IMG/VR virus record: IMGVR_UViG_3300045988_114702
Reading direction: 5' to 3' (one strand)
DNA: 64,000 bases
Origin: a virus
Part shown: positions 1 to 64,000 of the stretch, one piece after another
Numbering within the stretch: position 1 is the first letter of the stretch
How the letters are laid out: each line of letters starts with the position of its first letter
Program-made: the position numbers and the translations under genes
Notes under the pieces: generated by a model
What the model was told of the DNA's origin: nothing
What the model saw: the letters and a program-made list of their open reading frames with translations, nothing else
Databases searched by the model: none

Positions 1-74
1 TTCTCCACGAATCCATGCAGAAAACATACATTTTTCTGCCGTATCATTTTTTCTTGCTTCGATTGCGACCTCAT
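1..74 (-). CDS. hypothetical protein, N-terminal part only (runs off left edge)
   Basis: ATG at 74 is preceded by AAGGGTG. The frame is open to position 1 (MRSQSKQEKMIRQKNVCFLHGFVE...). Confidence 0.3.
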   Translation of the reverse strand, partial: MRSQSKQEKMIRQKNVCFLHGFVE

Positions 75-90
75 AGCACGGCACCCTTAT

Positions 91-297
91 TCACTCCTTT
101 CCTGCCCGCCGATTGAAGTACACCGCCGGCGAAACACCGCGTTCATCACAGTCCTTGTTGTTGAAACTGACGATTGCACCGCAGTTTTTCTTATTGGTGC
201 ACCGAACGCATTTCATGCCCGTGACGCTCACGACTTCATAGGTCGGTGCACCGCAGAAAGGGCACTCCCGGCTCTTAGGTTCAATGTGTGCTTTCAT
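91..297 (-). CDS. small zinc-ribbon protein, Lar-like (restriction-alleviation family candidate)
   Basis: 68 aa with CPFCG...C..C motifs. It resembles the Lar-family CPFCG signature. Confidence 0.5.
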   Translation of the reverse strand: MKAHIEPKSRECPFCGAPTYEVVSVTGMKCVRCTNKKNCGAIVSFNNKDCDERGVSPAVYFNRRAGKE

Positions 298-484
298 TTT
301 TCCGTTCCTCTTTGTTCCATTTTTTCAAGGGCGCATAGTATCCGCACATCACGCAACAGACAATTCTGCGATGCTGCCCTAACAGTACGATAAGTTTCGT
401 CGTCGCGCTTCTAAACGGCTTGCCCCATGCCAAAAAGCCGCTCCCGCATTTAGGACACGGGAGAACCGCACCTGTTTTCTCCAT
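281..484 (-). CDS. small zinc-ribbon protein, Lar-like candidate
   Basis: 67 aa with LPCPKCGSG ... CVMCG ... KKWN, the same architecture as its neighbours. Confidence 0.45.
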   Translation of the reverse strand: MEKTGAVLPCPKCGSGFLAWGKPFRSATTKLIVLLGQHRRIVCCVMCGYYAPLKKWNKEERKNESTH

Positions 485-795
485 CAGGATCCTCCCCTGC
501 GCACCGACTTCTTACCATTTCCGGCAAACTTGTCAGGCCGTTCGTCGCTCATGCCTCGGGCCAGCACCAGCGCTCGCTGGTCATTCGGCATCTGGTAGAC
601 ACAGCCAGTCGGAATGTGCATATACAGATCATTCAGCACAGCGCAGGCAATTTCTGCCGTTTCGTACTGACCCAGACGATATACCGCGCCGCCACCCGTA
701 GGAACCGCCTTGATTTCGTGTTCGGGGCTCACATACACGCTGGTGCACTGGGCAATGTTCGTGACAGAGTCCCATTTTTTATTCATGACGTACAT
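484..795 (-). CDS. hypothetical protein
   Basis: ORF 484..816. I prefer the ATG at 795, which is preceded by GGAGGA. Confidence 0.55.
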   Translation of the reverse strand: MYVMNKKWDSVTNIAQCTSVYVSPEHEIKAVPTGGGAVYRLGQYETAEIACAVLNDLYMHIPTGCVYQMPNDQRALVLARGMSDERPDKFAGNGKKSVRRGGS

Positions 796-1343
796 TCTGT
801 ATCCTCCACATAGCACCAGCTCTGGGGTGCCCTTTTGACTTTGAGCGGTTCAAAACAGCATCCCGTCTGTAACAGCCGCGTGTATGTTTCCAGCGGTTTC
901 GGGTGGTCATAAATCTTCAATTCCGAAATATGCCACGCCCAGCCTTGACCGTGCAGATATTCCCATATCTGATCTCTGTTCATGCACGCCTGCTGCTCAA
1001 AATCATCCGGGGTGTGATTCAGCGGGGCAACTTCATAGATTTTGTCGCAGACAAATTCGCCAACGACCATCTGCGTTTTGCCACGAACACTGTCCGGCAG
1101 CAGCTTATCGAACTTTACAAATACAGGATTTCCATGGTGGATTTCACCATCCATCGTTTCTTCGCCGTCTTTGAAAATGGTGATAAGCCGTTGCGGTGCT
1201 TTTGTGCAGTAGATGTACACTTTGAACGGTTTTCCTTTTCCATAAAGATGCTTCGGATAATTTTTCCGAATCTCCATGGTTTTCTTGCCCTGCAAGATGA
1301 GGTCGCACCATTCCGGCCGGATGCTCAAAAGAACTGCTTTCAC
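783..1343 (-). CDS. ASCH (PUA-like) domain protein
   Basis: The N-terminus MKAVLLSIRPEWCDLILQGKKTMEIRKN matches the ASCH signature. Confidence 0.7.
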   Translation of the reverse strand: MKAVLLSIRPEWCDLILQGKKTMEIRKNYPKHLYGKGKPFKVYIYCTKAPQRLITIFKDGEETMDGEIHHGNPVFVKFDKLLPDSVRGKTQMVVGEFVCDKIYEVAPLNHTPDDFEQQACMNRDQIWEYLHGQGWAWHISELKIYDHPKPLETYTRLLQTGCCFEPLKVKRAPQSWCYVEDTECTS

Positions 1344-1585
1344 TTTCCGTCAACCTCCGCGCACGCCCTGCGGCAGGGTTCGCACTTTTTGTACGGCTCT
1401 TCGAGCCAGCAGTTGAACAGCAGGCACTTCGGCTTCCTGTATTCAGGCGGAGCCTTGTTTCCGTGAGTTTGGGTGCGTAGTGCATAGTATTTGCATGCCT
1501 CTTTTCCCCAAAAGTCACCACCGAAGGTACACTTTTCACGCCCCGGTGAAACCTCATGCTCAACCATGATTTTCTTATATGCCAT
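1340..1585 (-). CDS. Cys-rich hypothetical protein
   Basis: 81-aa ORF that overlaps its neighbour by 4 nt. Confidence 0.5.
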   Translation of the reverse strand: MAYKKIMVEHEVSPGREKCTFGGDFWGKEACKYYALRTQTHGNKAPPEYRKPKCLLFNCWLEEPYKKCEPCRRACAEVDGK

Positions 1586-1594
1586 CTCTTAGCC

Positions 1595-1906
1595 TCACAC
1601 TTCCCAGTCTTCAGGACAGCCCAAAACACATTCGCCATCTCCGTTATCACTGGTCGGTCTATCAAAGCAGCAGCCCTCACAGCCATCAGTGCGAGATTTG
1701 CAATGGTTCCTTATGGCGATTGCCATATCAACGGGATCCACCAATAAAGCGCTATGTGCTTCCTCATCGGTACCCACCTTGCGCAGAATCTCGCAGGTCT
1801 CTTTCATGCCTTGCCGATTTTTGCAATGAATGACTACGTCGTAGGTGTCATCGTACAGCTCAAATTCGCCATCATCATTGCGTATAAGTAAGATTTCTTT
1901 GCTCAT
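1595..1906 (-). CDS. hypothetical protein
   Basis: 103-aa ORF that overlaps the upstream gene by 4 nt. Confidence 0.55.
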   Translation of the reverse strand: MSKEILLIRNDDGEFELYDDTYDVVIHCKNRQGMKETCEILRKVGTDEEAHSALLVDPVDMAIAIRNHCKSRTDGCEGCCFDRPTSDNGDGECVLGCPEDWEV

Positions 1907-2319
1907 TGTTCATCCTCCAAATAGGGCTTTGGCGGTTTAGGAATCGGCATCCAAATAGGATATATGTCCGGCGCCCTTTTTACATAAAGCCATCCCTTGT
2001 TTGTAACAAATCCTTCAAGGCTGGCATCCAAAACAAGAACATCACCATACTGGTTCCCGTCTTTTTCCACAGGTGGTTCCTCTTCGGTCTTACGCCAGCG
2101 CAGGCTATCTTCTTTTCTATGGTTCCAACTATCAGCCTCCTCCAGCGCAAGAGAAAACCCAAATCCAAGCGGACACTTGGAATCATCCGGGTGCGCCCAA
2201 TAGCCGCGCTCGATTTCTCCAATTTTCTTTCCATCGACCGTTGTGACCTCACGGGTACTAATAAAAGGCTTGAGCTTTACGCCACAGAACGGGCAAGGTT
2301 TTAACGTTTCTCTTGCCAT
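1903..2319 (-). CDS. Lar-family (restriction alleviation) N-terminal domain protein with C-terminal extension
   Basis: LKPCPFCG ... CPLGF ... ADSWNHRK resembles the Lar family. Confidence 0.6.
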   Translation of the reverse strand: MARETLKPCPFCGVKLKPFISTREVTTVDGKKIGEIERGYWAHPDDSKCPLGFGFSLALEEADSWNHRKEDSLRWRKTEEEPPVEKDGNQYGDVLVLDASLEGFVTNKGWLYVKRAPDIYPIWMPIPKPPKPYLEDEQ

Positions 2320-2322
2320 TGC

Positions 2323-2835
2323 TCATGCCCCCTTTGGAAGGAGTGTCATATCATAGCCACTTTCCACGAACTTCACGCAGAGGTCATGCTTAATTCCGTT
2401 GCCAAGATAGGTGTAGATGTCCGCCATTTCCTCCCACGTAAAATTCGTACCCAGCAGCTTGTTGATGCCCTCAAAGTGGAGTTTTCTTTCCTTCGGAGAA
2501 ATGCCCTTAATTGCTGTGCGCGTAAGCCACTCCAGAATTTTTGCTTTCAGCTGGGTTTCATCGCTCACATCTCCCAGCCTGAAACAGGAATTGCTTCTCA
2601 GGCTGAAAATGAGCTCATTTTGCATATTCACGAACGACTGCGGAAACGCCGCCTGAATTTTCCTCGCCCACATGGTATCGAAAATGTTGAACCTTTCTAC
2701 ACCGCCTGTGGCTTCCGGCTCTTCTTTGGCAAGATAATCAATTGTATTTTCGACATCTGCCAGCGTGTGAATATGTCCCAGTGAACCTTCCATGCTCAGC
2801 ACGGCCTTCAGCTGGTCAGCGTTAAGTGTTCTCAT
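2323..2835 (-). CDS. hypothetical protein
   Basis: 170-aa ORF, tightly packed in the operon. Confidence 0.6.
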   Translation of the reverse strand: MRTLNADQLKAVLSMEGSLGHIHTLADVENTIDYLAKEEPEATGGVERFNIFDTMWARKIQAAFPQSFVNMQNELIFSLRSNSCFRLGDVSDETQLKAKILEWLTRTAIKGISPKERKLHFEGINKLLGTNFTWEEMADIYTYLGNGIKHDLCVKFVESGYDMTLLPKGA

Positions 2836-3248
2836 TTTTTCGCTACCTCCTTTGCAGGCGCAGGCATCTCAGCCCACGCAATGATGTGGCCTCCAATGCT
2901 CTCATAACTATCCAGCCATTCCCCGTCTGTCGTATGGGACGTGGTCGTATATCGCTCTCCACCGGGGAACTCGACAGTTACAAGCACTTCATCCGACATG
3001 GTTTCAAACATCCCAAACCTCCACTGCTCAGTGTCCTTGAACTTTGCAAACCAAGATTCATGCTCAGGCGGCTTCCCAGTGCGCCAGTTCAGGCAGCTTG
3101 CAGGGTCAACAGCAGGGGCATTCTGAATCATCTCCGCGATGGCATCAGCTGTGCTGCTGTGATGGCCAAGCGCAGAGCCATTCTGCAAGCCCATGCTTGA
3201 GACCTTGTCGTACAGATCATCTGCGTAAATCAGTTTTTTCTCACTCAT
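2832..3248 (-). CDS. DUF551-like protein
   Basis: The start at 3248 forms an ATGA overlap with the upstream stop. The C-terminus is AWAEMPAPAKEVAKK. Confidence 0.5.
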   Translation of the reverse strand: MSEKKLIYADDLYDKVSSMGLQNGSALGHHSSTADAIAEMIQNAPAVDPASCLNWRTGKPPEHESWFAKFKDTEQWRFGMFETMSDEVLVTVEFPGGERYTTTSHTTDGEWLDSYESIGGHIIAWAEMPAPAKEVAKK

Positions 3249-3712
3249 TTTTTTGCTACCCCCTTCGGCGGCAAAGGCATCCACCCAACCACGGGAGAAT
3301 CCACACGGTTATTGTAAACGTCATCCGGGTTGAAATAACGATATTCCCACCAGCCTTTAGGGATAAAGTAATCATCGCTTTCTTCATCGTAGGTTCCCCA
3401 CTCGAAAATTTCTTCCCAGTAGAAAGCGCTCTTTTCGGACAAGACTGTGCCATCTTCGTAGTGAGCCGTCGTAATCCCATATCCACCGCAGGCGGTTTCA
3501 AACAGAATCAGCACATCCTCTTCGACTTTCGGGGGATTTGCTTCGGGATTTCGCCATTCCGGCCACAGGCTTACCGTGGACGCAGCCGCCACTGTTTTCT
3601 GAGCGTCTTTATAAGCCGCGCTGGCCGCAGCACTGTGTCCCTGCATCAAGCATTCCTTGCGGAAGAACCTCGCCATCAGGTCATTAGCATCAATCGGCCT
3701 TTTCTCGGTCAT
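3245..3712 (-). CDS. DUF551-like protein
   Basis: The C-terminal GWMPLPPKGVAKK is typical of DUF551 phage proteins. Confidence 0.6.
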   Translation of the reverse strand: MTEKRPIDANDLMARFFRKECLMQGHSAAASAAYKDAQKTVAAASTVSLWPEWRNPEANPPKVEEDVLILFETACGGYGITTAHYEDGTVLSEKSAFYWEEIFEWGTYDEESDDYFIPKGWWEYRYFNPDDVYNNRVDSPVVGWMPLPPKGVAKK

Positions 3713-4022
3713 CGTTGCCGCCCTCCCTTACCTGTTTCATCAGCTCTGCAGCATTGATAACAACGCCATCGGTTCTCTCATACACTGTGCGAGCCAGTTC
3801 TTTGCCTTTATCGTCAATAGTGCTCTCAAAGGCATTGGCGGTAACTCGTAGGGCTGCAATTACAAAGGGAAGATCAATGTAGCAGTAGTCCTGGGAAACT
3901 TTGCTAATTTTACCAACAATATCGGTGAGCGCTTCACCAATGACGTTGAACGCTTCATCCGTCTTTCCTGCCAGCAATGCAGCTGAAACCCGAACCGCAT
4001 AGGGGATTTTCTTCTTATCCAT
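3690..4022 (-). CDS. hypothetical protein
   Basis: ATG at 4022 is preceded by GAGGAGGAAAACG. Confidence 0.55.
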   Translation of the reverse strand: MDKKKIPYAVRVSAALLAGKTDEAFNVIGEALTDIVGKISKVSQDYCYIDLPFVIAALRVTANAFESTIDDKGKELARTVYERTDGVVINAAELMKQVREGGNDDREKAD

Positions 4023-4266
4023 CGTTTTCCTCCTCATAAATGCCGAGCGTCATATCCAGTTCATACGGCGTATCTCCTGCGGCATCCCTATCCGGCTCAA
4101 GTTCTACGTTTAACGTCTTGTCCTTTACCGAGATGGTGAGTGCACCGTTATTGAGTTTCACAGTGAAACTATCGCCATCGTTCAGTTTTTTGCCATCAGC
4201 CGCGTACAGCTCAAACGCAGCCTTGACCACGTCATTTACGCTGTCCATCAGACCTCTTTCACCCAT
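4015..4266 (-). CDS. hypothetical acidic protein
   Basis: 83-aa ORF in the operon. Confidence 0.55.
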   Translation of the reverse strand: MGERGLMDSVNDVVKAAFELYAADGKKLNDGDSFTVKLNNGALTISVKDKTLNVELEPDRDAAGDTPYELDMTLGIYEEENDG

Positions 4267-4444
4267 TAGAAATCACCTTCATCTTCACCACATTGAATTT
4301 TTCATACTCCGGGTAGCAAGCTCTGGCCATCGCCTTAGCTCGTACAGCAGCACGCCTAATGCCCTTTTCATCGACAACAACGCACGGCAGGAGCGCAGAG
4401 CCACGTTTCCCGGATGCTGCGATAAGCATCTCATACTTTGCCAT
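4259..4444 (-). CDS. hypothetical protein
   Basis: 61-aa ORF in the operon. Confidence 0.5.
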   Translation of the reverse strand: MAKYEMLIAASGKRGSALLPCVVVDEKGIRRAAVRAKAMARACYPEYEKFNVVKMKVISNG

Positions 4445-4577
4445 CGTCTCGTCCTTTCTCCGATTTCGGCGGGTGTGCTTCGCTCTGGCGGTCTATATCA
4501 CCATCCACGCAGCACGCCGCATAAATCAGAAGTGCAGCCATCACCGCCAGAACCACCAGCACAATCCAAAGCCACAT
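4431..4577 (-). CDS. small single-pass membrane protein (48 aa, below ORF-track cutoff)
   Basis: ATG at 4577 follows GGAGGGTG. The product is MWLWIVLVVLAVMAALLIYAACC..., and the stop overlaps the next start. Confidence 0.45.
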   Translation of the reverse strand: MWLWIVLVVLAVMAALLIYAACCVDGDIDRQSEAHPPKSEKGRDDGKV

Positions 4578-4583
4578 TTTGCA

Positions 4584-5138
4584 TCACCCTCCCAGAAGAT
4601 TTTTCATCATATACCCGGCCATAGCCTGTGCATATGCCTGTTTAGGAACGTCCGCCGCACCATTCTCTTCCAGCAGCTCTTTGATGCTGTGTTCGCGTCC
4701 TGCGCCATCAATGGCCCGAACTCTGGTACTGCCGCGATTGACCGTCACCGTTTTCTTATCGCGCGGGTGGATGCCGAACGGAAGCTGGAAACCTTTCTCA
4801 AACACCCAGAGGTGATAGCAGTCGCAGACGTCCACCAGCCGGTCCTGCGTTGGGAACACTTCGACGGCAACTCGCTTCTCGCCGAACAGGTCGTTCTTAA
4901 TTTCCATCTTGACGGCCCACGGGATATCCCCGCTGCCGTCACTCCGGCCAACGCCCTCTGCCGCCGTAATCGTGACGTGTTCGACCTTGCCCCATTCCGT
5001 GCGGAGCAAACGAGACATCACGCTGTACTTCTGGTCTTCGCTGATCCATGCCCGATCCATCTCCCTCATCCAGCCGTGATAAGGTACTCCCAGCTCTTCA
5101 GCTGCCTGTTTCGGGGTAATCGTCTCAATCCACTTCAT
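4584..5138 (-). CDS. hypothetical protein
   Basis: 184-aa ORF. Confidence 0.6.
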   Translation of the reverse strand: MKWIETITPKQAAEELGVPYHGWMREMDRAWISEDQKYSVMSRLLRTEWGKVEHVTITAAEGVGRSDGSGDIPWAVKMEIKNDLFGEKRVAVEVFPTQDRLVDVCDCYHLWVFEKGFQLPFGIHPRDKKTVTVNRGSTRVRAIDGAGREHSIKELLEENGAADVPKQAYAQAMAGYMMKNLLGG

Positions 5139-5142
5139 GTTA

Positions 5143-5583
5143 CTACTCCTTTCCAGTGCTCATGCCCATCAGCTCCGGCGTATCAACTACATTTCCAACC
5201 ACCTTTGCGGTCAGAACCAGGCTTGCAAGACCATGCTCGACAAGCTCCTTTCGGTTCTCCGAAAATTCCGCGTAGAAACCAATATGGCCTACGCCGTAGT
5301 CGATGTATTCGCCGTATCTTACGGCAAAAATCACATCTTTTCCGCATCGATCGTCTTCCAAAATGTCCCCCTCAAAAACAGGTACCCCGTTTTCGTCCGT
5401 CAGAGTTGTGTTCATACCGATCGTAAAAGGCTTGACCAGATGGGCGTATGCCGGCTCTTGCTCGGAGTTGATGTACCAGCCCTCGCCCGGGCGGCTGTTT
5501 TTCACACCTGGGGAGCGAATCAGGAATCCTTCATGCCAAACGCCATCTGCAGACTGCCCGCGAAAAGTTCTATCCTGCATCAT
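5143..5583 (-). CDS. YopX family protein
   Basis: FRGQ..GVWHEG, DENGVPVFEGDIL and VVGNVVDTPELM fit the YopX pattern. Confidence 0.7.
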   Translation of the reverse strand: MMQDRTFRGQSADGVWHEGFLIRSPGVKNSRPGEGWYINSEQEPAYAHLVKPFTIGMNTTLTDENGVPVFEGDILEDDRCGKDVIFAVRYGEYIDYGVGHIGFYAEFSENRKELVEHGLASLVLTAKVVGNVVDTPELMGMSTGKE

Positions 5584-6686
5584 GCTTCACCCCTTACCTT
5601 AACGGGAAGCACCAGCGCTTCATACTGCGGTTCAATCAGCTTTACAGGGGACAGCGGCCCAACTACCCATGCGCTGACTTCGTCCTCTTCCATCGACTTC
5701 AAAGCCTCGCTCAGGAATTCAAGGTTGAAGCCGATTCGCAAGGGGTCTTCCAACTTTCCGCTAAAGGAAAACTCCTCATTCATTTGCGCGATCGTGCTGC
5801 GCATTGATGCTCTGCCGGTGCCGCCGGGCTCCAGGTCCATTACCAGAACGCTCTTTTCTTTTGCGTCTGCAGACCGGGCCAGCTTGACGCGACCCAGAAC
5901 GCCCAGCAGTTCTTTTCTGTCAAGCGCAATTCGGGTTCCTTCATTTCTCTGGGCCACAACCTTACCATAGTCCAGAAACGGCTCCGCAATCAGGCGGGAC
6001 TTCACCTCGAAATTGCTGTCACTGAAAACAGCCTTTTTCCGGTCACGCACAATTTCCACGCTACCATCCATAGAAAGCGTATCAACTGCCTTTGCCGTGG
6101 CCGCAGGAAGCGTAAAGCGAAAATCACCATCAGCTGTGCAATTGATTCTGGCAATCGCCATCCGGTATCCATCCAGCGCACAGATTTCCAGCACATCCTC
6201 GCCTTTCCGAGAGAAGCACAGGCCACGGTGCGCAGGGTGTTTATCGTCCTTCGACACCGCATAGAGGACTTTGGAGATTGCCCAGCTTAAATCGTTGGCC
6301 CCCACGATACACCGCTTTGCATCATTGCCCGGGCCAGAAAACTCCGGGTAGTTCTCTGCCGGCGTTGTGTTCAGGCGTGCCCTGGCCGTGCCGGATTTCA
6401 CGGTAAGGATTCCTTTATCGGCCTCGATGCTGATTTCCGGTGCTACCGTGCCGCTGATAAAATCAACACCGCGCGGTGGAACCACCACATCCTGCTCAAC
6501 CGGCTTGGACAGACCAGCACGGACGCTCAGTTCCAGATTGGTGGCGTATGCATTGGAGCCGCTCAACAGGATTCCTGCATCATCGGTGCCCACCGCCCGA
6601 ACCTCCGGCACCGCCGTGCGCAACTTGGAAAACAGCGCTCCAAGTTCGCTTCGCTCAAACTTCATCTTCCTTTTCTCCTTTCTCAA
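5580..6686 (-). CDS. dnaN: DNA polymerase III beta sliding clamp-like protein
   Basis: About 360 aa with three-domain clamp-like periodicity and an AENYPEF-type motif. The start could instead be the MKFERSEL Met at 6665. Confidence 0.6.
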   Translation of the reverse strand: MRKEKRKMKFERSELGALFSKLRTAVPEVRAVGTDDAGILLSGSNAYATNLELSVRAGLSKPVEQDVVVPPRGVDFISGTVAPEISIEADKGILTVKSGTARARLNTTPAENYPEFSGPGNDAKRCIVGANDLSWAISKVLYAVSKDDKHPAHRGLCFSRKGEDVLEICALDGYRMAIARINCTADGDFRFTLPAATAKAVDTLSMDGSVEIVRDRKKAVFSDSNFEVKSRLIAEPFLDYGKVVAQRNEGTRIALDRKELLGVLGRVKLARSADAKEKSVLVMDLEPGGTGRASMRSTIAQMNEEFSFSGKLEDPLRIGFNLEFLSEALKSMEEDEVSAWVVGPLSPVKLIEPQYEALVLPVKVRGEA

Positions 6687-7644
6687 AGTGCTTCATGCTG
6701 AATTTCACATAGCATTCAGGGCACATATAAGCCACCCGCTCCGGGTTATCACCACGCTTTCTGCGCAGGAGCAGGGCGTACATTTCTTTCATGGGCTGGT
6801 ATTTGCCACAGACCGTGCAGTGCTCCCACAAACGACTTTTCTGCACATCAGATGGAATTCTCTGAAGGAGGGGCTGCGGCTTCTCTCGCCGCATACTCTG
6901 AACGCCAACCACGTTTTCCATGCTACTTCGCATGAACACCGGCGTTCCAGCTGCATCTGCCGATGTCAGAATATCCTGTATCCATCCAGCCTTTGGAATA
7001 ACCTTTCCGGCATTTTGGCCTGTCTCCGCTCCAATAACTGCCCATTTCAGCTTTCGGAACGTTTTTGTTGCATCGCCTTCAAACGGTCCGAGAAGCGGCT
7101 CTATGGCTACGAACGTATTATACTTTTCGTTTGCCCACACACTGTCTGACAGAATCGTTGCGGTAGAGCCGTACCAGAAATTGTTTTTCTGTGGAAGTGC
7201 CCCATGGTTTGCAAGGTTCTGATATCTCACCGGGTACTGCGTCAAGAAAATGTACTGGTGCTGGGGTGCCATTTCGGCCGCAGCGAATACCTGAAGAATC
7301 CAATCTTCCGGCACCCACGGACCAAACAAGTCGCCGTCCGTGCATACCATGATGGTTGAGCCCACTTTGACCTTTTGTGGCCAATCCATGCGATACTTAT
7401 GTATCGTGGGCATAAATCCGGTTGGGTTGTTCAGAAAGCGGTTATTTGTGGTTTCCCATGGAGCGTCCAGCTCAAAGAGGTTCGCTCCGACCTGCTGAAC
7501 CTTCGGACGTTCTGCAAGATTTCGTCTCCAGTCGCTGGCAAAGCGTAAAGCGCTCTTTTTTGCGTAGCAATATCGGCAGTCTTTCAGACATCCTGTTACA
7601 GGATTCCATGCGTAATCCGCCAATTCGTTTTTTGTTCTGTTCAC
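6655..7644 (-). CDS. phage Gp37/Gp68 family (DUF5131) protein with C-terminal zinc ribbon
   Basis: The N-terminal WNPVTGCLKDCRYCYAK is the family signature. CTVCG...CPEC lies at the C-terminus. Confidence 0.7.
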   Translation of the reverse strand: MNRTKNELADYAWNPVTGCLKDCRYCYAKKSALRFASDWRRNLAERPKVQQVGANLFELDAPWETTNNRFLNNPTGFMPTIHKYRMDWPQKVKVGSTIMVCTDGDLFGPWVPEDWILQVFAAAEMAPQHQYIFLTQYPVRYQNLANHGALPQKNNFWYGSTATILSDSVWANEKYNTFVAIEPLLGPFEGDATKTFRKLKWAVIGAETGQNAGKVIPKAGWIQDILTSADAAGTPVFMRSSMENVVGVQSMRREKPQPLLQRIPSDVQKSRLWEHCTVCGKYQPMKEMYALLLRRKRGDNPERVAYMCPECYVKFSMKHFEKGEKEDEV

Positions 7645-7841
7645 CGATAGATCCTCCCCGACTGGCTGTCGATCAGGACAATGCGCTCTGCAATCTCAAA
7701 CCCTGCGGCATCTGCCACATACCGCAGAACGTGAATAAGATCATGCACCCGTTTCTCGTCCTTCTGGATGTTATTTTCGGCACGCGCCCGGGTGGGGTCC
7801 GGCGCACCGCTGGGGTTGTGTCCTTTGCGGGTATCAGGCAT
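7641..7841 (-). CDS. hypothetical protein
   Basis: 66-aa ORF with a 4-nt overlap. Confidence 0.5.
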   Translation of the reverse strand: MPDTRKGHNPSGAPDPTRARAENNIQKDEKRVHDLIHVLRYVADAAGFEIAERIVLIDSQSGRIYR

Positions 7842-8028
7842 TGCTATCCCCCTTGTCCAGAATCATATAGTACTCGTACTGGGTGCCCGGGTTGGCGTTT
7901 GGACGGCGGCGCACGATGTCAACCCGATACCCCGCTTTCAAGAGCAGCCGTCCCAACTCTAAGCGTTCATCTTCCGAGAGTCCTTTTGCCTTAGACGGCG
8001 CAAGGGAAAGTTCGATTTTAGCCAACAC
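7834..8028 (-). CDS. hypothetical protein
   Basis: 64-aa ORF in the operon. Confidence 0.5.
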   Translation of the reverse strand: MLAKIELSLAPSKAKGLSEDERLELGRLLLKAGYRVDIVRRRPNANPGTQYEYYMILDKGDSNA

Positions 8029-10213
8029 GCTTTTCCACCTCCATCAGGTCGTGCATCAGCTCGTCAACCAGCAACTTACCGGCATTCGCGCCTGTGCGAA
8101 TAATGTTTCCATTTTCCTTTAACTCTGCAAACTCCTGTGCACGGATTTCTTTGGACTGCTTTGCAAAAGAAATTTCCGATGCTGTCATGCGCCCCTGCAC
8201 CACCTGCTGCCATTCCTCGATGAATGGCTTGGCATCTTCCAGATCTGCATACTGGTCGTTGTTATAGCTGCGTTTCTGCCGAACTGTACCGCCCGGCTCC
8301 ACCTCCAAGGTGTACCACGGCGTATTGGGGTCAGACTTCTTTCGCAGGAAGAAAATGTAGCTTTCCCGAACAGAAATACGCTCAAAGTACCTAGTTCCAC
8401 GCTGGATGCAGTGGTCAAGGAACTTGCTCTCCTGCAAAATGTCCTTTGCGCCCTCTGGCACCCGGATAATGTACTCCGCTCCATCGTACTCGTAGATTTT
8501 GCGGATCTTCTTGTAGATGTTTTCGATATGGAACTGCTTTTCCAGCTGTTCCGCTTCCTTTTCGATAGAGCGTTTTGCACCTTTCATGACTTCCATCCGG
8601 TGCCGCTTATTGCGCTCCAGCACAAGATCATCATGCCGGCGCTTCAAGTCGAGCGGGAACATCACGCTTTCAAGCTGCATATTCATCCCCACTTTTTCGG
8701 CCATGTCAAGGTAGTCCGACCAGTCCTGCGCAACTCTAAGTGCGATATGGCCGTTGTAGCTACCCGTGATTCGTCTTGTTTGCTGGCGGAGATATTTCAA
8801 GCTTCGCGTCATTCCGCTTTTCTGTAATGTCTTGGCCATTCCTGAAAGATTTCGGATGTTGGCCGTCATTGCCATGTTCTTGCCATTGATTGCGAGGCCG
8901 GCTTCTTTCCATTCCAGCGCATTATCCACCTCGCGGAACGACTTTTTGCTCTGCGAGACCACGGCCAGTTCCTGACGGTTTAAGCCAAACACACCGTAAT
9001 AGGTCTCTGCGCGAAGATTGATGCGGGTGCTGTGTTCATATTCGTCGTACACCTGAGAGCACAGCGCATCAGCCCAGCCCGTTTTCACAAGGCTTTCGGC
9101 CATCGGATACCGATTCACGATTTCCCACTGACGAACCTCCCATGGAAAATTGAGATGATTGTCGTACTGGTACATCCATTCAGATTTCAGCACTTTCCGA
9201 ACATCACTCTCAAATTGGTCAGTATGGGATGCCAATGTATACGGCTGATACGGACCAGAGGGGGCCGTCAGCATTGCGGATAACTTCGGGCGCTGGCACA
9301 TAATATATTCCTCTTTTTCACTCCAGCTGCGTTTCCACTGCTTGATGGTCTTTCCGTCCGTCCACCATATCCCCCGGCCATGAAATTCCAGTTCTGCCCG
9401 ACGATTGCTGAAATCGAAATACACCAGATAGCGGCGAATCCAGACCCCATCTCCCTGCGGCTTGCTCCAAAGGAATGTCCTTGCGGCCCACAGCCTTTTG
9501 ACCGAATAGCGGGTATTACGAACCTGCATTTTCTCCCCGCAGCACTCGCACACTGCCGTGCTCTTGTGCTTGAGCAGTTCTGACAGCGTATATTCGCCGC
9601 CACAACAATCGCACCTTACCCGCTGAATCGAGACCTTCTTCTCAACTCCACCGGGTTCGATTACGTTCTGCTTGTCGTTGGTGACCCAGAGAAAGCCCGC
9701 ATCACTGCACACTTTCAAAACCTGTTTTCCGAAATCCTCTGGCGGTTCCGGCAGATTCTCAAAGAGTTTCTGGGTTTCAGCCGCCTGCCGTGCATTACGC
9801 TCTTCACGCTTCTTTCTGGCATGAGCTGACAGCGCATCTTCTACAATGCCGACCAGATAACCCGGTCTGCGGTCATCAAAATAGTTTTGCAGAAGCTCCG
9901 ACTCTCCCTTTGTTGCCGGCACTTCGGTCCTCCATGTCAAACACTGGCAAGGTCTGACCTCAATTTCACGCGGCGAAAGTTCGCTCTTTTTCGGATTCTC
10001 GTTCCCACGAAGCTCCCCCGTCCAGTAACCTCCGAAAAAACGCCACACGACCAGCGGCTTTTCCTTTTTGTCCCAGACGGCCACCGTCAGCACCTTTCCC
10101 TTGATGTAGCGACCCACGCCCTGCCCCTCGGCAACTGACATACACAGCGCCGCATCCAACTCTGGCCGCTTCGGCTCCGGCGCATAAAGTTTCAATTCTT
10201 CAACCTTTTTCAT
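8018..10213 (-). CDS. PcfJ-like protein (large, zinc-ribbon containing)
   Basis: The C-terminal LDHCIQRGTRYFERISVRESYIFFLRKK...WYTLEV resembles the PcfJ domain. CDCCGG...CECCG is present internally. Confidence 0.7.
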   Translation of the reverse strand: MKKVEELKLYAPEPKRPELDAALCMSVAEGQGVGRYIKGKVLTVAVWDKKEKPLVVWRFFGGYWTGELRGNENPKKSELSPREIEVRPCQCLTWRTEVPATKGESELLQNYFDDRRPGYLVGIVEDALSAHARKKREERNARQAAETQKLFENLPEPPEDFGKQVLKVCSDAGFLWVTNDKQNVIEPGGVEKKVSIQRVRCDCCGGEYTLSELLKHKSTAVCECCGEKMQVRNTRYSVKRLWAARTFLWSKPQGDGVWIRRYLVYFDFSNRRAELEFHGRGIWWTDGKTIKQWKRSWSEKEEYIMCQRPKLSAMLTAPSGPYQPYTLASHTDQFESDVRKVLKSEWMYQYDNHLNFPWEVRQWEIVNRYPMAESLVKTGWADALCSQVYDEYEHSTRINLRAETYYGVFGLNRQELAVVSQSKKSFREVDNALEWKEAGLAINGKNMAMTANIRNLSGMAKTLQKSGMTRSLKYLRQQTRRITGSYNGHIALRVAQDWSDYLDMAEKVGMNMQLESVMFPLDLKRRHDDLVLERNKRHRMEVMKGAKRSIEKEAEQLEKQFHIENIYKKIRKIYEYDGAEYIIRVPEGAKDILQESKFLDHCIQRGTRYFERISVRESYIFFLRKKSDPNTPWYTLEVEPGGTVRQKRSYNNDQYADLEDAKPFIEEWQQVVQGRMTASEISFAKQSKEIRAQEFAELKENGNIIRTGANAGKLLVDELMHDLMEVEKRVG

Positions 10214-10748
10214 CGTGTGCCGCCTCCAAACTCTCCGACGTGTAATTTTTCCCGGGCAAAACCTTCACTCCATCGACCTGTTGAGCAATGCAAGCAAATT
10301 CGTTTTCTCCCCGGACGATGAAGCAGAGCCACTCGCCACGTGCACCAGCCAGTTCCTTGCCCTGACCATACGCGATGTGGAACGGCCTCTTGAAGCAATC
10401 TTCGAATTTTTCTGCCGGATGCTCAAACGCATAATTTGCGTGCATAAGAAGGAACTCGTCTTCTTTCAGCCTGCGAAGCGGTACAATTTCGGTACAGCTG
10501 CTCCGCGTCCGGTAGTCATCCTCATCGATATCACCGCCAGCTGCGATGGCCCAGAACTCGTTTTTCCCGTCCCAAGCATACCAGTTAAGGCAGTCCAGCG
10601 GATCCAGACAGTAATGGAATCCCGTATTGGCGCATTTTGCCTTTTCGGTCTTGCTCACTTCGCCCGGCTGGTACTGATAGCTGCCATCGCCGAGCGTAGC
10701 AATCAGCCCCGGCTTGAATCCTTTGAATCCTAAAATCATCAGAGCCAC
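10200..10748 (-). CDS. hypothetical protein (sits between PcfJ-like and PcfK-like genes)
   Basis: 182-aa ORF containing a GFHYCLDPLDCL motif. Confidence 0.6.
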   Translation of the reverse strand: MALMILGFKGFKPGLIATLGDGSYQYQPGEVSKTEKAKCANTGFHYCLDPLDCLNWYAWDGKNEFWAIAAGGDIDEDDYRTRSSCTEIVPLRRLKEDEFLLMHANYAFEHPAEKFEDCFKRPFHIAYGQGKELAGARGEWLCFIVRGENEFACIAQQVDGVKVLPGKNYTSESLEAAHDEKG

Positions 10749-11287
10749 CCATCCAAGGAAAGCTGCATATCGTCTTCCGCAGGCGTTTCCTTCTTCTTTT
10801 TTGCCGGCTTTTTCGCATCCGTTTTCTTTTCTGCTTTGGACGCAGGCTTGGTTGTGTGAGCTGGTGCCGCCTGCTTCGGAACATTGGGGGATGCCTCTTC
10901 CGGTTTGACGGTGGCCGGAGCCTGCATCTCAGCTTCCGTAGGCGGTGCGCCAGTCAGTTTGATGTTCATGCTGAACGAAACCTCGGCATTCGGAAAGTAA
11001 AACTGCACGGCGCGGCGGTAGGTTTCGAGGTCGGACAGAACTTCGCCTGCGTTGTTGACAACAGCGGCGCAACATTCGGAGAACGTGCGCTGCGTATTGC
11101 AGACGACCTCTGCGAACCGCGGCTCCTGGTCTACAAAGCCAAGCAGTGTCCGCAGAACATAACTCTGCACGCTCTTTGCGGCACGACTGCCCTTGAACAG
11201 CTTGTCCTCAGCTTCCAGCTTTGCTTTTGCTTTAGCTCGCCAATCGACGAACTCAACTGTGGTTGTGGTGTGTGTGGTGGAATCCAT
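10739..11287 (-). CDS. PcfK-like protein with K/P/A-rich tail
   Basis: SVQSYVLRTLLGFVDQEPRFAEVV...CCAAVVNNAG...YRRAVQFYFP resembles PcfK-like proteins. Confidence 0.6.
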   Translation of the reverse strand: MDSTTHTTTTVEFVDWRAKAKAKLEAEDKLFKGSRAAKSVQSYVLRTLLGFVDQEPRFAEVVCNTQRTFSECCAAVVNNAGEVLSDLETYRRAVQFYFPNAEVSFSMNIKLTGAPPTEAEMQAPATVKPEEASPNVPKQAAPAHTTKPASKAEKKTDAKKPAKKKKETPAEDDMQLSLDGWL

Positions 11288-11299
11288 ATTGTCCTCCTA

Positions 11300-12244
11300 T
11301 CAGAAAAAGCTAAGTTGCCCACCCTTGCCCTCGGAGAACACCGGTTCCTGTTCCGGCGCTCTTTGCGGCTTTTTAGCGGCTTTTGGCTTTTCCGTGTTCT
11401 TTGGTTTCTCGAGATTTTTAGGAGCTTCAGGGGATTTTTGTGGTTCGGATTTTGGCGCATCTGCGACACGCTCTTTCCTTATCGGTTGAGTGACCAGTTC
11501 CATCTGCGCCATAAAGATTCGATATTGCCAAACCGGGATCCTGAGCATCGGCGTATACCAGACGTTCCCTTTGTCAACTGGAAGCAGCCCCCTTTTGTCA
11601 TAAGACACAGACGGGCTTGCAAGCGTATCACCGATGACGACATACCCCGGCATTCCAAGCAGACTCATTTGCAGATAGCACATCATGCCCACGATGTAGT
11701 CAATGTCCTGCGCCACAAACAGTACATCCGTCTGATAATTGATGCCTTTCTTTCTGCATTCGTTTGCGAACGCCACCAGCAAGGCCCCAGCGCCGCAGGT
11801 CGGATCACAGACCGCAACCCATCCCCTATCTCCGATTTTCTGCTGAAACTCTTCTGCGGGGGTCGTTACTGCGGACATGAACTCACACAGGTGGTAGGGC
11901 GTAAAGAATTGTCCTGCATGGTCGTTTCCAAGCCCCAAGCACATATACAACTCGCCAAGGAAGTCCTGTTCCGGGTTGTCCTCTAGTGCCACGACCAACA
12001 AGGCCAGCATTTCCGTAAATGCTTCCATTTCCGGCCGCGTGTATTTTCCTGCGATTGATAAGTACTGCTTCTCGCGTTCGTCAAAGTGGCTCTGATCTGT
12101 CGCATTGGACACCGCAATAGCACTCATGGTGATCCAATCGCTCCAGACCTGCCAGCGTGACCGACCATTGCTCGAAAACACTTCAAACTTTTTTACAAGT
12201 TCCTTCTGTGCTTCACCCCGGACATGGCGAACATCACTCCCCAT
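11300..12244 (-). CDS. N6-adenine DNA methylase-like SAM-binding protein without a visible (D/N)PP(Y/F) motif
   Basis: Motif I (VCDPTCGAGALLVAF) and FVAQDID are present. I found no NPPF/NPPY, and the C-terminus is a low-complexity K/P/E tail. I prefer the ATG at 12244, which follows AAGGGGG. Confidence 0.65.
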   Translation of the reverse strand: MGSDVRHVRGEAQKELVKKFEVFSSNGRSRWQVWSDWITMSAIAVSNATDQSHFDEREKQYLSIAGKYTRPEMEAFTEMLALLVVALEDNPEQDFLGELYMCLGLGNDHAGQFFTPYHLCEFMSAVTTPAEEFQQKIGDRGWVAVCDPTCGAGALLVAFANECRKKGINYQTDVLFVAQDIDYIVGMMCYLQMSLLGMPGYVVIGDTLASPSVSYDKRGLLPVDKGNVWYTPMLRIPVWQYRIFMAQMELVTQPIRKERVADAPKSEPQKSPEAPKNLEKPKNTEKPKAAKKPQRAPEQEPVFSEGKGGQLSFF

Positions 12245-12965
12245 TGGAATCGCCCCCTTTGCCCTGCGGAACATCCTGTTTTTTGAACGGTCTTCTCTTT
12301 ATTCGTCCAAGGCTGTCAGTAAGACCTAGAATGTTGTTTCCGCTCGGCGTTTCTCGGTCAACCCGATTTCCTTTATTTTTGATGTGAGTTTTTTCCCACT
12401 CTGCAAACGTTGTAACATGCTGCGCCGCCGCCTGATCGAGCAGGCGCTTAGCATAGCACCATGGGTGCTTCGCTTGGTGGCGCATCGCTTCTTCCAGCGT
12501 AGCAACCACCAAAGCGTCTTCCATCCCGGTCTCTCGCAAATCCCGAAATTCTGCTGCCATGTAGGGCGTAAGCATACTGTCGCATCCAGCCCAGACCCAG
12601 TAGCTTTCCGGGGTGTCATCAGGCGGGCCGGTTGATTTTTCTGGATTTTCCTCAGTTGTGGATTCTTCAAAACCCATTCGGTTTTCTGGGTTTTCTTGAT
12701 TTTCTTTTGATTTGCGAGGTCTGCCACCTCTGGCACCGTTTGCCCTATTGGCAGCGGCCTGACGCTCGTATGCTTCATTGGAAGCATCGATTTTGGCTTT
12801 TATTGCCGCCCAAACAAAGCGCTCATTCCCCAGAAACTTCGGTTCTGAACCAGTTTCCTTGTAATCCATCATAGCCCATAGAATTCGGCCCCGTTCCGCT
12901 TCATTGAACGGTTCTAGCAATGCTCTGTAATCCTTCACCCACAGTTTTATGTAATCATTCGCCAC
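12234..12965 (-). CDS. replication initiator/organizer, DnaD-like C-terminal domain
   Basis: KHPWCYAKRLLDQAAAQHVTTFAEWEK resembles a DnaD/DnaB_2 domain. A GTG at 12965 follows GGAGGTGGAGC. Confidence 0.55.
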   Translation of the reverse strand: MANDYIKLWVKDYRALLEPFNEAERGRILWAMMDYKETGSEPKFLGNERFVWAAIKAKIDASNEAYERQAAANRANGARGGRPRKSKENQENPENRMGFEESTTEENPEKSTGPPDDTPESYWVWAGCDSMLTPYMAAEFRDLRETGMEDALVVATLEEAMRHQAKHPWCYAKRLLDQAAAQHVTTFAEWEKTHIKNKGNRVDRETPSGNNILGLTDSLGRIKRRPFKKQDVPQGKGGDSNGE

Positions 12966-13623
12966 GCTCCACCTCCCCTTTCGGTTTTTGATTGAGCGAA
13001 AGCACTTTACATAGATGCCGATCCAGCTTGATGCCATAGATATGGTAATCAGCAAACAGGGCTTTTTCTCTGCGGTGCGCTTCTTCATGGTGCCGCCGAC
13101 AAAGGGCTATCGCATTCAGCCCGACATGGACGATAGCTTCTCTATCTCGACCCATGCCCACGCGGTCAACATGGTGCACCTCTGCAGGCTGGTTGCAAAT
13201 TGCACACCGGCGATTTTCAAGGCAAAGATACAGGTACTTGCCAATATCATCCGTCTGGGTGAGCAGGCTGTCCTTTGTGGGCACTCCCCAATGGAAGCAA
13301 AACTGAATCAGGTATGTAATAAACTCTCGGGCCGTGGTCATATCGCAATTCGAAAGGGAGAACCACTCCCGCAGACAGCGGGAACAGAAATCCCATTCCA
13401 GATAAAGCCGAAGTTCTTCCGGCTCCTGCCCTGACCACAAAGAAATATCTCGGATAATAGCGAAAATCTTGCGGCGCTGGTCTGCGGAAATGGTTCGGCC
13501 ATCATCCAGACGGACTTCTACCCGCCGGGGGCGCTTCTGCGCCAGAAACCGGCTGATGTCTACGTCGGGTTTCAGGACAAGCTTTCCGTTCTCCAGCTTC
13601 TCAATTTTCGCTGTCACAATCAT
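12955..13623 (-). CDS. HNH-type nuclease (phage HNHc_6-like, RecT-associated)
   Basis: CAICNQPAEVHHV...ALCRRHHEEAH. Confidence 0.65.
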   Translation of the reverse strand: MIVTAKIEKLENGKLVLKPDVDISRFLAQKRPRRVEVRLDDGRTISADQRRKIFAIIRDISLWSGQEPEELRLYLEWDFCSRCLREWFSLSNCDMTTAREFITYLIQFCFHWGVPTKDSLLTQTDDIGKYLYLCLENRRCAICNQPAEVHHVDRVGMGRDREAIVHVGLNAIALCRRHHEEAHRREKALFADYHIYGIKLDRHLCKVLSLNQKPKGEVERGE

Positions 13624-14269
13624 GCGCGTTCTCCTTGTCCACATGGACGTGCATCGGAATATAAACGCTGTTTGCTTTCATATTCCGTGCCAAAAAGTCA
13701 TTGCATTTCGCTTCTGACAGGTGATTTCTGAGCACCTGCAGTTCGTAGGCATACTGCCCAGCTACCTTTTTCTCTTGGATTTTGGCTTGTATATCTTCAT
13801 CCCGGTAGTTCGATTCTATCAGATAAAGGTCATAGCCGATCGCCTGAATGCCATCCAAATTGTTAGTATCAGTGGCATAAATCACCTTGCCAGACGGAAA
13901 ATGCACCTTATACCCACAGTTGGGTACGTTATGGGCTAGCATTACCGGAATCACATTGCACAGGCCGTACCCATACAACGTTCGCGGGGTCAGTACATCA
14001 ATCTGACGCTCCGGCACCCCTGCAGCTATGAGCGGCGGCACCAGCCAGCGGCAACACCCGAAGCGGAGTGTCGGCCGCTCACTGGCAAGCCGCTTGATGG
14101 TTCGCTTCTGGAAGTGATCTGAGTGGATATGCGTCAGAAGCACAAGCTTCAGTCTCGGAACATACGGCTCCAACGCCTTATACGGCACGCCGCAGTCTAC
14201 CAGCACAAAATCTTCCAGAATCGTGGCGTTACCATCGCTGCCGGTGCTGATAATGTTGTACCTGACCAT
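13601..14269 (-). CDS. MBL-fold metallo-hydrolase
   Basis: LLTHIHSDH motif. Confidence 0.75.
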   Translation of the reverse strand: MVRYNIISTGSDGNATILEDFVLVDCGVPYKALEPYVPRLKLVLLTHIHSDHFQKRTIKRLASERPTLRFGCCRWLVPPLIAAGVPERQIDVLTPRTLYGYGLCNVIPVMLAHNVPNCGYKVHFPSGKVIYATDTNNLDGIQAIGYDLYLIESNYRDEDIQAKIQEKKVAGQYAYELQVLRNHLSEAKCNDFLARNMKANSVYIPMHVHVDKENAHDCDSEN

Positions 14270-15225
14270 CAGAGCGATGCCAGATCAACGGCTTCTTCCA
14301 CCGCGTCCGCCTCCGGTTCCGGCAGATCCATGGTTTTTGCTGTCCGCTCAATCTTGGGCGGCTCGGCTTCGTTCTTCTGGCTCGGCTCTGCCGGATCCAG
14401 CACTTCAGGAAGAAGTTCGCCGCTTGCCACATCAGGCATCATTACTCGGCCATCCCGCTCGTAGGCGGTGGTCATTTCCACTGTCATAATGCCCCACTTG
14501 GAAATCAGCTGACGCAGCATTGTCTTTTTGGACATCGCGTCAAAATTCTTATACCAAAAGCTGGAGTACTTCCACAGTTCGTCCTGCGGGATTTCACCAT
14601 TCAGCAGCTTCTGGTACGCCTTTGCGCTGAACGCCGGGCTGTACTTGTCGGCATGAGCCATCATCTGGTCTGCTGTCCAGTACAGGGTTTTCTCGAAGCC
14701 GTTGATGTACTCAAAGTGGGCAATATAGCCCACGGTCGGCATCGATGCACGCTTCTCAAAATCTTCGATGAAGTGCATTTCATGGAATCGTTCTTCAAAG
14801 GGATCCCATCCGGTCAGCTCCCCGTTCTTCACTTCCAGCACGTTCAGGCGCTTGTACTGGCCCGTGCGCAAGGCCAGCTGGATATAACCCTTATATCCAA
14901 GCACAAACTGTGCTTTGACACTTGCAGGCTTAATCATCTGGCCATTCTTGTACTTTGCCTTGGACTCGAAAGGAATCAGATAAAACTGGCCCAACTGTGG
15001 AGAGGGCTGCAGATTCAGGCTTTCGCCCAGCAATGCGCCAGCAAGGATCGTGCCTGCATCGCACTTCTGCAATTCCGGATTGACAGCAACGGCGCTAGTG
15101 ATATTGGCAATGAAGCGGGCGCCGCGCGCCGGATCGCCCAGCGTGTTATTTACGAGATTTTTGTACATCGGAGTCTGGATTGCCTGCGAAAAGCGCATTT
15201 TCTGCGGCTGCATTGCTTTAGCCAT
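14269..15225 (-). CDS. recT: RecT family single-strand annealing recombinase
   Basis: The N-terminal two-thirds resemble RecT (GESLNLQPSPQLGQFYLIPF..., VLGYKGYIQLALRTGQY). Confidence 0.85.
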   Translation of the reverse strand: MAKAMQPQKMRFSQAIQTPMYKNLVNNTLGDPARGARFIANITSAVAVNPELQKCDAGTILAGALLGESLNLQPSPQLGQFYLIPFESKAKYKNGQMIKPASVKAQFVLGYKGYIQLALRTGQYKRLNVLEVKNGELTGWDPFEERFHEMHFIEDFEKRASMPTVGYIAHFEYINGFEKTLYWTADQMMAHADKYSPAFSAKAYQKLLNGEIPQDELWKYSSFWYKNFDAMSKKTMLRQLISKWGIMTVEMTTAYERDGRVMMPDVASGELLPEVLDPAEPSQKNEAEPPKIERTAKTMDLPEPEADAVEEAVDLASL

Positions 15226-16201
15226 TGCTATTTACCTCCTGATTCTCAATGCCAATGGAATCCATGTACTTCTGAATTTCATCGACTTTGTCATTTACGA
15301 AAGACTTTAGTTCCCGCAGCTGGGTCAGAGTGCCGCGGCACTGGAACGTGCGTCCCATAAAAGCAAACTTTGCATTCATGACCTGTTCCGTGCTCTCCTT
15401 CTGGGAGTCCTCAGTCTCCTGCTCGTCCATAACGGGCGGTTCGGTGCCCATGACCTGAGGCGCAGACAGTTCTTCCTCTGCCACATCCAGAACGGCCTTT
15501 TCTGCTTCTTGTGCCCGAAGCTGGGCTTCCAGACGCTGCTTGCGCTCGGCTTCTTCCCGGGCAATACGGTCTTTGCGCTGGCTCACGCTGTTAATGGCAA
15601 CAGCCAAACTTCCGCACAGCTTATACTCGGCCATGATCTCCGGGGCATTTTCCATGCCGTTGATGCAGGCTACGTCAGCCGCAACCTTTTCCACATACTC
15701 CTTGACCTTGGCTTTCAGGGATTTCAGGCTTGCGGTCAATGTGACTGCAACGCCGACATCCTCATAGGTGACCCACTCAACGCCGCTGGCCTTGACCATC
15801 TCAGCAAAGTAATCCTTGACCTTTTTTTCCTTGTCGGCTTTCAGTCCGGCTTCCACGTCCGTGATTTTGCCCTTCAGTGCTTCATCTGCCGGACCGTACA
15901 CGTCCGTAACGCATTCTTTGTAAACCTCGTCGAAGTCCTCAAACGGCTGCATGATCTGCTTCTTCACGGCCATGCGCCGGGCATCCAGATCCTTGCGGTC
16001 ACGGTTCAGCGCCGCCCGGCGCTCCTTTACAACTTTGAGGGTTTCTTCCGTGCAGGCCAGCGAAAGCGCCTCCTTGACGGACTCCTGAGCCTGTGCTTTG
16101 ATGCTGTGCAGCTGCTCCTTGATGATAGGAAGCTGCTGCACCACAATCAGACTATCTGCCAACGCCGTGGTCTGATTGGTGGTAGTAATTTCCTTTTCCA
16201 T
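15218..16201 (-). CDS. DUF1351-like coiled-coil phage protein
   Basis: The ATG at 16201 has an RBS. The coiled-coil composition and the position next to recT fit the family. Confidence 0.5.
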   Translation of the reverse strand: MEKEITTTNQTTALADSLIVVQQLPIIKEQLHSIKAQAQESVKEALSLACTEETLKVVKERRAALNRDRKDLDARRMAVKKQIMQPFEDFDEVYKECVTDVYGPADEALKGKITDVEAGLKADKEKKVKDYFAEMVKASGVEWVTYEDVGVAVTLTASLKSLKAKVKEYVEKVAADVACINGMENAPEIMAEYKLCGSLAVAINSVSQRKDRIAREEAERKQRLEAQLRAQEAEKAVLDVAEEELSAPQVMGTEPPVMDEQETEDSQKESTEQVMNAKFAFMGRTFQCRGTLTQLRELKSFVNDKVDEIQKYMDSIGIENQEVNSNG

Positions 16202-16374
16202 GTGTACCTCCTGATTCTCTGTATAGAAAAACGGCAGTAGGAATGCTCCTGACCGCCGCTTCGTACCTGTTGAAAAAATCAACCGATTATGCTACAATAT
16301 GGTTGTGTGTGGTGGAGACCTGCATTTTCCGGCTTGATGTTCCTGCATCAAGCGCCAACGGAACGTGTGGGTCT

Positions 16375-16629
16375 CTATCCATTTGTAGCGCGCTGACCAT
16401 TCTGGTCAGCGCTTTTTTCGTGTGCGGCGAGTATATCCCACACCGAGAGCTGCCCTACAATCTGGCGCTCAGCGGTGATTTTAGGCTGTGTGACAGTCCT
16501 GATTCTGCGGGGCTTTGCGGGTGCTCGGAGCCGTTTTCCGAACTCCTTGACGTAACACTTCGCGCCGTACCCCACTTCGATTGCCGCCGGATCTGTAATG
16601 ACCCTGTGACACCGAGCGCACCTTGTCAT
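16375..16629 (-). CDS. DUF6011-like small protein
   Basis: MTRCARCHRVITDPAAIEVGYGAKC. The ATG at 16629 follows GGAGGAAAG. Confidence 0.5.
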   Translation of the reverse strand: MTRCARCHRVITDPAAIEVGYGAKCYVKEFGKRLRAPAKPRRIRTVTQPKITAERQIVGQLSVWDILAAHEKSADQNGQRATNG

Positions 16630-16870
16630 TCTTCTTCTTTCCTCCAAAAAGCGCCTGCATCTGCAGTTCGTGCATCAGGCGGGACGCAATAATGATTGCA
16701 CCAACAATGAGAATCCACTCCCCGCCAATTGCCCAGTAGCCGCGCCAGCGATATGTACTGGGCAGCTGCCACAAGGCCATAAGCCCACCGGAAATTACGC
16801 CGGCCAGCGTGTCCAGCAGTCCAACAACGACCCAGCCCGTCACGGTCAAATGCCTTTCTTTGCGTTTCAT
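16481..16870 (-). CDS. membrane protein (2-3 TM helices); C-terminal about 50 aa overlap the next gene out of frame
   Basis: Hydrophobic segments VTGWVVVGLLDTLAGVISGGLMAL and WILIVGAIIIA. Confidence 0.45.
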   Translation of the reverse strand: MKRKERHLTVTGWVVVGLLDTLAGVISGGLMALWQLPSTYRWRGYWAIGGEWILIVGAIIIASRLMHELQMQALFGGKKKNDKVRSVSQGHYRSGGNRSGVRREVLRQGVRKTAPSTRKAPQNQDCHTA

Positions 16871-17178
16871 TTCAGGTTTGCCCCCTTCATGTAGGTTTCG
16901 ATCAGTGCCCACTTGCGAACATCCATCGGCTGGTGAACAGCATCTTCCAGTGCTTCTTCGGTTCCGCAGCGGTCACAAATCGTGATGCCCGGAACTTGAC
17001 GGGAAAGAGCATTGCTGTGCAAGCGCATCTTCATGGTCTGCTTTCCGCATCGAGGGCACGGAAGCACCTGCGCCATTTCGGCGGCAGCATCCTGCACATC
17101 CCGATATGTTGCAAAAACTTCGTCCAGCAGCATCCTCTCGGTGTGCGCCTGAATCATTTGCGCCATCTTATGAAACAT
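16867..17178 (-). CDS. zinc-ribbon protein
   Basis: CPRCG...CDRCG. Confidence 0.55.
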   Translation of the reverse strand: MFHKMAQMIQAHTERMLLDEVFATYRDVQDAAAEMAQVLPCPRCGKQTMKMRLHSNALSRQVPGITICDRCGTEEALEDAVHQPMDVRKWALIETYMKGANLK

Positions 17179-17785
17179 CCCTTTCTCCTTCCAGCAGCCC
17201 TACCATTGCGTTCCACACCTTGTCCGTGTAGGCTGTGCTATATGTGCCAGCAGACCAAGCCTTTTTGGCTCCGGCTGTGCCAAGGTTATAGGCCATCAGA
17301 GCGCAATTCACATTGCCCTCGTACTCGCTGAGATACATACCCAGCATATAGCACCCAGCCTGAATGTTCTGGTGGGCATCCAGCAGATCCGTTATGCCAA
17401 GTTTATCTTTGAGCCACCCGGCGTTTATGCTGTTTATCTGCATCAAGCCATAATCCCCGGTAGAGCTGCGCGCCGCCGGGGTAAAGCCGCTCTCGACCTG
17501 CATGACGGCATAAGCCAGTTCCAAGGGCACATCGTAGAGGTCGCACATTTTCTCCGTGTAGGACTGTAGTTCCGCATCCAGCGGCACCTGATATGTAACC
17601 GGCTCATACGGAACCGGGTCCTGACGAACGCATTCAACCTGCTCGATCTCGGCCACCACCGGTACCGTAACCAGCGTTTCAACCGGCGGCTTCTGCTGGA
17701 AAGCGAACGCCGCGGCGATGTTTCCGACCACCAGAAGCTGCGCCGCTGCCGCCGCTGCCAGCGGCACGAGCGTTTGTGCTTTCAT
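17168..17785 (-). CDS. lytic transglycosylase (SLT domain) with N-terminal signal/anchor
   Basis: AVMQVESGF...GDYGLMQINSIN. The ATG at 17785 follows GGAGGAGG. Confidence 0.8.
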   Translation of the reverse strand: MKAQTLVPLAAAAAAQLLVVGNIAAAFAFQQKPPVETLVTVPVVAEIEQVECVRQDPVPYEPVTYQVPLDAELQSYTEKMCDLYDVPLELAYAVMQVESGFTPAARSSTGDYGLMQINSINAGWLKDKLGITDLLDAHQNIQAGCYMLGMYLSEYEGNVNCALMAYNLGTAGAKKAWSAGTYSTAYTDKVWNAMVGLLEGERDVS

Positions 17786-17978
17786 CCTCCCGCACCTCCT
17801 CCAAAAGACCAAAACGTTCCATCGCATACCGCCGGGGCACCCGGCCAGGAAACGTGAGGTTTCCCCTTGCTTCCAGTTCCTGATTCATCTGCTGGATGTA
17901 CTTATATGCTCGGGACTTGCCACAGCCAACCAGTTCCGCAACCTCTGCACAACCGATGAAATACGACTCTTTGCTCAC
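17679..17978 (-). CDS. HTH DNA-binding protein (excisionase/MerR-like HTH_17 type)
   Basis: CAEVAELVGCGKSRAYKYIQQMN. The GTG at 17978 follows AAGGGGGA and forms a GTGA overlap. The tail overlaps the SLT gene. Confidence 0.5.
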   Translation of the reverse strand: MSKESYFIGCAEVAELVGCGKSRAYKYIQQMNQELEARGNLTFPGRVPRRYAMERFGLLEEVREDESTNARAAGSGGSGAASGGRKHRRGVRFPAEAAG

Positions 17979-18424
17979 GACTGCCGTCCCCCTTTCGAAA
18001 AACGCATATTGTTCATTGCCACATTCAGGTCGTTGGCCAAACGCATGATTTCGTCCCATTCGGCTTGCTCGCTCTCAGCGATCTGGCCATCTGCGGCGAT
18101 TTCTACCATTGCCTCCCGCTTTGCACAGAAGCGCTGAACCGCCGCCAGAACGCCCAGCACAGCTTCCGGCAGGTCTTTCAACTGGATCTCAGGCACGACC
18201 CGTTTGCCGAGATCTGATGTCAACCGCAGATGCTGCACGGCCAGATATGGGGCTTGATACACGTCACACATGGCGCTCGCTACATCGCTGGGCACTGGAC
18301 GCTGGCTCTGCTCATAGTCCCGCAGGCTGTCAACCGACACGTTCAAAAGCTGCGATGCTTTTTCCTGCGTAAAACCAGCAGATTTCCGCGCATTTTTGTA
18401 AATATTCTGGCTTTCAATCGCCAT
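17975..18424 (-). CDS. XRE-family HTH protein with C-terminal extension
   Basis: ARKSAGFTQEKASQLLNVSVDSLRDYE. Confidence 0.7.
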   Translation of the reverse strand: MAIESQNIYKNARKSAGFTQEKASQLLNVSVDSLRDYEQSQRPVPSDVASAMCDVYQAPYLAVQHLRLTSDLGKRVVPEIQLKDLPEAVLGVLAAVQRFCAKREAMVEIAADGQIAESEQAEWDEIMRLANDLNVAMNNMRFSKGGRQS

Positions 18425-18463
18425 TTCTTCACGCCGTCCTTTCTGGTATACTTGAGATGTAGG

Positions 18464-18676
18464 TTAGCTCCGGTACGCCACCCCGCTGATGTTCAGGCAC
18501 TTTTCGATTGCGCCCTGGACGTTCTCGGACGGCACCAGCACACCATTGACGACTTGGCTGATATGCGAGCGAGAAAAGCCCGTTTCCTTTGCCAGTTCCG
18601 TAACGGTCATATCGTCATGGTCGATCATGGCCTTCTTGACAGCCACGCACCAATCCGGCATCGTAGTCTTTTTCAT
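18464..18676 (-). CDS. Cro-like XRE HTH regulator
   Basis: MTVTELAKETGFSRSHISQVVNG. The ATG at 18676 follows GGAAGGAG. Confidence 0.7.
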   Translation of the reverse strand: MKKTTMPDWCVAVKKAMIDHDDMTVTELAKETGFSRSHISQVVNGVLVPSENVQGAIEKCLNISGVAYRS

Positions 18677-18704
18677 GCTTTTTCTCCTTCCTAACAAAGA
18701 TTTA

Positions 18705-18733
18705 TCTAACAAGTGTATTGAACACTTGTTAGA
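18705..18733. promoter_or_regulatory. operator palindrome TCTAACAAGTGT-ATTGA-ACACTTGTTAGA
   Basis: Perfect 12-bp inverted repeat in the divergent intergenic region. Confidence 0.6.
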
Positions 18734-19076
18734 TTTCTGATAAAATGAAAGAGCCAGTACCCACCATTCAACGCGTTCCCCTGTCGTTAAGCGAAGCTGT
18801 CATGGGAGCGGCGCTATAACTGCACAGCATCCAACTTGCGGCTGTTGTCCGCTATGCTTTGCAGCGGCGCTTGTCTTTAGGAGGTCAACGTTCATGGTTC
18901 GTATTGCGTGGTACGAATGAACCCCTTTGCTGAGAGGTTCTGGGGGAACGCGCTGAATGGTAAGCGCTGTACCCTTTCACTTAACATTTGTTCTGTACAA
19001 GTGTATTATAATCCATCAATTGCAACGTTTCAAGCTGTTTGAGCATCAATTGATGGATTTTGTGAGGATACACAAA

Positions 19077-19388
19077 ATGACAACCGAAAATTTGTATGAT
19101 TCTATCGCCCTTGCGGAAAACATCAAAATTCAGGCAAAGGCACGCAATATCCAGCTGAAGGATATGTACGCCGAACTCGGAATGAGCAAAGGCGTTCTTT
19201 CCAACTTGCGAACCGGTCGCATGATTGCCGCCGACAGTCTGGCGCGCATCGCTGACTACTTGGACTGCTCCATGGACTTCCTTATGGGGCGCACCGTTGA
19301 CCCCGCTGTGCAGCGTATGGAGTTAACAGATGAAGAACGTCAAAAGGTTACGGATTTCATTCAGTTCATTCTGAGCCAACGGAAATAA
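19077..19388 (+). CDS. XRE-family repressor-like regulator
   Basis: MYAELGMSKGVLSNLRTGR...DYLDCSMDFLMGRT. I prefer the ATG at 19077. Confidence 0.75.
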   Translation: MTTENLYDSIALAENIKIQAKARNIQLKDMYAELGMSKGVLSNLRTGRMIAADSLARIADYLDCSMDFLMGRTVDPAVQRMELTDEERQKVTDFIQFILSQRK

Positions 19389-19393
19389 TACTC

Positions 19394-19425
19394 AGAGCCG
19401 CTCCGATGGCTCTATTTTGCGTTTT
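19394..19425 (+). terminator. hairpin plus T-run after the XRE gene
   Basis: AGAGCC-8 nt-GGCTCT followed by ATTTTGCGTTTT. Confidence 0.45.
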
Positions 19426-19509
19426 CTATTCTTCCGCAGGGAATTTGCCGTCCGATAGGATATGCGGCTCAAATCGCTTCTCTGTGGACATTTGTTCGAT
19501 TTGGTGAAA

Positions 19510-19713
19510 TCAGCCATCAATGACGAAGTGCGCGCCCTCGGTGATAAGCACCGTACCGCGATGCTCGTCATTGACGATGGTTGTCCGTTTGCCGATGTAC
19601 TCAGCTGGCAGTTCGCCCCGCTTCACTCGTTCAAGGTTGTACGGAGATGCTTCCCAACGTCCCTTGTAGGACTCTGGGATCTTGCGCCACTCCGCTTTTG
19701 TGTAGTGACGCAT
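19510..19713 (-). CDS. hypothetical protein
   Basis: TGATG overlap with the upstream stop. The start is uncertain (the ORF extends to 19773). Confidence 0.45.
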   Translation of the reverse strand: MRHYTKAEWRKIPESYKGRWEASPYNLERVKRGELPAEYIGKRTTIVNDEHRGTVLITEGAHFVIDG

Positions 19714-20048
19714 CAGGTCTGCCCCCATTCTTCCCCATTCAGTTCCATCCAGCCGTAGGGGTCGCAGTACCACCAGCTGGATGCACCATCCTCGGTGAGC
19801 CGCACGATATCGGACACGCTCATGCTGTGGCCAGAGAAATCAACGGGTCGATTCGACCCGTTGAAGAGTGCGAACAGGCGAAGAAGCATCCTGACCACTT
19901 CCGGGACAGACGGAATCTCACCGCCATATACCCGGCGGTAGTTCTCCCGGTGGATGCCGCCCAGCTGTGCGGCCTGATCGGATGCCATGAACCGCAGTTT
20001 TACCTGCTCCATGGTGTCCTCTTTCAGCTGGTAGATCTCATACTTCAT
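19713..20048 (-). CDS. YodL-like domain protein
   Basis: MKYEIYQLK...NYRRVYGGEI...LFNGSNRPVDFSGHSMSVSDIV. Confidence 0.6.
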   Translation of the reverse strand: MKYEIYQLKEDTMEQVKLRFMASDQAAQLGGIHRENYRRVYGGEIPSVPEVVRMLLRLFALFNGSNRPVDFSGHSMSVSDIVRLTEDGASSWWYCDPYGWMELNGEEWGQT

Positions 20049-20153
20049 GTGAATCTTCCTTTCCTTGGTTTGCGGTGTTGGTTCCCGCGACCATCTTCGT
20101 GATGCCACGAAAATGGTTTCGGCCGATACCGGCGGCCATCATCAGGCGGGGTC

Positions 20154-20378
20154 TTAGTGGTCCGGTCTTTCATCGCCCAGTGTCTCCCATGTCCCACCGG
20201 GGAGAAAGAACTCCGCTGTACGATCTTCAAGCGCAGCCACGAAGTTCTCCCACCTCGGCCAGCGGACTTCATAGCCGTTGACGATCATATACGTGAAGCC
20301 CTCGCTGCGGTACTTGCTCTCCAAATGGCTCTCTTCCAGCTGAAAAAGTGGAATGGACTTGTTTGCAATCTTTTTCAT
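20154..20378 (-). CDS. hypothetical protein
   Basis: 74-aa ORF. Confidence 0.5.
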   Translation of the reverse strand: MKKIANKSIPLFQLEESHLESKYRSEGFTYMIVNGYEVRWPRWENFVAALEDRTAEFFLPGGTWETLGDERPDH

Positions 20379-20398
20379 CGTTCAGACCTCCAATTTGA

Positions 20399-20806
20399 TT
20401 AAACGTCAAAGCTGACCGAATGATATGCGAACCAGTGCCCGCAGCGGCGGTGCAGCTTGTACCAGTTTGTGAAGCGCTGCCCAGAGCAGTCATAGGCCGT
20501 CGGGTAAAACTCGTAGTAGCGGTTTTCCCGGAACCACTCGGCCGCATCGGTCTTGCTGGCCTTGTCCAGCTCGTTCGGGAGCTGCACCAGCTCAATGTAG
20601 CCATCAATGCCGCGCTCCTCGATAATGCGGCTGTCAGGTGCCGGGCGGTTGTTGTAGTCCCGGATCTCCTTCTTGATGCTGGCAATAAATGCGGCCATGC
20701 CGGACTTCTGTTCGGCGGTGGTGGTGTCCCGGATGAACGCCAGCAGGGTGTAAGCATCTCTCAGCTTCTCGGCGTCGGTGATCTTAAACATTGTCTTGTC
20801 CTCCAA
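20399..20806 (-). CDS. hypothetical protein
   Basis: 135-aa ORF. Confidence 0.55.
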   Translation of the reverse strand: MEDKTMFKITDAEKLRDAYTLLAFIRDTTTAEQKSGMAAFIASIKKEIRDYNNRPAPDSRIIEERGIDGYIELVQLPNELDKASKTDAAEWFRENRYYEFYPTAYDCSGQRFTNWYKLHRRCGHWFAYHSVSFDV

Positions 20807-20812
20807 TATTGT

Positions 20813-21133
20813 TTAGAATTCGTTGAAGTCTCCAGCATCGAACAGCAGACCGCTTCTGAATTTCAGGCTGAGCTTGCTTTCAGGGGGCTTGCGCTTGAAA
20901 ACAGGCTTTCCGTTCACCAACTCTGCATACACGGAAAAACTGCAGCGTGTACCTTGGAGAGTGATGTAAACACCGTTCTGATAAGCACGGAGTTCGCCAA
21001 GTTCCAGTCCCCAAGAAGTGGTAAACTCAAGGTTTCGGCTCAACGCATTGTGGAGAGATGACTTCTTGTTGTCCGGCATCATCCTGAAAAGCTCCAGCGC
21101 TTGCTTCTCGCAGTGCACGTTTTTGATTTCCAT
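20813..21133 (-). CDS. hypothetical protein
   Basis: 106-aa ORF with GAGGAGGG upstream. Confidence 0.55.
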   Translation of the reverse strand: MEIKNVHCEKQALELFRMMPDNKKSSLHNALSRNLEFTTSWGLELGELRAYQNGVYITLQGTRCSFSVYAELVNGKPVFKRKPPESKLSLKFRSGLLFDAGDFNEF

Positions 21134-21136
21134 GGT

Positions 21137-21310
21137 TCAGCCCTCCTCAATGACCCATCCGGCACAATAGCCGGGATCGCGAAGCCTTGCCTTTGCAAGT
21201 GCTTCATCGAACGTCCGGGCACGAACCCGGACAGGCGGCAGGTCGCCGCCCACGATTTCCCATGTAGCCATGGGTGCTACAAATCTCTCCATGTTGCGTT
21301 TCCTTTCCAT
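21137..21310 (-). CDS. small hypothetical protein (57 aa, below track cutoff)
   Basis: MERKRNMERFVAPMATWEIVGG.... This is the first ORF of the minus operon leaving the 21.3-kb switch. Confidence 0.4.
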   Translation of the reverse strand: MERKRNMERFVAPMATWEIVGGDLPPVRVRARTFDEALAKARLRDPGYCAGWVIEEG

Positions 21311-21338
21311 CTAACAGGTGAATGAATCACTTGTTAGA
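21310..21338. promoter_or_regulatory. operator palindrome TCTAACAGGTGA-ATGAA-TCACTTGTTAGA
   Basis: Same motif as at 18705, with one mismatch between the arms. Confidence 0.55.
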
Positions 21339-21388
21339 TATATTATAATCTCATAAAAGTGAGATAGCAATACAATATTCTCATTTTT

Positions 21389-21673
21389 GTGAGATTCATG
21401 CTTTTGCACAAAAAGGTGGTGTTCTATTTGTTGTTTTGGGAACGTTTTTATCGGATGTGCGAAATCCGCGGAACAAAGCCAAATCCGCTTGCCAAAGAGC
21501 TTGGCATCTCATCTGGAGCTGTCACGCGCTGGAAGAATGCAGAAGATCCTCCGTCTGGAAAAACACTCATGCTGCTTGCGGACAAACTGGACTGTTCCGT
21601 TGACTACCTGCTTGGCCGCACCGATGATCCTGTTCTTCATCAATTGGATTCGTCCTCGTCATCAGCCTTATAA
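21389..21673 (+). CDS. XRE-family regulator
   Basis: LAKELGISSGAVTRWKN...DCSVDYLLGRTDD. The true start is probably internal. Confidence 0.7.
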   Translation: MRFMLLHKKVVFYLLFWERFYRMCEIRGTKPNPLAKELGISSGAVTRWKNAEDPPSGKTLMLLADKLDCSVDYLLGRTDDPVLHQLDSSSSSAL

Positions 21674-21930
21674 CGCGCGCCCGCGCGTGATGAAGACGAT
21701 AGTCTTCATATCTTCTTATTCTTTTTCTTCTTCTTTTCTTAAGAAGATGGGTTTTTTCGGTTTTTAAAAAACCCAATGGGTTTTCACGTTTCACACACAT
21801 TTAGAAGAATCGTCGATTTATCAAGAACTACTTTGCATCCAATTTTGATATTTGACCTTCAAATTTGACTTTTCGACCTTGAATTTCACTTTTATGTTCG
21901 TGTTTTTCAAAACCCAAAAAAGCGAACGTA

Positions 21931-21963
21931 ACCGAAAAAACCCATTCGGTTTTTTCGGTTTTT
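21931..21963. terminator. perfect 12-bp hairpin with flanking T/A runs in a convergent intergenic zone
   Basis: ACCGAAAAAACC-CATTC-GGTTTTTTCGGT followed by TTTT. Confidence 0.4.
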
Positions 21964-21977
21964 GAGAAAGGTGGGGT

Positions 21978-22352
21978 TTACACCCCGCCAGGAACCACCT
22001 TGGAGATAACGAGCCTCCCGGCGAATCGCTGAAACTTTTCCGGCGAGCGAAACAGCTTCTCGAAATAGGCTGCATCTTCTTCCCGCAGATCCGCGAAGTC
22101 CTCTGCCGAGAGCCCAACTACCAAGAACGTGCCGGCAATGATGTCGTAGGGCTTACCGTTCTTGTACAACGCTCGGTTCAGTTCAAGCCCGCAGCACTTG
22201 CCCTCCTCATTGCAGATCAGGCCGACCGGGCGGCGTTCATCCGGGTAAATCACCTCAATATAGCCGCCTACGAGGCTCTGCAGGCTTGCAAGTTCGTTGG
22301 CAACGTTAATGCGTTCCGGGGCTTTGCCCGGCTCAATTTTCAGTGCTTTCAT
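21978..22352 (-). CDS. DUF3846 domain protein
   Basis: LASLQSLVGGYIEVIYP...LICNEEGK...IAGTFLVVG. Confidence 0.7.
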   Translation of the reverse strand: MKALKIEPGKAPERINVANELASLQSLVGGYIEVIYPDERRPVGLICNEEGKCCGLELNRALYKNGKPYDIIAGTFLVVGLSAEDFADLREEDAAYFEKLFRSPEKFQRFAGRLVISKVVPGGV

Positions 22353-22355
22353 GGC

Positions 22356-22589
22356 TTAATTCTCCTTTCTTGCTTTCAGCGGTTCGCCATTCCATGCCAC
22401 GCAATACGGGTGTGCATCCAGATCAGTGCCGTGCATCCAGCCGCCCTGCACAGCCATTGCGGCTTCCACCCGGTACGATTCCCGGGTGCGGCTCCGCTTG
22501 ACGTTCTTGTACAGAGCCCCACCGTGGGACTTCTGGAATGCTTTTGCTTCATCCTCGGTCTTAAAAAACTTGTTGCAATACATAGTCAA
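22356..22589 (-). CDS. hypothetical protein
   Basis: 77-aa ORF. Confidence 0.55.
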   Translation of the reverse strand: MTMYCNKFFKTEDEAKAFQKSHGGALYKNVKRSRTRESYRVEAAMAVQGGWMHGTDLDAHPYCVAWNGEPLKARKEN

Positions 22590-22635
22590 TCCTCCTGTGT
22601 TTCAAACGTGTTGGTTCCGGTCATGCTATTGTGGT

Positions 22636-23226
22636 TCAGTCCTCCTTTCTGTTCAGCTGGTACCCAGTGCCGCGATAGCTGATGATGTACCGGTAATCCG
22701 GCGTGCGGAACACCTCAATGCGGCTCTTATCCACGTTCTTGATGCCCAGTTTCCGGCGAATGAACGGAACCGCGATCTTGATGGTTTTGGCGTTGGTCAT
22801 GTCCTTGTTCCGGCGGTCAGGCCGCTGTGCATAGCGGCGCATCCGTACCTTGCTGACGGTCTCTGCATCCGCTGCGGTGCCATAGAACTTTTTGTAATCG
22901 CCGTAACCATTCACTTCGTAGTACCGCTGGATGCTGATTTGCTCCAGCCGGTCATTCCAGATGGTGTCTGCGTGGTTCTCATCGGCATCCGGGGAAACGT
23001 GCTCCTTCTCAAGAACGCGACCAGCGATCAGCTCCACACCCTGCTTGTCCCATCCCTCGGTGAAGGTCCGAAGCAGGACACGAACGACCTCAGCGCCATC
23101 CGTCAGGTCAATGTGGGCGATCTCGCCCTGACTGCCGCGCATCGTTGCGGTGTTGAAGTGATAGCCACGCTCCAGATACTTGTTCACTTCGGCTGTGAAT
23201 ACCTTGTTGATGTCTGCATACGTCAT
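22636..23226 (-). CDS. hypothetical protein
   Basis: ATG at 23226 follows AAGGGGGA. Confidence 0.6.
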   Translation of the reverse strand: MTYADINKVFTAEVNKYLERGYHFNTATMRGSQGEIAHIDLTDGAEVVRVLLRTFTEGWDKQGVELIAGRVLEKEHVSPDADENHADTIWNDRLEQISIQRYYEVNGYGDYKKFYGTAADAETVSKVRMRRYAQRPDRRNKDMTNAKTIKIAVPFIRRKLGIKNVDKSRIEVFRTPDYRYIISYRGTGYQLNRKED

Positions 23227-23239
23227 AATCGAATCCCCC

Positions 23240-23479
23240 TTATCGAACAATTGTACAACCGGCGTATTTAAAGTTCTTTGCCGCCACTGCAACTTCGGAC
23301 AGATGCTTTGCAAACTCTGCTACTCTCTCCGGGTTTGCTTCCGGGCAACTGGCCGAAATGCTAATCTGCACCTTTTCGCCTGAAACCAAGCCAACTTCGA
23401 TGCACTCATCCAGCGTGTCAATCTGCTTTGTGAAATCATGCATCGCCCGGCTCAATTCGCTGTATTTTACTGTTCTCAT
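23240..23479 (-). CDS. hypothetical protein (first gene leaving the 23.5-kb switch)
   Basis: ATG at 23479 follows GGAGGA. Confidence 0.5.
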   Translation of the reverse strand: MRTVKYSELSRAMHDFTKQIDTLDECIEVGLVSGEKVQISISASCPEANPERVAEFAKHLSEVAVAAKNFKYAGCTIVR

Positions 23480-23506
23480 TGTCCTGTCCTCCATTGGCTC
23501 TTGCAA

Positions 23507-23586
23507 TCTAACAAATGTTTGATTGTGATTATATAATAATCCAACACTTGTTAGAGGACAAGACCGCAAAGCAAACATTTGTTAGA
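23507..23586. promoter_or_regulatory. three operator half-sites (TCTAACAAATGTT / AACACTTGTTAGA / AACATTTGTTAGA)
   Basis: Half-sites at 23507-23519, 23543-23555 and 23574-23586, between divergent genes. Confidence 0.55.
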
Positions 23587-23632
23587 TTTCAGCACCGTGC
23601 ACAAGATTCTTAGAAGAAAGCTGGTAAAACGT

Positions 23633-23980
23633 ATGACGGTTACAGTACAACGCATCGTCGATCTGACCGAACACTATGGCACATCAGGCGCTTTTATAGC
23701 GCGCCTATGTGGGAAAAGTCGTTCCCTGATTGCTGGTTGGAAGGACGGTAAGGCAACTCCAACGGATGCAGACCTTTCTATCATTGCGGACCTCTACGGG
23801 GTGTCCGTGGCCTACCTGCGCGGCGAGGTAGACGCCCCTGCATCAAACGTCAAAAATGCTATGCAGCAACAACTTATGGACAGTGTACAAGGCCTGACCG
23901 ACGATGAAATGCGAAAGGTTATAGAATACGTTCGCTTCCTGAAATTTCTGGATGCAGAACAAAAGGCAGACCCCCAATAA
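23633..23980 (+). CDS. CI-like XRE repressor
   Basis: GAFIARLCGKSRSLIAGWKDGK...YGVSVAYLRGE. I prefer the ATG at 23633 over the track's alternative start, which lies inside the operator. Confidence 0.65.
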   Translation: MTVTVQRIVDLTEHYGTSGAFIARLCGKSRSLIAGWKDGKATPTDADLSIIADLYGVSVAYLRGEVDAPASNVKNAMQQQLMDSVQGLTDDEMRKVIEYVRFLKFLDAEQKADPQ

Positions 23981-24007
23981 GGGAGCCTGCCCATGCTGAA
24001 GGATGCG

Positions 24008-24139
24008 TTACTGCTCCTTCAGCTGCCCGATGTACTCAAGCACCTGCCGGATCTGTTCAGGGGGTAAATCCTTGATTTCGTCCCGCAGAACTTCATCCAG
24101 CACTTCTCCGTGCTTCGGGTGTTCATCCGATGCTGCCAT
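24008..24139 (-). CDS. small hypothetical protein (43 aa)
   Basis: ATG at 24139 follows GGAGTG. Product: MAASDEHPKHGEVLDEVLRDEIKDLPPEQIRQVLEYIGQLKEQ. Confidence 0.3.
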   Translation of the reverse strand: MAASDEHPKHGEVLDEVLRDEIKDLPPEQIRQVLEYIGQLKEQ

Positions 24140-24268
24140 GTGCCATCACTCCTTCCCGGCTTACAGATAGGCCATTGAAAGAGTATGACATCTGTACTTT
24201 GCATTTCCAGCTTTTGGAAACATATACCAATGCTCGTGATAAAATAACAGGAAAGGTTATGGTGTGAT

Positions 24269-25294
24269 ATGGGATTCAGGTATAGAAAAAGCATTCGGCT
24301 TGGTGGTGGGTTCCGCATCAATATTTCTGGTAGCGGTGTTGGATACTCATGGGGTGTTCCCGGGTATCGAATCACCAAAACAGCGAACGGAAAAATCCGG
24401 CAAACCGCCTCCATCCCGGGAACCGGACTGAGTTATTCGACCGAGGAATCCATTTATAAATCTGCACGAAAAAGCGCTCTAAAAGAAGAACCATATACAG
24501 ATACGGAAGTTATTCAATCTACCGACCGCGCAGACTATAAAAATTCCGACTTCAAGGCGCTTATGAAGCGAATCAACCGGGTTTGCTTTCTCAATAAAGC
24601 ATCATTTATCGTTGGAGCTATCAGCCTGCTCGCTTTCATCGTTCTTCATACACCGCAGCGGCTTTTCCTGACCATTTTATCATTCATCATATTTCTCTAT
24701 GCCCACTATATTGCTCCTGTAAATTTGGAATACGACTTCACCGATGAACAGTTTGATGCCTACGAAGAATGGTATAACGCTTGGCGTAAATTATTTGCCT
24801 GTGATGCCGTTTTCTATGTACCCGAAACCCACACCAACAGCAGCGCAAAAAAGAATGGCGGTGCCGAGAAAACCGTATCCGAAGAAAAAGCTCTCGGAAT
24901 GCCTGCACTCCCCTATTTTCTCAGAACAAATGTGCCTGTTTTTTCGGCCGCTCTGAATAAGAAGGAGTCCATTTATATTTTCCCGGATAAGGTGTTCTAT
25001 CTCCACAATAGCAAAATCAGCGCATACGACCTTTCGGAGGTCTCTTTCAATGTCGATTCTGTCAACTGTGTCACGGATCAGGAGCATCTACCGGCGGATA
25101 GCAAGGTGGTCAAAGAAACTTGGCTCCGGGTCAATGCCGATGGTTCCCCCGACCGACGCTATAAGAACAACAAGAAATGCCTTGTCTGCGAATACGGCAG
25201 GCTGCGCATCCGCTCTGACAGCGGACTAAATATTTATTTTCTGCTTAGCAATTCCGACAACGTAGACCAGTTCAAGGCAATTCTTCCACAATAA
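24269..25294 (+). CDS. DUF4236 domain membrane protein (lysogeny-region moron)
   Basis: MGFRYRKSIRLGGGFRINISGSGVGYSWGVPGYRI signature, plus two hydrophobic helices. Confidence 0.75.
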   Translation: MGFRYRKSIRLGGGFRINISGSGVGYSWGVPGYRITKTANGKIRQTASIPGTGLSYSTEESIYKSARKSALKEEPYTDTEVIQSTDRADYKNSDFKALMKRINRVCFLNKASFIVGAISLLAFIVLHTPQRLFLTILSFIIFLYAHYIAPVNLEYDFTDEQFDAYEEWYNAWRKLFACDAVFYVPETHTNSSAKKNGGAEKTVSEEKALGMPALPYFLRTNVPVFSAALNKKESIYIFPDKVFYLHNSKISAYDLSEVSFNVDSVNCVTDQEHLPADSKVVKETWLRVNADGSPDRRYKNNKKCLVCEYGRLRIRSDSGLNIYFLLSNSDNVDQFKAILPQ

Positions 25295-25299
25295 AAAAA

Positions 25300-25330
25300 G
25301 ACCCCGGCCATTATAAAAATGGTCGGGGAT
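25300..25330 (+). terminator. imperfect hairpin after the DUF4236 gene
   Basis: CCCCGGCCATT-loop-AATGGTCGGGG followed by ATTTAT. Confidence 0.4.
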
Positions 25331-25357
25331 TTATAAACTCTTCAGGAGGTATATTCG

Positions 25358-26470
25358 ATGCCCTGCTATAAAGACGAAAAAACGGGAACTTGGTATTGCC
25401 AGTTTCGATATACTGATTTCACCGGAGCGCAGAAGCAGAAGCGCAAGCGCGGCTTCAAAACCCGCCGCGAAGCGCAGGAGTGGGAGCGGGAATTTCATCT
25501 GCAGAAAGCCAAAAGCTGTGATATGACACTTGCCAGCTTTGTGGAGTTATACTTCAACGACCGGGAGCATCATGTCCGTGGCACCACAATGGACACTAAG
25601 CGAAATATTTTTGACACCAAAATTGTTCCGCTTCTCGGAAACCGGAAAATGAACGAAATCACAGCCCTGGACATTCGAGACTGGCAACAGCGGGTCAAGG
25701 AGATGGGCGAAGCCACTGGTCTGCCTTATGCGGAAACGTATCTCTATACCATTCATGCACAGTTGACTGCCCTCTTTAACTATGCCCAGACATTCTACGG
25801 TCTGCAATTCAATCCGTGCGATGCAGCCGGCTACATGGGGTCCTCTATCGCCGGTGAAATGCTTATCATCACAAAAGACCAGTACGAGATTTTACGAAAA
25901 GAATTTCGCAATGAGGCCTATCTTCTGGCATTTGATATTCTATTCTGGACAGGATGCCGTGAAGGTGAAATGTTGGCGCTGCTGCCGAAAGACCTGACTG
26001 ATGATGACCAGTTGCGAATCTATAAAACTTATCACCGGAAAAAGGGTCAAGACATTCTCGGCCCCACCAAGAATAGCAAAAAGGGCGGCAACAGAAATGT
26101 GCCTATCCCCCATTGGCTGGCAGAAGAATTTCGTACCTACTGTTCTAAACTATACGGCCTGACCCCAGATGACCGGGTATTTTACATGACCTGTACAGCC
26201 CTCAACAAAGAATTGACCCGCTGCACCCAGATAACCTATCTGCCGGACATTCGTGTCCACGATCTTCGGCACAGCCACGTTTCTCTCTGTATCGAACTTG
26301 GGTACTCTATTGTTCTGGTGGCCAAGCGGATAGGGGATACTGTTCCTGTTGTCATGCGGACATACGCCCATCTGTACCCCAATAAGCAGCAGGAACTCGT
26401 GTCAAGGCTGGAAACTCTCAGTACTTCCTCTTCCTCCAAGGATGAATCCGATTTGATGCCACTCGTCTAA
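25358..26470 (+). CDS. int: tyrosine site-specific integrase with N-terminal arm-binding domain
   Basis: HDLRHSHVSL...RTYAHLY catalytic region. The N-terminus is MPCYKDEKTGTWYCQFRYTD. Confidence 0.9.
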   Translation: MPCYKDEKTGTWYCQFRYTDFTGAQKQKRKRGFKTRREAQEWEREFHLQKAKSCDMTLASFVELYFNDREHHVRGTTMDTKRNIFDTKIVPLLGNRKMNEITALDIRDWQQRVKEMGEATGLPYAETYLYTIHAQLTALFNYAQTFYGLQFNPCDAAGYMGSSIAGEMLIITKDQYEILRKEFRNEAYLLAFDILFWTGCREGEMLALLPKDLTDDDQLRIYKTYHRKKGQDILGPTKNSKKGGNRNVPIPHWLAEEFRTYCSKLYGLTPDDRVFYMTCTALNKELTRCTQITYLPDIRVHDLRHSHVSLCIELGYSIVLVAKRIGDTVPVVMRTYAHLYPNKQQELVSRLETLSTSSSSKDESDLMPLV

Positions 26471-26483
26471 GCCGAAAACGAAT

Positions 26484-26844
26484 GATGTCACAGCTCGTTT
26501 TTTGATGTCACGATGTCACAAAAGCCCCAGAAAGTTTCGATTTCTCGTTACTTTCCGGGGCTTTCAAATTATTCTCCGATAATAAACCGCGCTACCATTT
26601 CCGGCACATCCAGCAGGTGCTTTTTGCCACAGATGATGTCAAAATGATGTCAGAAGTCGATTTTTGCTCATTTTTCAATCGTAGACACGTTTATTTTTTA
26701 GATATTCCATTATTCGAGCTCGATTCCGGAAAGTAGGTTTTTGGTTACACCAAGTCCATTTTTCCGGTTTTGGCGTGCATAAATTCCGTTGCTTCCATTG
26801 TGTGTTTTTGAGTGCACAATGGATTGCTGTCAAATTGATGTCAC
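26484..26844 (+). repeat. six copies of GATGTCA(C) in the attP-like noncoding region
   Basis: Copies at 26484, 26504, 26512, 26635, 26646 and 26837. These are candidate integrase arm-type or regulator sites. Confidence 0.5.
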
Positions 26845-26965
26845 GGGTCTTTGACTATCTATCAAGTGGTTCATTCAGGTGTTAGATACATTATTATAAT
26901 ACACCTGTTTGCAAGAAGCGTCAATGGGCATAGAAAAAGAGGACAGCTTTACGCTGTCCCCTCTC

Positions 26966-27238
26966 TCACTCGCCGTCTTTTCTTTGGCCTGTCACAGGCT
27001 TTTCAAAGCCGGTCCGGTTTCGCACCCTCGGCTCAGGATTCGGTTCCCGAACCAGTATCTCAGTCGGGCTGCAGTCCAGCGCTTCGCAGATGAGGTCTAA
27101 ATGGTTCAGATTCATCCGCTCGGCGATTTCGTTGTAGTAGTCGCTGATTGTAGTGGGGCGAATGCCCGTGGCGCGTGCCAGATCTGCTTGCGTCCATTTC
27201 AGCTCGCCTAGCTTCTTGGACAGTAAAATTCTAATCAT
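26966..27238 (-). CDS. XRE-family HTH regulator
   Basis: KWTQADLARATGIRPTTISDYYN. Confidence 0.75.
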   Translation of the reverse strand: MIRILLSKKLGELKWTQADLARATGIRPTTISDYYNEIAERMNLNHLDLICEALDCSPTEILVREPNPEPRVRNRTGFEKPVTGQRKDGE

Positions 27239-27330
27239 ATTCTCGCTCGCTCCTTACAATAAAAGATAACTTTTTCCACTGGAAAAGTCAGGAAAATGTT
27301 AGATTATCACGAATCTTGTTATTTTTTATC

Positions 27331-27395
27331 GTAAAAAAGCAAAAAAACACCCCCGTTACCCACTTCGACTTATAGTCTGATGGGTAACGGGGGTG
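27331..27395 (-). terminator. strong rho-independent terminator ending the late operon
   Basis: Perfect 15-bp stem (CACCCCCGTTACCCA/TGGGTAACGGGGGTG) followed on the minus strand by TTTTTTTGCTTTTTTAC. Confidence 0.8.
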
Positions 27396-27398
27396 TAA

Positions 27399-27791
27399 TC
27401 ATTTGCTCCGAGTATTCAGGTCGGCAAGCTGGCGTTGGTCGGATTCCCTATATCGCTCATCCACACCTTCCAGATGTGCAAGGCTTCTTTTCAGTTCTCC
27501 ATTCCAATAAATCTGACCCGTTTCGGTCTCCATTCGCTCAATGCCGGCACAAATGCAGGATAGCAGGTCAAATGTAGCCTTTCGGCTGTCCATCTGCAAA
27601 ATATACCGTTCTCGGCGCCGCTCATCGTCCTTTTCGCGTTTCTTTGCGGCACGATCAGCAGCTCCCTTGATAAGGATTTGATTCACAGCAAAACTAATCG
27701 CTCCACCCAGAAGTGTTCCAAGAAAAGCAACTACCGCTAAAAGCCACGCCGGAACGGCGACAGTGACTGTTTCAGCTGTCTCTGCAAGCAC
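27399..27791 (-). CDS. N-terminally anchored membrane protein, function unknown
   Basis: TM helix WLLAVVAFLGTLLGGAISFAV followed by a charged helical region. Confidence 0.6.
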   Translation of the reverse strand: MLAETAETVTVAVPAWLLAVVAFLGTLLGGAISFAVNQILIKGAADRAAKKREKDDERRRERYILQMDSRKATFDLLSCICAGIERMETETGQIYWNGELKRSLAHLEGVDERYRESDQRQLADLNTRSK

Positions 27792-27880
27792 CTACATCCT
27801 CCTTTCAGTCCTCCGGCTGTGTCAGCAATTCGATCCATCTCGTTACGGGAAGACGATCCAAGAGCCAATCCACAAGCCGC

Positions 27881-28189
27881 TTAAGCATTCTTCAGCACCT
27901 CCAGCCCAGACTTTGCAGCGTTAAACGATGTCTGGACTGCTTTGCGAATTAAGTCGTCCGTCACAAGGAAGCGAATCGGTGCAGGCACCTTTTCGCGCAG
28001 CCAAGACACAACAACCGCAAGGCGCGCCTCGCCCAGTTTGGTACCAACGAACTCCTTCTCCGCTTTGGAGATAGCATCGATTGCCCACTCGATCAGAAGC
28101 GCCTTATAGCCGAAGCGAATCGCCACGACGGACAGAACTGCCATAATCAGAATCACGATACAGGCGGTAACAATATTCATAACGCTCAT
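27881..28189 (-). CDS. holin (LL-H-like)
   Basis: N-terminal TM helix followed by an amphipathic region, located next to the endolysin. Confidence 0.7.
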   Translation of the reverse strand: MSVMNIVTACIVILIMAVLSVVAIRFGYKALLIEWAIDAISKAEKEFVGTKLGEARLAVVVSWLREKVPAPIRFLVTDDLIRKAVQTSFNAAKSGLEVLKNA

Positions 28190-28208
28190 AGATTATAACC
28201 CCTTTCTC

Positions 28209-28934
28209 TCAAAGCTGCTTAGCGAGAGCCGCCTTTGTCTTTGCTCCAGCAATGCCATCAACTGTCAGACCGTGAGCACTCTGGAACTCCTTGACTGTTT
28301 TTTCGGTATTCGCCCCGAAGATACCGTCCTTGTCGATTCCCAGTGCACCCTGCAGCACCGAATTGTACAAGCGCTGTGGGAAGCCGCTGGTGGACTTTTT
28401 CAGGTTGCTGGGTCCGAAAAGTTCTGCGACCCAGTTGGACGTGTATGCAGTAGAGCCTGCCACATTCGGGATGCCTGCGTACTGATGCACCGATACATAC
28501 CCAGTAGAAATATCGTTGATGCGAATTTCCCAATGCAGGTGACTTCCGGTGCTGTGGCCGGTGCTGCCCTCAACACCAATCAGATCTCCCGGTTTCAGCT
28601 TCTGCCCGACGGCCACGTTGATTTTGGACAGATGCCCAAAATACATATAGTAGGCAGTGCTGCCGATACGAACCACAACACGCTGGCCAAAACCTTTCTT
28701 CGGAAGCGTTGCACACTCCCATCCAGCACGAATAACCGTACCGTAAACCGGGCAATAGATGCTTTTGTCTCCAATGCCCACGAGATCATATCCTTGGTGA
28801 TATGTACCGTTTGCTCGCAGGTTTCGGTATGCCTGCGACACTCTGAAAGTGCCCTTATACGGAGAAATCAAAAAATCCACCTCTATTCCAAACAAAAAAG
28901 CCGCGCTGACCATCAGCACGGCTTCTCTCAACAC
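28209..28934 (-). CDS. endolysin: M23 peptidase plus C-terminal peptidoglycan-binding domain
   Basis: HQGYDL...GSTGHSTGSHLHWEI and FQSAHGLTVDGIAGAKTKAAL. The start is uncertain. Confidence 0.85.
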   Translation of the reverse strand: MLREAVLMVSAAFLFGIEVDFLISPYKGTFRVSQAYRNLRANGTYHQGYDLVGIGDKSIYCPVYGTVIRAGWECATLPKKGFGQRVVVRIGSTAYYMYFGHLSKINVAVGQKLKPGDLIGVEGSTGHSTGSHLHWEIRINDISTGYVSVHQYAGIPNVAGSTAYTSNWVAELFGPSNLKKSTSGFPQRLYNSVLQGALGIDKDGIFGANTEKTVKEFQSAHGLTVDGIAGAKTKAALAKQL

Positions 28935-29099
28935 TTTATAGCATCGTATTCGGCTTGCAGGATTGCTCTCTGCTCACCATAATTTTCAGGCTCTTCTCCT
29001 GTTTCAGCTGAAATGTCCTCCCAGCAATCCAGAAGATGAACCGCCGATGCTAACAAAACTTCGAGCTTTTGTTCTCGGCTCAAATAAAAGCACCTTCCA

Positions 29100-29240
29100 T
29101 CAGGATTCCTTCGGTCGCGGACCGCAGATACGCAAGGCCTGCGCCTTGGTCAGCTCGCCCTCGTCAACCTTTTCCCACACGCCTGCAGCGGTGATCTTCT
29201 TCATGCGGTACATAGTGCGATAAAACTGTTCCTTGCCCAT
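29100..29240 (-). CDS. XkdX-like small protein (46 aa)
   Basis: MGKEQFYRTMYRMKKITAAGVWEKVDEGELTKAQALRICG.... TAATG overlap with the upstream stop. Confidence 0.5.
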   Translation of the reverse strand: MGKEQFYRTMYRMKKITAAGVWEKVDEGELTKAQALRICGPRPKES

Positions 29241-29572
29241 TACAGCTCACCTCCCATAAACAGAGTTTCCAGCACGCTCACACGCTCTTCCAGAGAGGGC
29301 GCAGCTTCATCAGCGGTCGTCCATGCTTCTGCATAGACCCACCAATCATCAGCCGCCGCCGTGATGCTTTCCACGGTTTCCTCTGCATAATCGGAACCCA
29401 ACTTGCAAAGAGCCGTGGTGCACTCCCACGAAGTACCGCCCTGCTCTCCTTCGGGAGCCTCGGTTCGTACCTCATGAGCGTCCTTACGCAGGTACAGCCA
29501 AGCCGTACCGTCCGGCAGTTTTTCCAGCGTTACCGCCTGCGGATTATGGTCAAGGTTCTCGGTAAAAATCAT
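29240..29572 (-). CDS. hypothetical acidic protein
   Basis: 110-aa ORF with an ATGA overlap with the RT stop. Confidence 0.6.
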   Translation of the reverse strand: MIFTENLDHNPQAVTLEKLPDGTAWLYLRKDAHEVRTEAPEGEQGGTSWECTTALCKLGSDYAEETVESITAAADDWWVYAEAWTTADEAAPSLEERVSVLETLFMGGEL

Positions 29573-30846
29573 GCTGCTATCCTCACTTTCTTCATTGCAT
29601 TTCTTTGTGTCGTTACGCGGATTGCTACTTTTGCGGCCGTGAACAGCTTTTTCTGTTTTAGGGCTTCGCTGATTGCACGAGATTTTGTCCAGTCAAAATA
29701 GCCGTTATAGCTGACCAGCTTGTATGACCGCCAGACCGGCACATATCCATTTCGTGAAACATCAGCCTTGGCTCGAATGTACTGCCGCCGAGCCCTCAGA
29801 AAAATTCTGGGGCGTATCGTGGTGTAGGTACGGTGCATCACATAGCCAGCCATATCCAAACCCGGGCATCCTTTTGCCGCTCCCGTTAGGTGTCTGCGTT
29901 GATGCTCTTCAGCGGCGCTAAGAAAGTCCACACGAACCCACTCGTTTTTTATTGTCAATCCCAGTTCGGTCAGCGCCCACTTAGTCAATTTTCGGGCTGC
30001 ACTCTGTATGTCAGCCCATCGTCGGCCAAACAAAACAAGGTCATCCATATAGCTACCGCTGCGGATCACGAATCGCGTGGATGCTCCACGGCGAATCTTT
30101 GCATAACTCATGACCTTGACCAGCATATAGCTGGCAACAAGGTTAAAAAGCCACGCTTCAAGATAGCCGCCGATAAGCAATCCCTCACCCGGAGCCATTG
30201 CTAAAAGACATTTGACAACAGCCAGAAGCCATGTTGCTCCCGGGATTTCTTTCTGCAGGATCTTCATCACAAGTTCCTGTTTTGTGTGGGCGTATGCCCC
30301 CTGCACATCCAGCTTTATTGCATACTGTATGCCAAGACTTTTTCTGCGAAGCCAACGCTCGACTTGACGCTTCAAAGCGATTTGTCCCTTGCCGGGAATA
30401 CTGGCAAATTGATACGGCAACAGTTTTGCCTGAAGCAACGGGCGAAGTCCAAGTACCGCCAAATGCCCAAAAGCTTGGTGCATTGGACAGCAGTTAGACA
30501 GTTCCCGCCGTTTCATGCTGATTCCATCAATTCTGTAGAACACGCTCACAGGGTCAAGATCAAGGTCGTCTGTTTCTCCGTCCAACAAATCTTCTATCCG
30601 TTGCTCCATTTCAAGAGCAATCCCATTTACGGCTTCTAAACGCGGGTTCCAGTCGTTTACGCGGGCGGCGCTCGATAGTTGTGCACGGCTTACACCTCCA
30701 TATTTTTCCACCGTAGCGAGGTAATCCCGGCGGAACCATTTCTTATCAAAAGCTTCAAGGACAGCACGCTCGCACATTTCATGATTGAGCGACAAGTACC
30801 TCTTTGTTTTCATATCCTTAAAGCCTCCAAACTTGCTGATGTTCAA
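29569..30846 (-). CDS. reverse transcriptase (DGR-type)
   Basis: SYMDDLVLFG (YxDD) motif, with fingers/palm layout. It is adjacent to the TR/VR pair. Confidence 0.85.
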   Translation of the reverse strand: MNISKFGGFKDMKTKRYLSLNHEMCERAVLEAFDKKWFRRDYLATVEKYGGVSRAQLSSAARVNDWNPRLEAVNGIALEMEQRIEDLLDGETDDLDLDPVSVFYRIDGISMKRRELSNCCPMHQAFGHLAVLGLRPLLQAKLLPYQFASIPGKGQIALKRQVERWLRRKSLGIQYAIKLDVQGAYAHTKQELVMKILQKEIPGATWLLAVVKCLLAMAPGEGLLIGGYLEAWLFNLVASYMLVKVMSYAKIRRGASTRFVIRSGSYMDDLVLFGRRWADIQSAARKLTKWALTELGLTIKNEWVRVDFLSAAEEHQRRHLTGAAKGCPGLDMAGYVMHRTYTTIRPRIFLRARRQYIRAKADVSRNGYVPVWRSYKLVSYNGYFDWTKSRAISEALKQKKLFTAAKVAIRVTTQRNAMKKVRIAA

Positions 30847-31056
30847 CGGATTTCGGTTGCCGTTTCAGGCCTTAAATCAGGCAAAACGGATTTCTACTAC
30901 TCACCGCCACGCAGTCCCAAAAACTGCGGCCACGCTCTCACCAATGCGTCCGTATATCTCGAAACGCTCAGCTACATGGTGTCGGTATAACATGATCTTA
31001 GTGGTCAAGCCACAGGCGCAATGAAACGCTTATGCCCTTTTGAGGGCTATTTATCA

Positions 31057-31206
31057 TCAGCATTCCGGGGCACGCCGTTCCAGCTCGAGTTCGCCGGGGA
31101 ATTGTTGCCATTCGCGCAAGGCAGGCCGCAGTTAGCACCGTCATTCAGGTTGCCACCGCGCCACGGGGCGTACAGACCCGCCGAACTGGGCGAAATAAAC
31201 GCAGCC
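31057..31206 (-). repeat. DGR template repeat (TR)
   Basis: Aligns to 31352-31501 at a constant offset of 295. The sense strand is rich in AAC codons. Confidence 0.8.
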
Positions 31207-31329
31207 ACACGCCGCTTCATTGCTCCATAAAATAATCGGCTTGCGCCGATGGTAAACCATCGGCGCAAGCTGGGAAACGTGAACAGGGATTAGGGGGTTA
31301 CACCCCCTCTATGTGCCTACGGCACATAT

Positions 31330-33057
31330 TCACCCTCTCTTTTTGCCCGAGCCAGCAAGCCGGGGCACGCCGCACCAGCCCGAGAACGCCGGGGAAACGC
31401 CGCCAAACGCGCAAGGCAGGCCGCAGCAAGCACCGCCATACAGGTAGCCACCGCACCAAGGGGCGCACAGACCCGCCGAACCGGGCGAAACAAACGCAGC
31501 CCGTACATAGGTGGAACCGCTGCCATTGAACTTTTCATACATCATGGCTTCCGTACCCAACTTGCCCAGCTTACGGATATAGTGCCACGACCAAGTCGCC
31601 TTGTCGTTCAGGTCGAAGGAGCCGGTCTGGGCATAGTCCGAGGAGATAGAACCAACCTGCTTCTCACCGCTCTTGCAGGAGAACACGTCATAGTGCCAGT
31701 GGTCATCGTCCACGATGCTGGCTTTCCACAGAGGGTCAAGCTGTTCCGTATAAGCGCCGATCTGCATCTCGATGCCGGCCACACGGTACGGATATTTTCC
31801 GTTCGTCAGATTACCCCGACATCCATCGCTATGTCCCTGCACGCCCTCTGTTGTGCCGGACTCCCACGGCATAGTAGATACCAGCATCGTGGTCGTAGTG
31901 TCGATAGGAGAATCCAACTCAAGGTTCAGAGCCACATACTCGGTCTCGCTCACGGTCACATTGGTAATGCTGGAAATCTTGGCCCAGTTGAAAATATTGT
32001 GATTATAGTCCGTGTTGCGGTCCGTTCCCGTATTCTCGCCACGCTCACCCATGCAAACAGCAGAGCCCACAAGGAAATTTGCCCCCTGCGCTTTCGTCAC
32101 GAGCACTCGCTTTACTCCCGTTTCCGCCACAGCAGGGCTGTACTGGTAATTATAGACAGTGCAGCCCTCCAGCTTGCCGCTGTTGCTCAGCGTCCAATGG
32201 CGCAGCCGCCACTGCGCCAGAACATACTGCTGGTCGCAGTCAGTCCACAGGGCATCATAAGCGGTGATTTTACGAGCCAGAGGGATAGCAGCGTTGGCGC
32301 TTGTCCACGGCATCGGGGGCAGTCCAGCACCGCTGGTCATTCCACCCTTGGAATTTTTGCCGCCAAGGAAAGCCGGGTGCCATGTCAGCCAGCGGCGACT
32401 CTTATCAGGGGCCACATCGCCAGCCATAGGATCATAGCCGCCGCCCTCGAAGGTGCGGAAAGAGTTATACAGGTATGCGCCATCCTCCCACTCCTTCAGC
32501 ATCAAGGACAGAGCGAAGCAGTAAACGGGTGCGGTTTCGCCGGAAAGATCAAACCCGGTTTCACCCTCAACTGCCAGCACGTTCATCGTGCCATCTTCCA
32601 AGGACAGCGCATTGGCGCGAATGTACCATGTGAAAGGATCCTCTTCCGACCAGTCTGCGGTTTCCGGGCTGGTGTCAGTCAGAAGCGGAGCCGCTTCACG
32701 CCCGTCTGCCAGATCATCCAGCGGGGTGCCGGTGTAATCACCACTCACATCATCACTGTAGAAGCGAACGGTGTAGGTTTTGCTGCGAGCGCTCTCTGCG
32801 AGCATTTTCGCAAAGCGTTCCAGGCGCTGATACTTCGTCACGCCATCACCGGCAGACAGCGGCCACCAGCTCCAGAAGATTTCTGTGGTATTTTTGCCAT
32901 CCAGCAGACCGCGGAATGTTGCATCCACGAATTCTGCGCCGGCAGTACCGGCAGCAATGCCTGCCAAAATGTCATTTTGGCGTTTCATCTGAGCGGCCAG
33001 TTCCAGACCGGTTTCATCGCTCATAGGATGATTGATAAGTTCCCATGTGTCACCCAT
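31330..33057 (-). CDS. DGR target protein (probable receptor-binding tail fibre protein with C-terminal variable region)
   Basis: 575-aa ORF whose last 50 or so codons are the VR. It sits in the tail-fibre block. Confidence 0.8.
   Translation of the reverse strand: MGDTWELINHPMSDETGLELAAQMKRQNDILAGIAAGTAGAEFVDATFRGLLDGKNTTEIFWSWWPLSAGDGVTKYQRLERFAKMLAESARSKTYTVRFYSDDVSGDYTGTPLDDLADGREAAPLLTDTSPETADWSEEDPFTWYIRANALSLEDGTMNVLAVEGETGFDLSGETAPVYCFALSLMLKEWEDGAYLYNSFRTFEGGGYDPMAGDVAPDKSRRWLTWHPAFLGGKNSKGGMTSGAGLPPMPWTSANAAIPLARKITAYDALWTDCDQQYVLAQWRLRHWTLSNSGKLEGCTVYNYQYSPAVAETGVKRVLVTKAQGANFLVGSAVCMGERGENTGTDRNTDYNHNIFNWAKISSITNVTVSETEYVALNLELDSPIDTTTTMLVSTMPWESGTTEGVQGHSDGCRGNLTNGKYPYRVAGIEMQIGAYTEQLDPLWKASIVDDDHWHYDVFSCKSGEKQVGSISSDYAQTGSFDLNDKATWSWHYIRKLGKLGTEAMMYEKFNGSGSTYVRAAFVSPGSAGLCAPWCGGYLYGGACCGLPCAFGGVSPAFSGWCGVPRLAGSGKKRG
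31352..31501 (-). repeat. DGR variable repeat (VR) at the 3' end of the target gene
   Basis: 24 mismatches to the TR, 22 of them at TR sense-strand adenines. Confidence 0.8.
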
Positions 33058-33072
33058 TTCTTATACCCCCTT

Positions 33073-33336
33073 TTAGGTGCTTTTCTTGATGAAAAACGAC
33101 AGTCGGCCGCTCTCGTCCGGGCCAAGTGCATAGCTTGCAGAAGCAGCGCTTGCCGCAGCCTGCTGGGCCGCAGCTGTCGTCTTGTTCAACAGATCCTTCG
33201 ATGTCTCGGCAGCGGCCTTGCTGGTCTCTGCACTATCTTTCGCCGCATCCGCAACAGCTTTTGTCTGACTATACAGTTCATCCAATTTTGCTGCTGATTT
33301 CCTGCGAGCGATTGCGTAGGTCAAAATATCAATCAT
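33073..33336 (-). CDS. Ala-rich coiled-coil protein with GPD..GR.SFF C-terminal motif
   Basis: 87-aa ORF. The C-terminus YALGPDESGRLSFFIKKST parallels that of 33603..34190. Confidence 0.5.
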   Translation of the reverse strand: MIDILTYAIARRKSAAKLDELYSQTKAVADAAKDSAETSKAAAETSKDLLNKTTAAAQQAAASAASASYALGPDESGRLSFFIKKST

Positions 33337-33348
33337 ACGCCACCATCC

Positions 33349-33525
33349 TTACATCGGGTAGAACTTCCCGGTAGAATCGGCTATGTAGATATTGCCTGTG
33401 TGGATAACCAGTGCTTGCGCCCCCATCGGTGCAGATTTGATATTCTGCAGGTCTGCTTCATCGTCGCAGTAGTACACCGTGGCCGGCTGGGCTGCGGTGC
33501 CATACTGCTGCATAACTTTGAACAT
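33349..33525 (-). CDS. small hypothetical protein
   Basis: ATG at 33525 follows AAAGGAG. Confidence 0.5.
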   Translation of the reverse strand: MFKVMQQYGTAAQPATVYYCDDEADLQNIKSAPMGAQALVIHTGNIYIADSTGKFYPM

Positions 33526-33602
33526 AGAAACTCCTTTCCAGATTATAGCCATGCAACATCTGTAAATCTGATTTTTGTTAGAAAATCACGGATTCCGTGA
33601 TT

Positions 33603-34190
33603 TTAACTGCTCCTGCGAACAAAAAAGGAGAAACGGCCATCGGCATCCGGTCCGAATGCAAAATTGATAGATGCCGCCGATCCCGCCACCTGATTGGCAA
33701 TGTCCGCCGTCCGGTTCATGTAGTTCAGCGCATTTCCTTCGGATGTTCGAGCGTCTGCCGCGCTATCCCTCGATGCACGCTCGCTTGCCGCCGCAGAAGA
33801 CGCATTTTCCGTGGAGATTCTTTCGGACTTACTGGCCGCGATTGCGCTGGCATTCGCGGCAGATGCACTCTGCGCTGCGGCCTGCTCTGAAGCGCTGGTA
33901 TTGGCTACCAGCCGCTTGATTTCTTCGACGTTTTTCAGAATTGCATCTGCCACATCATCGCGGATTGCGTAGAGCAACCGCCATTCATCAGCTCCATCCA
34001 AAACGTACTGTGCTGCCATTTCGATGCAGTATGCTTGACTGGCCGGCTTTGCGAATTTCTTGACCTTGTACGATGAACCTGTGCTTTTGCTCGTAGGCAG
34101 TCCTTTGACATCTTCCATCGTGTCCACATAGAATGAGTACCACGCTTCGGTCTCAGTTTCCAGCAGGGTACTCGCAATCAGAATCGCCAT
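33603..34190 (-). CDS. fibre-like Ala/Ser-rich coiled-coil protein
   Basis: 195-aa ORF with C-terminus FAFGPDADGRFSFFVRRSS. Confidence 0.6.
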   Translation of the reverse strand: MAILIASTLLETETEAWYSFYVDTMEDVKGLPTSKSTGSSYKVKKFAKPASQAYCIEMAAQYVLDGADEWRLLYAIRDDVADAILKNVEEIKRLVANTSASEQAAAQSASAANASAIAASKSERISTENASSAAASERASRDSAADARTSEGNALNYMNRTADIANQVAGSAASINFAFGPDADGRFSFFVRRSS

Positions 34191-34201
34191 ACATTCTCCT
34201 T

Positions 34202-35596
34202 TCAGCCGATTCCATTTTCATCAGCGAATTTCAGAAGGGCTGCTCTTTCGATTTTAAGAAACTCTTCATAGTCGGCAGCGGGAAGTATCTCGAGAGCATC
34301 ATCTTTTGGCAGTTCAGCCTTGATGGGAAGGCAATCCCCTATTTCGATGTACCGCCGGTTGTGATAGTATGCGCTTGCAAGAACGCGGGCTTTATGAACC
34401 CAGCAGATGCCCGTAAAGCGTTTATTGGCTGTGCCGTACATCTCATAGTTCAAACCGGAACACCAGCCACAGCCGGCAGATACAGGGCAGTCAATACACT
34501 TCTGCTCAGACTGTGAGGTGAGGGTAATCGCATCGAGTTCTGCTTTAGCCTTGCGTTGGGAATCAGTGGTATACAGACCATCATAGACGCTGCCGAAGCG
34601 AACTTTCTTCGACTTTTCCTCGCCAATACTAATGGGTGCGTATCGAATGCAGGGGTACGCAGATCCATCAGGAGCAAACGATAGCATAGAGCCCGTGCCA
34701 CCACAAAAGTTGTGATTGTCTTTAGCTCTCCCCCCTAAGAGGCTGTCAAAAATTGTGACCAGCACATCCAGCCTATTGTTCACAATGTAGTTAGCCACAA
34801 TTTTCAATTGGCTGTACAAAACATAGCCATCTGACGGATTATAAAGAGGCTCATAAGCATAGTTACAGGCAATGCTGTCGCATCCCTCATTCAGCATCAT
34901 TATGATGCTATCTGCGATATACTTGAACGAACCGGGAACAAAAGTCATTTTCGTTGAACCGTTCCAGCCGTACTTTTTACTGTCCTGAAACGCTTTCCAC
35001 GCCTTTGCGAAGCTTCCGTTTCCATGTTCATCAAGTCGGTACATATCATGAAGCTCCTGCACGCCGTCAATACTGACGGTAACGGACATCATTTCATGAT
35101 ATTTCTCAAAAAGGTGCTGCGCTTCAGGACTGAACCACAGCTGACCGTTTGTGGCAAACGAAATTCTGGTAAACGGCGCAAGAGGGATACTGCGTTTCCA
35201 GCATTGCTCAAACCAGTAATCGCAGATGTATTCAATCAAGGGGGCTTCCAGCAAAGGCTCTCCCCCGATAAAGTCAAGAACAACGGCTTTTGTGTCTTGG
35301 TTGACGAAGTCAGAGGTGTTCTGCTTATACAGATCCAGCAGATAATCAACGATTCTTTTGCCGGTTTCGGGAGTCATACTCTCCGCTCCTTTGTGATGCT
35401 CGTAGCAATACGAACACCTGAGATTGCACCCGCTGGTCACCTGAAATGTAACATTGCGACAAGCACTTCGCGTTTCAGGTAAATCACGGCAGTACAGTCT
35501 CTGGACAGAGTTTCCGTAATCCTCAAACCGTTTGCTTTTCAAACAACTGCACCTCCTTCCGTCCAAAGTCAAATTGGTATCCGTTGAAAGGTTCAC
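34202..35596 (-). CDS. radical SAM / SPASM-domain peptide-modifying enzyme (CXXX-repeat-target maturase type)
   Basis: SGCNLRCSYCYEHH (CX3CX2C). C-terminal CGGTGSMLSFAPDGSAYPC ... CIDCPVSAGCGWC auxiliary-cluster motifs. An alternative TTG start lies at 35542, after GGAGGTG. Confidence 0.85.
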   Translation of the reverse strand: MNLSTDTNLTLDGRRCSCLKSKRFEDYGNSVQRLYCRDLPETRSACRNVTFQVTSGCNLRCSYCYEHHKGAESMTPETGKRIVDYLLDLYKQNTSDFVNQDTKAVVLDFIGGEPLLEAPLIEYICDYWFEQCWKRSIPLAPFTRISFATNGQLWFSPEAQHLFEKYHEMMSVTVSIDGVQELHDMYRLDEHGNGSFAKAWKAFQDSKKYGWNGSTKMTFVPGSFKYIADSIIMMLNEGCDSIACNYAYEPLYNPSDGYVLYSQLKIVANYIVNNRLDVLVTIFDSLLGGRAKDNHNFCGGTGSMLSFAPDGSAYPCIRYAPISIGEEKSKKVRFGSVYDGLYTTDSQRKAKAELDAITLTSQSEQKCIDCPVSAGCGWCSGLNYEMYGTANKRFTGICWVHKARVLASAYYHNRRYIEIGDCLPIKAELPKDDALEILPAADYEEFLKIERAALLKFADENGIG

Positions 35597-35825
35597 TGCT
35601 CAAATCGATGTGGTTTTTCAGTACCGCGTTCTGCGCCATCTGCAGTTTCATGTGGGCCATACGGCACAGTTCCGCATAGTGCATGATAATTTCCTTTGTA
35701 TCGGAGTTTGCTTTGGCGTTCAGTTGGCGGTTGAGTACTGCCATAATTTTTTCGTATGAATCAACCTCATAAAATGCCCGTTCCACAGTCTCGCTTTCGA
35801 CTTGGGACAGTTCAATAATCTTCAT
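35523..35825 (-). CDS. small helical accessory protein of the CXXX/rSAM cassette
   Basis: 100-aa ORF that overlaps the rSAM gene start. Confidence 0.55.
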   Translation of the reverse strand: MKIIELSQVESETVERAFYEVDSYEKIMAVLNRQLNAKANSDTKEIIMHYAELCRMAHMKLQMAQNAVLKNHIDLSSEPFNGYQFDFGRKEVQLFEKQTV

Positions 35826-35839
35826 GTTGGCATCCTTTC

Positions 35840-36424
35840 TCAGCAGGCATCAATCTTGGGAAGTCGCCCCACGATCTGAGTATACCGGGCCCGAATTTTG
35901 TTCATGGCTCCCATTGCAGAAGTAAGTGCCCGAAGATTTTCATTGAAGTTCAGCCGAAGGTAATCGGTTAAAGTACGAAGAACGTACCACATCGCAAAGA
36001 TATCTGCATCCTCAGAGCAGGCATATTCCCCGGCACTCCGCAGTGTATCTCCACATTTCAGCTGCTTAGTGACAGGATTTGCGGAAAAATTGAACGTCCG
36101 TGCTGCCAAACCAAGGGCCAGAAGTTTTTTGCGCTCTTCGGACGCGCTCTCAATTTTGCAAGCCTCCAGCGCCGAATCGATTACAGTCAAACAGTAGATA
36201 AACCAGTTATCAAAATCCGTTGCATCAAGAGCGCAAAGGGCTCCAACATAACTAAGGCACCAAAGCAGCTTGTCTTCTCCATTGGGTGTTGCAGAAAGAA
36301 GCACATCCCAGTCCTCTGTATTTACCGGTTCCTGCTGAAGTAGTTTGATAAGCGGCAGATTGCGGAGGTATGATGCATCAACATCAGCATCAGCATTTTT
36401 TGCATAACGAACAGTCATTTCCAT
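35840..36424 (-). CDS. hypothetical protein of the CXXX/rSAM cassette
   Basis: 194-aa ORF, 12-14 nt from both neighbours. Confidence 0.6.
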   Translation of the reverse strand: MEMTVRYAKNADADVDASYLRNLPLIKLLQQEPVNTEDWDVLLSATPNGEDKLLWCLSYVGALCALDATDFDNWFIYCLTVIDSALEACKIESASEERKKLLALGLAARTFNFSANPVTKQLKCGDTLRSAGEYACSEDADIFAMWYVLRTLTDYLRLNFNENLRALTSAMGAMNKIRARYTQIVGRLPKIDAC

Positions 36425-36436
36425 ATCATTCTCCTA

Positions 36437-37537
36437 TTACCACAAAAGTCCTCCAGAACAATTTCCTCCACAACTCCCGCTGCAGCTACCACTACAGCTA
36501 CCACTGCAGGAGCCAGAGCAACCGTCGCAACTGGTATCGCAACTGCTCGTACAGCGCTCGCCGCAGTGCGAATTGCATGAACCCTTGCAACTATTAGAAC
36601 AGCCCGATTCACAGTTCAAAAGGCAACCTGAACCCGTGCAGGTTTCCTGACAGTCACTAGCGCAATAGCTTTTGCAGTTCGTGGTACAGTTACTTGCACA
36701 GTCGTCTGCGCAATTTGCGCTACAGCTTCCCTCACAAGTACTTGAACATCCATCACAACTACCAGAACATCCTCCCTTGCAGGATGTCTTGCAATTGTTA
36801 GTGCAGTTATCCGCACACGTCTTTGTACAGCTTCCTGTGCAACTACCAGTACAAGTGCCTACGCACGTTCCAGCGCATGTACCTGTGCAACCGCCAGCAC
36901 AACTTCCCCCGCAGTCATTGGCACACGTCTTCGTACAGGTTCCTGTGCAGGTGCCGGTACAGCTGCCAGTACAGGTGCCTGTACAGGTGCTGGTACAGTC
37001 GTTGGCGCACGACTTAGTGCAGGAACCCGTGCAAGTCCCTGTGCAAGTGCTCACACAAGAGCCGGTGCATGAGCCGGTGCAATCATTGGCACAGCTTTTT
37101 GTGCACGAGCCGGTACAGCCTCCCGTACATGAGCCGGTACAGCTGGAACAGGCTGAATAGCAACCCGTAGTGCAGAGCCCCGAGCAAGCCCCGCCGCAGC
37201 CGCTGGATGTTGCAGTTTCAGAAATCGCGCTCAATTGGCTAAGCAGTGCAGCCGCCCGGGTGAGCACATCTGCAGCGACCTTGGAGCCGTTTTCCGGTGT
37301 GATAGCGCTTCCGGTAATCGCCGAGATAGGCTGTGTAATTTTCTGGATGTGCTCATTGGTAATTTGCCTACCGGCCGCAGGGACGACAGAAAAAGAACTG
37401 ATATAAGCCGCCATGCTTCCAACGCTCTGGCCCTGTCCTGTCCCTTCGCTTTTTCCGCGACGATTAAGTTCAGCGTCCAGCTGTTTTTTAAGTTCTGTGT
37501 AGTCGGCCGAGTAAACCTTTGTGCTTCTTTGAGCCAT
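36437..37537 (-). CDS. CXXX-repeat Cys-rich protein (114-aa N-domain plus about 253-aa C-x-x-x array)
   Basis: 63 Cys residues, nearly all spaced i/i+4. The ATG at 37537 forms a TGATG overlap with the tail-fibre stop. Confidence 0.8.
   Translation of the reverse strand: MAQRSTKVYSADYTELKKQLDAELNRRGKSEGTGQGQSVGSMAAYISSFSVVPAAGRQITNEHIQKITQPISAITGSAITPENGSKVAADVLTRAAALLSQLSAISETATSSGCGGACSGLCTTGCYSACSSCTGSCTGGCTGSCTKSCANDCTGSCTGSCVSTCTGTCTGSCTKSCANDCTSTCTGTCTGSCTGTCTGTCTKTCANDCGGSCAGGCTGTCAGTCVGTCTGSCTGSCTKTCADNCTNNCKTSCKGGCSGSCDGCSSTCEGSCSANCADDCASNCTTNCKSYCASDCQETCTGSGCLLNCESGCSNSCKGSCNSHCGERCTSSCDTSCDGCSGSCSGSCSGSCSGSCGGNCSGGLLW
36440..37198 (-). repeat. 12-nt-periodic coding repeat (CXXX array)
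   Basis: 58 perfect 4-residue units, three 3-residue units and one 5-residue unit. It generates spurious ORFs in other frames on both strands. Confidence 0.85.
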
Positions 37538-38568
37538 CACACACCACCTACTCTCACCTTCACAAGCCGCAGATCCGTGCGGTTATCACCCTCACAGGCG
37601 TATCCCACAATTTTGTTCGCCGGGTACGATTCGCACGAGCCGACCGCGCGCCCAACGCCGGGCGCGCTGGACAGAACGATGTAATCGCCCGTATGGACAG
37701 GTCCAACCACTTTCGTGTGAACACGTCCTGCTAAGGACACCGGAATAAAATCGGGCAGGTTTTCCTCAAGGAAATCCTGCCCTTCAACCACTTTATTTCC
37801 ACCAATGAGCATAGCGTACTCATCCGTGTGGATGCCTGCGATACGGCTAGATAGGTTCGTGGCCTTGATATACCGTTCCATCTGGCTCCCAGTATCCAGA
37901 GCGATAATATCACCGGGTTCGGTCTGCTCGCCACGCGGCATGAGCTCCGCATAGTCGTTGTAGACCGCATCGTAGACACGCTGCGCGGAAATATCACCTG
38001 ACACCGACAAAGACTTAAAGTGTGCATCACCTGCGGATGTCACATAATGTACCGTGCCGTTTGCAAAATACACCGTTCCGGTGAACGTGCCGCCCACATT
38101 GCGCATTGCGCCAAGGTTTTTGCAGGCATCAGCGGAGGTGCCAGAACCTGTACCACCGCGTTCAATCGGAAGGTTCCCGCTTGTAATCTGGCTTGCAGAA
38201 TGTTCATGCGTAGACGGTGCAAAAGCATTCGCGTGTTTACCATCAACCGTATCGGCATCACAGCCTTCCATCAGCCCGTATGCAGCCAGCAGGGCCACAA
38301 TCTGTTTCGCCGTAAAATCGCTCTTAGGCAACGCGCTGTTTGCCGTTCCCTTAACGGTAGACAGGTCGGAAATGGCCTGATTCAGCAGGGCACTCAAAAT
38401 ATATGTAACCATGTTGAACTGCTGGCTTGTCGGCTTTCCGTTCAAACCGCCGACAATAGAAGCCCAGCCGCCTTTCCAATCCTCCAACGAAATGTCTTGC
38501 TTCACGCCAGACACAGAAAACGCCGCAGTTGCATAATCTTCAAGCGCTCCTGCACGACCTTCTGCCAT
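37537..38568 (-). CDS. tail fibre protein
   Basis: 343 aa, positioned after the baseplate genes. The C-terminal region PVSLAGRVHTKVVGPVHTGDYIV is typical of fibre/appendage C-domains. Confidence 0.65.
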   Translation of the reverse strand: MAEGRAGALEDYATAAFSVSGVKQDISLEDWKGGWASIVGGLNGKPTSQQFNMVTYILSALLNQAISDLSTVKGTANSALPKSDFTAKQIVALLAAYGLMEGCDADTVDGKHANAFAPSTHEHSASQITSGNLPIERGGTGSGTSADACKNLGAMRNVGGTFTGTVYFANGTVHYVTSAGDAHFKSLSVSGDISAQRVYDAVYNDYAELMPRGEQTEPGDIIALDTGSQMERYIKATNLSSRIAGIHTDEYAMLIGGNKVVEGQDFLEENLPDFIPVSLAGRVHTKVVGPVHTGDYIVLSSAPGVGRAVGSCESYPANKIVGYACEGDNRTDLRLVKVRVGGV

Positions 38569-38584
38569 AATAAATCACCCCCAG

Positions 38585-39166
38585 TTAATTGATGGACTGT
38601 GCAAACATTCCCTCGCCGAAACCTGCAACTCGCGGATTGAGATCCACAAATCCAAAGGTTTCTGCGTCCTCGGTCGAGCAATCCACGCGAACTTTTACTC
38701 CGGCCGGGCGTACAATAAGGTCATGCGTTCCCAAAATAGACATGACCATATCAGAAAACGGTGCCGAAATCGAAAGGAAGATTGTCGCCGGAACATCTCG
38801 GCGTTCACTATAAACCACCTGCGTTGCTCCGAAGATGATTTTGGTTGCTTCAATGATTTCATCCGGCGTACAGCGGCAGGAATTGACAAAAGCCTTATAC
38901 TTCAGGCAGACGCGATAAATATCGTCATTATCCGCAAGTTCTCGGCTTCCAATCATTGCTCCAGCCTGCTGGCGGGTCAAGCAGACCAGCTGTCCAAGCC
39001 GGTCAAGCCAAACACCTGTGCAGCTATCAAAATTGTTCAGATTTTCCAGACCGCCCAGAAACAGAGAGGCGTTTTCATATTCCGGCGCAACGGCCCAGAT
39101 GATGCCATCAAGGTTTGACATTTTTTCAACGCTGAGAGGTGTTTCTTTCAGAACTTCGTAGCCCAT
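38585..39166 (-). CDS. baseplate-distal / fibre-connecting protein (XkdU/DUF2313- or DUF2612-like)
   Basis: The ATG at 39166 forms a TAATG overlap. It is positioned after the baseplate J gene. Confidence 0.5.
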   Translation of the reverse strand: MGYEVLKETPLSVEKMSNLDGIIWAVAPEYENASLFLGGLENLNNFDSCTGVWLDRLGQLVCLTRQQAGAMIGSRELADNDDIYRVCLKYKAFVNSCRCTPDEIIEATKIIFGATQVVYSERRDVPATIFLSISAPFSDMVMSILGTHDLIVRPAGVKVRVDCSTEDAETFGFVDLNPRVAGFGEGMFAQSIN

Positions 39167-39399
39167 TAGGATACCCCTTTGCTGGAAAACTGCAAAATCC
39201 ATTTCCCGGCTGAGTTCTTTCGATAGATTGCAGGCGGGGTTATAATTCTGGCAATGCTTCCCATTTCGCAATCTTCTGGTAAATCCTTCAGATCATCTAC
39301 GGTATCGCAAATATAGTCTCCCAGTTTGCTCTCTTCGTAAGACTCCAGTTGAAACTGCATCGGCAGTTTGCCATACATTTCCTTATAAGCGTCAATCAT
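39166..39399 (-). CDS. hypothetical protein
   Basis: 77-aa ORF with overlaps at both ends. Confidence 0.5.
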   Translation of the reverse strand: MIDAYKEMYGKLPMQFQLESYEESKLGDYICDTVDDLKDLPEDCEMGSIARIITPPAIYRKNSAGKWILQFSSKGVS

Positions 39400-40910
39400 G
39401 CTTTCACCACCCGGATGCCGCTCATGCTAAGAACCGGCTGTTGGTTGATTTCAACCGGGACAATGCCTGTCAGCATAGAATTATCGGCAACTCCTTCAAT
39501 GTCCGGTTTTTCGCTCAATAAGCCTCGGATTTCGACATAATCAACGCCGGACACGCTTTCCATGATGGGGCGGATGAACGTTTGCAGGCGAATTGTTGTG
39601 CCTGCTGAAAGAATTTCTTCCATCAGCAGGGACTTGATTCTCGCCGCATAATCATCGTCCAGCCCGCCAGAACTCGTAACCGTAACAGAGAGCAGCAGAT
39701 AAACGTCATTCACTCGAGTAAATTCCAGATACTGCCGATTGCCGTTAATGTCGGTAGCGTAAGCATAATGCTTCCCGTATGCACGAATGCCGCCCGCTTT
39801 GTTTTTCCAGATGATGTTGGCCACATCTTCATCGCTGCCGCCCTGGACAACAATTTCAATGCTATGCGGAGGTCTGCCCGCCGCATCGGTCGTATCGTTG
39901 TAGTTCTCGTATCCAGCCGCAAAGGTCACACCATCCACATCGCTGTACAGCAAGGAAACGATGCTTGCGACTGTGCCGGTGCCGCGGCTTGCAACACGGT
40001 TTGTGTAACTCGTTCTGGCCTCGGCATCCGTCTGGGTTAGTCGGCCCTTTATCGGCGCGATATCATTGGTGCAGGCTGTCCAGCCATCCACAGTAGTGAC
40101 AATCTGCGTAATAACACCATCAGCCAACACATAGCTGCCATATTCCGCGCTTTCAAACTGGATATTGCTGGTCACTTCCGTAACCGTAATGTACTTGCAC
40201 AACGTTGCCGAAAAGCTGTCAGCGGCGCCCGATGCAGTCAAAACGATTGAATGTTCTCCTTGATCGTCAGTTTCGTCCGAAACAGCAATGCCGAACTTTA
40301 CCAAGGCATCAAAGGACTGGACAGCCGCAAGCATCTGCGAGTACGCATCGTCATACGAGGACACGGTCATTTTCTTTGTGACGCTGGAACTTTCTGCATA
40401 GGTTCCAACTTCTCCGCTTGTCGCATTGCGAGAAACGCCAAAATCAAACGTAAAGGTTCCTGCAATGCTTTCAATCGGACGAATCGCCAGCTTTCTCCAG
40501 TTTGCGCTGGAGATTATGGATGCACTGACCGCCTGAAAAGTACGTTGCGGTCTGCTGCTCGACTGAATCAAAGCGCCAACCGGAATGACCGTTCCCTCTT
40601 GGCCAGTACAAGAGATAAAATACTTAGTTTTGGCCTGTCCAATGCGGCTCACCCCGCCCACCTGCATCACGTTATCTAACGCAACGCCGCAGGCCGTATT
40701 GGGGAAAAGCTGCTGATATGCAGCAGCATAAGCCTCCCAGAGTTCTGCCGGGGCATCCGCAAAAATTGTAAACAAGACGTTCATCACGCTTTGCGGGTTC
40801 TCCGATGGGTCAACTCCGACCTCGTCTTTAAACCTTTTGCAGATGTCGGTGTAAATTTCATCCAGTCGGCGCATTTGAAAGCCCTTATCCGTCACTCCGT
40901 AGTCCGACAT
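39396..40910 (-). CDS. baseplate J-like protein
   Basis: 504 aa, positioned after the gp25/W-like gene. The N-terminal region resembles the baseplate J family. Confidence 0.75.
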   Translation of the reverse strand: MSDYGVTDKGFQMRRLDEIYTDICKRFKDEVGVDPSENPQSVMNVLFTIFADAPAELWEAYAAAYQQLFPNTACGVALDNVMQVGGVSRIGQAKTKYFISCTGQEGTVIPVGALIQSSSRPQRTFQAVSASIISSANWRKLAIRPIESIAGTFTFDFGVSRNATSGEVGTYAESSSVTKKMTVSSYDDAYSQMLAAVQSFDALVKFGIAVSDETDDQGEHSIVLTASGAADSFSATLCKYITVTEVTSNIQFESAEYGSYVLADGVITQIVTTVDGWTACTNDIAPIKGRLTQTDAEARTSYTNRVASRGTGTVASIVSLLYSDVDGVTFAAGYENYNDTTDAAGRPPHSIEIVVQGGSDEDVANIIWKNKAGGIRAYGKHYAYATDINGNRQYLEFTRVNDVYLLLSVTVTSSGGLDDDYAARIKSLLMEEILSAGTTIRLQTFIRPIMESVSGVDYVEIRGLLSEKPDIEGVADNSMLTGIVPVEINQQPVLSMSGIRVVKA

Positions 40911-41265
40911 GGGACAGTTCCACCTCGCTTTCTATTTCTCCTTCGGTGGTGGTCGCGGTAAAAGACGCTCGGAGCGTTCTGGTCTTTGCATCCTTTATAA
41001 GGTTGATGGTGCCCACCCCTGTTACGCCATCAACAGCAAGGATTTGGTCTCGCAGGGCCTTCTCGATCAAGGCTCGATTCGGAACCTTCACAAGGATTGT
41101 TTCAAAGTAAGGCGTGCCCATAGCGGTATTGAACACCCATTCTCCTTTGATCCAGCGCAGACGAATTTGCACACCCTGCCGAACGGCATCGATGATTTCA
41201 AAATCGCCGGTTTCGTTGATGTATAAATCACCATCAGCAGCAAGCGCAAGGTCTTTCAATGCCAT
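40885..41265 (-). CDS. baseplate wedge protein (gp25/W, DUF2634/XkdS-like)
   Basis: GDFEIIDAVRQGVQIRLRWIKGEWVFNTAMGTPYFE. Confidence 0.65.
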   Translation of the reverse strand: MALKDLALAADGDLYINETGDFEIIDAVRQGVQIRLRWIKGEWVFNTAMGTPYFETILVKVPNRALIEKALRDQILAVDGVTGVGTINLIKDAKTRTLRASFTATTTEGEIESEVELSHVGLRSDG

Positions 41266-41960
41266 TACTGCGGACCTCCTGTCTTTCCGTGTACGCCAGC
41301 ATGGGTATGCGTATTCATTACGATGCCACCAAGTACCAGCGTGCCAGAAATGTTCACGTTTCCTTGCACCTGAATGTTGCCTTTGATTTCCGTATTGCCG
41401 GTAACATCAAGCAACGGAGTGGTAATTTTGGTACTGCCATCCGTCACCTCGATGTTAGAACCGCCTCTTTGAACAAAGACGGAACTGTCTTTCAAGGTTA
41501 TGGTTGTGTCTTGCTTTTTCAGTTCGATGCAGTCTTTCTTGACCGTGATGGTCGCAGTCGGCGCAAAAACAACTGCTGCGTCCTCACTTCCGGCACGCTT
41601 AACCTGCTCGCTAGACGATGCAGGCAAGCCCGGCAGCAAGGTTGCGTTGGATAAGTCCCACTTCAAGTCCGTTCCAGAGCCGCCCTCTCCAAAAATAGCC
41701 ACACATCCATCCCCGGAATGCACAGGAAAGGCAAACCCGATTGTGCCGCCTGCTCCGGTAGGCATCAGGATAGCCGTGCCCGAAATTTTAGGGTAGGGTA
41801 CTTCCCTATCATCATCGGTCGTTACTTTCAAATCCGGCGTTAGTTCAGCAGTGAAATTTTCGGACACGTTACCAACCTTAGCAGGTGCCGAGGTGTGGAT
41901 ATTATCCCTCATGTACTGGTCGATGATGCTCACGACTGCATCGCGGAAGTCCTGATCCAC
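41265..41960 (-). CDS. baseplate assembly protein V / spike (Mu gp45-like)
   Basis: C-terminal beta-helix repeats and NTHTHAGVHGKTGGP. Confidence 0.7.
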   Translation of the reverse strand: MDQDFRDAVVSIIDQYMRDNIHTSAPAKVGNVSENFTAELTPDLKVTTDDDREVPYPKISGTAILMPTGAGGTIGFAFPVHSGDGCVAIFGEGGSGTDLKWDLSNATLLPGLPASSSEQVKRAGSEDAAVVFAPTATITVKKDCIELKKQDTTITLKDSSVFVQRGGSNIEVTDGSTKITTPLLDVTGNTEIKGNIQVQGNVNISGTLVLGGIVMNTHTHAGVHGKTGGPQ

Positions 41961-41961
41961 G

Positions 41962-42858
41962 CTATTTCACCTCCACAAATTGCCCAACGCATTGCCAATC
42001 GTCGCCCTCCGTATCGCCAATGAACCTGATTTTTGACGCCCGGTAGTTTCCCTTATCCTCTCGGGATTCTACTTTCACATAATCGTCAATCTGAATATGG
42101 CCATTCAGGCAATACGTAACCTCAATGCCTTTCTTGGCCTTTCTTTTGGTCGTATTGGAACTCGCGTTCTTACTCGTTGAAGATTTGCTGCTGGTCGATG
42201 CGGATTCAAAGAAAGGCTTCGGTGAACCGATCATGCCGGAATCGGCCGAAAGGACATAAGCCGCCATCGTTAGCGGTTCATCCAGTGCGCATATCTGAAT
42301 AATACCATTCTGAACACTCCAGCGAAGTTTGCTTCTGTCGCACAGCCGCCCGATAAGCGTCTTTCCTGTGCCAACAAAAGCAAAATTCTTAAAGTCGATC
42401 ATTTTGGCCTTGGGGGAAAGTTTGACTTCACATCCCATTTCCTGGGCAACATCCCTGACGATTTTTTCTCCGTTCACAACGCCCGAATAACTCAGGCTCA
42501 CCGTTGTATCTCGTGCGGATGTAAAGCTGTCCACAAACTCAATTGTGGTCTGCCGGTTCGCTCCGTTTGTTTCCGTTTCAAAGCACGTCAAAGAACCGCC
42601 CATAATAACGGGCAGGTCATCACCATATCCAGCGCGCAGCTCAATCAGGCAATCTTCCTGCTCCAAAAGGCGCAAGGTTTCATCTGCCAGATTCCAAAGT
42701 GTGATTTTCCCCGTATTAGAACTTGAACTATCACCAATTTCACAGGAAAAGGAACATCGGATAGCCCTCTTCGTTTTTTCGTTGGGTTTTCCGATTTCAC
42801 GACCGACAGAATTATTTTTCCCAATTCTTACTCGGTACTGTCTATCCCAGATATCCAT
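41962..42858 (-). CDS. baseplate hub (late control D / XkdQ-like)
   Basis: Called from size and position between the TMP-proximal genes and gpV. Confidence 0.6.
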   Translation of the reverse strand: MDIWDRQYRVRIGKNNSVGREIGKPNEKTKRAIRCSFSCEIGDSSSSNTGKITLWNLADETLRLLEQEDCLIELRAGYGDDLPVIMGGSLTCFETETNGANRQTTIEFVDSFTSARDTTVSLSYSGVVNGEKIVRDVAQEMGCEVKLSPKAKMIDFKNFAFVGTGKTLIGRLCDRSKLRWSVQNGIIQICALDEPLTMAAYVLSADSGMIGSPKPFFESASTSSKSSTSKNASSNTTKRKAKKGIEVTYCLNGHIQIDDYVKVESREDKGNYRASKIRFIGDTEGDDWQCVGQFVEVK

Positions 42859-42861
42859 CTG

Positions 42862-43194
42862 TCACACTCCAAGCTGTCTTGCAGGAAGGTATAGCAGTTT
42901 CGCCTTTCCGTCCACAAAATCGTTGCGGCCAATTGTTTCCTGCTCCGTTTCAACGCCAAGGACGCCCGGCGGGCCTCCTTGGGTTTGATAGTAGAAATTC
43001 CAAATTGTCCCCGGCACGAGCCTCGCCATGCCGAGGATAATATTCATTTCTGCATCGTAGATGCTAAGCATCCAAAAACCGCCGTATGCGTTCCATGTCA
43101 GCCGAAGATTGTAATATACTTCGTCAAGGTTCACGCGCATAATGGAATCGTTTCGGTCTGGTACAGAGATCTCATAGTATTCCAAATCCATCAT
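42862..43194 (-). CDS. hypothetical tail protein
   Basis: 110-aa ORF. Confidence 0.55.
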   Translation of the reverse strand: MMDLEYYEISVPDRNDSIMRVNLDEVYYNLRLTWNAYGGFWMLSIYDAEMNIILGMARLVPGTIWNFYYQTQGGPPGVLGVETEQETIGRNDFVDGKAKLLYLPARQLGV

Positions 43195-43201
43195 CTATAC
43201 C

Positions 43202-43765
43202 TCACTTAAACAATCCAATGGCTTTTGCCCCAGAACAAAGAATGCTGCTGCGGGAAGAAGATTTTCCGCTATCGGAAGATTTTGCTGTGGAGGTGCTCTT
43301 CTGGCTCGCGCCAGTATTCTTTTTAGACGTTCCCCCTCGAGCATACTTTATGCTGATATTGGCAGTTTCTGTCGAATTGATAGACACCTGCTTCAACTTC
43401 AGTTCAATACGCTCGCTGTTGCTTTCCTCTTTGGGGAACGTCACACTTTCGATGCAGACGTTCTCATAGCTATCGCCTCCGGCCGTAAAGGTCATTGGCA
43501 TTCTTTTTTCCCACAGCTGACGCAGTTCTTCTACTGCGCTTTGCACCCGGCTCGATGATGCCGGGTGCCGGTCCGCCCATGTAATCGGCGCGTTAGAAAT
43601 CACAGCTGTGACATCAAGCGTCACCGCTTCCAGACAGATGTGGTCACTGGCGCTATATCCTTCTTCCGTTGCATAGCCCGGGATCTTGCTGGACAATGTT
43701 TCCGGGCGTTTGATGATAGCGTCAAACTCAAAATCTCCAAGTCGAGCGGGCTGTGTCGCTTCCAT
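43202..43765 (-). CDS. tail protein (DNA-circulation/XkdP-position protein)
   Basis: 187 aa, immediately after the tape measure gene. Confidence 0.55.
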   Translation of the reverse strand: MEATQPARLGDFEFDAIIKRPETLSSKIPGYATEEGYSASDHICLEAVTLDVTAVISNAPITWADRHPASSSRVQSAVEELRQLWEKRMPMTFTAGGDSYENVCIESVTFPKEESNSERIELKLKQVSINSTETANISIKYARGGTSKKNTGASQKSTSTAKSSDSGKSSSRSSILCSGAKAIGLFK

Positions 43766-43771
43766 CAGGCA

Positions 43772-45706
43772 TCACCTCCCGTAATTAAGCGCATGCGCCA
43801 AATCTTTCGTAGATTGCGAGGACTGCGAACTCACGGTAGACTGCAGTTTGGATGCGGCATTGCGATCAGACACTTGGAACGTGTAGCTTTGTCGGTTTTC
43901 CTGTTTTACAGTGATGTTTTTGGTGTTCGTGGTTTGAGCAATCGGCCGCTGTGATGCCGTTGTTGTAGACACCGGCCTTCCTCCCGAAATAAACGCGCTG
44001 GCGGCGTTTCTGCTTGCAGCAGTACTCCCAGAAGAAGTCTGCACCCCTGTCGGCGAATTTCCACTGCTTGTGCGGCCGCTGCCGCCAGAGGGCTTCCCGC
44101 CTCCCATACCGCTAAAGCCAGACGGGTTCTTGTCAGAACCGTCCCCTCCATCAGAATCATCGGAGCCATCGTCGTTTCCGCCGGTAAAGAAATTCTTCAC
44201 GCCGTTCCACAGGTTCTTGGCCCAGGTGATTTTATCGCCGAACCAGTCAAAGAATCCCTTCAGCCAATCCCAGATTGCCTGTGCGCTTTCTTTCAGCGGT
44301 TCCCAGGTTTCGCCAAAAGCAGCCCGTCCCAGGCCATTCAGGATGTCAAGAAAATCCTGCCACAGTTCCTTGCAGCCGGTCAGGAATTGCGTCCAATCAC
44401 CGGTCTGAAAGCCTGTAATCAAGCCAGCCAGAAGATCAAACAGGTGCCCGCCCAGCGTGATGATGTCTGCGGTCAGGTCAACCAGTCCTTGCCACAGGGC
44501 TTGCAAGACAACTAGAATCGTGCCTTTGTGCTCCTCCCAGAACTGACCCAGTGAATCAAGAGCATCTCGGCCAAATTGCTTTGCTCCCTCAAAGAATGCG
44601 CTGATTTTCTCTCGCAATGCATCAACGTCAACACCAGCTTCGCTCAGGAGCCGGCCAAAGACGCTGTCGCCGCCTTGCAGGAAGGTGAAAACATCTTCCA
44701 GCACAAGGAACAGCAAAAGCCATTTTGCGGCCGCAAGGGCAGTTTGCAGATTAAATCCTTGCAGGAGTTTCACCGCGCCTGCCAAAAAAGACAGAATCTT
44801 GCTTCCATTGGTGGCAAGGAATAGAGCCGTTGCGACCATCACGATCAGCTTCAGCAGCTGTTCCACGCCGCCAAGTTTCTCGGCAATATTTTTCAGCCAC
44901 GAAGTCAGCCGTTGTGCTTTTCCTATCAGGAAATCGCTTATGGTTTTTATTGTTTTGCCAATACTGGTTGTGATGCCAAGCATGTCATCTGCGCCTGCAA
45001 GCCAAAGCCCCCACTGATTTCTGACATAAGTAAGAGCGTCCCCGATGCCGAAACCGAGTTCATTAAAGTTCTTTTGAATGTCGCTTTCCGCCGCAAAGAA
45101 CGCTTCTTTCAGTTGCTTTGCGGAAAGTTTTCCGCTCTCTGCCAGATTTTGGAGTTGCTTTTCGGACACTCCCATTGCAGACGAAATGGCTTTCACCACC
45201 TCTGGGGCAGCTGTTTTTAAGTTGGAAAAGCTAGATTTGTCCAGCTTGCCCGAAGACATAGCCTTTTGCAGTACACTCATGGTGTTGTCAAGATTTGCTT
45301 CTCTGCCGGAGCCTTTTTCCAGCTTTTCGACAAGCGAAACAAACTTCACAGCATCATCAACTGGGAACAGCTTACTGTTCAGCTGCACCAGCTTTGTCAC
45401 ATCTCCGGCCATGACCCCGTATTCTTCACGGCAATCCTGAGCCCCTTTCAGAATCTTCTGCTGGATATCCGCTTGGTCTCCCATCTCGCGGGTTGCCCCG
45501 CGGATGGTATCGTTGATACTGCCAAATTCCTCTGCAAGACTAGCAAGCTTAGTAAAGGAAAAGCCGATGCCGATTGCGCCAAGTGCTTTAGCTGCAAAGC
45601 CTTTTACTTCGTTGATAGCGCTTTTTGCGTCATCAACAGAGCTTTTATCGACCTTGAACAGAATTTGATTGACGAACTTTCCGATTACAGTTTCCTTCGC
45701 CGCCAC
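43772..45706 (-). CDS. tail tape measure protein
   Basis: 644 aa, helical with hydrophobic segments and a Gly/Ser-rich C-terminal part. GTG start directly after the upstream TAA. Confidence 0.8.
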   Translation of the reverse strand: MAAKETVIGKFVNQILFKVDKSSVDDAKSAINEVKGFAAKALGAIGIGFSFTKLASLAEEFGSINDTIRGATREMGDQADIQQKILKGAQDCREEYGVMAGDVTKLVQLNSKLFPVDDAVKFVSLVEKLEKGSGREANLDNTMSVLQKAMSSGKLDKSSFSNLKTAAPEVVKAISSAMGVSEKQLQNLAESGKLSAKQLKEAFFAAESDIQKNFNELGFGIGDALTYVRNQWGLWLAGADDMLGITTSIGKTIKTISDFLIGKAQRLTSWLKNIAEKLGGVEQLLKLIVMVATALFLATNGSKILSFLAGAVKLLQGFNLQTALAAAKWLLLFLVLEDVFTFLQGGDSVFGRLLSEAGVDVDALREKISAFFEGAKQFGRDALDSLGQFWEEHKGTILVVLQALWQGLVDLTADIITLGGHLFDLLAGLITGFQTGDWTQFLTGCKELWQDFLDILNGLGRAAFGETWEPLKESAQAIWDWLKGFFDWFGDKITWAKNLWNGVKNFFTGGNDDGSDDSDGGDGSDKNPSGFSGMGGGKPSGGSGRTSSGNSPTGVQTSSGSTAASRNAASAFISGGRPVSTTTASQRPIAQTTNTKNITVKQENRQSYTFQVSDRNAASKLQSTVSSQSSQSTKDLAHALNYGR

Positions 45707-45973
45707 TTATGTATCCCCCCTTCTGTCCTCTTGGCTTTTGGCGTACTCAATGTCCCGCTGCATCATAATCAGGTCGTAGAGTTTTAGCATTTCATCCAGA
45801 TTATAAACATAGGTCAGTTCGTACATCGAAGCCACCCGCTCACGAATCAGGGTATACATAATCCATTCAAGGTTCGTTACTCTGTCGTTGTCGAACTCTC
45901 CGTATTGTTCGAGCTGCCCGCATGGCGCACTTTGAAAAGGCGTCCAAAGAGGGTGCTCGCATCGCTGAAAAAA
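45707..45973 (-). CDS. -1 frame extension of the tail assembly chaperone (GT-type product)
   Basis: The -1 frame is open from the slippery site to the TAA at 45707. The fusion would add about 87 aa. Confidence 0.55.
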   Translation of the reverse strand, partial: FFQRCEHPLWTPFQSAPCGQLEQYGEFDNDRVTNLEWIMYTLIRERVASMYELTYVYNLDEMLKLYDLIMMQRDIEYAKSQEDRRGDT

Positions 45974-46392
45974 CCGCTGAAGTTCAGACGGATAACTTCA
46001 GCGCAAAGGATAAGCATACCAGCAAGGTACTGACAGAAGATTTCGTCATAAGCATCTTCATTCATAACTTCATAAACCCCATTTTCGGGATTCAGAACGC
46101 GCACATTGCTGTGGCTCAGCAGAAGTTCATTTACCAGCTTACTCAATGTTCTTCCATCAATGCGGCCAAGCGCCTTGACCAGCGAATCCTTGTCCATGTC
46201 CATCCCGTCAAACATTTCCATGTGAATGGCATCCTTATCGTTGCTTGCAACCGAAACGGTGCCCAGGATAGGCAGGATGATGGATGCGACATCGCCAAAG
46301 ATGTAGGTAGCATCCCTTGCGCCAAACGGGCGAATCTTAAACTGGTATTCACCAACCGTAATGTCGCGCATTTCCATGCGTTTCATTTTCAT
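45877..46392 (-). CDS. tail assembly chaperone (G-type product)
   Basis: Lies between the tube and tape measure genes. The ATG at 46392 follows GGAAGGAA. Confidence 0.65.
   Translation of the reverse strand: MKMKRMEMRDITVGEYQFKIRPFGARDATYIFGDVASIILPILGTVSVASNDKDAIHMEMFDGMDMDKDSLVKALGRIDGRTLSKLVNELLLSHSNVRVLNPENGVYEVMNEDAYDEIFCQYLAGMLILCAEVIRLNFSGFFSDASTLFGRLFKVRHAGSSNNTESSTTTE
45967..45973 (-). promoter_or_regulatory. programmed -1 frameshift slippery heptamer T TTT TTC
   Basis: GGT TTT TTC in the chaperone frame satisfies X XXY YYZ. Confidence 0.55.
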
Positions 46393-46408
46393 ATCAGGTT
46401 CCTTCCTT

Positions 46409-46834
46409 TCAGTTCTTCGGTTCCATCTTACCAACAGCCCGCAGCGTCCACTCCTGGCTCTGGCCGGTCTTGCCATAAGCACACGGGGCAGGCTTGGAAA
46501 CCCATGCCTTGGACGCTGTGAAGTCCGGGTTAGAGCCCAGATCCTTGACCTGCATATTGAAAAGGCCGTTGCCCGGGGTCTGCTTGTTATTGTTGTACTG
46601 CTTCAGCAGCCAGTTGTTTGTTTTGGAACCGTACTGCAGGACCAGCTTGATTTCGTAGCGAGGATCATCCGGAATCGAAATGACCACTTCGCCATCTGCG
46701 CCGGCTTCATCTGTCACACCATCGCCCTGCGGAGTGATGGTGATAAAACCATCTTCCGTAAAGCCCGATGCGATATGAATGCCCATAGTGCATAAAACGT
46801 TTTTCGGGGAATAGACAGTTACATCTCCACGCAT
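46409..46834 (-). CDS. tail tube protein (DUF3277-like)
   Basis: 141 aa, directly after the sheath gene. Confidence 0.7.
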   Translation of the reverse strand: MRGDVTVYSPKNVLCTMGIHIASGFTEDGFITITPQGDGVTDEAGADGEVVISIPDDPRYEIKLVLQYGSKTNNWLLKQYNNNKQTPGNGLFNMQVKDLGSNPDFTASKAWVSKPAPCAYGKTGQSQEWTLRAVGKMEPKN

Positions 46835-46851
46835 TTAGCGGTGCTCCTTTC

Positions 46852-47895
46852 TCAGTAATTCAGTGTGCCGCCAATTTTTGCGGCGATCAGTGCGCCCGCC
46901 AGCTGCGCAGTCCACGTCACACCGGTAAGGCGGCGGCTCTTGCGGGTTGCGGCATCCAGGTCGGCCGCACGCGGCACCGTGACAGTATAGGCGCGGGATG
47001 CTTCTCCATCATCAGAGGAAGCATCCTGCACAATGCCACCAGCACGCACGCCCTCTTCCAGGGCATCAATAACAGCATTCTGTACCAGCGCGATGCCCTG
47101 GTCGGTGTAGGGCACCTTGGGCAGTCCTAGGAGCAGGTTCAGCACCTTGGACTGAATCTCGGTCTTCAGCCAGTCACGGAAGCGGATGGTGTCAATCCAT
47201 TCGCCGCCGCTCACCTTGCCGCCCTGCACCATGGCCTTGCTGCCAACGGTCGTATAGTACGAAATATTGCGTGCTTCCAGGCTTGCAATATCCGTAGTGG
47301 ACAGACCCTGCGCAGACACCATGGAAAGCGACTTGAAGCACCACTGCTCACTGCCCGGGTCATAGGAAAGGAACCGGGCAGCGTAGGCGCAGTTCACACA
47401 GTCATTCTCTGCGGTCGCATGAATCACTGCGGTGCGCAGCATAGCATCCGATACCGGAGAGGACGAAATACCAGTAGTTTCGCAGACGCAGAGTTTTTCA
47501 TTTGCTTCTGTCCAGTCCGCGATGCTCTGGTAAAAGTCCTCCTTGATGCCCGCCGGGCAGATGCAGTACCAGCCCGGCATACCAATGGCCCGGTCAAGGG
47601 TCACATCCACCTTTTCGGTGGAACCGCTGGACAACTTCTGCACCGCAATCATGACTGCAGGCGGCTTCGGCGACTGGCCAAACACCTTGCTGGCCGCGAT
47701 GTACACAGGATCATCAGACGTAAAGCCGGCCCCTTTGAGGTCCTGCAGACTGGCATAGCCCGCCACATCAGGCGTAACACGACCGCCGGGCGTTTTCGGC
47801 AGCGGGCCCATGATAAGAATGGTATCGTAGCCGCCATCGATGGACATCGCCTCAGAAATCTGGATATTGACCTCAACGATTTTGTCGATATTCAC
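46852..47895 (-). CDS. tail sheath protein (DUF3383-like)
   Basis: 347 aa, with N-terminus MNIDKIVEVNIQISEAMSIDGGYDTILIMGP. Confidence 0.7.
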   Translation of the reverse strand: MNIDKIVEVNIQISEAMSIDGGYDTILIMGPLPKTPGGRVTPDVAGYASLQDLKGAGFTSDDPVYIAASKVFGQSPKPPAVMIAVQKLSSGSTEKVDVTLDRAIGMPGWYCICPAGIKEDFYQSIADWTEANEKLCVCETTGISSSPVSDAMLRTAVIHATAENDCVNCAYAARFLSYDPGSEQWCFKSLSMVSAQGLSTTDIASLEARNISYYTTVGSKAMVQGGKVSGGEWIDTIRFRDWLKTEIQSKVLNLLLGLPKVPYTDQGIALVQNAVIDALEEGVRAGGIVQDASSDDGEASRAYTVTVPRAADLDAATRKSRRLTGVTWTAQLAGALIAAKIGGTLNY

Positions 47896-47910
47896 GTTGC
47901 TTTCACTCCT

Positions 47911-48501
47911 TTACTCATCTTCAAATTTCTTCTCGACTTCAACCTCATCAAACCATCCGGCTTTCATGTCCGCGACCGTTTTGGATGCCGCGCTGGCATG
48001 GTCTTCCGAATATTCTCCGTCAGCCGGAGCCAAAGCAGCGTACTCCTTCGTACTCTGCACAAAGTCCACATAAAAGGAACAGCGCGCCCTCTCTACGCCG
48101 GGCGCGCTGTTGTGGATTGCTTCAGGTGATCCGTCTGCGCATACCGTGATGTTCATGGCGCGCATTTTGTCACCCGCGTATTGGCTGTCAAAGAACTGAA
48201 CAGCCTGCTCAAGGTCATCTACGGCCGTTGACAAACCAACCTTTTTCACCCCGGCGGCGTGCTCTGTCTTGCTCTCGGTGACCAGTTCAGCAGAAAACGG
48301 AATGTGCTTGCTTTTTTCCTGCCAAAGAATACCGTCCTCGATACGCTCAAACGAACCAACCTGGTCGATGCGTTCAAAATCCAGAACGACATACGGGAGT
48401 GGTGGGCGCACGGAATTGGGATAGCTGTAAATCACCGTGCAATGGGGGTACAGTTCCACAAACATGAGCCGAACCTTCTCACGACACTCAGCTGGTGTCA
48501 T
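47911..48501 (-). CDS. tail completion / neck protein
   Basis: ATG at 48501 follows AAAGGGGAGAA. Confidence 0.55.
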   Translation of the reverse strand: MTPAECREKVRLMFVELYPHCTVIYSYPNSVRPPLPYVVLDFERIDQVGSFERIEDGILWQEKSKHIPFSAELVTESKTEHAAGVKKVGLSTAVDDLEQAVQFFDSQYAGDKMRAMNITVCADGSPEAIHNSAPGVERARCSFYVDFVQSTKEYAALAPADGEYSEDHASAASKTVADMKAGWFDEVEVEKKFEDE

Positions 48502-48850
48502 TGGCGTTCTCCCCTTTCTCGCCCTCAACGGCTTCAAACTCCGATATCCAGTGCTTCAGGATTGTATTTCCCCAGTAGATGGACGATTTACAGGCGTACC
48601 ACTGCCCCATGTAAAGCAGGCGGTCACCGGTCATTTGCTTATCCGGTTCCGTAGGAAAAAGCTGGACATCGCTATACACGGTCAGAATGCCGGTCGTAGA
48701 ACGGCCGGAAGCATCATCCTGATTGCGGCGCGTTTTGGCCTGTACATCAAGCGGAAGCTGCATATCCGAGTAAGTTGTTTCGGCCGTGCCACTGTCCCAC
48801 CTGGTGCCCTTATAGCGGCGCACGGTGTACATCTGCTTAAAGATGTTCAT
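48488..48850 (-). CDS. head-tail joining protein
   Basis: 120-aa ORF in the connector block. Confidence 0.55.
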   Translation of the reverse strand: MNIFKQMYTVRRYKGTRWDSGTAETTYSDMQLPLDVQAKTRRNQDDASGRSTTGILTVYSDVQLFPTEPDKQMTGDRLLYMGQWYACKSSIYWGNTILKHWISEFEAVEGEKGENANDTS

Positions 48851-49377
48851 TTCTTTCCTTTCGTGATAACGTACTGGCAGTTCTGACGCAAAGCACCCGT
48901 ATCAATCAGGGGTTTCGTGGAACTTTTGCCCTCAATATGTACAGGCACCGGGCCTTTCTTTCCGTATTCATTCATCATCCAGCCGCCCTCGATGGTAATG
49001 GGTGCATTGGGGGCCCATTCCTCATCCTTGATTGCATCCTGAATCATGGACTTTGCCTGCGAACCTATCGCATTGGCAACTTCATCAGCTGTTTCCAGAG
49101 AGGACAATGCCTGCTGCGAAAACTCTGACAGTTCTTCCGAGTGCTTCTTAATGGTGTCCATAAAAGGGCGGGCTGGAATCATCACAGAACCATCTTTGTG
49201 GAGGGTTCCGTAGTGGTTCCAGTAGGCAACCTCGGCCAGCGATGTTTCATCGTCAGCCGCCTTTTGATCCGCCTGATACCCAACCTCTATGGTCACATCG
49301 GCCAGTTCATTCAGGCGTTCCATCGCCGCTCTGCCCTCCGGGGTCAGGTCAAGACCAATGTCTCCAACTACCGCCAT
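48847..49377 (-). CDS. head-tail adaptor / head closure protein
   Basis: 176-aa ORF in the connector block. Confidence 0.55.
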   Translation of the reverse strand: MAVVGDIGLDLTPEGRAAMERLNELADVTIEVGYQADQKAADDETSLAEVAYWNHYGTLHKDGSVMIPARPFMDTIKKHSEELSEFSQQALSSLETADEVANAIGSQAKSMIQDAIKDEEWAPNAPITIEGGWMMNEYGKKGPVPVHIEGKSSTKPLIDTGALRQNCQYVITKGKK

Positions 49378-49390
49378 AGGGTGGGCCTCC

Positions 49391-49774
49391 TTATCGAATC
49401 ATGATGGGCACGATATGTCGGTTTCGAACCGAAATAAACTGCAAGCCGTAGGAAGTAAGCTGATATTCAGCATCTCCGGTAGTCCCGGCAGTGCTAGTAG
49501 CAAAGGAAATGCTCACTCCACCTTCGGATACGCTGGCAAGCCGCCCGGTGTTCGCAATGGTTCCAAGAGAACTGTCACCATTGCCTGCCATTTTCATAGC
49601 ATGACACACCAAAAGCGCCACAGCCAGATTATAGTCCGCTCCAAATTTTTTCTGCGAAATAACCGGTGCTTGCAGACCAATCCAGAACGAAATGTCTTCG
49701 TCCGACATGGTCTTAAACTCGGTGCCCACCATCTTTACGATTTTGGTAATGGCAGCGATATCAGGCGCATCCAT
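49391..49774 (-). CDS. DUF4054 head-tail connector protein
   Basis: FGADYNLAVALLVCHAMKMAG. Confidence 0.65.
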   Translation of the reverse strand: MDAPDIAAITKIVKMVGTEFKTMSDEDISFWIGLQAPVISQKKFGADYNLAVALLVCHAMKMAGNGDSSLGTIANTGRLASVSEGGVSISFATSTAGTTGDAEYQLTSYGLQFISVRNRHIVPIMIR

Positions 49775-49986
49775 CAGGACTCAGCCTCTGCCGAAGCATC
49801 GGAAGCGGGCTCCGGCTCAGCCTTGGCCTTGCGTGCCTTCTTCTCCTGTACCTCCTGCACATAGCCCATATCAATGTAGAAAGGCACCGCATCCTCACAG
49901 GCTGCGTCAATGTCCGCGGTATCGCCCGGCAGCAAGGACACGCCGCCGATGCAGATAGGCTTTACAGAAATGTTTTTGATCTTCAT
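49774..49986 (-). CDS. hypothetical small head protein
   Basis: 70-aa ORF after the capsid gene. Confidence 0.5.
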   Translation of the reverse strand: MKIKNISVKPICIGGVSLLPGDTADIDAACEDAVPFYIDMGYVQEVQEKKARKAKAEPEPASDASAEAES

Positions 49987-50001
49987 GATGTTGCTCCTTT
50001 C

Positions 50002-51066
50002 TTACAGGCCATAGACCAGGCAGGCAGACAGAGGATAAGGAATAGCCATGCCTGCATCGCGCCCTTCGCAGTTGATGACAATTTCCAGATTACGATCCTG
50101 CGGCGCGTGCTGCAGGAATGCCATAGGCACATCATGGTACATCTTTTCAGCGTCCTTGGTGTACAGCAGGCCGATGTTCTTACCCGTGGTGTTGTAGTCC
50201 GTATTGCCCTTGGACAGTTCGCCAGCAACCTCCCAGTTGGTAATCTGGGGAGTATGGTCCTTGATGTAGGACAGCACAGATTCACCGGTGCCATCAATGC
50301 GGCGCAGGTTCAGGCTGGTGTAGAGGTCATTGGGCATGACCCAGGAATCCGGGTGCTCCACACTCTGGGTCAGGGTGTCAATGTAGTTCAGAATGCCGGC
50401 AATGTCTGCGGCGATTTCATCGGCCGTTTTGCTTGCCCAGTCAGACTTGCCGCTGGCACCGTTCTGGAGGGTGTAGATGGGGATATTATTGTCGGAGGAC
50501 AGCACGCCGATGATGCCGGTCTTTGCATCGCCGTTCCAGATCAGGTGATTCACCTTCACATCATACACGCGGCGGGCGGCTTCTGCACGGGCGGAGTCCA
50601 GAGACTTCATGATGCCCAGAACGGCATTGCGGCGGCAGGCGCGCAGTTCCTGCACATTGTAACCGTAGCTGTCACCGATGTTGACGATTTCAGCACGATG
50701 GGGAGTGCCCTTCACATCAACGCGGGGCAGGTCTGAAGCATAGTTGGCGATGATGTCAGCAAAGCCCACAGGCTCATAGGAGTAGTACTCGATGTAGGCC
50801 GCGCCCTCATCGGTATCGCTGGTCTGCGGGAAGATTTTCAGGCCAGACAGTTCCGGAAACTCCTTGTCATACGCCTTGGTCTTAACGTGAGCCAGCTGCT
50901 TGGCAAAGAAGATGCCTGCATTGTCAGCGGCATCCAGACGAAGCGCTGCGCCAGGGAAAGGATTCTTATACGCCTGATTGATAAGCGAAGAGCATTTGCC
51001 GGACAGGGCAACGCGGTCTTCCTCGCTGTAGCCATTGGCGGGGTCAAAGGGATTAAACTTAGCCAT
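50002..51066 (-). CDS. major capsid protein (DUF2184-like)
   Basis: 354 aa, positioned after the scaffold and cement genes. Confidence 0.8.
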   Translation of the reverse strand: MAKFNPFDPANGYSEEDRVALSGKCSSLINQAYKNPFPGAALRLDAADNAGIFFAKQLAHVKTKAYDKEFPELSGLKIFPQTSDTDEGAAYIEYYSYEPVGFADIIANYASDLPRVDVKGTPHRAEIVNIGDSYGYNVQELRACRRNAVLGIMKSLDSARAEAARRVYDVKVNHLIWNGDAKTGIIGVLSSDNNIPIYTLQNGASGKSDWASKTADEIAADIAGILNYIDTLTQSVEHPDSWVMPNDLYTSLNLRRIDGTGESVLSYIKDHTPQITNWEVAGELSKGNTDYNTTGKNIGLLYTKDAEKMYHDVPMAFLQHAPQDRNLEIVINCEGRDAGMAIPYPLSACLVYGL

Positions 51067-51079
51067 AGGTTATACCTCC

Positions 51080-51568
51080 TTAGAGCTGCTCTACGAACTG
51101 GGCGGGTGCGATGCCGTTCTGTGCCGCACCGATGAAGCGGGCCTTAACGGCCAGGTTGGTGCCCTTGATCGGAGTGAACTTGCCGGCATCATCACCGGTA
51201 ATCACCAGATACACCGGCTGGCCATAGGCGGGTTCCACAGAATCAACCAGCTGCACCCACAGCTTGCCGGACTGGCAAACGTCCAGGATCTGGCCCTTGC
51301 GCAGGAGCACGGCACCATCATCGTCCATTTCGGTATTGGCGCTGTACATCACAACGCCTTCAAACTTATCGGCAGTTGCGCCGGTAGCCGGCAGGGCAAT
51401 ATCCTTGCCCGGCTCGGTGCCCTGCACAACGCCGCAGCCGAAGAACAGCTTGCCATCCTCTGCACCATTCCGGCGGGTGACTGCATCGTAATTCGCACGG
51501 TCATAAAGCAGGCCGGGCATACCGCGGCTAGGCTCGCCGTAGTTCATCTGTACTGCCATATTGCTCAT
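51080..51568 (-). CDS. capsid cement/decoration protein candidate
   Basis: 162-aa beta-rich ORF between the scaffold and capsid genes. Confidence 0.5.
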   Translation of the reverse strand: MSNMAVQMNYGEPSRGMPGLLYDRANYDAVTRRNGAEDGKLFFGCGVVQGTEPGKDIALPATGATADKFEGVVMYSANTEMDDDGAVLLRKGQILDVCQSGKLWVQLVDSVEPAYGQPVYLVITGDDAGKFTPIKGTNLAVKARFIGAAQNGIAPAQFVEQL

Positions 51569-51571
51569 AGC

Positions 51572-52942
51572 TTAGTCCTCCTTCTCGCCAGCATGACGCT
51601 GGATCATACGATCGCGGGCCTCGTCAGGGTTGTTCTTCTTGCCCACATTGCGGACTGCCGCATTTGCGGAATCAGCATTGAACACCTGACGACGCTGGTC
51701 TGCCACAGTCTTGCGACCATTGATTTTACCCTTTGCGATATCAAAAGCCGCGTTGATGTAGGCTTTGCTCTTGCCATCCAGACGCATACCCGGAATAACG
51801 GCATGAACGACCTTTTTCTTTGCCTGCATTACCGGCATGGACTCCATGCCATCCAGATGCAGCTTATCGCCCAGCCGACACAGTTCCACACGCTGGCTGA
51901 CCTGCGCGGCAATGGATGCGGCGCTGTCATGGTTCAGCTGGTTGCTGGAATCGTCCGAGGTATCATCCTCATCTTCGGTAGGCTTGGTGTCGTCCTCTGC
52001 AGCATCAGCGCGGGCATTTGCGGCATCCAGCATAGACAGCAGGGTGTTGATGTCCGCTTTAGCCTGACCGTCCTCCATGGCATCACGGCGGGCAGTAATC
52101 TCTGCCAGCGCATCGGGCTTTGTAGGATCATCCTCGCCATCATCCTCGGTGGGCTTTGCAGGCTCACCGCCTGCTGCCGGGTCATTTTCATCGTCAGCAG
52201 TAGCGCCGCCGGCTGTTGCCGCCATGTACGCCTTGATTGCTGCCTGAATGCCAACGGGGTCAAGGCCGGGAGCCGCAGGGGGACCGCCCGCATCCTCGCC
52301 ATCATCAGTGGTAGGCTTCGTAGTGTCCACGGTGGTATCATCGTCCTGAGTGGGGTTGTTCATCTTTTCGTTCTCATCCATAGGGGTCATACCTCCATTG
52401 TTATCTTGGCTGTCCATATTCAGGCGGGCATCATCACCGGCACGGGCGACAGCAACCAGTGCCAGATGATTGACACGGATATGGGTCTGGATTGCATCAT
52501 ACGGCTCTCCGTTCCATTCTCCGGGTTCCATGATAAGGTCCTGATAATACCCAACAGACAGTTCCCGCAGACCGGATGCCTTTACCGCATCCGGGTCGTC
52601 AATGACGATTTTTGCACGAACGGTTTCTCCGTCCTGCTGTCCAGGGGTCAGGATTGTTCCCACTCTCTCCCGGCGGGCATTGTCCTTGTCGATTACCTGC
52701 GCATCGTGGGTTATGATGATGGGTTTTCCCTCATAGCTTGCAAGGCTTTCCGGGGCAAACACATCTTCCGGCCTGCGCAATTCTCGACGCTCCGAGCCAT
52801 CTTCCAGCGTGTACTTGAAGATGCCCGTGCGGGTCAGGATGGGGTTATCATAAAAATATCCCTCGGTGCTGTAATGCTCATCGACAGGCACACTGTCTGT
52901 CCGCATTTCGCTCCGAAGGACTAGCGGCGGATTCTGTTTCAT
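51572..52942 (-). CDS. DUF2213-like prohead scaffold/protease with acidic low-complexity centre
   Basis: The N-terminal PILTRTGIFKY...GKPIIITHD...LSVGY resembles DUF2213. Confidence 0.65.
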   Translation of the reverse strand: MKQNPPLVLRSEMRTDSVPVDEHYSTEGYFYDNPILTRTGIFKYTLEDGSERRELRRPEDVFAPESLASYEGKPIIITHDAQVIDKDNARRERVGTILTPGQQDGETVRAKIVIDDPDAVKASGLRELSVGYYQDLIMEPGEWNGEPYDAIQTHIRVNHLALVAVARAGDDARLNMDSQDNNGGMTPMDENEKMNNPTQDDDTTVDTTKPTTDDGEDAGGPPAAPGLDPVGIQAAIKAYMAATAGGATADDENDPAAGGEPAKPTEDDGEDDPTKPDALAEITARRDAMEDGQAKADINTLLSMLDAANARADAAEDDTKPTEDEDDTSDDSSNQLNHDSAASIAAQVSQRVELCRLGDKLHLDGMESMPVMQAKKKVVHAVIPGMRLDGKSKAYINAAFDIAKGKINGRKTVADQRRQVFNADSANAAVRNVGKKNNPDEARDRMIQRHAGEKED

Positions 52943-53865
52943 TGTTTCTTCTCCTTAAAGGCTGCAGAATTCAGCCTATCGAAGTTAAAGACAGGTTTTG
53001 CAACACAGCGGCACTGGTAGTCCTCTCCGGGATTGCAATGCCGCCCGCTATACACTTTGCCGTGCTTTGTCATGTACCACATGGCCGGCGGATCGTCATA
53101 ACGGAATTTCTGGCCATCAAGTTCACGGTGGCATTCGCGCACACGTTCATCACCTGATGAACTCCAGATATATTCCTCTACCCCAGCGGATTCCTGCCTT
53201 GTGCGGGTCAGATTCGCGCTCAGGGTGCCCACCTGGTCACGCGCAAGAAGATTGGCTTTCGACTTGGTCACATCAAACCGGCGTTGAATTTCATTGGAAA
53301 TCGCCGCCGGGGTGCGGCCTTTTGCAAAACCCTCAATAATGACGTTCTCCATATCATCGAAGCAGTCGCTTTCAATGCTGGTAATGAAGCTGACATTTTG
53401 CTCAACCCATCTTTTAAGCATCAGGTCGTATCTTTCGCCGAGAAAGAAGTCGTCATGGATATCCACTCCCAGCGTGGCGCGCACGCTGCGCTGCCATTCT
53501 TTGAGTTGCCGCCGGTCGGTGTAGTCAGCGCACCGGCGAACATCCCGTTCCAACGGATCGGTTTTCAGCCGCCGACTGAGCCGGTCACGCATAATGCGGA
53601 ACCTGCTCTGGATGCGGCGAACCATGTCGCTGTATCCATCATGTCTGATGCTGTCGGAGCCGGTTTTCTGTTCTTCCGCAACGATAGCCAGAATTTCAGG
53701 CATGGATTCTCGCACAATCTTCTGCAGTTCTTTCAACCGCCGATTTTCGATTGCGCGCATCTTGCTTTCTGCCCACTGCGGATACTCCGGCTCGATCTTT
53801 GATTTTTTCATCATTGAAGAGCGCCCGGTCATGCCGGGCCCATTATTCTTCACAGGCATATCCAC
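52939..53865 (-). CDS. head morphogenesis protein, Mu F / SPP1 gp7 family
   Basis: ERVRECHRELDGQKF...NPGEDYQCRCVAKPVF. Confidence 0.85.
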   Translation of the reverse strand: MDMPVKNNGPGMTGRSSMMKKSKIEPEYPQWAESKMRAIENRRLKELQKIVRESMPEILAIVAEEQKTGSDSIRHDGYSDMVRRIQSRFRIMRDRLSRRLKTDPLERDVRRCADYTDRRQLKEWQRSVRATLGVDIHDDFFLGERYDLMLKRWVEQNVSFITSIESDCFDDMENVIIEGFAKGRTPAAISNEIQRRFDVTKSKANLLARDQVGTLSANLTRTRQESAGVEEYIWSSSGDERVRECHRELDGQKFRYDDPPAMWYMTKHGKVYSGRHCNPGEDYQCRCVAKPVFNFDRLNSAAFKEKKQ

Positions 53866-53905
53866 CTCTTTATCTTTCCGGGAACCATTTTCCCTTTGCA
53901 GACAT

Positions 53906-53947
53906 CAAAAAGACCCTGCATCTCCACCTTGATGCAGGGTCTTTGTT
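53906..53947. terminator. 12-bp hairpin with T-runs on both strands between the tRNA cluster and the MuF gene
   Basis: AGACCCTGCATC-8 nt-GATGCAGGGTCT. Confidence 0.5.
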
Positions 53948-54145
53948 CTTATGGCATGCAGCGCTTGAATTTTTGACCTTTTGCTTACAGCGCGCATCCG
54001 TCCAAGTGCGAAGCGGAAGGAACGCGGTTTATGGCTCCGCGCCGGCTCTGTCATGGAACAGGCCGGAACACTTCGCAGCGGTCTGTTGGGAGCAGGGTCG
54101 GTGCTCCCTCATGCCATCGAGGTGCCGATTACGGTGTACGGCGGG

Positions 54146-54222
54146 TGGTGCTGGAGGTGGGGATTGAACCCACAGCCTGACGGTTACAAATCGCCTGCTC
54201 TGTCCTATTGAGCTACACCAGC
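54146..54222 (-). tRNA. tRNA-Thr (anticodon UGU), CCA encoded
   Basis: Hand-folded cloverleaf: acceptor GCTGGTG, T-arm GTGGG-TTCAATC-CCCAC, anticodon loop TTTGTAA. One acceptor mismatch and one anticodon-stem mismatch. Confidence 0.8.
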
Positions 54223-54229
54223 GTAAAAG

Positions 54230-54302
54230 CCGAGGGTACCGGGCTCGAACCGGCGGTCTGGGAGTCAAAGGCCCATGCCTTATCCAACTTGGCCAACCCT
54301 CG
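54230..54302 (-). tRNA. tRNA-Gln (anticodon UUG), no encoded CCA
   Basis: Acceptor CGAGGGT/ACCCTCG, D-region GCCAAGTTGGATAAGGC, loop CTTTGAC, T-arm GCCGG-TTCGAGC-CCGGT. Confidence 0.8.
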
Positions 54303-54305
54303 ATA

Positions 54306-54381
54306 TGGAGCAGTCAACGGGGCTTGAACCCGCGGCATCCTGCTTGGAGGGCAGGCGCTCTACCAACTGAGCTATGACTGC
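54306..54381 (-). tRNA. tRNA-Gly (anticodon UCC), CCA encoded
   Basis: Acceptor GCAGTCA/TGACTGC, anticodon stem CCTGC/GCAGG with loop CCTCCAA, T-arm GCGGG-TTCAAGC-CCCGT. Confidence 0.9.
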
Positions 54382-54446
54382 AAACAAAAAGAGCCTTTGC
54401 GAGGGACGCTTTCACGTCACCTGCAAAGGCTCTCAACGCCAATATT

Positions 54447-54644
54447 TTAGTCAAACACCTTTTTGCCTTCGGCAAACTTCTTTTTAGCTTCGTTCAGGCT
54501 GATGCGGTTATAACCGCCGCGATAATCAGGATCCGCTCTCTGCACGCCATCATTTACCCAGCCGCACACGGGGCATTCCTCAAAATCGTTGTCTTCATCA
54601 AAGCTATGCTGCCCACATACCGGGCAGAGGATTTTCTCAGTCAT
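54447..54644 (-). CDS. CPCC-family cysteine-rich small protein
   Basis: MTEKILCPVCGQHSFDEDNDFEECPVCGWVNDGVQ. The ATG at 54644 overlaps the portal stop (ATGACTGA). Confidence 0.65.
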   Translation of the reverse strand: MTEKILCPVCGQHSFDEDNDFEECPVCGWVNDGVQRADPDYRGGYNRISLNEAKKKFAEGKKVFD

Positions 54645-56976
54645 CTTCGATTCCTTCCAATTCAAGCTGACGTTTATAGTAATCTTCCCCATCGTCAGGC
54701 TTGAACATCGTTCTTACGCCCTTCTCTGGGGAACCTTTTGCAAAGTCATTTTTCTTCGCGTCATACCGGCACACAAGGCCATCTTTTGTCTTGTAGCCTT
54801 TTATACCGTTTCCGCACGGGCTTTCCAAAAGTTGAACCGCCCGCTTTTCGTACTGCTCCTTTGTTGTAATGCCATCGGGAGCGTACTCAGCGGCGTGGGT
54901 TCTTCCATTCTGCCAGTGGTTGTTCAGTTTCTGCTTGTTGGGGAAACCTTTCACCTTGAAAATGTTCGCGCCTTTTGCCGAAACTGCGTTAGAATTTATT
55001 TTAGCATGACTTTGAGAATCATTCAAGTCTTTTGATGAATTTTCCTCGCTCGATACATCTTTTGATGATGTAGAACCGCCAGAACTGGAGAACTTTCCAT
55101 CTTCATCGCGGTTGTGCTTGCTCTCGTCAAAATCATCCAGTGTAATGCCCAGCCGGTCAAGGTATTCTTTCACGCTTCTGAGAAACGGTTCAAACACAAG
55201 TCCACCGGGCACATCCTGTTTCAAAATCTGTTCAGGGGGCATCCATGTAGCCGTGAACATCTCCTTTTGGTCACACCGAGGAACGCCATCGAAGCCATTG
55301 ACGAGATAGATCTGAACGGGAAGCACCTCATCCGGCTTGCCCTTGCAGTTGCCGAGATAGGTAATATCTCCCACGTCAATATTGAACTCTTCCTTTGCTT
55401 CCCGGCGGAATGCCACGCTCGGCGTTTCCCCGGGTTCGATGTGACCGCCGGGGCCGCACCAGCCTTGCCCATCGGAGCGTTGGCCGCAGAGGATTTTTCC
55501 ATCATTCAGAACGAAGCCGGCAACATAACCGCAGTCACCTTCATCCGTAACCAGGTTGCCTGCCGCAGGCGGGTTCTGCGGATTGGTCGGCTGGGGAACG
55601 TCAGCCTCGCCCAAGCCCCAGTCCTGATTAACATCTGCTTCCGTGATGATGTTTTCAGGGTCAAACTGTTCATCCTGCGCCAAGGACTGGCGAACCTCGG
55701 GGATTTCCAAAATACCAGCCGTAACGTATGTAGATACAGTCTGTGCTCTGGTAAGCTGGGCCGCGGCATTTGCCTGGTCCTGCGTAGCCTTTTCATCATC
55801 AGACAGGCTCCATGCGCTCTTGTAGGTGATAGTGTACTCCGGCACCTCTTTGATTTCGCCGTTCCACACCATTCCGCGCAGAATCAGTTCGACCAGCGTG
55901 CGGGTGTTGTCCCGGAGGTCGCCAGACTGGATGCCGGACACGGCTTCCTTATAGTTCTCCATGTCCCCTTCGCCGGTGGCATTTTCACCCGCTGGGGAAC
56001 GGCCAAAGAGCCTAGTCTGCGGGATATGGCTCACAGCAGACAGCATTGCGCAGGCATTGTCCAGAATGTCCTTAACACCAGCCACAGACAGGGATTGAAT
56101 GCCCACATCCTCGCCATCTGCATCAATAAAGACCATGTTCAACAGATTACGGGCAAGGTCAAGCATCTCCATACGCTGAAGAACCGTATCGTCACCGTCT
56201 ACTGTAGACAGGACATTTGCGAGATTCTTCATTTTGTATGTCACCATTGACAGCCGTTCCAGCAAGCGAATGGAGTAGCCCGGACCGATGCAGGCGTTGC
56301 GAAGTTCTTCGCGGATGTGCATATACTCCGGAATGCCCCATGTACGGTAGAGGTTGGCCATCGTGGAGCCTTCGGGGATCTCCCCGTTATGGAATATCAG
56401 GCAGCGGGAAGAATGCACCACATAGCTGCCGTACACGCTGTTCACCTGGTAAAACTCCGGGATGCCCGTACCGCCTTTGCGGTAGTTTTCATCGTCAGGG
56501 TTGTTCTCATAGCCGTTGATCCACAGCGGGAACACCTCGTTGCGGCCGTAAACCAGCAATTCTGCCACGCCGTGAACATCCCGCCAGTTCAGCGGATCCT
56601 GAAGAAGTCTGCCATCGTCCACCAGCATAACAACAGCGGAGCCACCGAACAGACGCGCCCATTTCAGCGCCTTTGCAAGTTTGCTTTGGTAGTGAATGGT
56701 CTGCAGGTGGTCATCCAGCCGCTTTTGTAGGTCTTTATCCTTGATACCCAGGTCAATGCCATTCTTGGTGGCATCATCCGCTGGGGCATCAATGATGGTC
56801 GAAAACAGACCATTTCCTGCATAAAGGTCGGCCAGTTCCGCGTCTGTCACAGCAGCACCAGTTGCCCACTGGTAATACTCGGTGCTATCGTGCTGGGTGC
56901 CATACTTGTTCAGGACGTTGTAATAGCCATCGAGGCGAAGTTGTGGTTTGATTTTACCGGCAATAACTTTTTTCAC
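54637..56976 (-). CDS. portal protein fused to a NUDIX hydrolase domain and a C-terminal toxin-like domain
   Basis: Single 779-aa ORF. It has a portal-like N-terminal region of about 470 aa, a NUDIX box GHIEPGETPSVAFRREAKEEFNI (nt 55144-55539), a KHNRDEDGKF linker, and a roughly 110-aa C-terminal module (nt 54640-54969). Confidence 0.8.
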   Translation of the reverse strand: MKKVIAGKIKPQLRLDGYYNVLNKYGTQHDSTEYYQWATGAAVTDAELADLYAGNGLFSTIIDAPADDATKNGIDLGIKDKDLQKRLDDHLQTIHYQSKLAKALKWARLFGGSAVVMLVDDGRLLQDPLNWRDVHGVAELLVYGRNEVFPLWINGYENNPDDENYRKGGTGIPEFYQVNSVYGSYVVHSSRCLIFHNGEIPEGSTMANLYRTWGIPEYMHIREELRNACIGPGYSIRLLERLSMVTYKMKNLANVLSTVDGDDTVLQRMEMLDLARNLLNMVFIDADGEDVGIQSLSVAGVKDILDNACAMLSAVSHIPQTRLFGRSPAGENATGEGDMENYKEAVSGIQSGDLRDNTRTLVELILRGMVWNGEIKEVPEYTITYKSAWSLSDDEKATQDQANAAAQLTRAQTVSTYVTAGILEIPEVRQSLAQDEQFDPENIITEADVNQDWGLGEADVPQPTNPQNPPAAGNLVTDEGDCGYVAGFVLNDGKILCGQRSDGQGWCGPGGHIEPGETPSVAFRREAKEEFNIDVGDITYLGNCKGKPDEVLPVQIYLVNGFDGVPRCDQKEMFTATWMPPEQILKQDVPGGLVFEPFLRSVKEYLDRLGITLDDFDESKHNRDEDGKFSSSGGSTSSKDVSSEENSSKDLNDSQSHAKINSNAVSAKGANIFKVKGFPNKQKLNNHWQNGRTHAAEYAPDGITTKEQYEKRAVQLLESPCGNGIKGYKTKDGLVCRYDAKKNDFAKGSPEKGVRTMFKPDDGEDYYKRQLELEGIEDD

Positions 56977-56995
56977 CTTTTCTCCTTTCCGGCTA

Positions 56996-58438
56996 TCATA
57001 TCAGACTGCGCACATCAAAGATGCCGCCCTCATACAGCGCAAGAGCTACCGCGTCAGCGCGGTCAGGACTGGTCAGGCCGCGCTTCTTCAAGGCATCCTT
57101 GCCTTCAAGTTTCAGCTTCAGTGGTGTGCCCGCGAAGATGTATTTACGGGTGGTAAGTTGTCCTATCAGGGTTGAATCGTTCGGGATATGTAGGGTGCCT
57201 GCCGTGGCCATATCCCGTAGGACTGCCCACATCCACGTTGCGATATCTGCATAGCGCCCGGCGGCTTCCTTGTCCGGCACGGCGCTGGAGAAGTTCACCG
57301 GCACGACCATCAGCTTGGTTAGCTTCTGCCGAATCTTTTCTCGGTTGAGAATGTCGGTCACGCCGCCGCCAACGCCGGTGTCATCAATGACCGCATAAAT
57401 CAGGCCGCGGTACTGCGGATACGCTGCACGCAGGGCTTTATATATCGCAATGATATCATCTGCCGTAGCGTACAGGTCTTGACCGTGGCGTGTGACCAGC
57501 TTTTGGATATCTCCATCAATGTTCTGTGCAATGGCCGTATCATCGTTGCCAAAGCGGGCAACGTCACACCCGATGGATATCCGGGCTGGAGAACAATGTT
57601 CCAGAGGTTCAGTATTGACAGCCTTTGTGGCGAGTGCCATCGGAATAAAGACATCGTCCTCATTCTCCGGGAACTCTCCGTCAACACGGACACGGACTAC
57701 ATTGCTGTTCTTGCCGAACTTCCGCTCCAAGTCAGCGATATTCTGCTTATTCGTGCGGGGGCTGTCCCTGCTGGACACCTTCATACAGTAGTAGGACTGG
57801 GCGTCCACGGTATGCGAATCGTGGAATGTGCCAGTGTTCTGCGTTGGGTTTCCGCACATCAGTAAGCGGTTGTTATCGCCGGAAAGCGTGCCCTGTATAG
57901 CCTCCATGATGGGGTCAGCAACACCAGATGCCTCATCCACCACGAAAAGCATATTGTCTTCGTGGAAGCCCTGCATATTCTCCGGCTTGGTGGCTGTTCG
58001 AGCCACGGCGAACCAGCGTTTCTCATGTCCTCTCATGTAAACACGAGTCTTTGTCCATACAAGCATAGCCTGCAAGACAGGGCTGCGTTCCTGCCACTTG
58101 GCAATCTCGGCCCAGAGGACATCATTTAACTGCTGACGAGTCGGAGCCGTGCACACCACGCGTGGATACGGGAAGCAGGACAGAAACCAAAGGACTAGGT
58201 TCGCTTCAAAAGCAGTCTTGCCAACGCCCTGTCCTGAGCGAATTGAAACCTTGCGGTGTTGTGCAATAGCTGTGGCGGCTTCTTTTTGCCACGGATCAGG
58301 CGCAAAGCCAGTCACCTCCGCAAAGAATTTGCAGGGATTTTTGCGGTACAAGGGCACCCGCCGGGCAAAGACTTCACGTTGCTTCATCGCCATCGTCTGC
58401 GCCCTCCGATTCCGCATCCGCGGCTTCAACGGCCGCAA
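56996..58438 (-). CDS. terL: terminase large subunit
   Basis: Walker A SGQGVGKT and FVVDEASG Walker B-like motif, with a nuclease half. The exact start is uncertain. Confidence 0.85.
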   Translation of the reverse strand: MRPLKPRMRNRRAQTMAMKQREVFARRVPLYRKNPCKFFAEVTGFAPDPWQKEAATAIAQHRKVSIRSGQGVGKTAFEANLVLWFLSCFPYPRVVCTAPTRQQLNDVLWAEIAKWQERSPVLQAMLVWTKTRVYMRGHEKRWFAVARTATKPENMQGFHEDNMLFVVDEASGVADPIMEAIQGTLSGDNNRLLMCGNPTQNTGTFHDSHTVDAQSYYCMKVSSRDSPRTNKQNIADLERKFGKNSNVVRVRVDGEFPENEDDVFIPMALATKAVNTEPLEHCSPARISIGCDVARFGNDDTAIAQNIDGDIQKLVTRHGQDLYATADDIIAIYKALRAAYPQYRGLIYAVIDDTGVGGGVTDILNREKIRQKLTKLMVVPVNFSSAVPDKEAAGRYADIATWMWAVLRDMATAGTLHIPNDSTLIGQLTTRKYIFAGTPLKLKLEGKDALKKRGLTSPDRADAVALALYEGGIFDVRSLI

Positions 58439-59216
58439 CCCAATCGTCTACCAACTCGTTCTTGCCGCTGTTGCTCATTCTGCGCAGGTCGGCAAGCTGT
58501 TGTATCACCTTGGACTTCTGGCGCTGTACATCGGTCAATAGCCGCTCTAAGCGTTCCACGATAAGGTAGCTTGATTCAATGGTGGTTGATGTTTCTACGG
58601 TGGTGCCGGGGAGCCTTTCTTCCCGACTGACTTTGGCATCTATCCGCTCAATGTAGACCTCCTTGTCGTGGGCCTCTTTTTCCTTATCCTCATCCAAGCG
58701 GGTAAACGACCGGCTGGACTTGGATGTGTGCACCGACTGGATGTGCTGCTTTTTTTCCTGGACTGCGGAAATGCGCTGAAGCAGAAAAGCCTCCCGGGCA
58801 GTCAGCAGTTGAAGTTCCTGTATCAGCAGATCTTCTGCATCCACATCCTTCGTGCAGTCCTGAATGGCTTTTTGGTTTTCCTCTGAAAAAGAGCCAAACA
58901 TCACCGCAGACCAGCCACCGTGTTTCAAGGCATTCTGGTTACCCGGCGGCGCGCCTCCATGGTTGCCAACTGCATTGACATTACCCAGCGGTGCACCCGG
59001 CTTTGGCTTGCCATCCTGCGGGGCTTTCTGGGTGCATTTGGAAGATGCACCCTTGGGGTGCGGCGGGGTGCGTTTCTTGGGTGCACCCTTTTGTGCATCC
59101 CAATAGCGCTTCTTCCACGATTTCACAGTGTTCGGCGATACGTCCAGCTTCTTTGCGATTTCGGTGCATCCCATCCCTTTCTTATAAAGGGTGAACGCCT
59201 TATCTCGCTTTTCCAT
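58374..59216 (-). CDS. terS: terminase small subunit (N-terminal HTH)
   Basis: KKGMGCTEIAKKLDVSPNTVKSWKKRYW, located directly upstream of terL. Confidence 0.7.
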   Translation of the reverse strand: MEKRDKAFTLYKKGMGCTEIAKKLDVSPNTVKSWKKRYWDAQKGAPKKRTPPHPKGASSKCTQKAPQDGKPKPGAPLGNVNAVGNHGGAPPGNQNALKHGGWSAVMFGSFSEENQKAIQDCTKDVDAEDLLIQELQLLTAREAFLLQRISAVQEKKQHIQSVHTSKSSRSFTRLDEDKEKEAHDKEVYIERIDAKVSREERLPGTTVETSTTIESSYLIVERLERLLTDVQRQKSKVIQQLADLRRMSNSGKNELVDDWVAAVEAADAESEGADDGDEAT

Positions 59217-59283
59217 CTACATCGCCACCACTATCCTTCTTCATTTTCTGTCCCGGTATCTACCCGGGCTGTTGTGTTGTTCC

Positions 59284-59320
59284 GAAGAAAAAGCGCCGAC
59301 CCTTTGTAGAGCCGGCGCCG
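59284..59320 (-). terminator. hairpin plus T-run after the QueT-like gene
   Basis: On the minus strand: GCGCCG-loop-CGGCGC followed by TTTTTCTT. Confidence 0.45.
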
Positions 59321-59329
59321 CGTCCCCTC

Positions 59330-59791
59330 TCACACGACCTTTGCGAGAGCGGTTTTAGAGATCATCAGGTTTCCCAGTTCCACGGCCAGGAATGTGCCCG
59401 CGAACAGGCCAGCACTTGTCAGCCAGAACGGCGCGCCGACCATCATAGACAGCTCCACACCGATGAACAGAGCCACGGACAGGGAGAGAATAACCGCTTT
59501 CCACAGAATCCCCAGCTTTTTCCACGGCCCCCAGACCACCAGTGCGTATGCAGTCCCCTCAGCCAACAGACCAAAGAGCACATCGACCGGGCCGAAAGGA
59601 CTCGTTGCGTTTGCGATTGCAATTCCCAACAGCACCGCCGGGGCATACCGTTTATCCTTGAACGGGAGCGCACACAGCATATTGGCCACGCGGAACTGCA
59701 CAGCTCCCCAGGACAGCGGGTTCAGGGTAGTTAATGCGACATACAGAGCCGCGACAACTGCAGTTTGGCAGAGGGCTTTGGTGTTTTTCAT
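59330..59791 (-). CDS. queT: QueT-like queuosine-precursor transporter (ECF S-component type membrane protein)
   Basis: TAVVAALYVALTTLNPLSWGAVQFRVANML...KDKRY matches the QueT pattern, with about 5 TM helices. Confidence 0.7.
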   Translation of the reverse strand: MKNTKALCQTAVVAALYVALTTLNPLSWGAVQFRVANMLCALPFKDKRYAPAVLLGIAIANATSPFGPVDVLFGLLAEGTAYALVVWGPWKKLGILWKAVILSLSVALFIGVELSMMVGAPFWLTSAGLFAGTFLAVELGNLMISKTALAKVV

Positions 59792-59805
59792 GTTCCCTGT
59801 CCCCC

Positions 59806-60117
59806 TCATACCATAACGACCACATTACCGTGGGGTGCGTCATTCACCGCGGATTCGACCATGATCCAGCTGGGGTGCACTTCCTCAACCAGCTTTTTCT
59901 TCAGCTTGCTGGCCGCTTCCTCGATGACCAGGCTTTCACCTTCCAGACATTCGCGGATGAACTTGTCGATCTCGCAGTAGTCCGGGATAATCTCTGCCGG
60001 CTCCATGGTCACGGTAAATTCATTGGTGTAGTCTGCCTTTCCGATGGGGCAGAAGCACCGGCATTTCTGCTTGTAGACGATTTTTCGCACGCCGTAGCGA
60101 TTTTCAAACTTAGCCAT
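59806..60117 (-). CDS. small QueF-like / T-fold protein candidate
   Basis: The 104-aa product has CFCPIGKADYTNEFTVTMEPAEIIPD, which parallels the QueF segment CP.TGQPDFATI.I.YIPD. The downstream QueF motif is not conserved. Confidence 0.4.
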   Translation of the reverse strand: MAKFENRYGVRKIVYKQKCRCFCPIGKADYTNEFTVTMEPAEIIPDYCEIDKFIRECLEGESLVIEEAASKLKKKLVEEVHPSWIMVESAVNDAPHGNVVVMV

Positions 60118-60976
60118 TGTTTTCTTCTCCTTTCGGCTTCTGAACGATGAACAGCAGTTCTTTTGCCTCACGCGGGAACGGAATCGCCATAAAGGCTGTG
60201 AGGAATGCAGACGGGACATAGGCTTTCATGCGGGTGTAGAAGTCCCGCAGTGCCGGTTCCTGCTTGGAATAGAACTCGTCCATCTCCCGGACGCTGGTGA
60301 CCAGACCAACCTCCTGCACAATGCTGAATCCGATTTCGGCCAGCTTGGCTTTCAGTTCATCGTAGCCCCACTCATAGACATGAGCGCGGTACTGGGTCTG
60401 ATACCCATTGCCCGGGGTGTTCGGACAGGAGAGAAACATCTTTGCACCCGGCTTCATCACCTTGTAGCATTCTGCAAGGCTTTTTGCGCCGTCCGTAGGG
60501 TGCATATGCTCAATGGCAGAGGTGTAAATCACAAAATCGGCAAACCCCGCCGGGATGACTTTCGACATCTCAGCAACGTTGCCCAGCTTCCAACCCACCC
60601 GGAACGGGTAGTAGGAAGTCAGATCTTTAGGTTCAAGGTTCTTTGCGGTTGCGCCGCGCATAGCCTCTTTGATGTTCGCTTTGCTGATGTCTACGCCGGT
60701 ATAGGATGCAATATCCTTTGCGTAGTAGCGCAGCAGCGGGAGCATCAGAGAGCGGCCGCAGCACACATCCAGCACGTTCATGCCCTTTTTCGCCATGTGG
60801 GCGGCGGCAAGGTGCTGGATATAGTTCATTACGTCCAGATTGGTGAAGAAACCGTCTCTGAACTGCATATAAAAATTCCGCATCTGGTAGGTGGTGCAGA
60901 GAATTTTTTCTCTGTCCATGCCATCCTCAACGCGGTATACGATATCTTTATCCACGCCATTTTCCTTTCGTATCAA
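60110..60976 (-). CDS. class I SAM-dependent methyltransferase
   Basis: MNVLDVCCGRSLMLP (motif I), SYTGVDIS and FADFVIYTSAIEHM. The start is uncertain. Confidence 0.8.
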   Translation of the reverse strand: MIRKENGVDKDIVYRVEDGMDREKILCTTYQMRNFYMQFRDGFFTNLDVMNYIQHLAAAHMAKKGMNVLDVCCGRSLMLPLLRYYAKDIASYTGVDISKANIKEAMRGATAKNLEPKDLTSYYPFRVGWKLGNVAEMSKVIPAGFADFVIYTSAIEHMHPTDGAKSLAECYKVMKPGAKMFLSCPNTPGNGYQTQYRAHVYEWGYDELKAKLAEIGFSIVQEVGLVTSVREMDEFYSKQEPALRDFYTRMKAYVPSAFLTAFMAIPFPREAKELLFIVQKPKGEENNG

Positions 60977-61697
60977 GGTACTTCTGGTATTTGATCCACT
61001 CTTTCAGCGCATACTCTCGGCGAATCCGGTAGTCTGCGCCTATCATGCCCTTCGGGGGTCTGACCACAACCATTTCTGAGCCGTTGAAGTAGGACAAGCC
61101 GCCAAAATTGACCTGTGTAGTCCATGTGGTGCTATCCACGCTATAAAAGCCAAAGTCAACCGCGTCCTTTTTGGTGTAGCCCAGACCGTGCACCCGCACC
61201 CCGCAGGCGTTCGCATACTGCACCAGCCGTTTGATGTAGCCGTACTCGCTGGGCTGAATGTGCTTGATTGCGAAGCCGCCGATGCCGATATAGGGATAGT
61301 CCCTGCACAGGCGCTTGAACTCGTCAAGGCCGCGGGAGCGGTGCCAGACGGGAATGCTCTGCTTGCCCGTTTCGGCTTCAAGGCGGGTTCTCATGCGCTT
61401 TACCGCATCATAACCTACGATGATATCTACGTCCAACTCGAAGAAGTGTTGCACGTTGTGGCGGTTGATGAAGCCGATATACCTGCTCAGGTACCCGTCC
61501 CAATCCACTGGCTTTGATGAAGCCTCTACCCCGTGCATAAACGTGAATGCCCCGCTGTCGAGCAGGAACATCTTCCACTTCGGCATTTCCTCGACCTGCC
61601 ACGGCTTGATATAGAAAAAGCTCTCCAGAACGTACTCCGGCCTGTTTTCCCGCACGATTTTCTCTGACGGGAATGTTCCCGCCAAACACAGCCTCAT
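60948..61697 (-). CDS. dpdA: DpdA-like (TGT-superfamily) DNA-guanine transglycosylase candidate
   Basis: FLLDSGAFTF (compare TGT DSGGFQ), FELDVD, VHGLGYT and FYSVDSTTW (compare the TGT second catalytic Asp region). Confidence 0.6.
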   Translation of the reverse strand: MRLCLAGTFPSEKIVRENRPEYVLESFFYIKPWQVEEMPKWKMFLLDSGAFTFMHGVEASSKPVDWDGYLSRYIGFINRHNVQHFFELDVDIIVGYDAVKRMRTRLEAETGKQSIPVWHRSRGLDEFKRLCRDYPYIGIGGFAIKHIQPSEYGYIKRLVQYANACGVRVHGLGYTKKDAVDFGFYSVDSTTWTTQVNFGGLSYFNGSEMVVVRPPKGMIGADYRIRREYALKEWIKYQKYLDTKGKWRG

Positions 61698-62281
61698 GTT
61701 TCAAACCATTCTCCGCAGTGCGGGCACTGGATAAGCTTAGAGCCGCTCTGTTGCGCCGTAGCGGGCTGAAAAGGTGCAGGCTGTCCAGATTGCTGGCTTT
61801 CGGGGTCCGGGCCTGTATCGGTCGCTTTGGGCGGCTGTTGGGCAGGCTCCGTGAAAAACTCCTCAAAATCAGAATCGTCCACATCCCGGAGCAGACCATC
61901 AAGTTCCACTTCGCTGAAGCCAGTGCTGCTCAGATCTACATCCAGCGCCTGCAATGCATCCATTTCGGCGCGGAGCACATCATCATTCCAAGAGGATGCC
62001 TCTGCCACCTTGTTGTCTGCAATGCGGTATGCCTTAATCTGCGCGTCCGTCAGGTCATCGACCCGGATGCAGGGCACTTTGTCCATGCCCAGCCGTTTTG
62101 CGGCCTCATAGCGGGTGTGTCCGGCAATGATCGTGCCTTTTCCATCAATCAAGATGGGCACCCGGAATCCAAATTCCTTGATGCTTTGGGCTACCGGACC
62201 AACGGCTGCTTCGTTGTTTCTGGGGTTGTTCTCATAGGGATGGATCTGCGAAATATCCTGATACACTACTTGCTGATTCAT
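61694..62281 (-). CDS. ParB N-terminal (ParB/Srx) domain protein with C-terminal zinc knuckle
   Basis: IHPYENNPRNN...ILIDGKGTIIAGHTRYEAAKRLG. ATGA overlap with the DpdA-like gene. The ATG at 62281 has an RBS. Confidence 0.8.
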   Translation of the reverse strand: MNQQVVYQDISQIHPYENNPRNNEAAVGPVAQSIKEFGFRVPILIDGKGTIIAGHTRYEAAKRLGMDKVPCIRVDDLTDAQIKAYRIADNKVAEASSWNDDVLRAEMDALQALDVDLSSTGFSEVELDGLLRDVDDSDFEEFFTEPAQQPPKATDTGPDPESQQSGQPAPFQPATAQQSGSKLIQCPHCGEWFET

Positions 62282-62359
62282 TTTTTCTCCCTTCTTTGCT
62301 TTTCCGCTGGCGTTGCGGAACAAATTAGGGAGCGGCGGTATCTTTCCTCCTTTCTGGGC

Positions 62360-62394
62360 ATAAAAATACCCGTCCGGTGGCGAAACCGGGCGGG
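62360..62394 (-). terminator. hairpin plus T-run in the leader upstream of the ParB-like gene
   Basis: On the minus strand: CCCGCCCGGT-TTCGCC-ACCGGACGGG followed by TATTTTTAT. Confidence 0.45.
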
Positions 62395-62425
62395 CAATGC
62401 GCTATGATTAGAATTTTACGGTATT

Positions 62426-62472
62426 ATTGTACCACTTTTGCCGTGACGCGTCCATGACATCTTTTTGACATC
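62426..62472 (-). promoter_or_regulatory. candidate promoter (TGGACG-17-TGgTACAAT) abutting a GATGTCA-N4-GATGTCA dyad
   Basis: -10 element at 62426-62431 and -35 element at 62449-62454. GATGTCA copies at 62455-62461 and 62466-62472 (minus strand). Confidence 0.35.
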
Positions 62473-62475
62473 GGA

Positions 62476-63051
62476 CTAAGACATTTCCAATGCGTCGATA
62501 CCAAACATCAGCATCGAGATTTTATCCACTGCTGCATCATGGTCACGGTAAACCTGCCGGGCGCTCACGTTTTCCTGCATCGCGATCTGCTCCACAGGCT
62601 TGGCAGTCTCGTCAATGTACATGGCCTTGATGATGCGCAGGCCCCGCTTCAGAGCTTCATTGTCGCTCTGGGCGCAGTAGGTTTCGTACAGGCCAAGCAT
62701 TGCATCGATATGGCGAATCATGATTTTAGTGCGCCGGCAGCTGTTGCGGATGGATTCAACCGTAATGGCATTGTTCCGCTGGAGCATCATGTCCAGCAGT
62801 TCCAGTGCGGTTTCTTCCTCCTGACCATCATGTTCGCCAGCCTCGTCCGTATAGACCGCACCCGTGCAATGTTTTTTGAACATCCGGTAGTTCTTCAGGA
62901 GCAACTTCGTGTTCCGCAACCGGCGGTCACACCGGCCTGCGGCTTTACGGGCCTGCTCGGCCACAACTTCCTTTGCACCCTCGCGGGCAGCTTTGCGGGC
63001 AGTTTCTTCGATGAACGCCATCATATCTTCCGGGATAGTCATTTTGCGCAT
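62476..63051 (-). CDS. late-gene transcriptional regulator candidate (sigma-70 region-4-like / ArpU-RinA type)
   Basis: The C-terminal EQIAMQENVSARQVYRDHDAAVDKIS resembles a sigma region-4 HTH. It sits upstream of the packaging genes. Confidence 0.5.
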   Translation of the reverse strand: MRKMTIPEDMMAFIEETARKAAREGAKEVVAEQARKAAGRCDRRLRNTKLLLKNYRMFKKHCTGAVYTDEAGEHDGQEEETALELLDMMLQRNNAITVESIRNSCRRTKIMIRHIDAMLGLYETYCAQSDNEALKRGLRIIKAMYIDETAKPVEQIAMQENVSARQVYRDHDAAVDKISMLMFGIDALEMS

Positions 63052-63065
63052 CCTCCTGTTCTACG

Positions 63066-63094
63066 TTGCCAAAATCCATCAATTTAGGTATAAT
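63066..63094 (+). promoter_or_regulatory. near-consensus sigma-70 promoter on the plus strand (TTGCCA-17-TATAAT)
   Basis: Hexamers at 63066-63071 and 63089-63094. It points antisense into gene 63144..63836. Confidence 0.35.
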
Positions 63095-63143
63095 AGAATT
63101 GCTTTTCTCGGGGGATTGCGCAAGCAGTCCTCTTTTTGTTTGC

Positions 63144-63836
63144 TCAAATTGCGCTCATGCGGCGGGAAATTTCGCTCTGGCTCAAAACGGCCAGCGGCTG
63201 GCGGGTAATGCCGCGCTCTGCTGCCATCTTAGCCGATACGGCCTCCATTGCCCGCAGCATATCTGCCCTCTGGGCTTCTGCGGAGCCGCCGGGCAGGATA
63301 TGATCTTTGCTTTCCCGCATATCGTTGATTTTGAGTTCTTCCTGCAAAGCCTGTTCCGAACAGCGGCGAAGCAGTTCCATTGCATAGGCTTCACCGTCCT
63401 GCTCTACCCATCCGATGTACTGCCGGTAGTTATCCAGCGTTTCCTGTTTCAAGCGGGCAAGCCGTTCCTTGCCGAAGCCGAAGGTCAGGTGCGTTGTTGC
63501 CGCCATAACCAGCCAAGCGATCTCTGCGCCCTCGTTCTGGGCCATGCGGAGCTGCTCTTCCCTGCGGTTGCGCGGAGCCTTGGTCTGCGGAAGCCGGACC
63601 TCAAAATCACAGATGCCTTTCAAGTCCTCCCGCATGGCATCCGTTGCACTCTTGCGGTTCTCGGTCAGGATTTTTGTCCTATACCGCTGCTGAAACTCGT
63701 GCATCTCATTACAGGCCCGCTCCAAGCGTGTGGCTCCAATGCCCTCTTCCTGGTGCATAGCCACCACCATACACCAAGTGAAGATCTGCGCCGCCTTATC
63801 CCGTTCATCAGCCCGCTGCTGGCGAATATTCTTCAT
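63144..63836 (-). CDS. hypothetical protein with an internal two-fold duplication
   Basis: IFTWCMVVAMHQEEGIGATRLERACNEMHEFQQRY parallels IAWLVMAATTHLTFGFGKERLARLKQETLDNYRQY. ATGA start at 63836. Confidence 0.55.
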   Translation of the reverse strand: MKNIRQQRADERDKAAQIFTWCMVVAMHQEEGIGATRLERACNEMHEFQQRYRTKILTENRKSATDAMREDLKGICDFEVRLPQTKAPRNRREEQLRMAQNEGAEIAWLVMAATTHLTFGFGKERLARLKQETLDNYRQYIGWVEQDGEAYAMELLRRCSEQALQEELKINDMRESKDHILPGGSAEAQRADMLRAMEAVSAKMAAERGITRQPLAVLSQSEISRRMSAI

Positions 63837-63964
63837 CTGTTTTGCCATCTCCAATCTTTGCATCCGAAAATTTTTGCCAGGATTTTTTTGTGCTTACTGC
63901 AATCCCAGTAGTTCTTGCACCACCGACACTGACCATTGCACAGGAACGACAGATGCGCTTTCAT
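63833..63964 (-). CDS. small Cys-rich protein (43 aa)
   Basis: ATG at 63964 follows AAAGGAGGG. Product: MKAHLSFLCNGQCRWCKNYWDCSKHKK.... Confidence 0.4.
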   Translation of the reverse strand: MKAHLSFLCNGQCRWCKNYWDCSKHKKILAKIFGCKDWRWQNR

Positions 63965-64000
63965 GTGCCCTCCTTTGCATTTTTGACCTTCGGTCCAGCC

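What the first reader, a model, noticed from the sequence alone, without database searches (positions are those of the whole stretch)
34202..37540. RiPP-style cassette inside the tail-fibre operon: 63-Cys CXXX-repeat protein plus dedicated radical SAM/SPASM enzyme
What the sequence shows:
- A 366-aa ORF is translationally coupled (TGATG) to the tail-fibre gene. Its last roughly 253 residues are an almost uninterrupted C-x-x-x array.
- By my count the array has 63 Cys: 58 exact 4-residue units, three CXX units and one CXXXX unit. The x positions are mostly T/G/S, with K, N, D, A and V.
- The array is followed, with gaps of 12-14 nt or overlaps, by a 194-aa ORF, a 100-aa helical ORF and a 464-aa enzyme.
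- The enzyme carries CNLRCSYC (CX3CX2C) and C-terminal SPASM-type motifs (CGGTGSMLSFAPDGSAYPC ... CIDCPVSAGCGWC).

Established background:
- rSAM/SPASM enzymes install thioether or other modifications on Cys-containing peptides (sactipeptides, ranthipeptides, QhpD, anSME).
- Curated annotation names exist for a radical SAM peptide maturase of the CXXX-repeat target family and for a partner CXXX repeat peptide modification system protein. I know of no determined chemistry or function for them, and the targets are normally short peptides.

Inference: here the substrate seems to be a structural protein of the host-range block. The 114-aa N-domain could act as leader and/or virion-docking module. 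The repeat could be converted into a serially cross-linked rod that is protease-resistant and redox-insensitive, or into a metal/FeS-binding filament on the tail. Post-translational radical chemistry on a phage fibre would be new biology.
Basis: partly seen in the sequence, partly recalled or inferred. Interest (0 to 1): 0.9.

Follow-up and report, generated by a model that had tools for sequence, protein, structure and literature searches.

The report
Phage tail-fibre Cys-repeat protein with radical-SAM maturase
A temperate gut phage, and more than a hundred relatives, carry next to the tail-fibre gene a protein with up to 64 cysteines spaced every fourth residue plus a dedicated radical-SAM enzyme, which suggests (but does not prove) that a phage tail component is chemically cross-linked by radical chemistry.

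Summary
The ORF at 36437-37540(-) has 63 Cys: 58 CXXX units, three CXX units and one CXXXX unit. It overlaps the stop codon of a tail-fibre gene and is followed by a 194-aa ORF, a 100-aa ORF and a radical-SAM/SPASM enzyme.

The enzyme's best match is the CXXX-repeat maturase model TIGR04115 (295 bits, below the cut-off of 350, full length). PapB scores 136 bits and anaerobic sulfatase maturase 59. All ten cluster cysteines are invariant.

The order fibre, CXXX protein, p194, p100, rSAM recurs in about 77 of the 80 IMG/VR loci examined, on several unrelated phage backbones. A reciprocal search starting from the N-domain always finds the enzyme. The Cys count ranges from 13 to 64. The 110-aa three-helix N-domain and the array's head and tail stay conserved. 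All 58 units use different 12-mers.

p100 does not hit the partner model TIGR04116, TIGR04119 is absent, and p194 has a new all-alpha fold.

The enzyme-substrate pairing is strongly supported. Thioether chemistry and virion incorporation are inferences. I found no cultured phage with the cassette and no paper on it. I rate it a new phage variant of an uncharacterised system, of high interest.

The parts
37537..38568 (-). Tail-fibre gene (343 aa). Residues 99-154 resemble R-type pyocin and P2-type fibres. The C-terminal ~135 aa, starting at the YNDYAE motif, is probably a Peptidase_G2-type intramolecular chaperone domain.
   Evidence: PDB 6CL5/6CT8/6CL6 match at E ~5e-7. PHROG tail-fibre hits. 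11 of 19 orthologous C-termini hit PF11962, best E 1.8e-4; the window copy itself does not. Residues ~116-343 are the part that stays conserved wherever the cassette occurs.
37199..37540 (-). N-terminal domain of the CXXX protein (residues 1-114). It is a three-helix domain with conserved motifs DYxxLKxxxxxExxRR and EHIxKIT.
   Evidence: Length stays at 110-122 aa in 68 distinct orthologues. AlphaFold2 pLDDT is 80-90 for residues 10-110. No fold or sequence match in PDB. Only 63 representative clusters in 1.84 billion proteins; nearly all full-length ones carry a CXXX array.
36458..37198 (-). CXXX array, Cys115 to Cys361 (63 Cys). It has a conserved head (C-x3-C-[ST]GLC-x3-C-Y), a variable-number central CTG[ST]/CTK[ST]CANDC region, and a conserved irregular tail. 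The C-terminus is SGGLLW (36440-36457).
   Evidence: TIGR04114 repeat model 36.5 bits, cut-off 20. AlphaFold2 gives no confident fold, pLDDT below 50.
35840..36424 (-). p194, a cassette-specific all-alpha protein (8 helices) of unknown function.
   Evidence: No Pfam, NCBIfam, PHROG or PDB sequence hit. AlphaFold2 pLDDT 89, pTM 0.85. No PDB fold match. The only structural relatives are unnamed viral proteins A0A8S5VQP2 and A0A8S5VPE9. Syntenic in most loci.
35523..35825 (-). p100, a cassette-specific small helical protein with a conserved C-terminal FDFxRxEV motif. It has the position and size of TIGR04116, but homology is not shown.
   Evidence: No TIGR04116 hit for any of 35 members. hhalign is collinear but weak: E 0.004, probability 8%. 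The family extends to the distant locus L217, E 1e-5.
34202..35596 (-). Radical-SAM/SPASM enzyme. The longest ORF is 464 aa; the probable start is the TTG at 35542 (446 aa). The CX3CX2C motif lies at 35405-35428 and the SPASM cysteines lie within 34403-34705.
   Evidence: TIGR04115 at 295 bits covering model positions 2-359 of 359; PapB 136 bits. Pfam Radical_SAM. phrog_1802. CteB (5WGG) E 2.8e-14. Ten cluster cysteines invariant in 71 sequences. Start codon analysis.
31330..34190 (-). Downstream host-range genes with no strong predicted terminator between them and the cassette, consistent with one operon: p195 (33603-34190), p67, p87 and the 575-aa DGR target (31330-33057).
   Evidence: PHROG tail-fibre hits for p195 and phrog_17147 for the 575-aa protein. 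No strong minus-strand terminator between 42600 and 31270. DGR TR/VR alignment.

Best explanation
This is a phage-borne variant of the uncharacterised CXXX-repeat radical-SAM maturation system. It is built into the tail-fibre/host-range operon of a temperate myovirus-like phage that probably infects an anaerobic gut Firmicute.

**Proposed mechanism**
- Late in infection the fibre gene and the 366-aa CXXX protein are translated together.
- The SPASM radical-SAM enzyme has no fused peptide-recognition (RRE) domain. It is therefore probably helped by p100 and/or p194.
- The enzyme engages the conserved array head (C-x3-C-SGLC-x3-C-Y) and works along the array.
- It converts the cysteines into covalent cross-links, most likely Cys-S to carbon thioethers as in its relatives PapB, CteB and QhpD.
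- No protease or exporter is present. The 110-aa three-helix N-domain therefore stays attached and probably docks the cross-linked, length-variable array onto the tail fibre or baseplate, as an accessory rod or adhesin.

**What is shown**
- The anatomy of the cassette.
- The family assignment of the enzyme and the intact cluster ligands.
- Obligate two-way co-occurrence of enzyme and CXXX protein.
- Position of the cassette in the fibre module.

**What is inferred, with my probabilities**
- Enzyme-substrate relation: about 0.9.
- Thioether chemistry: about 0.55.
- Role of p100/p194: about 0.5.
- Incorporation into the virion: about 0.55.
For: **Enzyme identity**
- Best hit is TIGR04115, full length, 295 bits. 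Next are PapB (136), CcpM and the SCIFF maturase; anSME scores only 59.5.
- The closest solved structure is the thioether-forming CteB, aligned from CteB residue 92 onward, so its N-terminal RRE has no counterpart here.
- Ten Fe-S cysteines are invariant in 71 sequences.
- A distant phage relative, L217, has the same N-domain/CXXX protein next to its fibre gene. Its enzyme scores 468 bits, above the TIGR04115 cut-off.

**Substrate identity**
- The array passes the TIGR04114 repeat model.
- Its head motif is present in all 68 distinct orthologues and in the canonical Prevotella-type precursor.

**Linkage**
- The order fibre, CXXX, p194, p100, rSAM is kept in most of the ~77 IMG/VR loci that have upstream DNA. 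A few of the more divergent loci lack a detectable p194 or p100. rSAM identity spans 56-100%, on backbones whose baseplate genes are not homologous.
- The reciprocal scan with the N-domain finds the rSAM wherever enough downstream DNA exists.

**Signs of a structured, selected protein**
- Non-Cys array positions are as conserved as the N-domain.
- Irregular units are conserved landmarks across orthologues.
- All 58 units are codon-scrambled.
- Length variation (13-64 Cys) is confined to the central region.

**Structural context**
- The CXXX gene overlaps the fibre stop codon.
- There is no strong terminator through to the DGR-diversified receptor-binding gene.
- There is no signal peptide, protease or transporter in the cassette.
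Against: - No direct evidence places the protein in virions. No cultured phage in the collection carries the cassette; the only record is the uncultured MT835573.
- The N-domain has no detectable similarity to any known fibre, adaptor or chaperone domain.
- No fibre-CXXX fusion protein was found among the 63 representative clusters.
- The array has no confident predicted fold.
- The chemistry of the whole TIGR04115 family is undetermined, and no paper was found.
- The enzyme is below the family cut-off, and the canonical partners TIGR04116 and TIGR04119 are not detected.
- p194 is missing in some distant relatives (L217, L085 variant), so its role is not essential to the core pair.
Confidence: 0.5

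Rival explanations
1. The CXXX protein is not part of the virion. The cassette makes a modified Cys-rich product that acts inside the infected cell or is released at lysis, for example as an antimicrobial, a signalling molecule, or a metal- or redox-active protein. It sits in the fibre operon only for late expression.
For: The canonical relatives are non-phage systems whose precursors are exported by Tat. No known virion domain is detectable in the N-domain. The cassette has slightly lower GC than its flanks, 45-47% against 52%, as an acquired gene block might.
Against: There is no signal peptide, protease or transporter. The gene overlaps the fibre gene's stop codon. The cassette is always placed directly after a fibre gene, even in relatives with only 30-38% identity (L084, L085, L217) and on unrelated backbones. 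The folded 110-aa N-domain is conserved and is not leader-like.
Confidence: 0.2
2. The CXXX protein (possibly together with p194 and p100) is a tail-fibre assembly factor of the Tfa/gp38 positional class. It helps fold or trimerise the fibre and may or may not stay bound. The rSAM matures this chaperone.
For: In many myoviruses the gene directly downstream of the fibre gene encodes the assembly chaperone or tip adhesin (my own knowledge of P2 gpG, Mu Tfa and T4/S16 gp38). The position is conserved here.
Against: In most loci the fibre already carries its own Peptidase_G2-type intramolecular chaperone domain. There is no sequence or fold similarity to Tfa or gp38. A chaperone has no obvious need for 13-64 modified cysteines or a variable length.
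Confidence: 0.12
3. The array is mainly a metal- or Fe-S-binding, or redox-active, cysteine scaffold, and the rSAM does chemistry other than thioether formation (for example Cys to formylglycine, or C-methylation).
For: SPASM enzymes include the formylglycine-forming anSME (59.5 bits). Tat signals on canonical precursors fit export of a folded protein, whether cofactor-bearing or cross-linked. AlphaFold2 cannot fold the apo array.
Against: The nearest characterised relatives (PapB, CcpM, SCIFF/CteB, QhpD) all make Cys-derived cross-links. CX3C spacing is not a known Fe-S cluster motif (my own knowledge).
Confidence: 0.12
4. The array is a low-complexity or assembly artefact, or a non-coding repeat read in a chance frame.
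For: Database copies are often fragmented at the array.
Against: The frame is conserved in 68 distinct orthologues with constant N- and C-termini. The units are codon-scrambled. The gene overlaps the fibre stop codon. The enzyme partner is obligate.
Confidence: 0.01

Closest known systems
CXXX-repeat peptide modification system (NCBIfam TIGR04114 target repeat, TIGR04115 rSAM, TIGR04116 small partner, TIGR04119 SPASM-only maturase), e.g. in Prevotella (locus L002)
   Same: Cys-every-fourth target array, with a shared head motif CxxxCxGLCxxxC. Adjacent rSAM/SPASM enzyme of the same lineage, lacking a fused RRE. A ~90-100-aa helical protein sits next to the enzyme.
   Different: - The window enzyme scores 295 bits, below the cut-off of 350.
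- p100 is not detectably TIGR04116, and TIGR04119 is absent.
- p194 is new.
- The target has a folded 110-aa N-domain instead of a Tat signal or pro-region.
- The setting is a phage tail-fibre operon, with up to 64 Cys.
- The canonical system's chemistry and function are themselves unknown.
PapB/PapA (freyrasin) ranthipeptide system and CteB/SCIFF (thermocellin)
   Same: SPASM radical-SAM enzymes that act on repeated Cys motifs to make serial thioether rings. They are the next-best HMM hit (PapB) and the best PDB hit (CteB).
   Different: - PapB scores only 136 bits against a cut-off of 340.
- Their targets are short leader-core peptides with CX3D/E motifs, and CteB has a fused RRE.
- Here the target is a 366-aa protein, few units contain an acidic acceptor, and no leader removal is evident.
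QhpD/QhpC (quinohemoprotein amine dehydrogenase gamma-subunit cross-linking)
   Same: A precedent for an rSAM/SPASM enzyme that installs several Cys thioether cross-links in a protein which then serves as a structural subunit of a larger assembly (my own knowledge; TIGR03906 hit at 72.6 bits).
   Different: QhpC has three cross-links in a ~80-110-aa subunit of a periplasmic enzyme, with a dedicated protease and exporter. It has no repeat array and no phage context.
Tail-fibre tip adhesins and assembly proteins encoded just downstream of fibre genes (T4/S16 gp38, P2 gpG, Mu Tfa)
   Same: Gene position directly after the fibre gene. Two-part layout: an N-terminal attachment or conserved domain plus a Gly-rich or variable C-terminal part.
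   Different: No sequence or fold similarity was detected. None of them is Cys-periodic or paired with a modifying enzyme.

Membership tests
TIGR04115 radical SAM peptide maturase, CXXX-repeat target family | HMM score at or above the curated cut-off (350 bits) | tested here: not met
   295 bits and E 1e-87. It is the best hit and covers model positions 2-359 of 359. L001 scores 300.6. The distant phage relative L217 scores 467.9, above the cut-off. The canonical L002 scores 630.
TIGR04115 radical SAM peptide maturase, CXXX-repeat target family | CX3CX2C radical-SAM cluster plus seven-Cys SPASM motif | tested here: met
   C57/61/64 and C298/316/367/370/376/379/398 are present and invariant in 71 distinct sequences.
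TIGR04115 radical SAM peptide maturase, CXXX-repeat target family | Encoded next to a CXXX-repeat target | tested here: met
   The target lies 0.9 kb upstream. The pairing holds in both search directions.
TIGR04114 Cys-rich (CXXX) repeat target | Repeat HMM at or above the cut-off (20 bits); Cys period of four | tested here: met
   36.5 bits. 58 of 62 spacings equal 4. The paralog model TIGR04117 scores 43.8, below its cut-off of 50.
TIGR04116 CXXX repeat peptide modification system protein (small partner) | HMM match of the ~90-aa neighbour | tested here: not met
   No hit at E<=10 for p100 or for any of 35 family members. The p100 profile against two true members is not significant. hhalign gives E 0.004 and probability 8%.
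TIGR04119 CXXX repeat peptide maturase (SPASM-only second enzyme) | Presence in the cassette | tested here: not met
   tblastn of a true member (L002, 235 bits) against the whole window gives no hit other than a weak match to the rSAM's own SPASM region. p194 is all-alpha with no Cys motif.
RiPP (leader-core natural product) | Cleavable leader, protease and/or exporter | tested here: not met
   No peptidase or transporter is detected by Pfam, NCBIfam or PHROG in the cassette or among neighbouring genes. The N-domain is a conserved folded domain. Cleavage itself cannot be tested in silico.
Anaerobic sulfatase-maturating enzyme (anSME) | HMM at or above the cut-off, with a cognate sulfatase | tested here: not met
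   TIGR03942 scores 59.5 bits against a cut-off of 349. PDB 4K36 matches only at E 1.6e-7, against 2.8e-14 for CteB. No sulfatase is in the cassette. The host genome was not available to search.
Virion structural protein (tail-fibre component) | Detected in particles, or homologous or fused to a known virion protein | tested here: inconclusive
   Support comes only from position and synteny. No homology, no fusion proteins and no cultured phage. Proteomics is not possible with these tools.
Peptidase_G2 intramolecular-chaperone domain (fibre C-terminus) | Pfam PF11962 match | tested here: inconclusive
   11 of 19 orthologous C-termini hit, with best E 1.8e-4. All are below the gathering score, and the window copy does not hit.

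The most novel reading that the evidence does not exclude
A phage-encoded radical-SAM enzyme covalently cross-links a dedicated virion protein. The CXXX array becomes a serially thioether-stapled module of tunable length (13-64 units) that the N-domain mounts on the tail fibre. This would be the first radical-SAM post-translational modification of a viral structural protein. It would also give the first function to the large, uncharacterised CXXX-repeat system family found in gut bacteria.
Probability: 0.4. Interest if true: 0.9.

Novelty: new variant of a known kind. Interest (0 to 1): 0.75.

Why it matters
**Why it would matter if true**
- Radical-SAM/SPASM maturases are known for small peptide natural products and a few enzyme subunits. 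None is known to build a virus particle.
- This cassette is conserved, widespread in gut phages (132 IMG/VR matches) and mobile between phage backbones.
- It is wired into the host-range block, next to a DGR-diversified receptor-binding gene.
- If the product is a cross-linked fibre component, that would be a new way for phages of strict anaerobes to make protease- and redox-resistant adsorption organelles.
- It would also provide a genetically simple model (one substrate, one enzyme, two small helpers) for working out the unknown chemistry of the CXXX-repeat family, which is very abundant in Prevotella (7086 partner-protein hits).

**If the product is not structural**
- The cassette would still be an unusual phage-borne protein-maturation system, and still worth study.

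Tried and rejected
**Searches that found nothing useful**
- Near-identical DNA in GenBank phages: no match.
- Sequence and profile searches of the N-domain, p100 and p194 against PDB, Pfam, NCBIfam and PHROGs: nothing significant.
- Fold search of the CXXX model and the p194 model against PDB: no match. BFVD returned only unnamed orthologues.
- Scan of one representative genome per GTDB species for close rSAM relatives, to identify the host: best identity only 35-38%.
- Seven literature searches: no paper on CXXX-repeat rSAM systems or on rSAM enzymes in phage tail modules. The Faecalibacterium DGR-prophage paper PMC11792537 does not mention the cassette.

**Attempts that fell short**
- p100 against TIGR04116 was tried by hmmsearch, hhalign and member-by-member hmmscan. 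The result is weak or negative.
- My third protein-database search aimed to deepen the TIGR04116 profile. It returned only near-identical Prevotella sequences.
- The search for fibre-CXXX fusion proteins found none. Two giant proteins hit by the N-domain query have no CXXX array; I judged them spurious repeat matches without examining them further.
I replaced it with a single-sequence scan.

**Ideas rejected**
- Recent DNA slippage: all units differ at the DNA level.
- Sulfatase maturase: scores are too low.

Full report
**1. The observation**

All genes in the region lie on the minus strand. The ORF at 36437-37540 encodes 367 aa from GTG, or 366 aa from the ATG at 37537. The sequence GTGATG overlaps the TGA stop of the upstream 343-aa gene.

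It contains 63 cysteines between residues 115 and 361. Successive Cys spacings are 4 (58 times), 3 (3 times) and 5 (once). The x positions are mostly T/S/A, then G, then S/T.

Three ORFs follow:
- a 194-aa ORF at 35840-36424, after a 12-nt gap
- a 100-aa ORF at 35523-35825, after a 14-nt gap
- a radical-SAM ORF at 34202-35596, overlapping the 100-aa ORF

A GGAGG lies 9 nt upstream of the TTG at 35542. This makes a 446-aa enzyme the likely product, the same length as the orthologue in L001. Public gene calls of 391 aa for this enzyme cut off the CX3CX2C motif and are wrong.

This is the only Cys array in any frame of the window. At the DNA level all 58 four-codon units are different 12-mers; even the eight CTGS units all differ. 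Cys codons split 33 TGC to 30 TGT. TRF sees only short 12-nt patches. The periodicity is therefore held at the protein level by selection. It is neither recent slippage nor chance.

**2. The context**

The window is a temperate, contractile-tail-type phage. Identified genes:
- terminase, 56996-58438
- portal fused to a NUDIX domain, 54637-56976
- major capsid protein, 50002-51066
- sheath-like protein, 46852-47895
- tape measure protein and baseplate genes (J-like, Wedge1-like)
- M23 endolysin, 28209-28934
- integrase, 25358-26470 (+)

The same phage is found integrated next to bacterial genes in public assemblies. Its capsid protein is 43% identical to that of Faecalibacterium phage FP_Brigit. 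This suggests a strictly anaerobic Firmicute host, but the host is not established.

The 343-aa gene is a true tail fibre. Residues 99-154 match R-type pyocin fibres at E ~5e-7. The C-terminal ~135 aa, from the YNDYAE motif, is probably a Peptidase_G2-type intramolecular chaperone: 11 of 19 orthologues hit PF11962 weakly, best E 1.8e-4.

Downstream of the enzyme come small fibre-like proteins (p195, p87) and a 575-aa protein. The C-terminus of that protein is the variable repeat of a diversity-generating retroelement (DGR):
- TR 31058-31206
- VR 31353-31501, with mismatches at TR adenines
- RT 29569-30846

No strong minus-strand terminator lies between 42600 and 31270.

**3. The enzyme**

- Its best family is TIGR04115 (CXXX-repeat target rSAM): 295 bits over the whole model, but below the curated cut-off of 350.
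- The next hits are PapB (136), CcpM, the SCIFF maturase and QhpD. Anaerobic sulfatase maturase scores 59.5.
- The best solved structure is the thioether-forming CteB (5WGG, E 2.8e-14). The alignment starts at CteB residue 92, so the phage enzyme lacks a fused RiPP-recognition domain.
- The three radical-SAM and seven SPASM cysteines are invariant in 71 distinct sequences.

**4. The substrate**

The array passes the TIGR04114 repeat model at 36.5 bits (cut-off 20).

Comparison of 68 distinct orthologues shows a fixed layout:
- an N-domain of 110-122 aa
- an array head C-x3-C-[ST]GLC-x3-C-[YNF], present in all 68
- a central region whose unit number varies, giving 13 to 64 Cys in total
- a conserved, more polar array tail with fixed irregular units
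- a short hydrophobic or aromatic C-terminus

Non-Cys positions in the array are about as conserved as the N-domain, for example 72% against 74%, and 53% against 53%.

AlphaFold2 predicts a confident three-helix N-domain (pLDDT 80-90) and no fold for the array. The model has no PDB match.

The N-domain family is small: 63 representative clusters among 1.84 billion proteins. Nearly all full-length members carry a CXXX array, and none is fused to a fibre.

**5. Linkage**

A scan of IMG/VR with the enzyme gave 132 relatives. In the 80 kept (56-99% identity), every locus with upstream DNA has a CXXX ORF ending about 0.9 kb before the enzyme.

The order fibre, CXXX, p194, p100, rSAM is kept in most of these loci, including on backbones whose baseplate genes are not homologous and on contigs of 30-262 kb. 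A few of the more divergent loci lack a detectable p194 or p100. The shared part of the fibre is its C-terminal two-thirds.

The reciprocal scan with the N-domain finds the enzyme wherever at least 1.9 kb of downstream DNA exists.

More distant relatives keep the core of a fibre gene adjacent to the CXXX-protein/rSAM pair:
- L085: fibre, CXXX, a 145-aa protein, then the rSAM.
- L084: the rSAM comes first and the CXXX protein after it.
- L217: fibre, CXXX, a 100-aa protein, then the rSAM, whose enzyme scores 468 bits and is a bona fide TIGR04115 member.

No close relative was found among one representative genome per GTDB species. None was found in cultured phages either; the only record is the uncultured MT835573.

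**6. The accessory proteins**

- p100 has no hit to the partner model TIGR04116, either alone or for any of 35 family members. Profile comparisons are collinear but weak.
- It shares size, position and a helix-helix-plus-C-terminal-strand pattern with TIGR04116. Homology is not shown.
- TIGR04119 is absent.
- p194 is a confidently predicted all-alpha protein (pLDDT 89). It has no PDB fold relative and only unnamed viral orthologues in BFVD.

**7. Comparison with the canonical system**

L002 is labelled a phage record but looks like a Prevotella fragment. It carries the full canonical set: a 174-aa precursor with a twin-arginine (Tat) signal, TIGR04115 (630 bits), TIGR04119 and TIGR04116.

Acidobacterial precursors of 157-205 aa also have Tat signals. 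Canonical targets are therefore often small exported proteins, not only short peptides.

The phage version replaces the export signal and pro-region with a folded N-domain. It drops TIGR04119 and adds p194.

**8. Interpretation**

| Claim | My probability | Basis |
|---|---|---|
| Enzyme-substrate pairing | about 0.9 | comparative evidence |
| Thioether chemistry | about 0.55 | nearest characterised relatives only |
| Virion incorporation | about 0.55 | position, stop-codon overlap with the fibre gene, joint mobility with the fibre's C-terminal part, no export or cleavage machinery, a conserved non-leader-like N-domain |

Evidence against a virion role: there is no homology to known virion domains, no fusion proteins and no proteomics.

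Rival explanations:
- a non-virion modified product
- a Tfa/gp38-like assembly factor
- a metal- or redox-active scaffold with different chemistry

**9. Novelty**

Seven full-text searches found no description of CXXX-repeat rSAM systems or of rSAM enzymes in phage tail modules. PHROGs already groups both proteins, without a specific function (phrog_6085 and phrog_1802).

I classify it as a new variant of a known but uncharacterised kind of system. Interest is high because it is widespread, sharply defined and directly testable.

Noticed in passing
window 29569-33057 (-): A complete diversity-generating retroelement (DGR). The reverse transcriptase is at 29569-30846, the TR at 31058-31206 and the VR at 31353-31501. 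The VR forms the C-terminus of the 575-aa protein (phrog_17147). TR/VR mismatches fall at TR adenines. A 14-bp GC-rich hairpin at 31239-31270 lies just downstream of the VR.
   Followed up: partly
window 54637-56976 (-): The portal protein (Phage_portal_3) is fused to a C-terminal NUDIX hydrolase domain (residues 486-588).
   Followed up: no
window 37540-37956 (-) and orthologues in L001-L085: The fibre's conserved C-terminal domain, starting at YNDYAE, weakly matches the Peptidase_G2 intramolecular-chaperone domain in 11 of 19 orthologues. The mature fibre may therefore be only ~205 aa.
   Followed up: partly
window 33603-34190 and 33073-33336 (-): p195 and p87 share an Ala/Ser-rich coiled-coil-like stretch and a C-terminal motif GPDxxGRxSFFxxxS. 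In some relatives (L020, L023, L024, L045) the p195 position holds a much longer fibre-like protein of 550-760 aa.
   Followed up: no
L163-L168 (public assemblies), gene at locus 11048-12223: Automatic gene calls give the rSAM as 391 aa starting at an internal Met. This removes the CX3CX2C motif, and no Pfam hit is on record for these products. Such miscalls may be why the cassette is invisible in annotation-based surveys.
   Followed up: partly
L002 (MT837480.1, labelled Bacteriophage sp.): This 6.8-kb record carries a full canonical CXXX system with a Tat-signal precursor, followed by tatA/tatC-like genes. It looks like a Prevotella chromosomal fragment, not a phage. The partner protein family has 7086 database hits, mostly Prevotella.
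   Followed up: partly
L084 7012-8370: In the Mollicutes-binned contig the rSAM reading frame is split into two ORFs under genetic code 11. This may reflect TGA=Trp (code 4) in that phage or host.
   Followed up: no
GenBank jumbo phages (e.g. Erwinia phage vB_EamM_Asesino 141074-142252; Salmonella phage SPFM17): Erwinia, Salmonella and Cronobacter jumbo phages encode SPASM-type radical-SAM proteins 23-25% identical to this enzyme (grouped in phrog_1802). No substrate is named, and one is annotated AlbA-like.
   Followed up: no
database fragments P0001, P0004, P0017: Some fragments of the CXXX protein carry a precomputed Pfam accession, PF27846.1. This accession is not in the Pfam copy I could scan, so a very recent Pfam family may already cover part of this protein.
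   Followed up: no
window 54146-54381 (-): Three clustered phage tRNA genes (Thr-TGT, Gln-TTG, Gly-TCC) lie between the portal gene and the head genes.
   Followed up: no

Follow-up and report, generated by a model that had tools for sequence, protein, structure and literature searches.

Why would the portal protein of a phage, an essential structural component, carry two further folded domains behind its portal fold, and what could these domains do? The question is raised by an open reading frame (ORF) on the minus strand (54637..56976) of the window analysed here, a 64,000-nucleotide stretch of viral DNA (IMG/VR record IMGVR_UViG_3300045988_114702). The ORF encodes 779 residues made up of three folded blocks, a portal domain, a NUDIX domain and a 116-residue C-terminal module, which are joined by two disordered linkers (Table 1). 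The gene sits between TerL (56996..58438) and MuF in a packaging module with the order TerS-TerL-portal-MuF-protease/scaffold-capsid, which is common to relatives, and no second portal-like ORF was seen within this module. The window encodes an integrase, indicating a temperate phage, and prophage copies are present in Faecalibacterium genomes. The portal domain matches Phage_portal_3 (PF06381) over residues 47-406 (E 1e-68, 232 bits against a cutoff of 33.8) and the portal profile phrog_146 over residues 7-457, while the HI1409 family model TIGR01555 scores 136 bits, under its cutoff of 196. A sequence-only reading had taken the portal ORF to run through all 779 residues with no internal stop and the MuF protein to be bare; direct reading of the ORF confirms the former, and in MuF, PF04233 spans residues 171-289 and there is no extension.

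Table 1. Features of the portal-toxin locus and its surroundings; residues refer to the 779-residue protein and coordinates to the window.
Feature	Residues	Coordinates	Strand	Remarks
Portal domain	1-443	55648..56976	(-)	GTG start at 56976; folded block 39-443 in the full-length AF2 model
Linker 1	444-481	55534..55647	(-)	Pro/Gln/Asn-rich; predicted disordered, pLDDT < 50 (full-length AF2)
NUDIX hydrolase domain	482-613	55138..55533	(-)	Nudix box G511..I533
Linker 2	614-663	54988..55137	(-)	conserved junction motif DDFDESKHNRDEDGKFSSSGGS, then Ser-rich stretch; predicted disordered, pLDDT < 50
C-terminal toxin module, putative colicin-D-like / CdiA-CT(O32:H37)-like BECR tRNase	664-779	54640..54987	(-)	stop codon 54637..54639
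CPCC zinc-ribbon ORF, putative immunity protein		54447..54644	(-)	65 aa, MTEKILCPVCG...CPVCGW...
Exchangeable cassette: Ser-rich linker, toxin module and CPCC gene		54453..55060	(-)	absent from relative L002
tRNA-Gly(TCC), tRNA-Gln(TTG), tRNA-Thr(TGT) cluster		54146..54381	(-)	ARAGORN; between CPCC gene and MuF
MuF head-morphogenesis gene		52939..53865	(-)	308 aa; PF04233 at residues 171-289; no C-terminal cargo

An ORF of this kind could also arise by artefact, if a missed stop codon or frameshift had joined an ordinary portal gene to the genes downstream, and one homologue lends itself to this suspicion: a 1-nt indel divides the gene of F. prausnitzii strain 2 (NZ_CP186691.1) into two ORFs, 434 and 389 residues long. 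However, this split falls within the portal domain, away from the domain junctions, and of 80 independent IMG/VR contigs most contain the fused ORF in continuous form, as do two Faecalibacterium MAGs and many metagenome protein clusters. The fusion is also intact in a sequenced isolate, phage FP_Brigit, whose gp30 is 37% identical over 97% of the length, and PHROG 15528 matches from end to end (residues 2-779 against 20-793 of 794). We regard an artefactual fusion as extremely improbable.

The NUDIX domain matches PF00293 (residues 486-588, E 5e-17). Its box, G511-HIEPG-E517-TPSVAFR-R525E526-A-K-E529E530-F-N-I, fits GX5EX7REUXEEXGU with the final consensus G replaced by N, just as it had been quoted previously, and the residues G508, P509, G510, G511, E517, R525, E526, E529 and E530, catalytic residues among them, are unchanged in all 32 homologues compared (40-95% identity). 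By these signs the catalytic box is intact, although the substrate is not readable from the sequence. The nearest solved relative in a PDB profile search is 3ees, a ‘probable pyrophosphohydrolase’ (E 4e-12), followed by MutT/MTH1-type enzymes, ADP-ribose pyrophosphatases and Ap4A hydrolase; no NCBIfam equivalog reaches its own cutoff on this domain, and a PADLOC scan matched only a generic NUDIX domain.

The C-terminal module is matched by no Pfam family at E values up to 10, whether the last 111 or the last 170 residues are used, and this includes Colicin_D and PBECR, for which Pfam presumably holds models. NCBIfam likewise gave no match, among PHROGs there was, apart from the full-length portal entry, just a weak match to a ‘minor head protein’ entry, and a fold search of BFVD yielded one 456-residue viral protein and nothing further. 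A profile built from 35 members of the module family matches the CdiA-CT chain of PDB 8ey4 (8ey4_A, E 3.2e-8). The AF2 model of the module (pLDDT 88.7) consists of helices followed by a four-stranded antiparallel sheet (H27-34, H40-47, H52-64, E71-76, E81-85, E90-95, E99-104, H110-120), for which the best Foldseek match is again 8ey4_A (E 4.5e-5, TM 0.84, rmsd 1.8 Å) and the next are structures of the colicin D tRNase domain (1tfk, 1v74, 1tfo and 5znm, prob ~0.9). The profile and fold matches support the earlier proposal that the module is a BECR-type RNase-toxin domain, with putative RNase activity.

The alignment of the module family contains seven invariant residues (H687, H694, Y709, G727, R737, T756 and Y766), and the candidate catalytic residues H687, H694 and T756 are unchanged across more than 35 divergent members. 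The Tox-ColD motif comprises the elements [KH]K, Hxx[ED], [ST] and [TS]xxK (Zhang et al. 2012). H694-x-x-E697 and T756-x-x-K759 fit Hxx[ED] and [TS]xxK, whilst [KH]K is not evident, and the agreement is one of pattern, with no residue-level superposition on colicin D. The module is held by 2093 representative clusters and is C-terminal in the best 150 of these 2093. It is better conserved than its portal carrier (55-68% against 42-48% identity), which is unusual for an arms-race toxin and which lateral transfer would explain.

Downstream, the CPCC gene starts with an ATG at 54644 that overlaps the portal stop (ATGACTGA) and is preceded by a Shine-Dalgarno-like GGAAGG stretch, so that the two genes are translationally coupled. 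The ORF is listed with 81 residues from an upstream start at 54692, but the 65-residue form from 54644 is favoured because the 65 closest IMG/VR loci keep the −7 start and the length of homologues is 62-67 residues. The protein contains CPVCG twice, forming two CPxCG zinc knuckles, and belongs to Cys_rich_CPCC (PF14206, E 1e-16, 60.8 bits against a cutoff of 24.5). It matches 8ey4_I (E 1.2e-16) and 8ey3_A (‘Cys_rich_CPCC domain-containing protein’, E 1e-16). Since the module matches 8ey4_A and the CPCC protein 8ey4_I, the two genes have their homologues in a single solved toxin-immunity complex, one in each chain. The sequence-only reading had named both a CPCC-family ORF overlapping the portal stop and a role for it as an immunity or partner protein: the Pfam match and direct reading establish the former, and the latter is supported by the match to 8ey4_I together with strict co-variation with the module, neutralisation being putative. 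No paper linking CPCC or PF14206 to immunity was found.

The co-variation extends across viral and bacterial genomes. A CPCC gene lies within −16..+20 nt of the module-gene stop in 81 of 81 viral loci and directly downstream in each of the 12 assessable bacterial-genome loci, and it also follows divergent B-type modules and the MuF carriers of the Streptococcus phages MismyG and phiS10. The tails found among 120 homologues comprise this module, its divergent B form, a Lys-rich tail, a DUF4258-like tail (a weak Pfam match below cutoff), a tail with an HNHP motif, or none, and insertions of ART domains also occur. No CPCC gene follows the Lys-rich tail (L002-4), the DUF4258-like tail (L090) or tail-less portals (L005-7), where other small ORFs or none are found.

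The relative L002, which is otherwise 82-86% identical, carries the Lys-rich tail and an acidic 84-residue ORF at the position of the cassette. Comparison with blastn finds homology between the window and L002 only at 59500..55061 and 54452..51004, placing breakpoints at 55061 and 54452. The first of these lies just past the KH..GKF motif (KHNRDEDGKF, 55090..55119), which occurs once in the window. Judging from these breakpoints, the block of linker, toxin and CPCC gene is exchanged as a unit between close phages, which is the behaviour of a polymorphic toxin. Close relatives have the tRNA cluster beside the cassette whether they carry cassette A (L009, L049) or cassette C (L002), and distant carriers of module A lack it. 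The idea that its tRNA-Gly, tRNA-Gln and tRNA-Thr genes serve as replacements for tRNAs that the phage's toxin cleaves is not supported, as the cluster is independent of cassette type and missing from those distant carriers.

The module also moves between carriers. Among those of at least 250 residues (n=45) there are 11 PF04860 portals, 8 PF06381 portals, 2 MuF proteins and 1 head protease; the module and CPCC also occur on short proteins, a PF04860 portal with both is found without NUDIX, and a polyvalent relative of 1342 residues combines portal, ART, NUDIX and module. The KH.RD..GKF motif, which had been likened to the linker preceding cargo domains in MuF-type toxins, precedes the module in the portal fusions and in some short proteins, but the comparison does not carry over to the one MuF carrier examined, that of MismyG, from which the motif is absent. 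No paper describing the KHPRD/GKF motif was found. CPCC genes with no detectable toxin module are present in Streptococcus satellite phages and resemble orphan immunity genes. From sequence comparison, the locus combines variable C-termini, a co-varying downstream gene for a putative immunity protein and a cassette shared across carriers, the genomic hallmarks of polymorphic toxin systems.

Among known systems, the closest solved relative of the module is the toxin chain of 8EY4 (CdiA-CT/CdiI from E. coli O32:H37; immunity protein alone, 8EY3). Both contain the motifs HW..H..E and RTMFKP..G..Y, and with a Cys_rich_CPCC protein as the partner chain there too, toxin and cognate partner have been conserved together. 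The two toxins share only about 26% identity, and R737, invariant in the phage family, is a Tyr at the aligned position of 8ey4_A. The CdiA toxin forms the tip of a type V secreted filament, behind a PT-VENN pre-toxin, in a Gram-negative host, whereas the module described here forms the tip of a portal protein in a Firmicute phage. No publication on 8EY4 or its activity was found. Colicin D (1V74, 1TFK, 1TFO, 5ZNM) has the same BECR topology of helices and a four-stranded sheet and shares the Hxx[ED] and [TS]xxK elements, but TM is 0.42-0.53 at 12-14% identity, its KK motif is not evident in the module and its immunity protein ImmD is unrelated to the CPCC zinc ribbon. Colicin D cleaves tRNA-Arg, and this substrate cannot be transferred to the phage module.

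The MuF polymorphic toxins of temperate gut Firmicute phages are head-module proteins with variable C-terminal toxins and small immunity ORFs (Jamet et al. 2017, PMC5576092). The present locus resembles them in its head-module carrier, its exchangeable C-terminal toxin and the small putative immunity ORF that follows, and the same toxin and CPCC pair is found on MuF in MismyG and phiS10. It falls outside the MuF toxin family itself, since its carrier is a portal with no N-terminal MuF domain; moreover, this carrier is essential, a NUDIX domain is interposed and the MuF gene is bare. That the portal and not MuF bears the cargo, a point made in the sequence-only reading, is true here but has precedents. 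PBECR RNase domains have been reported on MuF and portal proteins (Iyer et al. 2017, PMC5512222) and Nudix domains on MuF, portal and head protease (Iyer et al. 2022, PMC9503650), and both surveys read such fusions as packaged and injected. Head-protein-borne phage toxins are a class already known, and portal-Nudix and portal-BECR fusions had already been noted computationally. The surveys mostly assign phage Nudix domains to NudE-like or NadM-like clades, whereas the nearest solved structure here is 3ees, and in the text consulted they describe neither a CPCC partner nor a swap of cassettes nor portal, NUDIX and toxin combined in one protein; no Pfam model, PBECR families included, matches the present module. 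The full architecture also occurs in FP_Brigit, where gp30 is followed by an overlapping CPCC-like ORF of 62 residues (gp31), but these are annotated merely as ‘portal protein’ and ‘hypothetical protein’, and a literature search gave no functional interpretation of the extension.

The locus probably encodes a portal-borne polymorphic toxin system of a temperate Faecalibacterium phage, whose domains would be delivered together with the DNA; packaging, release, injection and the activities are what we infer from the arrangement. In the producing cell, the CPCC protein would bind and silence the RNase whilst late proteins build up. Portals are dodecamers at one capsid vertex, with 12 copies per virion and C-termini pointing toward the capsid interior, so that the head could hold as many as 12 copies each of the NUDIX and the toxin domain, at the portal crown. 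For comparison with these 12 copies, MuF (SPP1 gp7) is given as 1-2 copies (Jamet et al. 2017, PMC5576092). The disordered linkers would permit proteolytic release, and the freed domains would exit with the DNA via the portal and tail channel. In the newly infected cell the RNase may cut tRNA or other RNA, and the NUDIX domain, whose closest solved relatives are of RppH/MutT type, may hydrolyse a nucleoside-diphosphate-X substrate; together they might reshape host RNA metabolism or blunt defences ahead of phage gene expression. Head-packaged and injected toxins have precedents in the proposals of Jamet et al. (2017, PMC5576092) and in the two surveys by Iyer et al. (PMC5512222, PMC9503650).

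Some considerations weigh against delivery: a tethered domain cannot leave the portal unless it is cut, and no protease site was identified; in addition, by injecting a potent tRNase a temperate phage would endanger the cell on which it depends. The extensions could instead stay on the portal within the head or act only in the producer, in nucleotide or RNA handling during packaging, in DNA retention, or as an addiction-type toxin-antitoxin pair stabilising the prophage. Their covalent placement within an essential structural protein and the strong purifying selection on the module are in keeping with such a role, and Iyer et al. (2017, PMC5512222) consider MuF-C of phage Mu to be an inactive BECR domain that probably serves in binding. 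Such a role is nevertheless quite improbable, since the candidate catalytic residues are invariant, a dedicated immunity homologue is retained at all assessable loci, and the module travels among several carriers (portals, MuF, a head protease, short proteins) and stands beside ART and NUDIX effectors in polyvalent arrangements, which suits cargo and not a packaging part. Close relatives, furthermore, manage with another tail, and more distant ones without any.

A different target is envisaged in a model of inter-bacterial competition or kin discrimination (model b, Jamet et al. 2017), in which virions released by lysogens would carry the portal-borne toxin into non-lysogenic competitors and arrest their growth, prophage-encoded CPCC would protect lysogens and cassettes would mark competing lineages. 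The temperate lifestyle and the Faecalibacterium prophages agree with this model, as do the pairing of toxin with cognate immunity, the replacement of the cassette between near-identical phages, as in CDI and MuF systems, and the apparent orphan immunity genes of Streptococcus satellites. Yet killing the infected cell would also destroy the incoming phage genome, and the CPCC gene overlaps the stop of a late structural gene with no separate promoter-like site directly upstream. A candidate promoter for expressing CPCC in lysogens was rejected: the sole nearby consensus match, a weak one at 55026..54998, lies upstream of the toxin module too, and such sites are no more numerous than in shuffled sequences. 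With no CPCC-specific promoter-like site, expression in lysogeny is unsupported, and this model appears unlikely.

Delivery into the infected cell, the preferred reading, can be extended to a more specific scenario which, taken jointly, is a tentative and rather doubtful one. The portal crown would serve as a launch pad on which twelve NUDIX and twelve colicin-D-like tRNase domains, possibly capped by packaged CPCC, are cut at their linkers during maturation and threaded out before or with the DNA, CPCC being stripped off by unfolding, and a defined dose would then act before phage gene expression. In colicins, the immunity protein is stripped during unfolding. Cassette swaps would allow related phages to escape, or to exploit, resident prophages and satellites with orphan CPCC genes.

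Phage-borne polymorphic toxins, including MuF toxins and polyvalent proteins, are widespread in gut phages, and their arrival in the target cell is still a matter of hypothesis. A portal carrier would give the cargo a fixed position and copy number, so that cryo-EM and virion mass spectrometry could look for its retention, cleavage or ejection. Cultured material exists in phage FP_Brigit, which grows on F. prausnitzii, and in the prophage of F. prausnitzii strain 2, and the crystal structure of the homologous toxin-immunity pair (8EY4) is available as a guide. For the uncharacterised CPCC family PF14206, a working function as an immunity protein is offered, and one toxin-immunity cassette circulates among Proteobacteria, in their CDI systems, and Firmicute phages, in their head proteins.

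The portal ORF of the window very probably encodes a portal-NUDIX-toxin protein and, with the small ORF that follows it, a toxin-immunity system. The ORF is uninterrupted, as the sequence-only reading had claimed (779 codons, 0 stops). Phage_portal_3 spans residues 47–406 (Pfam, E 1e-68) and a NUDIX domain lies at residues 486–588 (Pfam, E 5e-17), whilst the full-length AlphaFold2 model, which rests on 32 homologues, contains three confident blocks, namely the portal (39–443), the NUDIX domain (482–613) and a C-terminal module (664–779), separated by two stretches (444–481 and 614–663) with pLDDT below 50. The model thus predicts a beads-on-a-string arrangement. Other GenBank phage portals align only to about residue 450, and the sequence beyond this point is therefore regarded as an extension. 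The same architecture is shared by the cultured Faecalibacterium phage FP_Brigit, and recurrence excludes an artefactual origin of the fusion.

The C-terminal module gave 0 matches to Pfam or NCBIfam models. In an alignment of 35 non-redundant family members, H687, H694, Y709, G727, R737, T756 and Y766 are invariant, and its profile matches one solved structure, 8ey4_A (“PT-VENN domain-containing protein”, E 3.2e-8), from the HW..H..E motif through RTMFKP..G.EY. This chain, from the entry titled [quoted passage not shown], is also the best PDB fold match (TM 0.84, rmsd 1.8 Å) of the AlphaFold2 model of the module (pLDDT 88.7), in which three helices are followed by a four-stranded sheet and the C-terminus is again helical; beyond it, credible fold similarity was found only to four entries of the colicin D tRNase. 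Sequence and fold thus both support the original suggestion that the module is a putative small RNase toxin of BECR type. Two of the Tox-ColD motif elements listed by Zhang et al. 2012 are fitted by H694-x-x-E697 and T756-x-x-K759 of the module. A literature search found no paper on 8EY4.

The next ORF had been described as a CPCC-family protein whose start overlaps the portal stop, and both features are confirmed (Cys_rich_CPCC, E 1e-16; ATG at 54644, overlapping as ATGACTGA). Because of this overlap, and because the ATG lies behind a GGAAGG stretch, the product most likely has 65 aa, although the longest ORF would give 81 aa. A PDB search with the shorter form matched 8ey4_I and 8ey3_A (“Cys_rich_CPCC domain-containing protein”, E 1e-16), of which 8ey4_I is the partner chain of 8ey4_A within one toxin-immunity complex. 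That the module and the CPCC protein match both chains of a single complex is the strongest evidence for the small ORF being the putative immunity partner of the module. A literature search found no paper assigning PF14206 a function. CPCC-family genes also occur in the GenBank Streptococcus satellite phages Javan344, Javan323, Javan339, Javan325 and Javan218; these five records yielded no match to the toxin module, and the genes may be orphan immunity genes.

A tight-alignment pattern scan for the module in IMG/VR returned at least 80 loci, and in these 80 and FP_Brigit a CPCC gene lies directly downstream (81/81; its start lies between −16 and +20 nt relative to the stop), a count that, because many viral loci are near-identical, represents about ten independent lineages and four carrier types. 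The same holds for 12/12 assessable loci in bacterial genomes (Faecalibacterium, Ruminococcus and other Clostridia), with three further loci ending at a contig edge, and divergent B-type modules are likewise followed by CPCC genes (63 and 89 aa). No CPCC gene follows where the tail is of another kind or missing: close relatives whose portal is 87% identical and ends in a Lys-rich tail have an acidic 84-aa ORF in its place, a relative whose tail resembles DUF4258 by a weak Pfam match has an unrelated 79-aa ORF, and tail-less portal-NUDIX genes are followed immediately by MuF.

Comparison of the window with a Lys-rich-tail relative (L002) by blastn gave homology over 59500..55061 (82%) and 54452..51004 (86%) and none between. 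The left break falls directly after the conserved junction DDFDESKH.RDE.GKFSSSGGS and the right break three bases past the CPCC stop codon; as these breaks bracket the Ser-rich linker, toxin and immunity gene, the 608 bp have been replaced as one unit, and exchange of this kind is what defines polymorphic toxin loci. The L002 counterpart (L002:5923-6548, corresponding to window 54453..55060) encodes some 130 aa of Lys-rich tail and then the very acidic ORF; neither has a Pfam match, and they may constitute another toxin-immunity pair. The tRNA cluster beside the cassette is not tied to the toxin, because close relatives keep it whatever cassette they carry and distant carriers are without it. 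In portal fusions and some short proteins, such as P0154 (SKHPRGPDGKF), the module is preceded by the junction motif [ED]SKH.R[DG]..GK[FL], whose position is taken in other relatives by GSGNFGH.GRPG..GGS; the junction motif may serve as a cleavage site or docking peptide, or mark a recombination joint.

Among 1.84 billion representative proteins, the profile of the module matched 2093 clusters, 581 of them at E ≤ 1e-10, and its position is C-terminal in the best 150 of the 2093. Among the carriers of at least 250 aa within these best 150 (n = 45) there are 11 PF04860 portals, 8 PF06381 portals, 7 proteins with NUDIX, 2 MuF proteins, 1 prohead protease and 2 proteins with ART domains. PF04860 portals with module and CPCC gene, without NUDIX, are found at loci L083, L084 and L086, whilst the metagenomic protein P0088 (1342 aa) combines a PF06381 portal, an unassigned region, an ADP-ribosyltransferase (PF03496), NUDIX and the toxin module; P0084 (metagenomic, 1162 aa) is similar, without a recognisable ART domain. 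The MuF of the window is, as had been stated, a plain 308-aa protein without cargo, and in GenBank temperate Streptococcus phages the module is carried on MuF (“protein F-like”, “minor capsid protein”), with an overlapping CPCC ORF after the carrier in MismyG and phiS10. At locus L005:4001-7543 the portal ends after NUDIX (620 aa) and a long MuF (504 aa) has a C-terminal HNHP-motif domain and is followed by a 58-aa Cys-rich ORF; in relatives of this type the cargo appears to be on MuF instead of the portal. With module or cargo found on either protein, portal and MuF seem able to replace each other as carriers in this head module. The alternative that the extensions are structural or otherwise not delivered is argued against by this cargo-like distribution, by the invariance of catalytic-type residues and by the universal retention of the immunity gene.

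The Nudix box had been transcribed exactly, including the replacement of the last consensus Gly by Asn. Despite this substitution the enzyme looks active, because G508–G511, E517, R525, E526, E529 and E530 are invariant across 32 homologues at 40–95% identity. The closest solved structure is 3ees (E 4e-12 in the PDB search), which we take to be the Bdellovibrio RNA pyrophosphohydrolase BdRppH, followed by MutT/MTH1, ADP-ribose pyrophosphatase and Ap4A hydrolases at 1e-7 to 1e-5; none of the NCBIfam equivalogs attains its cutoff. Possible substrates are an RNA 5'-end or cap, the nucleotide pool and ADPR-type molecules.

Phage portals are dodecamers with the C-terminus facing the capsid interior. 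On the basis of portal biology and of the MuF-toxin and polyvalent-protein hypotheses, delivery of the portal-borne enzymes can be proposed tentatively, at slightly less than even odds: CPCC would shield the producing cell, the NUDIX and toxin enzymes would be enclosed in the phage head and freed at the disordered linkers, and they would then enter the next cell with the DNA and act there on RNA and a nucleotide substrate. The system might instead be a competition weapon with immunity of the lysogen, an explanation for which the scan for promoter-like sites gave no evidence of CPCC expression in lysogens, the number of such sites in the region being no higher than in shuffled controls. One site, within the part of the gene that encodes the linker and shortly before the toxin module, reads TTGAAT-17-TAAAAT with an upstream TG.

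The concept of effectors fused to head proteins is already published: two surveys report PBECR domains fused to portal and to MuF (Iyer et al. 2017, PMC5512222) and Nudix fused to MuF, portal and head protease (Iyer et al. 2022, PMC9503650), and MuF toxins with downstream immunity ORFs were defined by Jamet et al. 2017 (PMC5576092). PHROG 15528 and FP_Brigit gp30 already contain the portal-NUDIX-module architecture, unannotated. Homology and comparative genomics demonstrate a predicted portal-NUDIX-toxin polypeptide, a translationally coupled, putatively cognate immunity gene and their modular exchange. New, as far as found, are the assignment of the module to the CdiA-CT(O32:H37)/colicin-D clade, the recognition of CPCC proteins as its putative immunity partners, the exact cassette swapping at a portal locus and the finding that, among the best 150 clusters, the carriers that can be recognised are most often portals, from two Pfam families. 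Experimental handles exist for the portal-borne toxin system.

The phage is temperate, as judged from its integrase, and also has a tape measure gene. Faecalibacterium is its host: two MAGs of this genus contain genes 96% and 89% identical to the portal, and the complete F. prausnitzii strain 2 chromosome has one that is 87% identical. In the latter (L095, NZ_CP186691.1 2346257-2351600) a single-base indel within the portal domain divides the prophage portal into ORFs 1501..2805 and 2681..3850, which could reflect an error in sequencing, decay of the prophage or a frameshift.

Coordinates of features in the window
Feature	Coordinates	Strand	Remark
PcfJ-like protein	8018..10213	-	
Tyrosine integrase	25358..26470	+	temperate lifestyle
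Diversity-generating retroelement (DGR)	29569..33057	-	
RT-like ORF of DGR	29569..30846	-	RVT_1, E 4.6e-5
DGR template repeat	31058-31206		149 nt
DGR variable copy	31353-31501		149 nt
ORF with variable copy	31330..33057		575 aa
Radical SAM protein	34202..35596	-	
MuF	52939..53865		
tRNA-Thr(TGT), tRNA-Gln(TTG), tRNA-Gly(TCC) cluster	54146..54381	-	directly after CPCC gene, before MuF
CPCC ORF	54447..54644	-	
Portal ORF	54637..56976	-	
Promoter-like site	55026..54998	-	
Junction motif	55090..55119		
QueT transporter	59330..59809	-	just upstream of terminase genes
SAM methyltransferase	60110..60976	-	just upstream of terminase genes

In the repeat pair of the retroelement all mismatches are at adenines of the template copy, and the variable copy sits at the 3' end of its ORF.

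Follow-up and report, generated by a model that had tools for sequence, protein, structure and literature searches.

In Enterobacteria phage 9g and the Queuovirinae, DpdA1 acts together with FolE, QueD, QueE and Gat-QueC to yield dG+, and the insertion of 7-deazaguanine by the 9g DpdA protects the DNA against restriction (PMC6884629). The mdPreQ1 systems of Cellulophaga phiSM and Vibrio VH7D combine DpdA2 with QueF and DpdM and encode their own preQ0 pathway (PMC10516641), and in the bacterial Dpd system (DpdA-DpdB-DpdC) the transglycosylase, bDpdA, requires a ParB-fold ATPase (PMC10164549). A phage queuosine-precursor transporter lies beside dpdA in Seuratvirus and EC151, where it supplements a complete de novo pathway, as well as in the 'DpdA-only' group (PMC6884629) and in phiFN37 (OR492271). 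In Crenarchaeota, arcTGT and QueF-L (PDB 5jyx/5k0p) make up the archaeosine pathway, whose substrate is tRNA rather than DNA; in both QueF and QueF-L, a conserved cysteine forms a thioimide with the nitrile of preQ0 (PMC5485725).

The cassette described here comes from a temperate phage, a very common one, whose host is the gut bacterium Faecalibacterium, and was analyzed within a window of 64,000 nucleotides, the whole stretch of DNA under study. Its five co-oriented genes run on the minus strand from 62281 to 59330, overlapping or abutting, between a structured 5′ leader and a strong 3′ terminator, with terS and then terL just downstream. We regard it, with a probability of about 70%, as a module by which the phage hypermodifies its DNA in the DpdA (7-deazaguanine) manner, drawing on a scavenged precursor. 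Its predicted logic, the insertion of a 7-deazaguanine after replication followed by tailoring of the nitrile, is that of 9g, but the base would be imported rather than made de novo, a QueF-L-like T-fold protein would take over the tailoring that Gat-QueC performs with its Gat domain, and a class I methyltransferase is present in addition. A DpdA, a QueF-family T-fold protein and a methylating enzyme also occur together in phiSM and VH7D, a precedent for the N-methyl-preQ1 product that the initial annotation had proposed. With the archaeosine pathway the cassette shares the partnership of a QueF-L-type protein with a putatively preQ0-inserting transglycosylase, and with bacterial Dpd the presumed dependence of a DNA transglycosylase on a ParB-fold partner, though DpdC and the restriction genes DpdD-K are absent. 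The features are as follows.

62362..62454, minus strand: cassette leader with a promoter-like site, a GC-rich hairpin with U-run and a second hairpin
61694..62281, minus strand: ParB_N-domain protein, 195 aa (Pfam ParB_N, 1.4e-7; PHROG 620, 3e-62)
60948..61697, minus strand: short DpdA-type guanine transglycosylase, 249 aa, role presumed (PHROG 887, 1.8e-53)
60110..60955, minus strand: class I SAM-dependent methyltransferase, 281 aa from GTG 60955 (longest ORF from TTG 60976)
59806..60117, minus strand: QueF-L-like T-fold protein, here QFL, 103 aa (predicted fold and family profile)
59330..59809, minus strand: QueT, substrate-binding ECF S-component for queuosine precursors (PF06177)
59284..59319, minus strand: intrinsic-terminator-like hairpin that ends the cassette ahead of terS
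58374-59216: terS, downstream of the cassette (PHROG 1889, 4e-59; NCBIfam TerS, 6e-32)

Architecture of the cassette

All five open reading frames of the initial annotation are present on the minus strand. The gene set is kept in dozens of related contigs and purifying selection acts on each of the five genes (dN/dS 0.03-0.29), so they do not represent a chance pattern. Read from the sequence, an ATGA at 61697-61694 joins the stop of the ParB gene to the start of the DpdA gene, and the methyltransferase stop and QFL start overlap by 8 nt at 60117-60110 (ATGGCTAA), both as annotated. Of the overlap between DpdA and methyltransferase placed at 60948-60976, a part holds with a GTG start, but the TTG at 60976 marks the longest ORF only: methyltransferase homologs have been called with 281 aa (commonest), 277-278 aa or 268-269 aa, which makes GTG 60955 (GTGGATAA), with an 8-nt overlap at the DpdA stop (60950-60948), or ATG 60919 the likely start. 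An ATGA overlap is also present between QFL and QueT at 59809-59806; QueT has 153 aa in most public gene calls, and its likely start is the corresponding ATG 59791, which follows a GAGGGGGA ribosome-binding site and leaves a 14-nt gap instead of an overlap.

The leader contains a promoter-like site (TGGACG-17-TACAAT with TG, 62454-62426), a GC-rich hairpin followed by a U-run (about 62394-62362) and, further downstream, a second hairpin that pairs the Shine-Dalgarno sequence of the ParB gene. It folds with an MFE of -47.1 kcal/mol (z = -3.4 against shuffles) and matches no Rfam family at E<=1; we infer that it is a regulatory element. At the other end, the proposed terminator is the best terminator match of the region, with a 12-bp stem (8 GC pairs) at 59319-59292, a 4-nt loop and the tail TTTTTCTT.

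A ParB-DpdA core and its probable precursor supply

The identification of a DpdA-like enzyme is well borne out. Besides its PHROG match, the protein aligns with the validated DpdA of phage 9g in BLASTP (2e-14, 29% identity) over LDSGAF, IPVWH, VHGLG (VHG(L/F)G in the two) and VDSTTW ((V/C)DS), and tblastn matches include 9g DpdA, Mycobacterium-phage 'DpdA-like' proteins and BASEL '7-deazaguanosine inserting enzyme' proteins; by sequence, PDB and Pfam gave no match. Its AF2 model (pLDDT 89.7) has the TGT fold, with ArcTGT (1.9e-7) and then TGTs as the best Foldseek matches. Across 30 homologs, down to 46% identity, D47, F53, D89, D91, H119, H170 and D188 are invariant and F51 is at least 90% conserved. 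The invariant aspartates of DSGAF and VDS are of the catalytic type, the catalytic Asp/Phe arrangement of bDpdA (D95...F99) matches the DSGAF motif, and the alignment of the middle substrate-binding Asp to 9g is ambiguous. Being about 70 aa shorter than 9g DpdA (249 vs 317 aa), the enzyme lacks the C-terminal part of the latter and, unlike it, is paired with a ParB_N protein. We presume that it replaces G in phage DNA with a 7-deazaguanine base.

The ParB_N protein carries the nucleotide box GHTRYEA (GxxRxxA) and, at its C-terminus, a CPxCG tail. Its coupling to DpdA extends beyond the ATGA overlap: the two genes adjoin in 62 of the 78 species-level (species-representative) prophage loci that we compared, 56 of these 62 being without the class I methyltransferase. 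The protein is nevertheless not a DpdB, since DpdB is an ATPase of ~40 kDa with the DGQQR motif and an SspE-like C-terminal domain, whereas the phage protein has neither that motif nor that domain and is of the small GxxRxxA type that is found fused to phage DNA methyltransferases. It also matches the ParB part of PHROG 498, and its PADLOC matches are confined to the ParB part of a ParB-methyltransferase fusion. It is presumably the DNA-binding/NTPase partner of DpdA, a role assigned by analogy only, as the 9g DpdA is active without a ParB partner.

What follows the ParB-DpdA pair differs between the 78 loci: QueC/D/E plus FolE in 28 (for example, ParB-DpdA-QueC-QueD-QueE-FolE-TerL in L068), YhhQ in 29 (two alongside a complete de novo set; ParB-DpdA-YhhQ-(DUF6884)-TerS in L066 and L069) and QueT in nine. 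The cultured Fusobacterium phage phiFN37 has the same core, at 38% identity, in the order ParB-DpdA-DUF6884-'queosine precursor transporter'. ParB-DpdA is a constant core with interchangeable supply modules, as expected if every module feeds one enzyme a 7-deazaguanine, and this swap strongly supports the salvage dependence proposed at the outset. In agreement with the initial annotation, no de novo preQ0 genes are found in the window: phmmer --max searches of every six-frame ORF in the 64 kb, run with two reference sets, gave no FolE, QueD, QueE, QueC or YhhQ (best E=0.27). The transporter is indeed QueT by HMM (PF06177, 1.7e-27, 96.9 bits against a cutoff of 33.7; PHROG 27044, 6.7e-67), in contrast to the YhhQ of Seuratvirus, EC151, the 'DpdA-only' group and phiFN37, and the cassette genes include none for an ECF energizing module (EcfAA'T). 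QueT/QrtT are preQ1 transporters, the QueT family serving tRNA-Q salvage (PMC11130926), and queT of F. prausnitzii is under preQ1-III riboswitch control (PMC11625349).

The QueF-L-like protein

The AF2 model of QFL (pLDDT 87.7) has a beta-beta-alpha-alpha-beta-beta fold whose closest Foldseek match in the PDB is QueF-L (5jyx/5k0p; TM 0.87, rmsd 1.4 Å, 22% identity), followed by B. subtilis QueF (TM 0.79/0.58, rmsd 2.9 Å) and then FolE. The family profile likewise retrieves 5jyx (7.7e-5), with Cys23 equivalent to Cys21 and Glu66 to Glu63. A T-fold protein is confirmed, but not a QueF-type reductase: the window protein matches no Pfam family, including PF14489 QueF (weakly matched by 6 of 44 relatives), and lacks the NADPH motif E(S/L)K(S/A)hK(L/Y)(Y/F/W), at the site of which its helix reads E49-I-D-K-F-I-R-E, with Ile at both Lys positions and an acidic residue in >70% of the family. 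By the criteria of the family itself, QFL is therefore not a QueF-type reductase; its closest match, in size, fold and catalytic Cys position, is the NADPH-independent archaeal archaeosine synthase (amidinotransferase) QueF-L. According to the authors of PMC10516641, no phage QueF aligned with QueF-L.

Clustered at 50% identity, the family falls into about 209 groups, whose proteins all have ~100 aa, with C23 (the position of the thioimide nucleophile), E66 (the substrate Glu) and H96 invariant. As this Cys and Glu are kept and the NADPH motif is missing, the substrate is probably preQ0, and we presume a preQ0-binding or preQ0-converting enzyme. QFL is, however, net acidic, has Ile65 in place of the His of the 'HE' pair of QueF and QueF-L, its invariant H96 being a different His, and has its Asp five or six residues beyond the Cys rather than at Cys+7, so its reaction may differ from those of both known enzymes. 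The family is tied to the deazaguanine pathway in independent lineages, adjoining YhhQ, QueC and short or 9g-type DpdA (L064, L094, L099, L118, L153, L158-L165), and occurs in none of the 28 complete de novo modules.

Tentatively, QFL might instead be a minimal NADPH-dependent QueF, reducing preQ0 to preQ1, with DpdA inserting preQ1, imported by QueT or made by QFL, and the methyltransferase N-methylating its aminomethyl group to give an mdPreQ1-type base without DpdM. QueF is the second-best structural match, and a phage 'QueF-L' prediction earlier proved to be a reductase (Dp-1, PMC6884629); yet the missing NADPH motif is kept by all validated phage QueFs, those of phiSM and VH7D included (PMC10516641), and QFL has no N-terminal extension, no PF14489 match, and a size and rmsd closer to QueF-L. 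The supply side speaks for preQ1, given the described specificity of QueT/QrtT and the riboswitch on the host's own queT, and so do the insertion of preQ1 by VH7D DpdA2 and the natural occurrence of mdPreQ1 (PMC10516641). The methyltransferase, too, is found only with QueT, and also in MT-QueT pairs without QFL, as expected for a preQ1-derived substrate. A QFL that depends on the nitrile is at odds with a preQ1-specific QueT, unless preQ0 reaches it from the host or in some other way.

The methyltransferase and the predicted pathway

The third gene of the cassette encodes a SAM methyltransferase of class I, as Pfam confirms (Methyltransf_23/11/25/31), NCBIfam and PDB similarities being generic only; DpdM, a DUF3109 metalloprotein, was rejected as its identity. 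The gene is restricted to QueT-type modules (six of nine QueT loci, none of the other loci among the 78), always lies between DpdA and QueT or the QFL gene, and evolves at dN/dS 0.04-0.11; in the Gemmiger and P0180 lineages it occurs without QFL. We presume that it tailors the inserted (or imported) base, although no feature links the protein to a deazapurine substrate. The pair with QFL is found in none of the Seuratvirus, EC151, 'DpdA-only' or phiFN37 phages.

Could the methyltransferase, and possibly ParB, be passengers, stemming from a split ParB-methyltransferase or acting on another small-molecule or RNA substrate, so that the system consists of DpdA, QFL and QueT only? Many phage DNA-modifying enzymes are accompanied by ParBc proteins (PMC12783734), PHROG 498 and the only strong PADLOC match lead to ParB domains of ParB-DNA-methyltransferase fusions, and in one comparison the dS of the methyltransferase (0.38 vs 0.75-1.6 for its neighbors) suggests separate gene flow. 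We consider this unlikely, as most ParB-DpdA pairs are without such a methyltransferase, the gene is always inside the cassette with overlapping or abutting junctions, and its translation, read by eye, has none of the DPPY/NPPY or PCQ/ENV motifs of DNA methyltransferases. A role in the tRNA/queuosine economy of the host, boosting or altering Q-type modification for phage translation, is very improbable despite the fold shared with tRNA-guanine transglycosylases, the bona fide tRNA-Q salvage family of QueT and the three phage tRNA genes (Thr, Gln, Gly), since these are not Q-tRNAs, the DpdA resembles phage DNA-modifying enzymes rather than TGT, lacks the TGT C-terminal region and a Pfam TGT match, comes with a DNA-binding ParB_N protein in nearly every case, and is encoded at the packaging genes.

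For the DNA-hypermodification module that we favor, the following pathway can be envisaged. Faecalibacterium itself normally takes up queuosine precursor via its own riboswitch-controlled queT; the phage QueT, presumably with the host ECF energizing module, would import preQ1 and/or preQ0. The short DpdA, presumably loaded or positioned on DNA by its ParB_N partner with possible use of NTP, would then swap guanines of replicated phage DNA for the imported base. Cys23 of QFL would attack the nitrile of preQ0, either free or already in DNA, and as there is no NADPH site, the product would most likely be an amidine (G+-type) or amide, rather than preQ1. The class I enzyme would add a methyl group to base or side chain, and the modified DNA would be packaged, presumably shielded from host restriction. 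As the modification is read from the genes, the phage DNA could also be unmodified. Candidates for the final base are dG+, methylated dPreQ1 or another, among which the sequence does not single one out; N-methyl-preQ1 is thus reduced to one possibility among several, given that QFL is not QueF-type, ParB is not DpdB and the methyltransferase occurs without QFL. In the QueF-L-like protein and the class I methyltransferase, this putative salvage-fed module of a common gut phage would bring together accessory enzymes not described in such systems.

Layout of the cassette and its genomic setting

Five minus-strand genes (62281-59330) encode, in this order, a ParB-like protein, a DpdA-like transglycosylase, a class I SAM methyltransferase, a 103-aa T-fold protein, here termed QFL for its resemblance to QueF-L, and QueT. 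The five-gene observation of the initial annotation is correct save for two start codons. The ParB-like and DpdA-like genes meet in an ATGA (61697-61694), the DpdA-like and methyltransferase genes most likely in GTGGATAA, giving a methyltransferase start at GTG 60955, and the methyltransferase and QFL genes in ATGGCTAA (60117-60110). The methyltransferase start proposed earlier, TTG 60976, merely yields the longest ORF and is replaced by GTG 60955 or ATG 60919, called homologues having 281, 277-278 or 268-269 aa. For QueT, an ATGA overlap with the QFL gene is possible at 59809-59806, with ATG 59791 (153 aa) favoured by public gene calls. Purifying selection acts on each of the five (dN/dS 0.03-0.29), QFL evolving fastest and the methyltransferase being most conserved, and they are syntenic in 63 IMG/VR contigs; a blastn search for distant similarity, run with the cassette on 50,697 phage records, yielded a single 126-bp match and no close cultured relative. 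The cassette is bordered by the following features.

62282-62475, minus: intergenic leader ahead of the ParB gene (MFE -47.1, z = -3.4)
62454-62426, minus: promoter-like site, TGGACG-17-TACAAT, with TG in front
about 62394-62362, minus: GC-rich hairpin with U-run, terminator-like, ~25 nt past the promoter-like site
downstream of the first hairpin, minus: second leader hairpin, pairing the ParB Shine-Dalgarno sequence
59319-59292, minus: strong terminator-like hairpin closing the cassette, tail TTTTTCTT
58374-59216, minus: terS, beyond the terminator-like hairpin
56996-58438, minus: terL, after terS

The leader, which has no match in Rfam, may control the cassette or the late operon by attenuation or antitermination. 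A preQ1 riboswitch was found neither in nor before the cassette (Rfam, applied to the whole window with the gathering threshold and to 59200-62520 with E<=1). Two conserved genes upstream, 62476-63051 (minus, PHROG 1558) and 63144-63863 (minus, PHROG 24484), accompany the cassette in close relatives; the product of the former weakly resembles, at its C-terminus, a PHROG of transcriptional regulators (9e-6), and on this similarity it may be a late-gene activator acting on the leader.

The window holds what amounts to a whole temperate phage, with portal, protease, major head protein, tape measure, baseplate, integrase, reverse transcriptase and three tRNAs, and seems to be a genome of ~64 kb, either permuted or complete. 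The phage is considered temperate on account of its tyrosine integrase (25358-26470, plus; PHROG 1, 7e-62), which together with a neighbouring gene (24269-25294, plus) forms a mid-window plus-strand segment in an otherwise minus-strand arrangement. A 425-aa ORF (29569-30846, minus) matches the PHROG 1423 reverse transcriptase (8e-62) and is possibly part of a diversity-generating retroelement close to the tail-fibre genes.

A probable minimal DpdA and its presumed ParB-like partner

How secure is the assignment of the 249-aa DpdA-like protein, which is 'hypothetical' in public annotation? The protein has no sequence match in Pfam, NCBIfam or the PDB, and neither DpdA nor DpdB was matched in the cassette by the PADLOC Dpd models. 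It does match PHROG 887 ('queuine tRNA-ribosyltransferase') at 1.8e-53 and, by tblastn in a 2.3-Gb database, the validated DpdA of Enterobacteria phage 9g at 8e-8, alongside Mycobacterium-phage 'DpdA-like' proteins and a BASEL '7-deazaguanosine inserting enzyme'. Pairwise BLASTP against 9g DpdA gives 2e-14 and aligns LDSGAF, IPVWH, YIGIGG, VHGLG and VDSTTW. Since single-sequence and profile searches of the PDB returned nothing meaningful, a comparison of folds was needed: with the AlphaFold (AF2) model (pLDDT 89.7), the top 19 Foldseek matches are ArcTGT and TGT (E 1.9e-7 to 2.7e-5), other TIM barrels ranking below them, and the TM-scores of 0.5-0.6 are this low because our protein is much shorter. 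Across 30 homologues, down to 46% identity, D47, F53, D89, D91, H119, H170 and D188 are invariant and F51 is at least 90% conserved. D47 and F51 (LDSGAF) and D188 (VDSTTW) align to 9g DpdA motifs; the spacing of the former two is that of D95...F99 in bacterial DpdA, and D188 falls where the nucleophile Asp is expected (PMC10164549). For the middle Asp, which BLAST leaves unaligned to 9g, D89 and D91 are the probable candidates. Genes for 7-deazaguanine synthesis or transport lie in the neighbourhood, and the DpdA-like call, made initially from motifs, is borne out by these comparisons.

The ParB-like protein (195 aa) scores above threshold for Pfam ParB_N and matches PHROG 620 at 3e-62, resembling the ParB domain of phage ParB-methyltransferase fusions; in its translation, GHTRYEA fits the GxxRxxA nucleotide box of ParB CTPases. 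The C-terminal half is of low complexity and its last residues are CPHCG. A C-terminal CPxCG tail also occurs in the DpdA-linked ParBs of five distant loci. Every DpdA-linked ParB examined (61694-61730 in the window; comparison loci L064, L066-L069) carries it as CPxCG-x-x-(F/I)-E, and it lies directly ahead of the start of the overlapping dpdA gene; DpdA could dock on this half zinc-knuckle. The proposed likeness to DpdB thus survives in part: the ParB_N NTPase-type domain and the ATGA coupling to DpdA stand, but not the DGQQR motif and C-terminal domain of DpdB. DpdB proper, of about 40 kDa, was sought by DGQQR and an SspE-like C-terminal helical domain, and an orthologue is rejected on the length of 195 aa, the lack of DGQQR and a PADLOC match solely to a ParB-methyltransferase fusion. 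The ParB_N protein would rather be a DNA-side partner of DpdA, analogous and not orthologous to DpdB.

Candidate tailoring enzymes

As a single sequence, QFL has no match in Pfam, NCBIfam, PHROGs or the PDB, and it is publicly annotated as 'hypothetical', with one uncultured-phage relative auto-labelled 'Archeaosine synthase'. Its model (pLDDT 87.7) has the beta-beta-alpha-alpha-beta-beta T-fold, and the best twelve Foldseek matches all come from the archaeosine synthase QueF-L of Pyrobaculum calidifontis (chains of 5jyx/5k0p), of equal length, with TM 0.87/0.87 and an rmsd of 1.4 A over 101 columns at 22% identity. B. subtilis QueF follows (TM 0.79/0.58, rmsd 2.9 A), then GTP cyclohydrolase I. 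QFL and QueF-L thus share a unimodular T-fold of ~105 aa, known here from model and sequence. An exhaustive profile search delineates a family of about 209 clusters at 50% identity, all of about 100 aa, in which Cys23, Glu66 and His96 are the sole residues invariant among 44 diverse members. Family profiles, and not the single sequence, reach 5jyx (E 7.7e-5), placing Cys23 on Cys21, the thioimide nucleophile of QueF-L (PMC5485725), and Glu66 on Glu63.

The 'QueF-like' label given initially therefore needs qualification: it is right at superfamily level, but by its defining features the protein is QueF-L-like, without the NADPH motif. The QueF motif E(S/L)K(S/A)hK(L/Y)(Y/F/W) is absent, the equivalent helix reading E49-I-D-K-F-I-R-E, and the family consensus lacks the Lys pair at this position; PF14489 does not match QFL and matches 6 of the 44 relatives weakly (best E 0.0076). 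Validated phage QueFs all keep the NADPH motif, and an earlier study found no phage QueF aligning with QueF-L (PMC10516641). The chemistry of QFL is insecure, because the His ahead of Glu in the 'HE' pair is Ile65 and the Asp is shifted, lying at Cys+6 (Cys+5 in most relatives) against Cys+7 for Asp28 of QueF-L. From the sequence, the invariant Cys points to preQ0, with its nitrile, as the ligand, and an amidine or amide appears a more likely product than preQ1. Net charge, by count near -3 for QFL and close to zero for the stretch of QueF-L that aligns with it, is uninformative as to whether the substrate is free base or DNA.

The methyltransferase matches Pfam Methyltransf_11, 23 and 25 (E 1.5e-12 to 5.6e-10), all above gathering thresholds, which upholds the class I SAM methyltransferase reported between the DpdA-like and QueF-like genes. 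Motif I reads VLDVCCGRS in the translation, and its relatives are generic only. Two specific identities were rejected: a canonical DNA methyltransferase, as neither DPPY/NPPY nor PCQ/ENV occurs in the translation, and DpdM, the DUF3109 protein of known mdPreQ1 systems, as the protein matches solely class I SAM-methyltransferase families and lacks DUF3109 and CxxxCxxCC. It would be a tailoring enzyme, at most an analogue and not a homologue of DpdM. The gene (60110-60955) has a dS of 0.38 against 0.75-1.6 for its neighbours in the same phage pair (the window and L033), which suggests a recent recombinational exchange of this gene alone.

What, then, might be methylated? Two lineages, Gemmiger and P0180, keep the methyltransferase and lack QFL, so that the enzyme is not strictly dependent on the QFL product; this fits, and does not prove, the methylation of a preQ1-derived base proposed in the initial annotation. 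The specific product named there, N-methyl-preQ1, would also suit QueT, which like QrtT is described as a preQ1 transporter (PMC11130926), and given the departures of QFL from QueF we consider it doubtful. That the methyltransferase has a role unrelated to base modification would agree with the Pfam families it matches, which are small-molecule or generic only; the gene occurs with QueT only, in 6 of the 9 QueT loci of our comparison, and such a role seems unlikely.

Precursor supply, host and the proposed pathway

Homologues of FolE, QueD, QueE, QueC and YhhQ are absent from the 64-kb window (best E 0.27, filters off), so that the lack of queC, queD, queE and folE noted by eye holds under sequence search. 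QueT was likewise correctly recognized: PF06177 scores 96.9 bits where 33.7 is the cutoff, and the match takes in residues 13-150 of the 159 in the protein and positions 1-136 of the 141 in the profile. No gene for EcfAA'T is found in the cassette.

Elsewhere, in more distant viral contigs and in 78 species-representative bacterial genomes, a ParB gene adjoins a short DpdA in 62 loci. Behind this pair follow a complete QueC/D/E and FolE set in 28 loci, YhhQ/QPTR in 29, two of them alongside the complete de novo set, and QueT in nine; in the cultured Fusobacterium phage phiFN37 the order is ParB-DpdA-DUF6884-'queosine precursor transporter'. A precursor-supply function predicts just such an exchange of de novo for transporter modules behind a single enzyme, and this comparison speaks for salvage more strongly than does the absence of de novo genes from the window. 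QFL recurs in independent contexts, always within deazaguanine modules, and never with the complete de novo set (0/28).

Gene arrangements containing QFL in comparison loci
ParB-DpdA-QFL-YhhQ: L064, L094, L099, L118
DpdA-QFL-YhhQ: L153
YhhQ-QueC-QFL-DpdA, with 9g-type DpdA: L159
DpdA-QueC-QFL-YhhQ: L164
YhhQ-QFL: L158, L162

On one reading, QFL may supply the last step that is performed by Gat-QueC in 9g-like phages, mirroring the mutually exclusive distribution of ArcS, Gat-QueC and QueF-L in Archaea (PMC5485725). QueC with YhhQ and without QueD, QueE and FolE (L097, L101, L120, L134, L159, L164) suggests a further partial-salvage variant, with CDG import or a QueC-like tailoring enzyme. A DUF6884 protein of 137-144 aa (Pfam 3e-41, weak YaaA similarity) is a recurrent accessory of ParB-DpdA (L069, 7351-7764; phiFN37, L070, 6742-7176; L107, L111, L123, L126, L137, L144, L155); it accompanies both transporter and de novo supply and is absent from the window.

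Faecalibacterium is the host: identity is 100% to a MAG of this genus and 93% to the complete chromosome of F. prausnitzii strain 2 (NZ_CP186691, prophage at about 2.349-2.360 Mb), NCBI names the identical ParB and QFL proteins F. prausnitzii, and both exact proteins occur on at least 1000 public contigs. Near-identical cassettes in MAGs of unrelated phyla, a Barnesiella bin (L084) and a Gastranaerophilales bin (L085), are most likely mis-binned phage contigs. For control by a preQ1-III riboswitch, the queT gene of F. prausnitzii itself serves as the type example (PMC11625349).

Taken together, our analysis favours a DpdA-type, salvage-fed DNA hypermodification module, to which we assign a probability of about 0.7. 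The ParB_N protein would serve DpdA on the DNA side, QFL would act on the nitrile of preQ0, and the methyltransferase would tailor the base, with dG+ or a methylated form, mdPreQ1-type bases, or mixtures as candidate end products. A tRNA-directed role, which the TGT fold might suggest, is very improbable; the window has one tRNA cluster, with presumably no queuosine tRNA among its members:

54146-54381, minus: tRNA-Thr-TGT, Gln-TTG and Gly-TCC, clustered between portal and head genes

Building on the hypermodification module, we tentatively propose, as a combination with the odds against it, that these highly prevalent Faecalibacterium prophages make an undescribed hypermodified guanine, perhaps a methylated archaeosine-type base or a methylated aminomethyl-7-deazaguanine, from a base pirated via a phage ECF S-component plugged into the host transporter; two new kinds of enzyme would take part, a genuine phage QueF-L active on DNA or free base and a class I SAM methyltransferase in place of DpdM, and a small ParB_N NTPase would be the obligatory loading partner of a minimal DpdA.

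Modification of DNA with 7-deazaguanines is well established as a defence against restriction. Phage DpdA, YhhQ encoded by phages and mdPreQ1 are already known (PMC6884629, PMC8310023, PMC10516641), as are ParBc proteins beside phage DNA-modifying enzymes (PMC12783734), and no phage QueF-L had been recognized earlier (PMC10516641). In a full-text literature search, the ParB-short DpdA clade, phage QueT, this methyltransferase and, save for the one automated label, the phage QueF-L-like family were undescribed. Many 'DpdA only' phages were left as 'difficult to predict' (PMC6884629); a core of ParB and short DpdA with de novo, YhhQ or QueT supply and optional tailoring by QFL, class I methyltransferase or DUF6884 covers many of them and gives testable enzyme candidates. 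As a prophage, the carrier is very common in Faecalibacterium prausnitzii, which is a keystone commensal of the gut. A modified genome, if present, could have consequences for virome sequencing and for methods that rely on restriction, for phage-host range, and for competition over queuosine precursors, a micronutrient that the human host uses as well.
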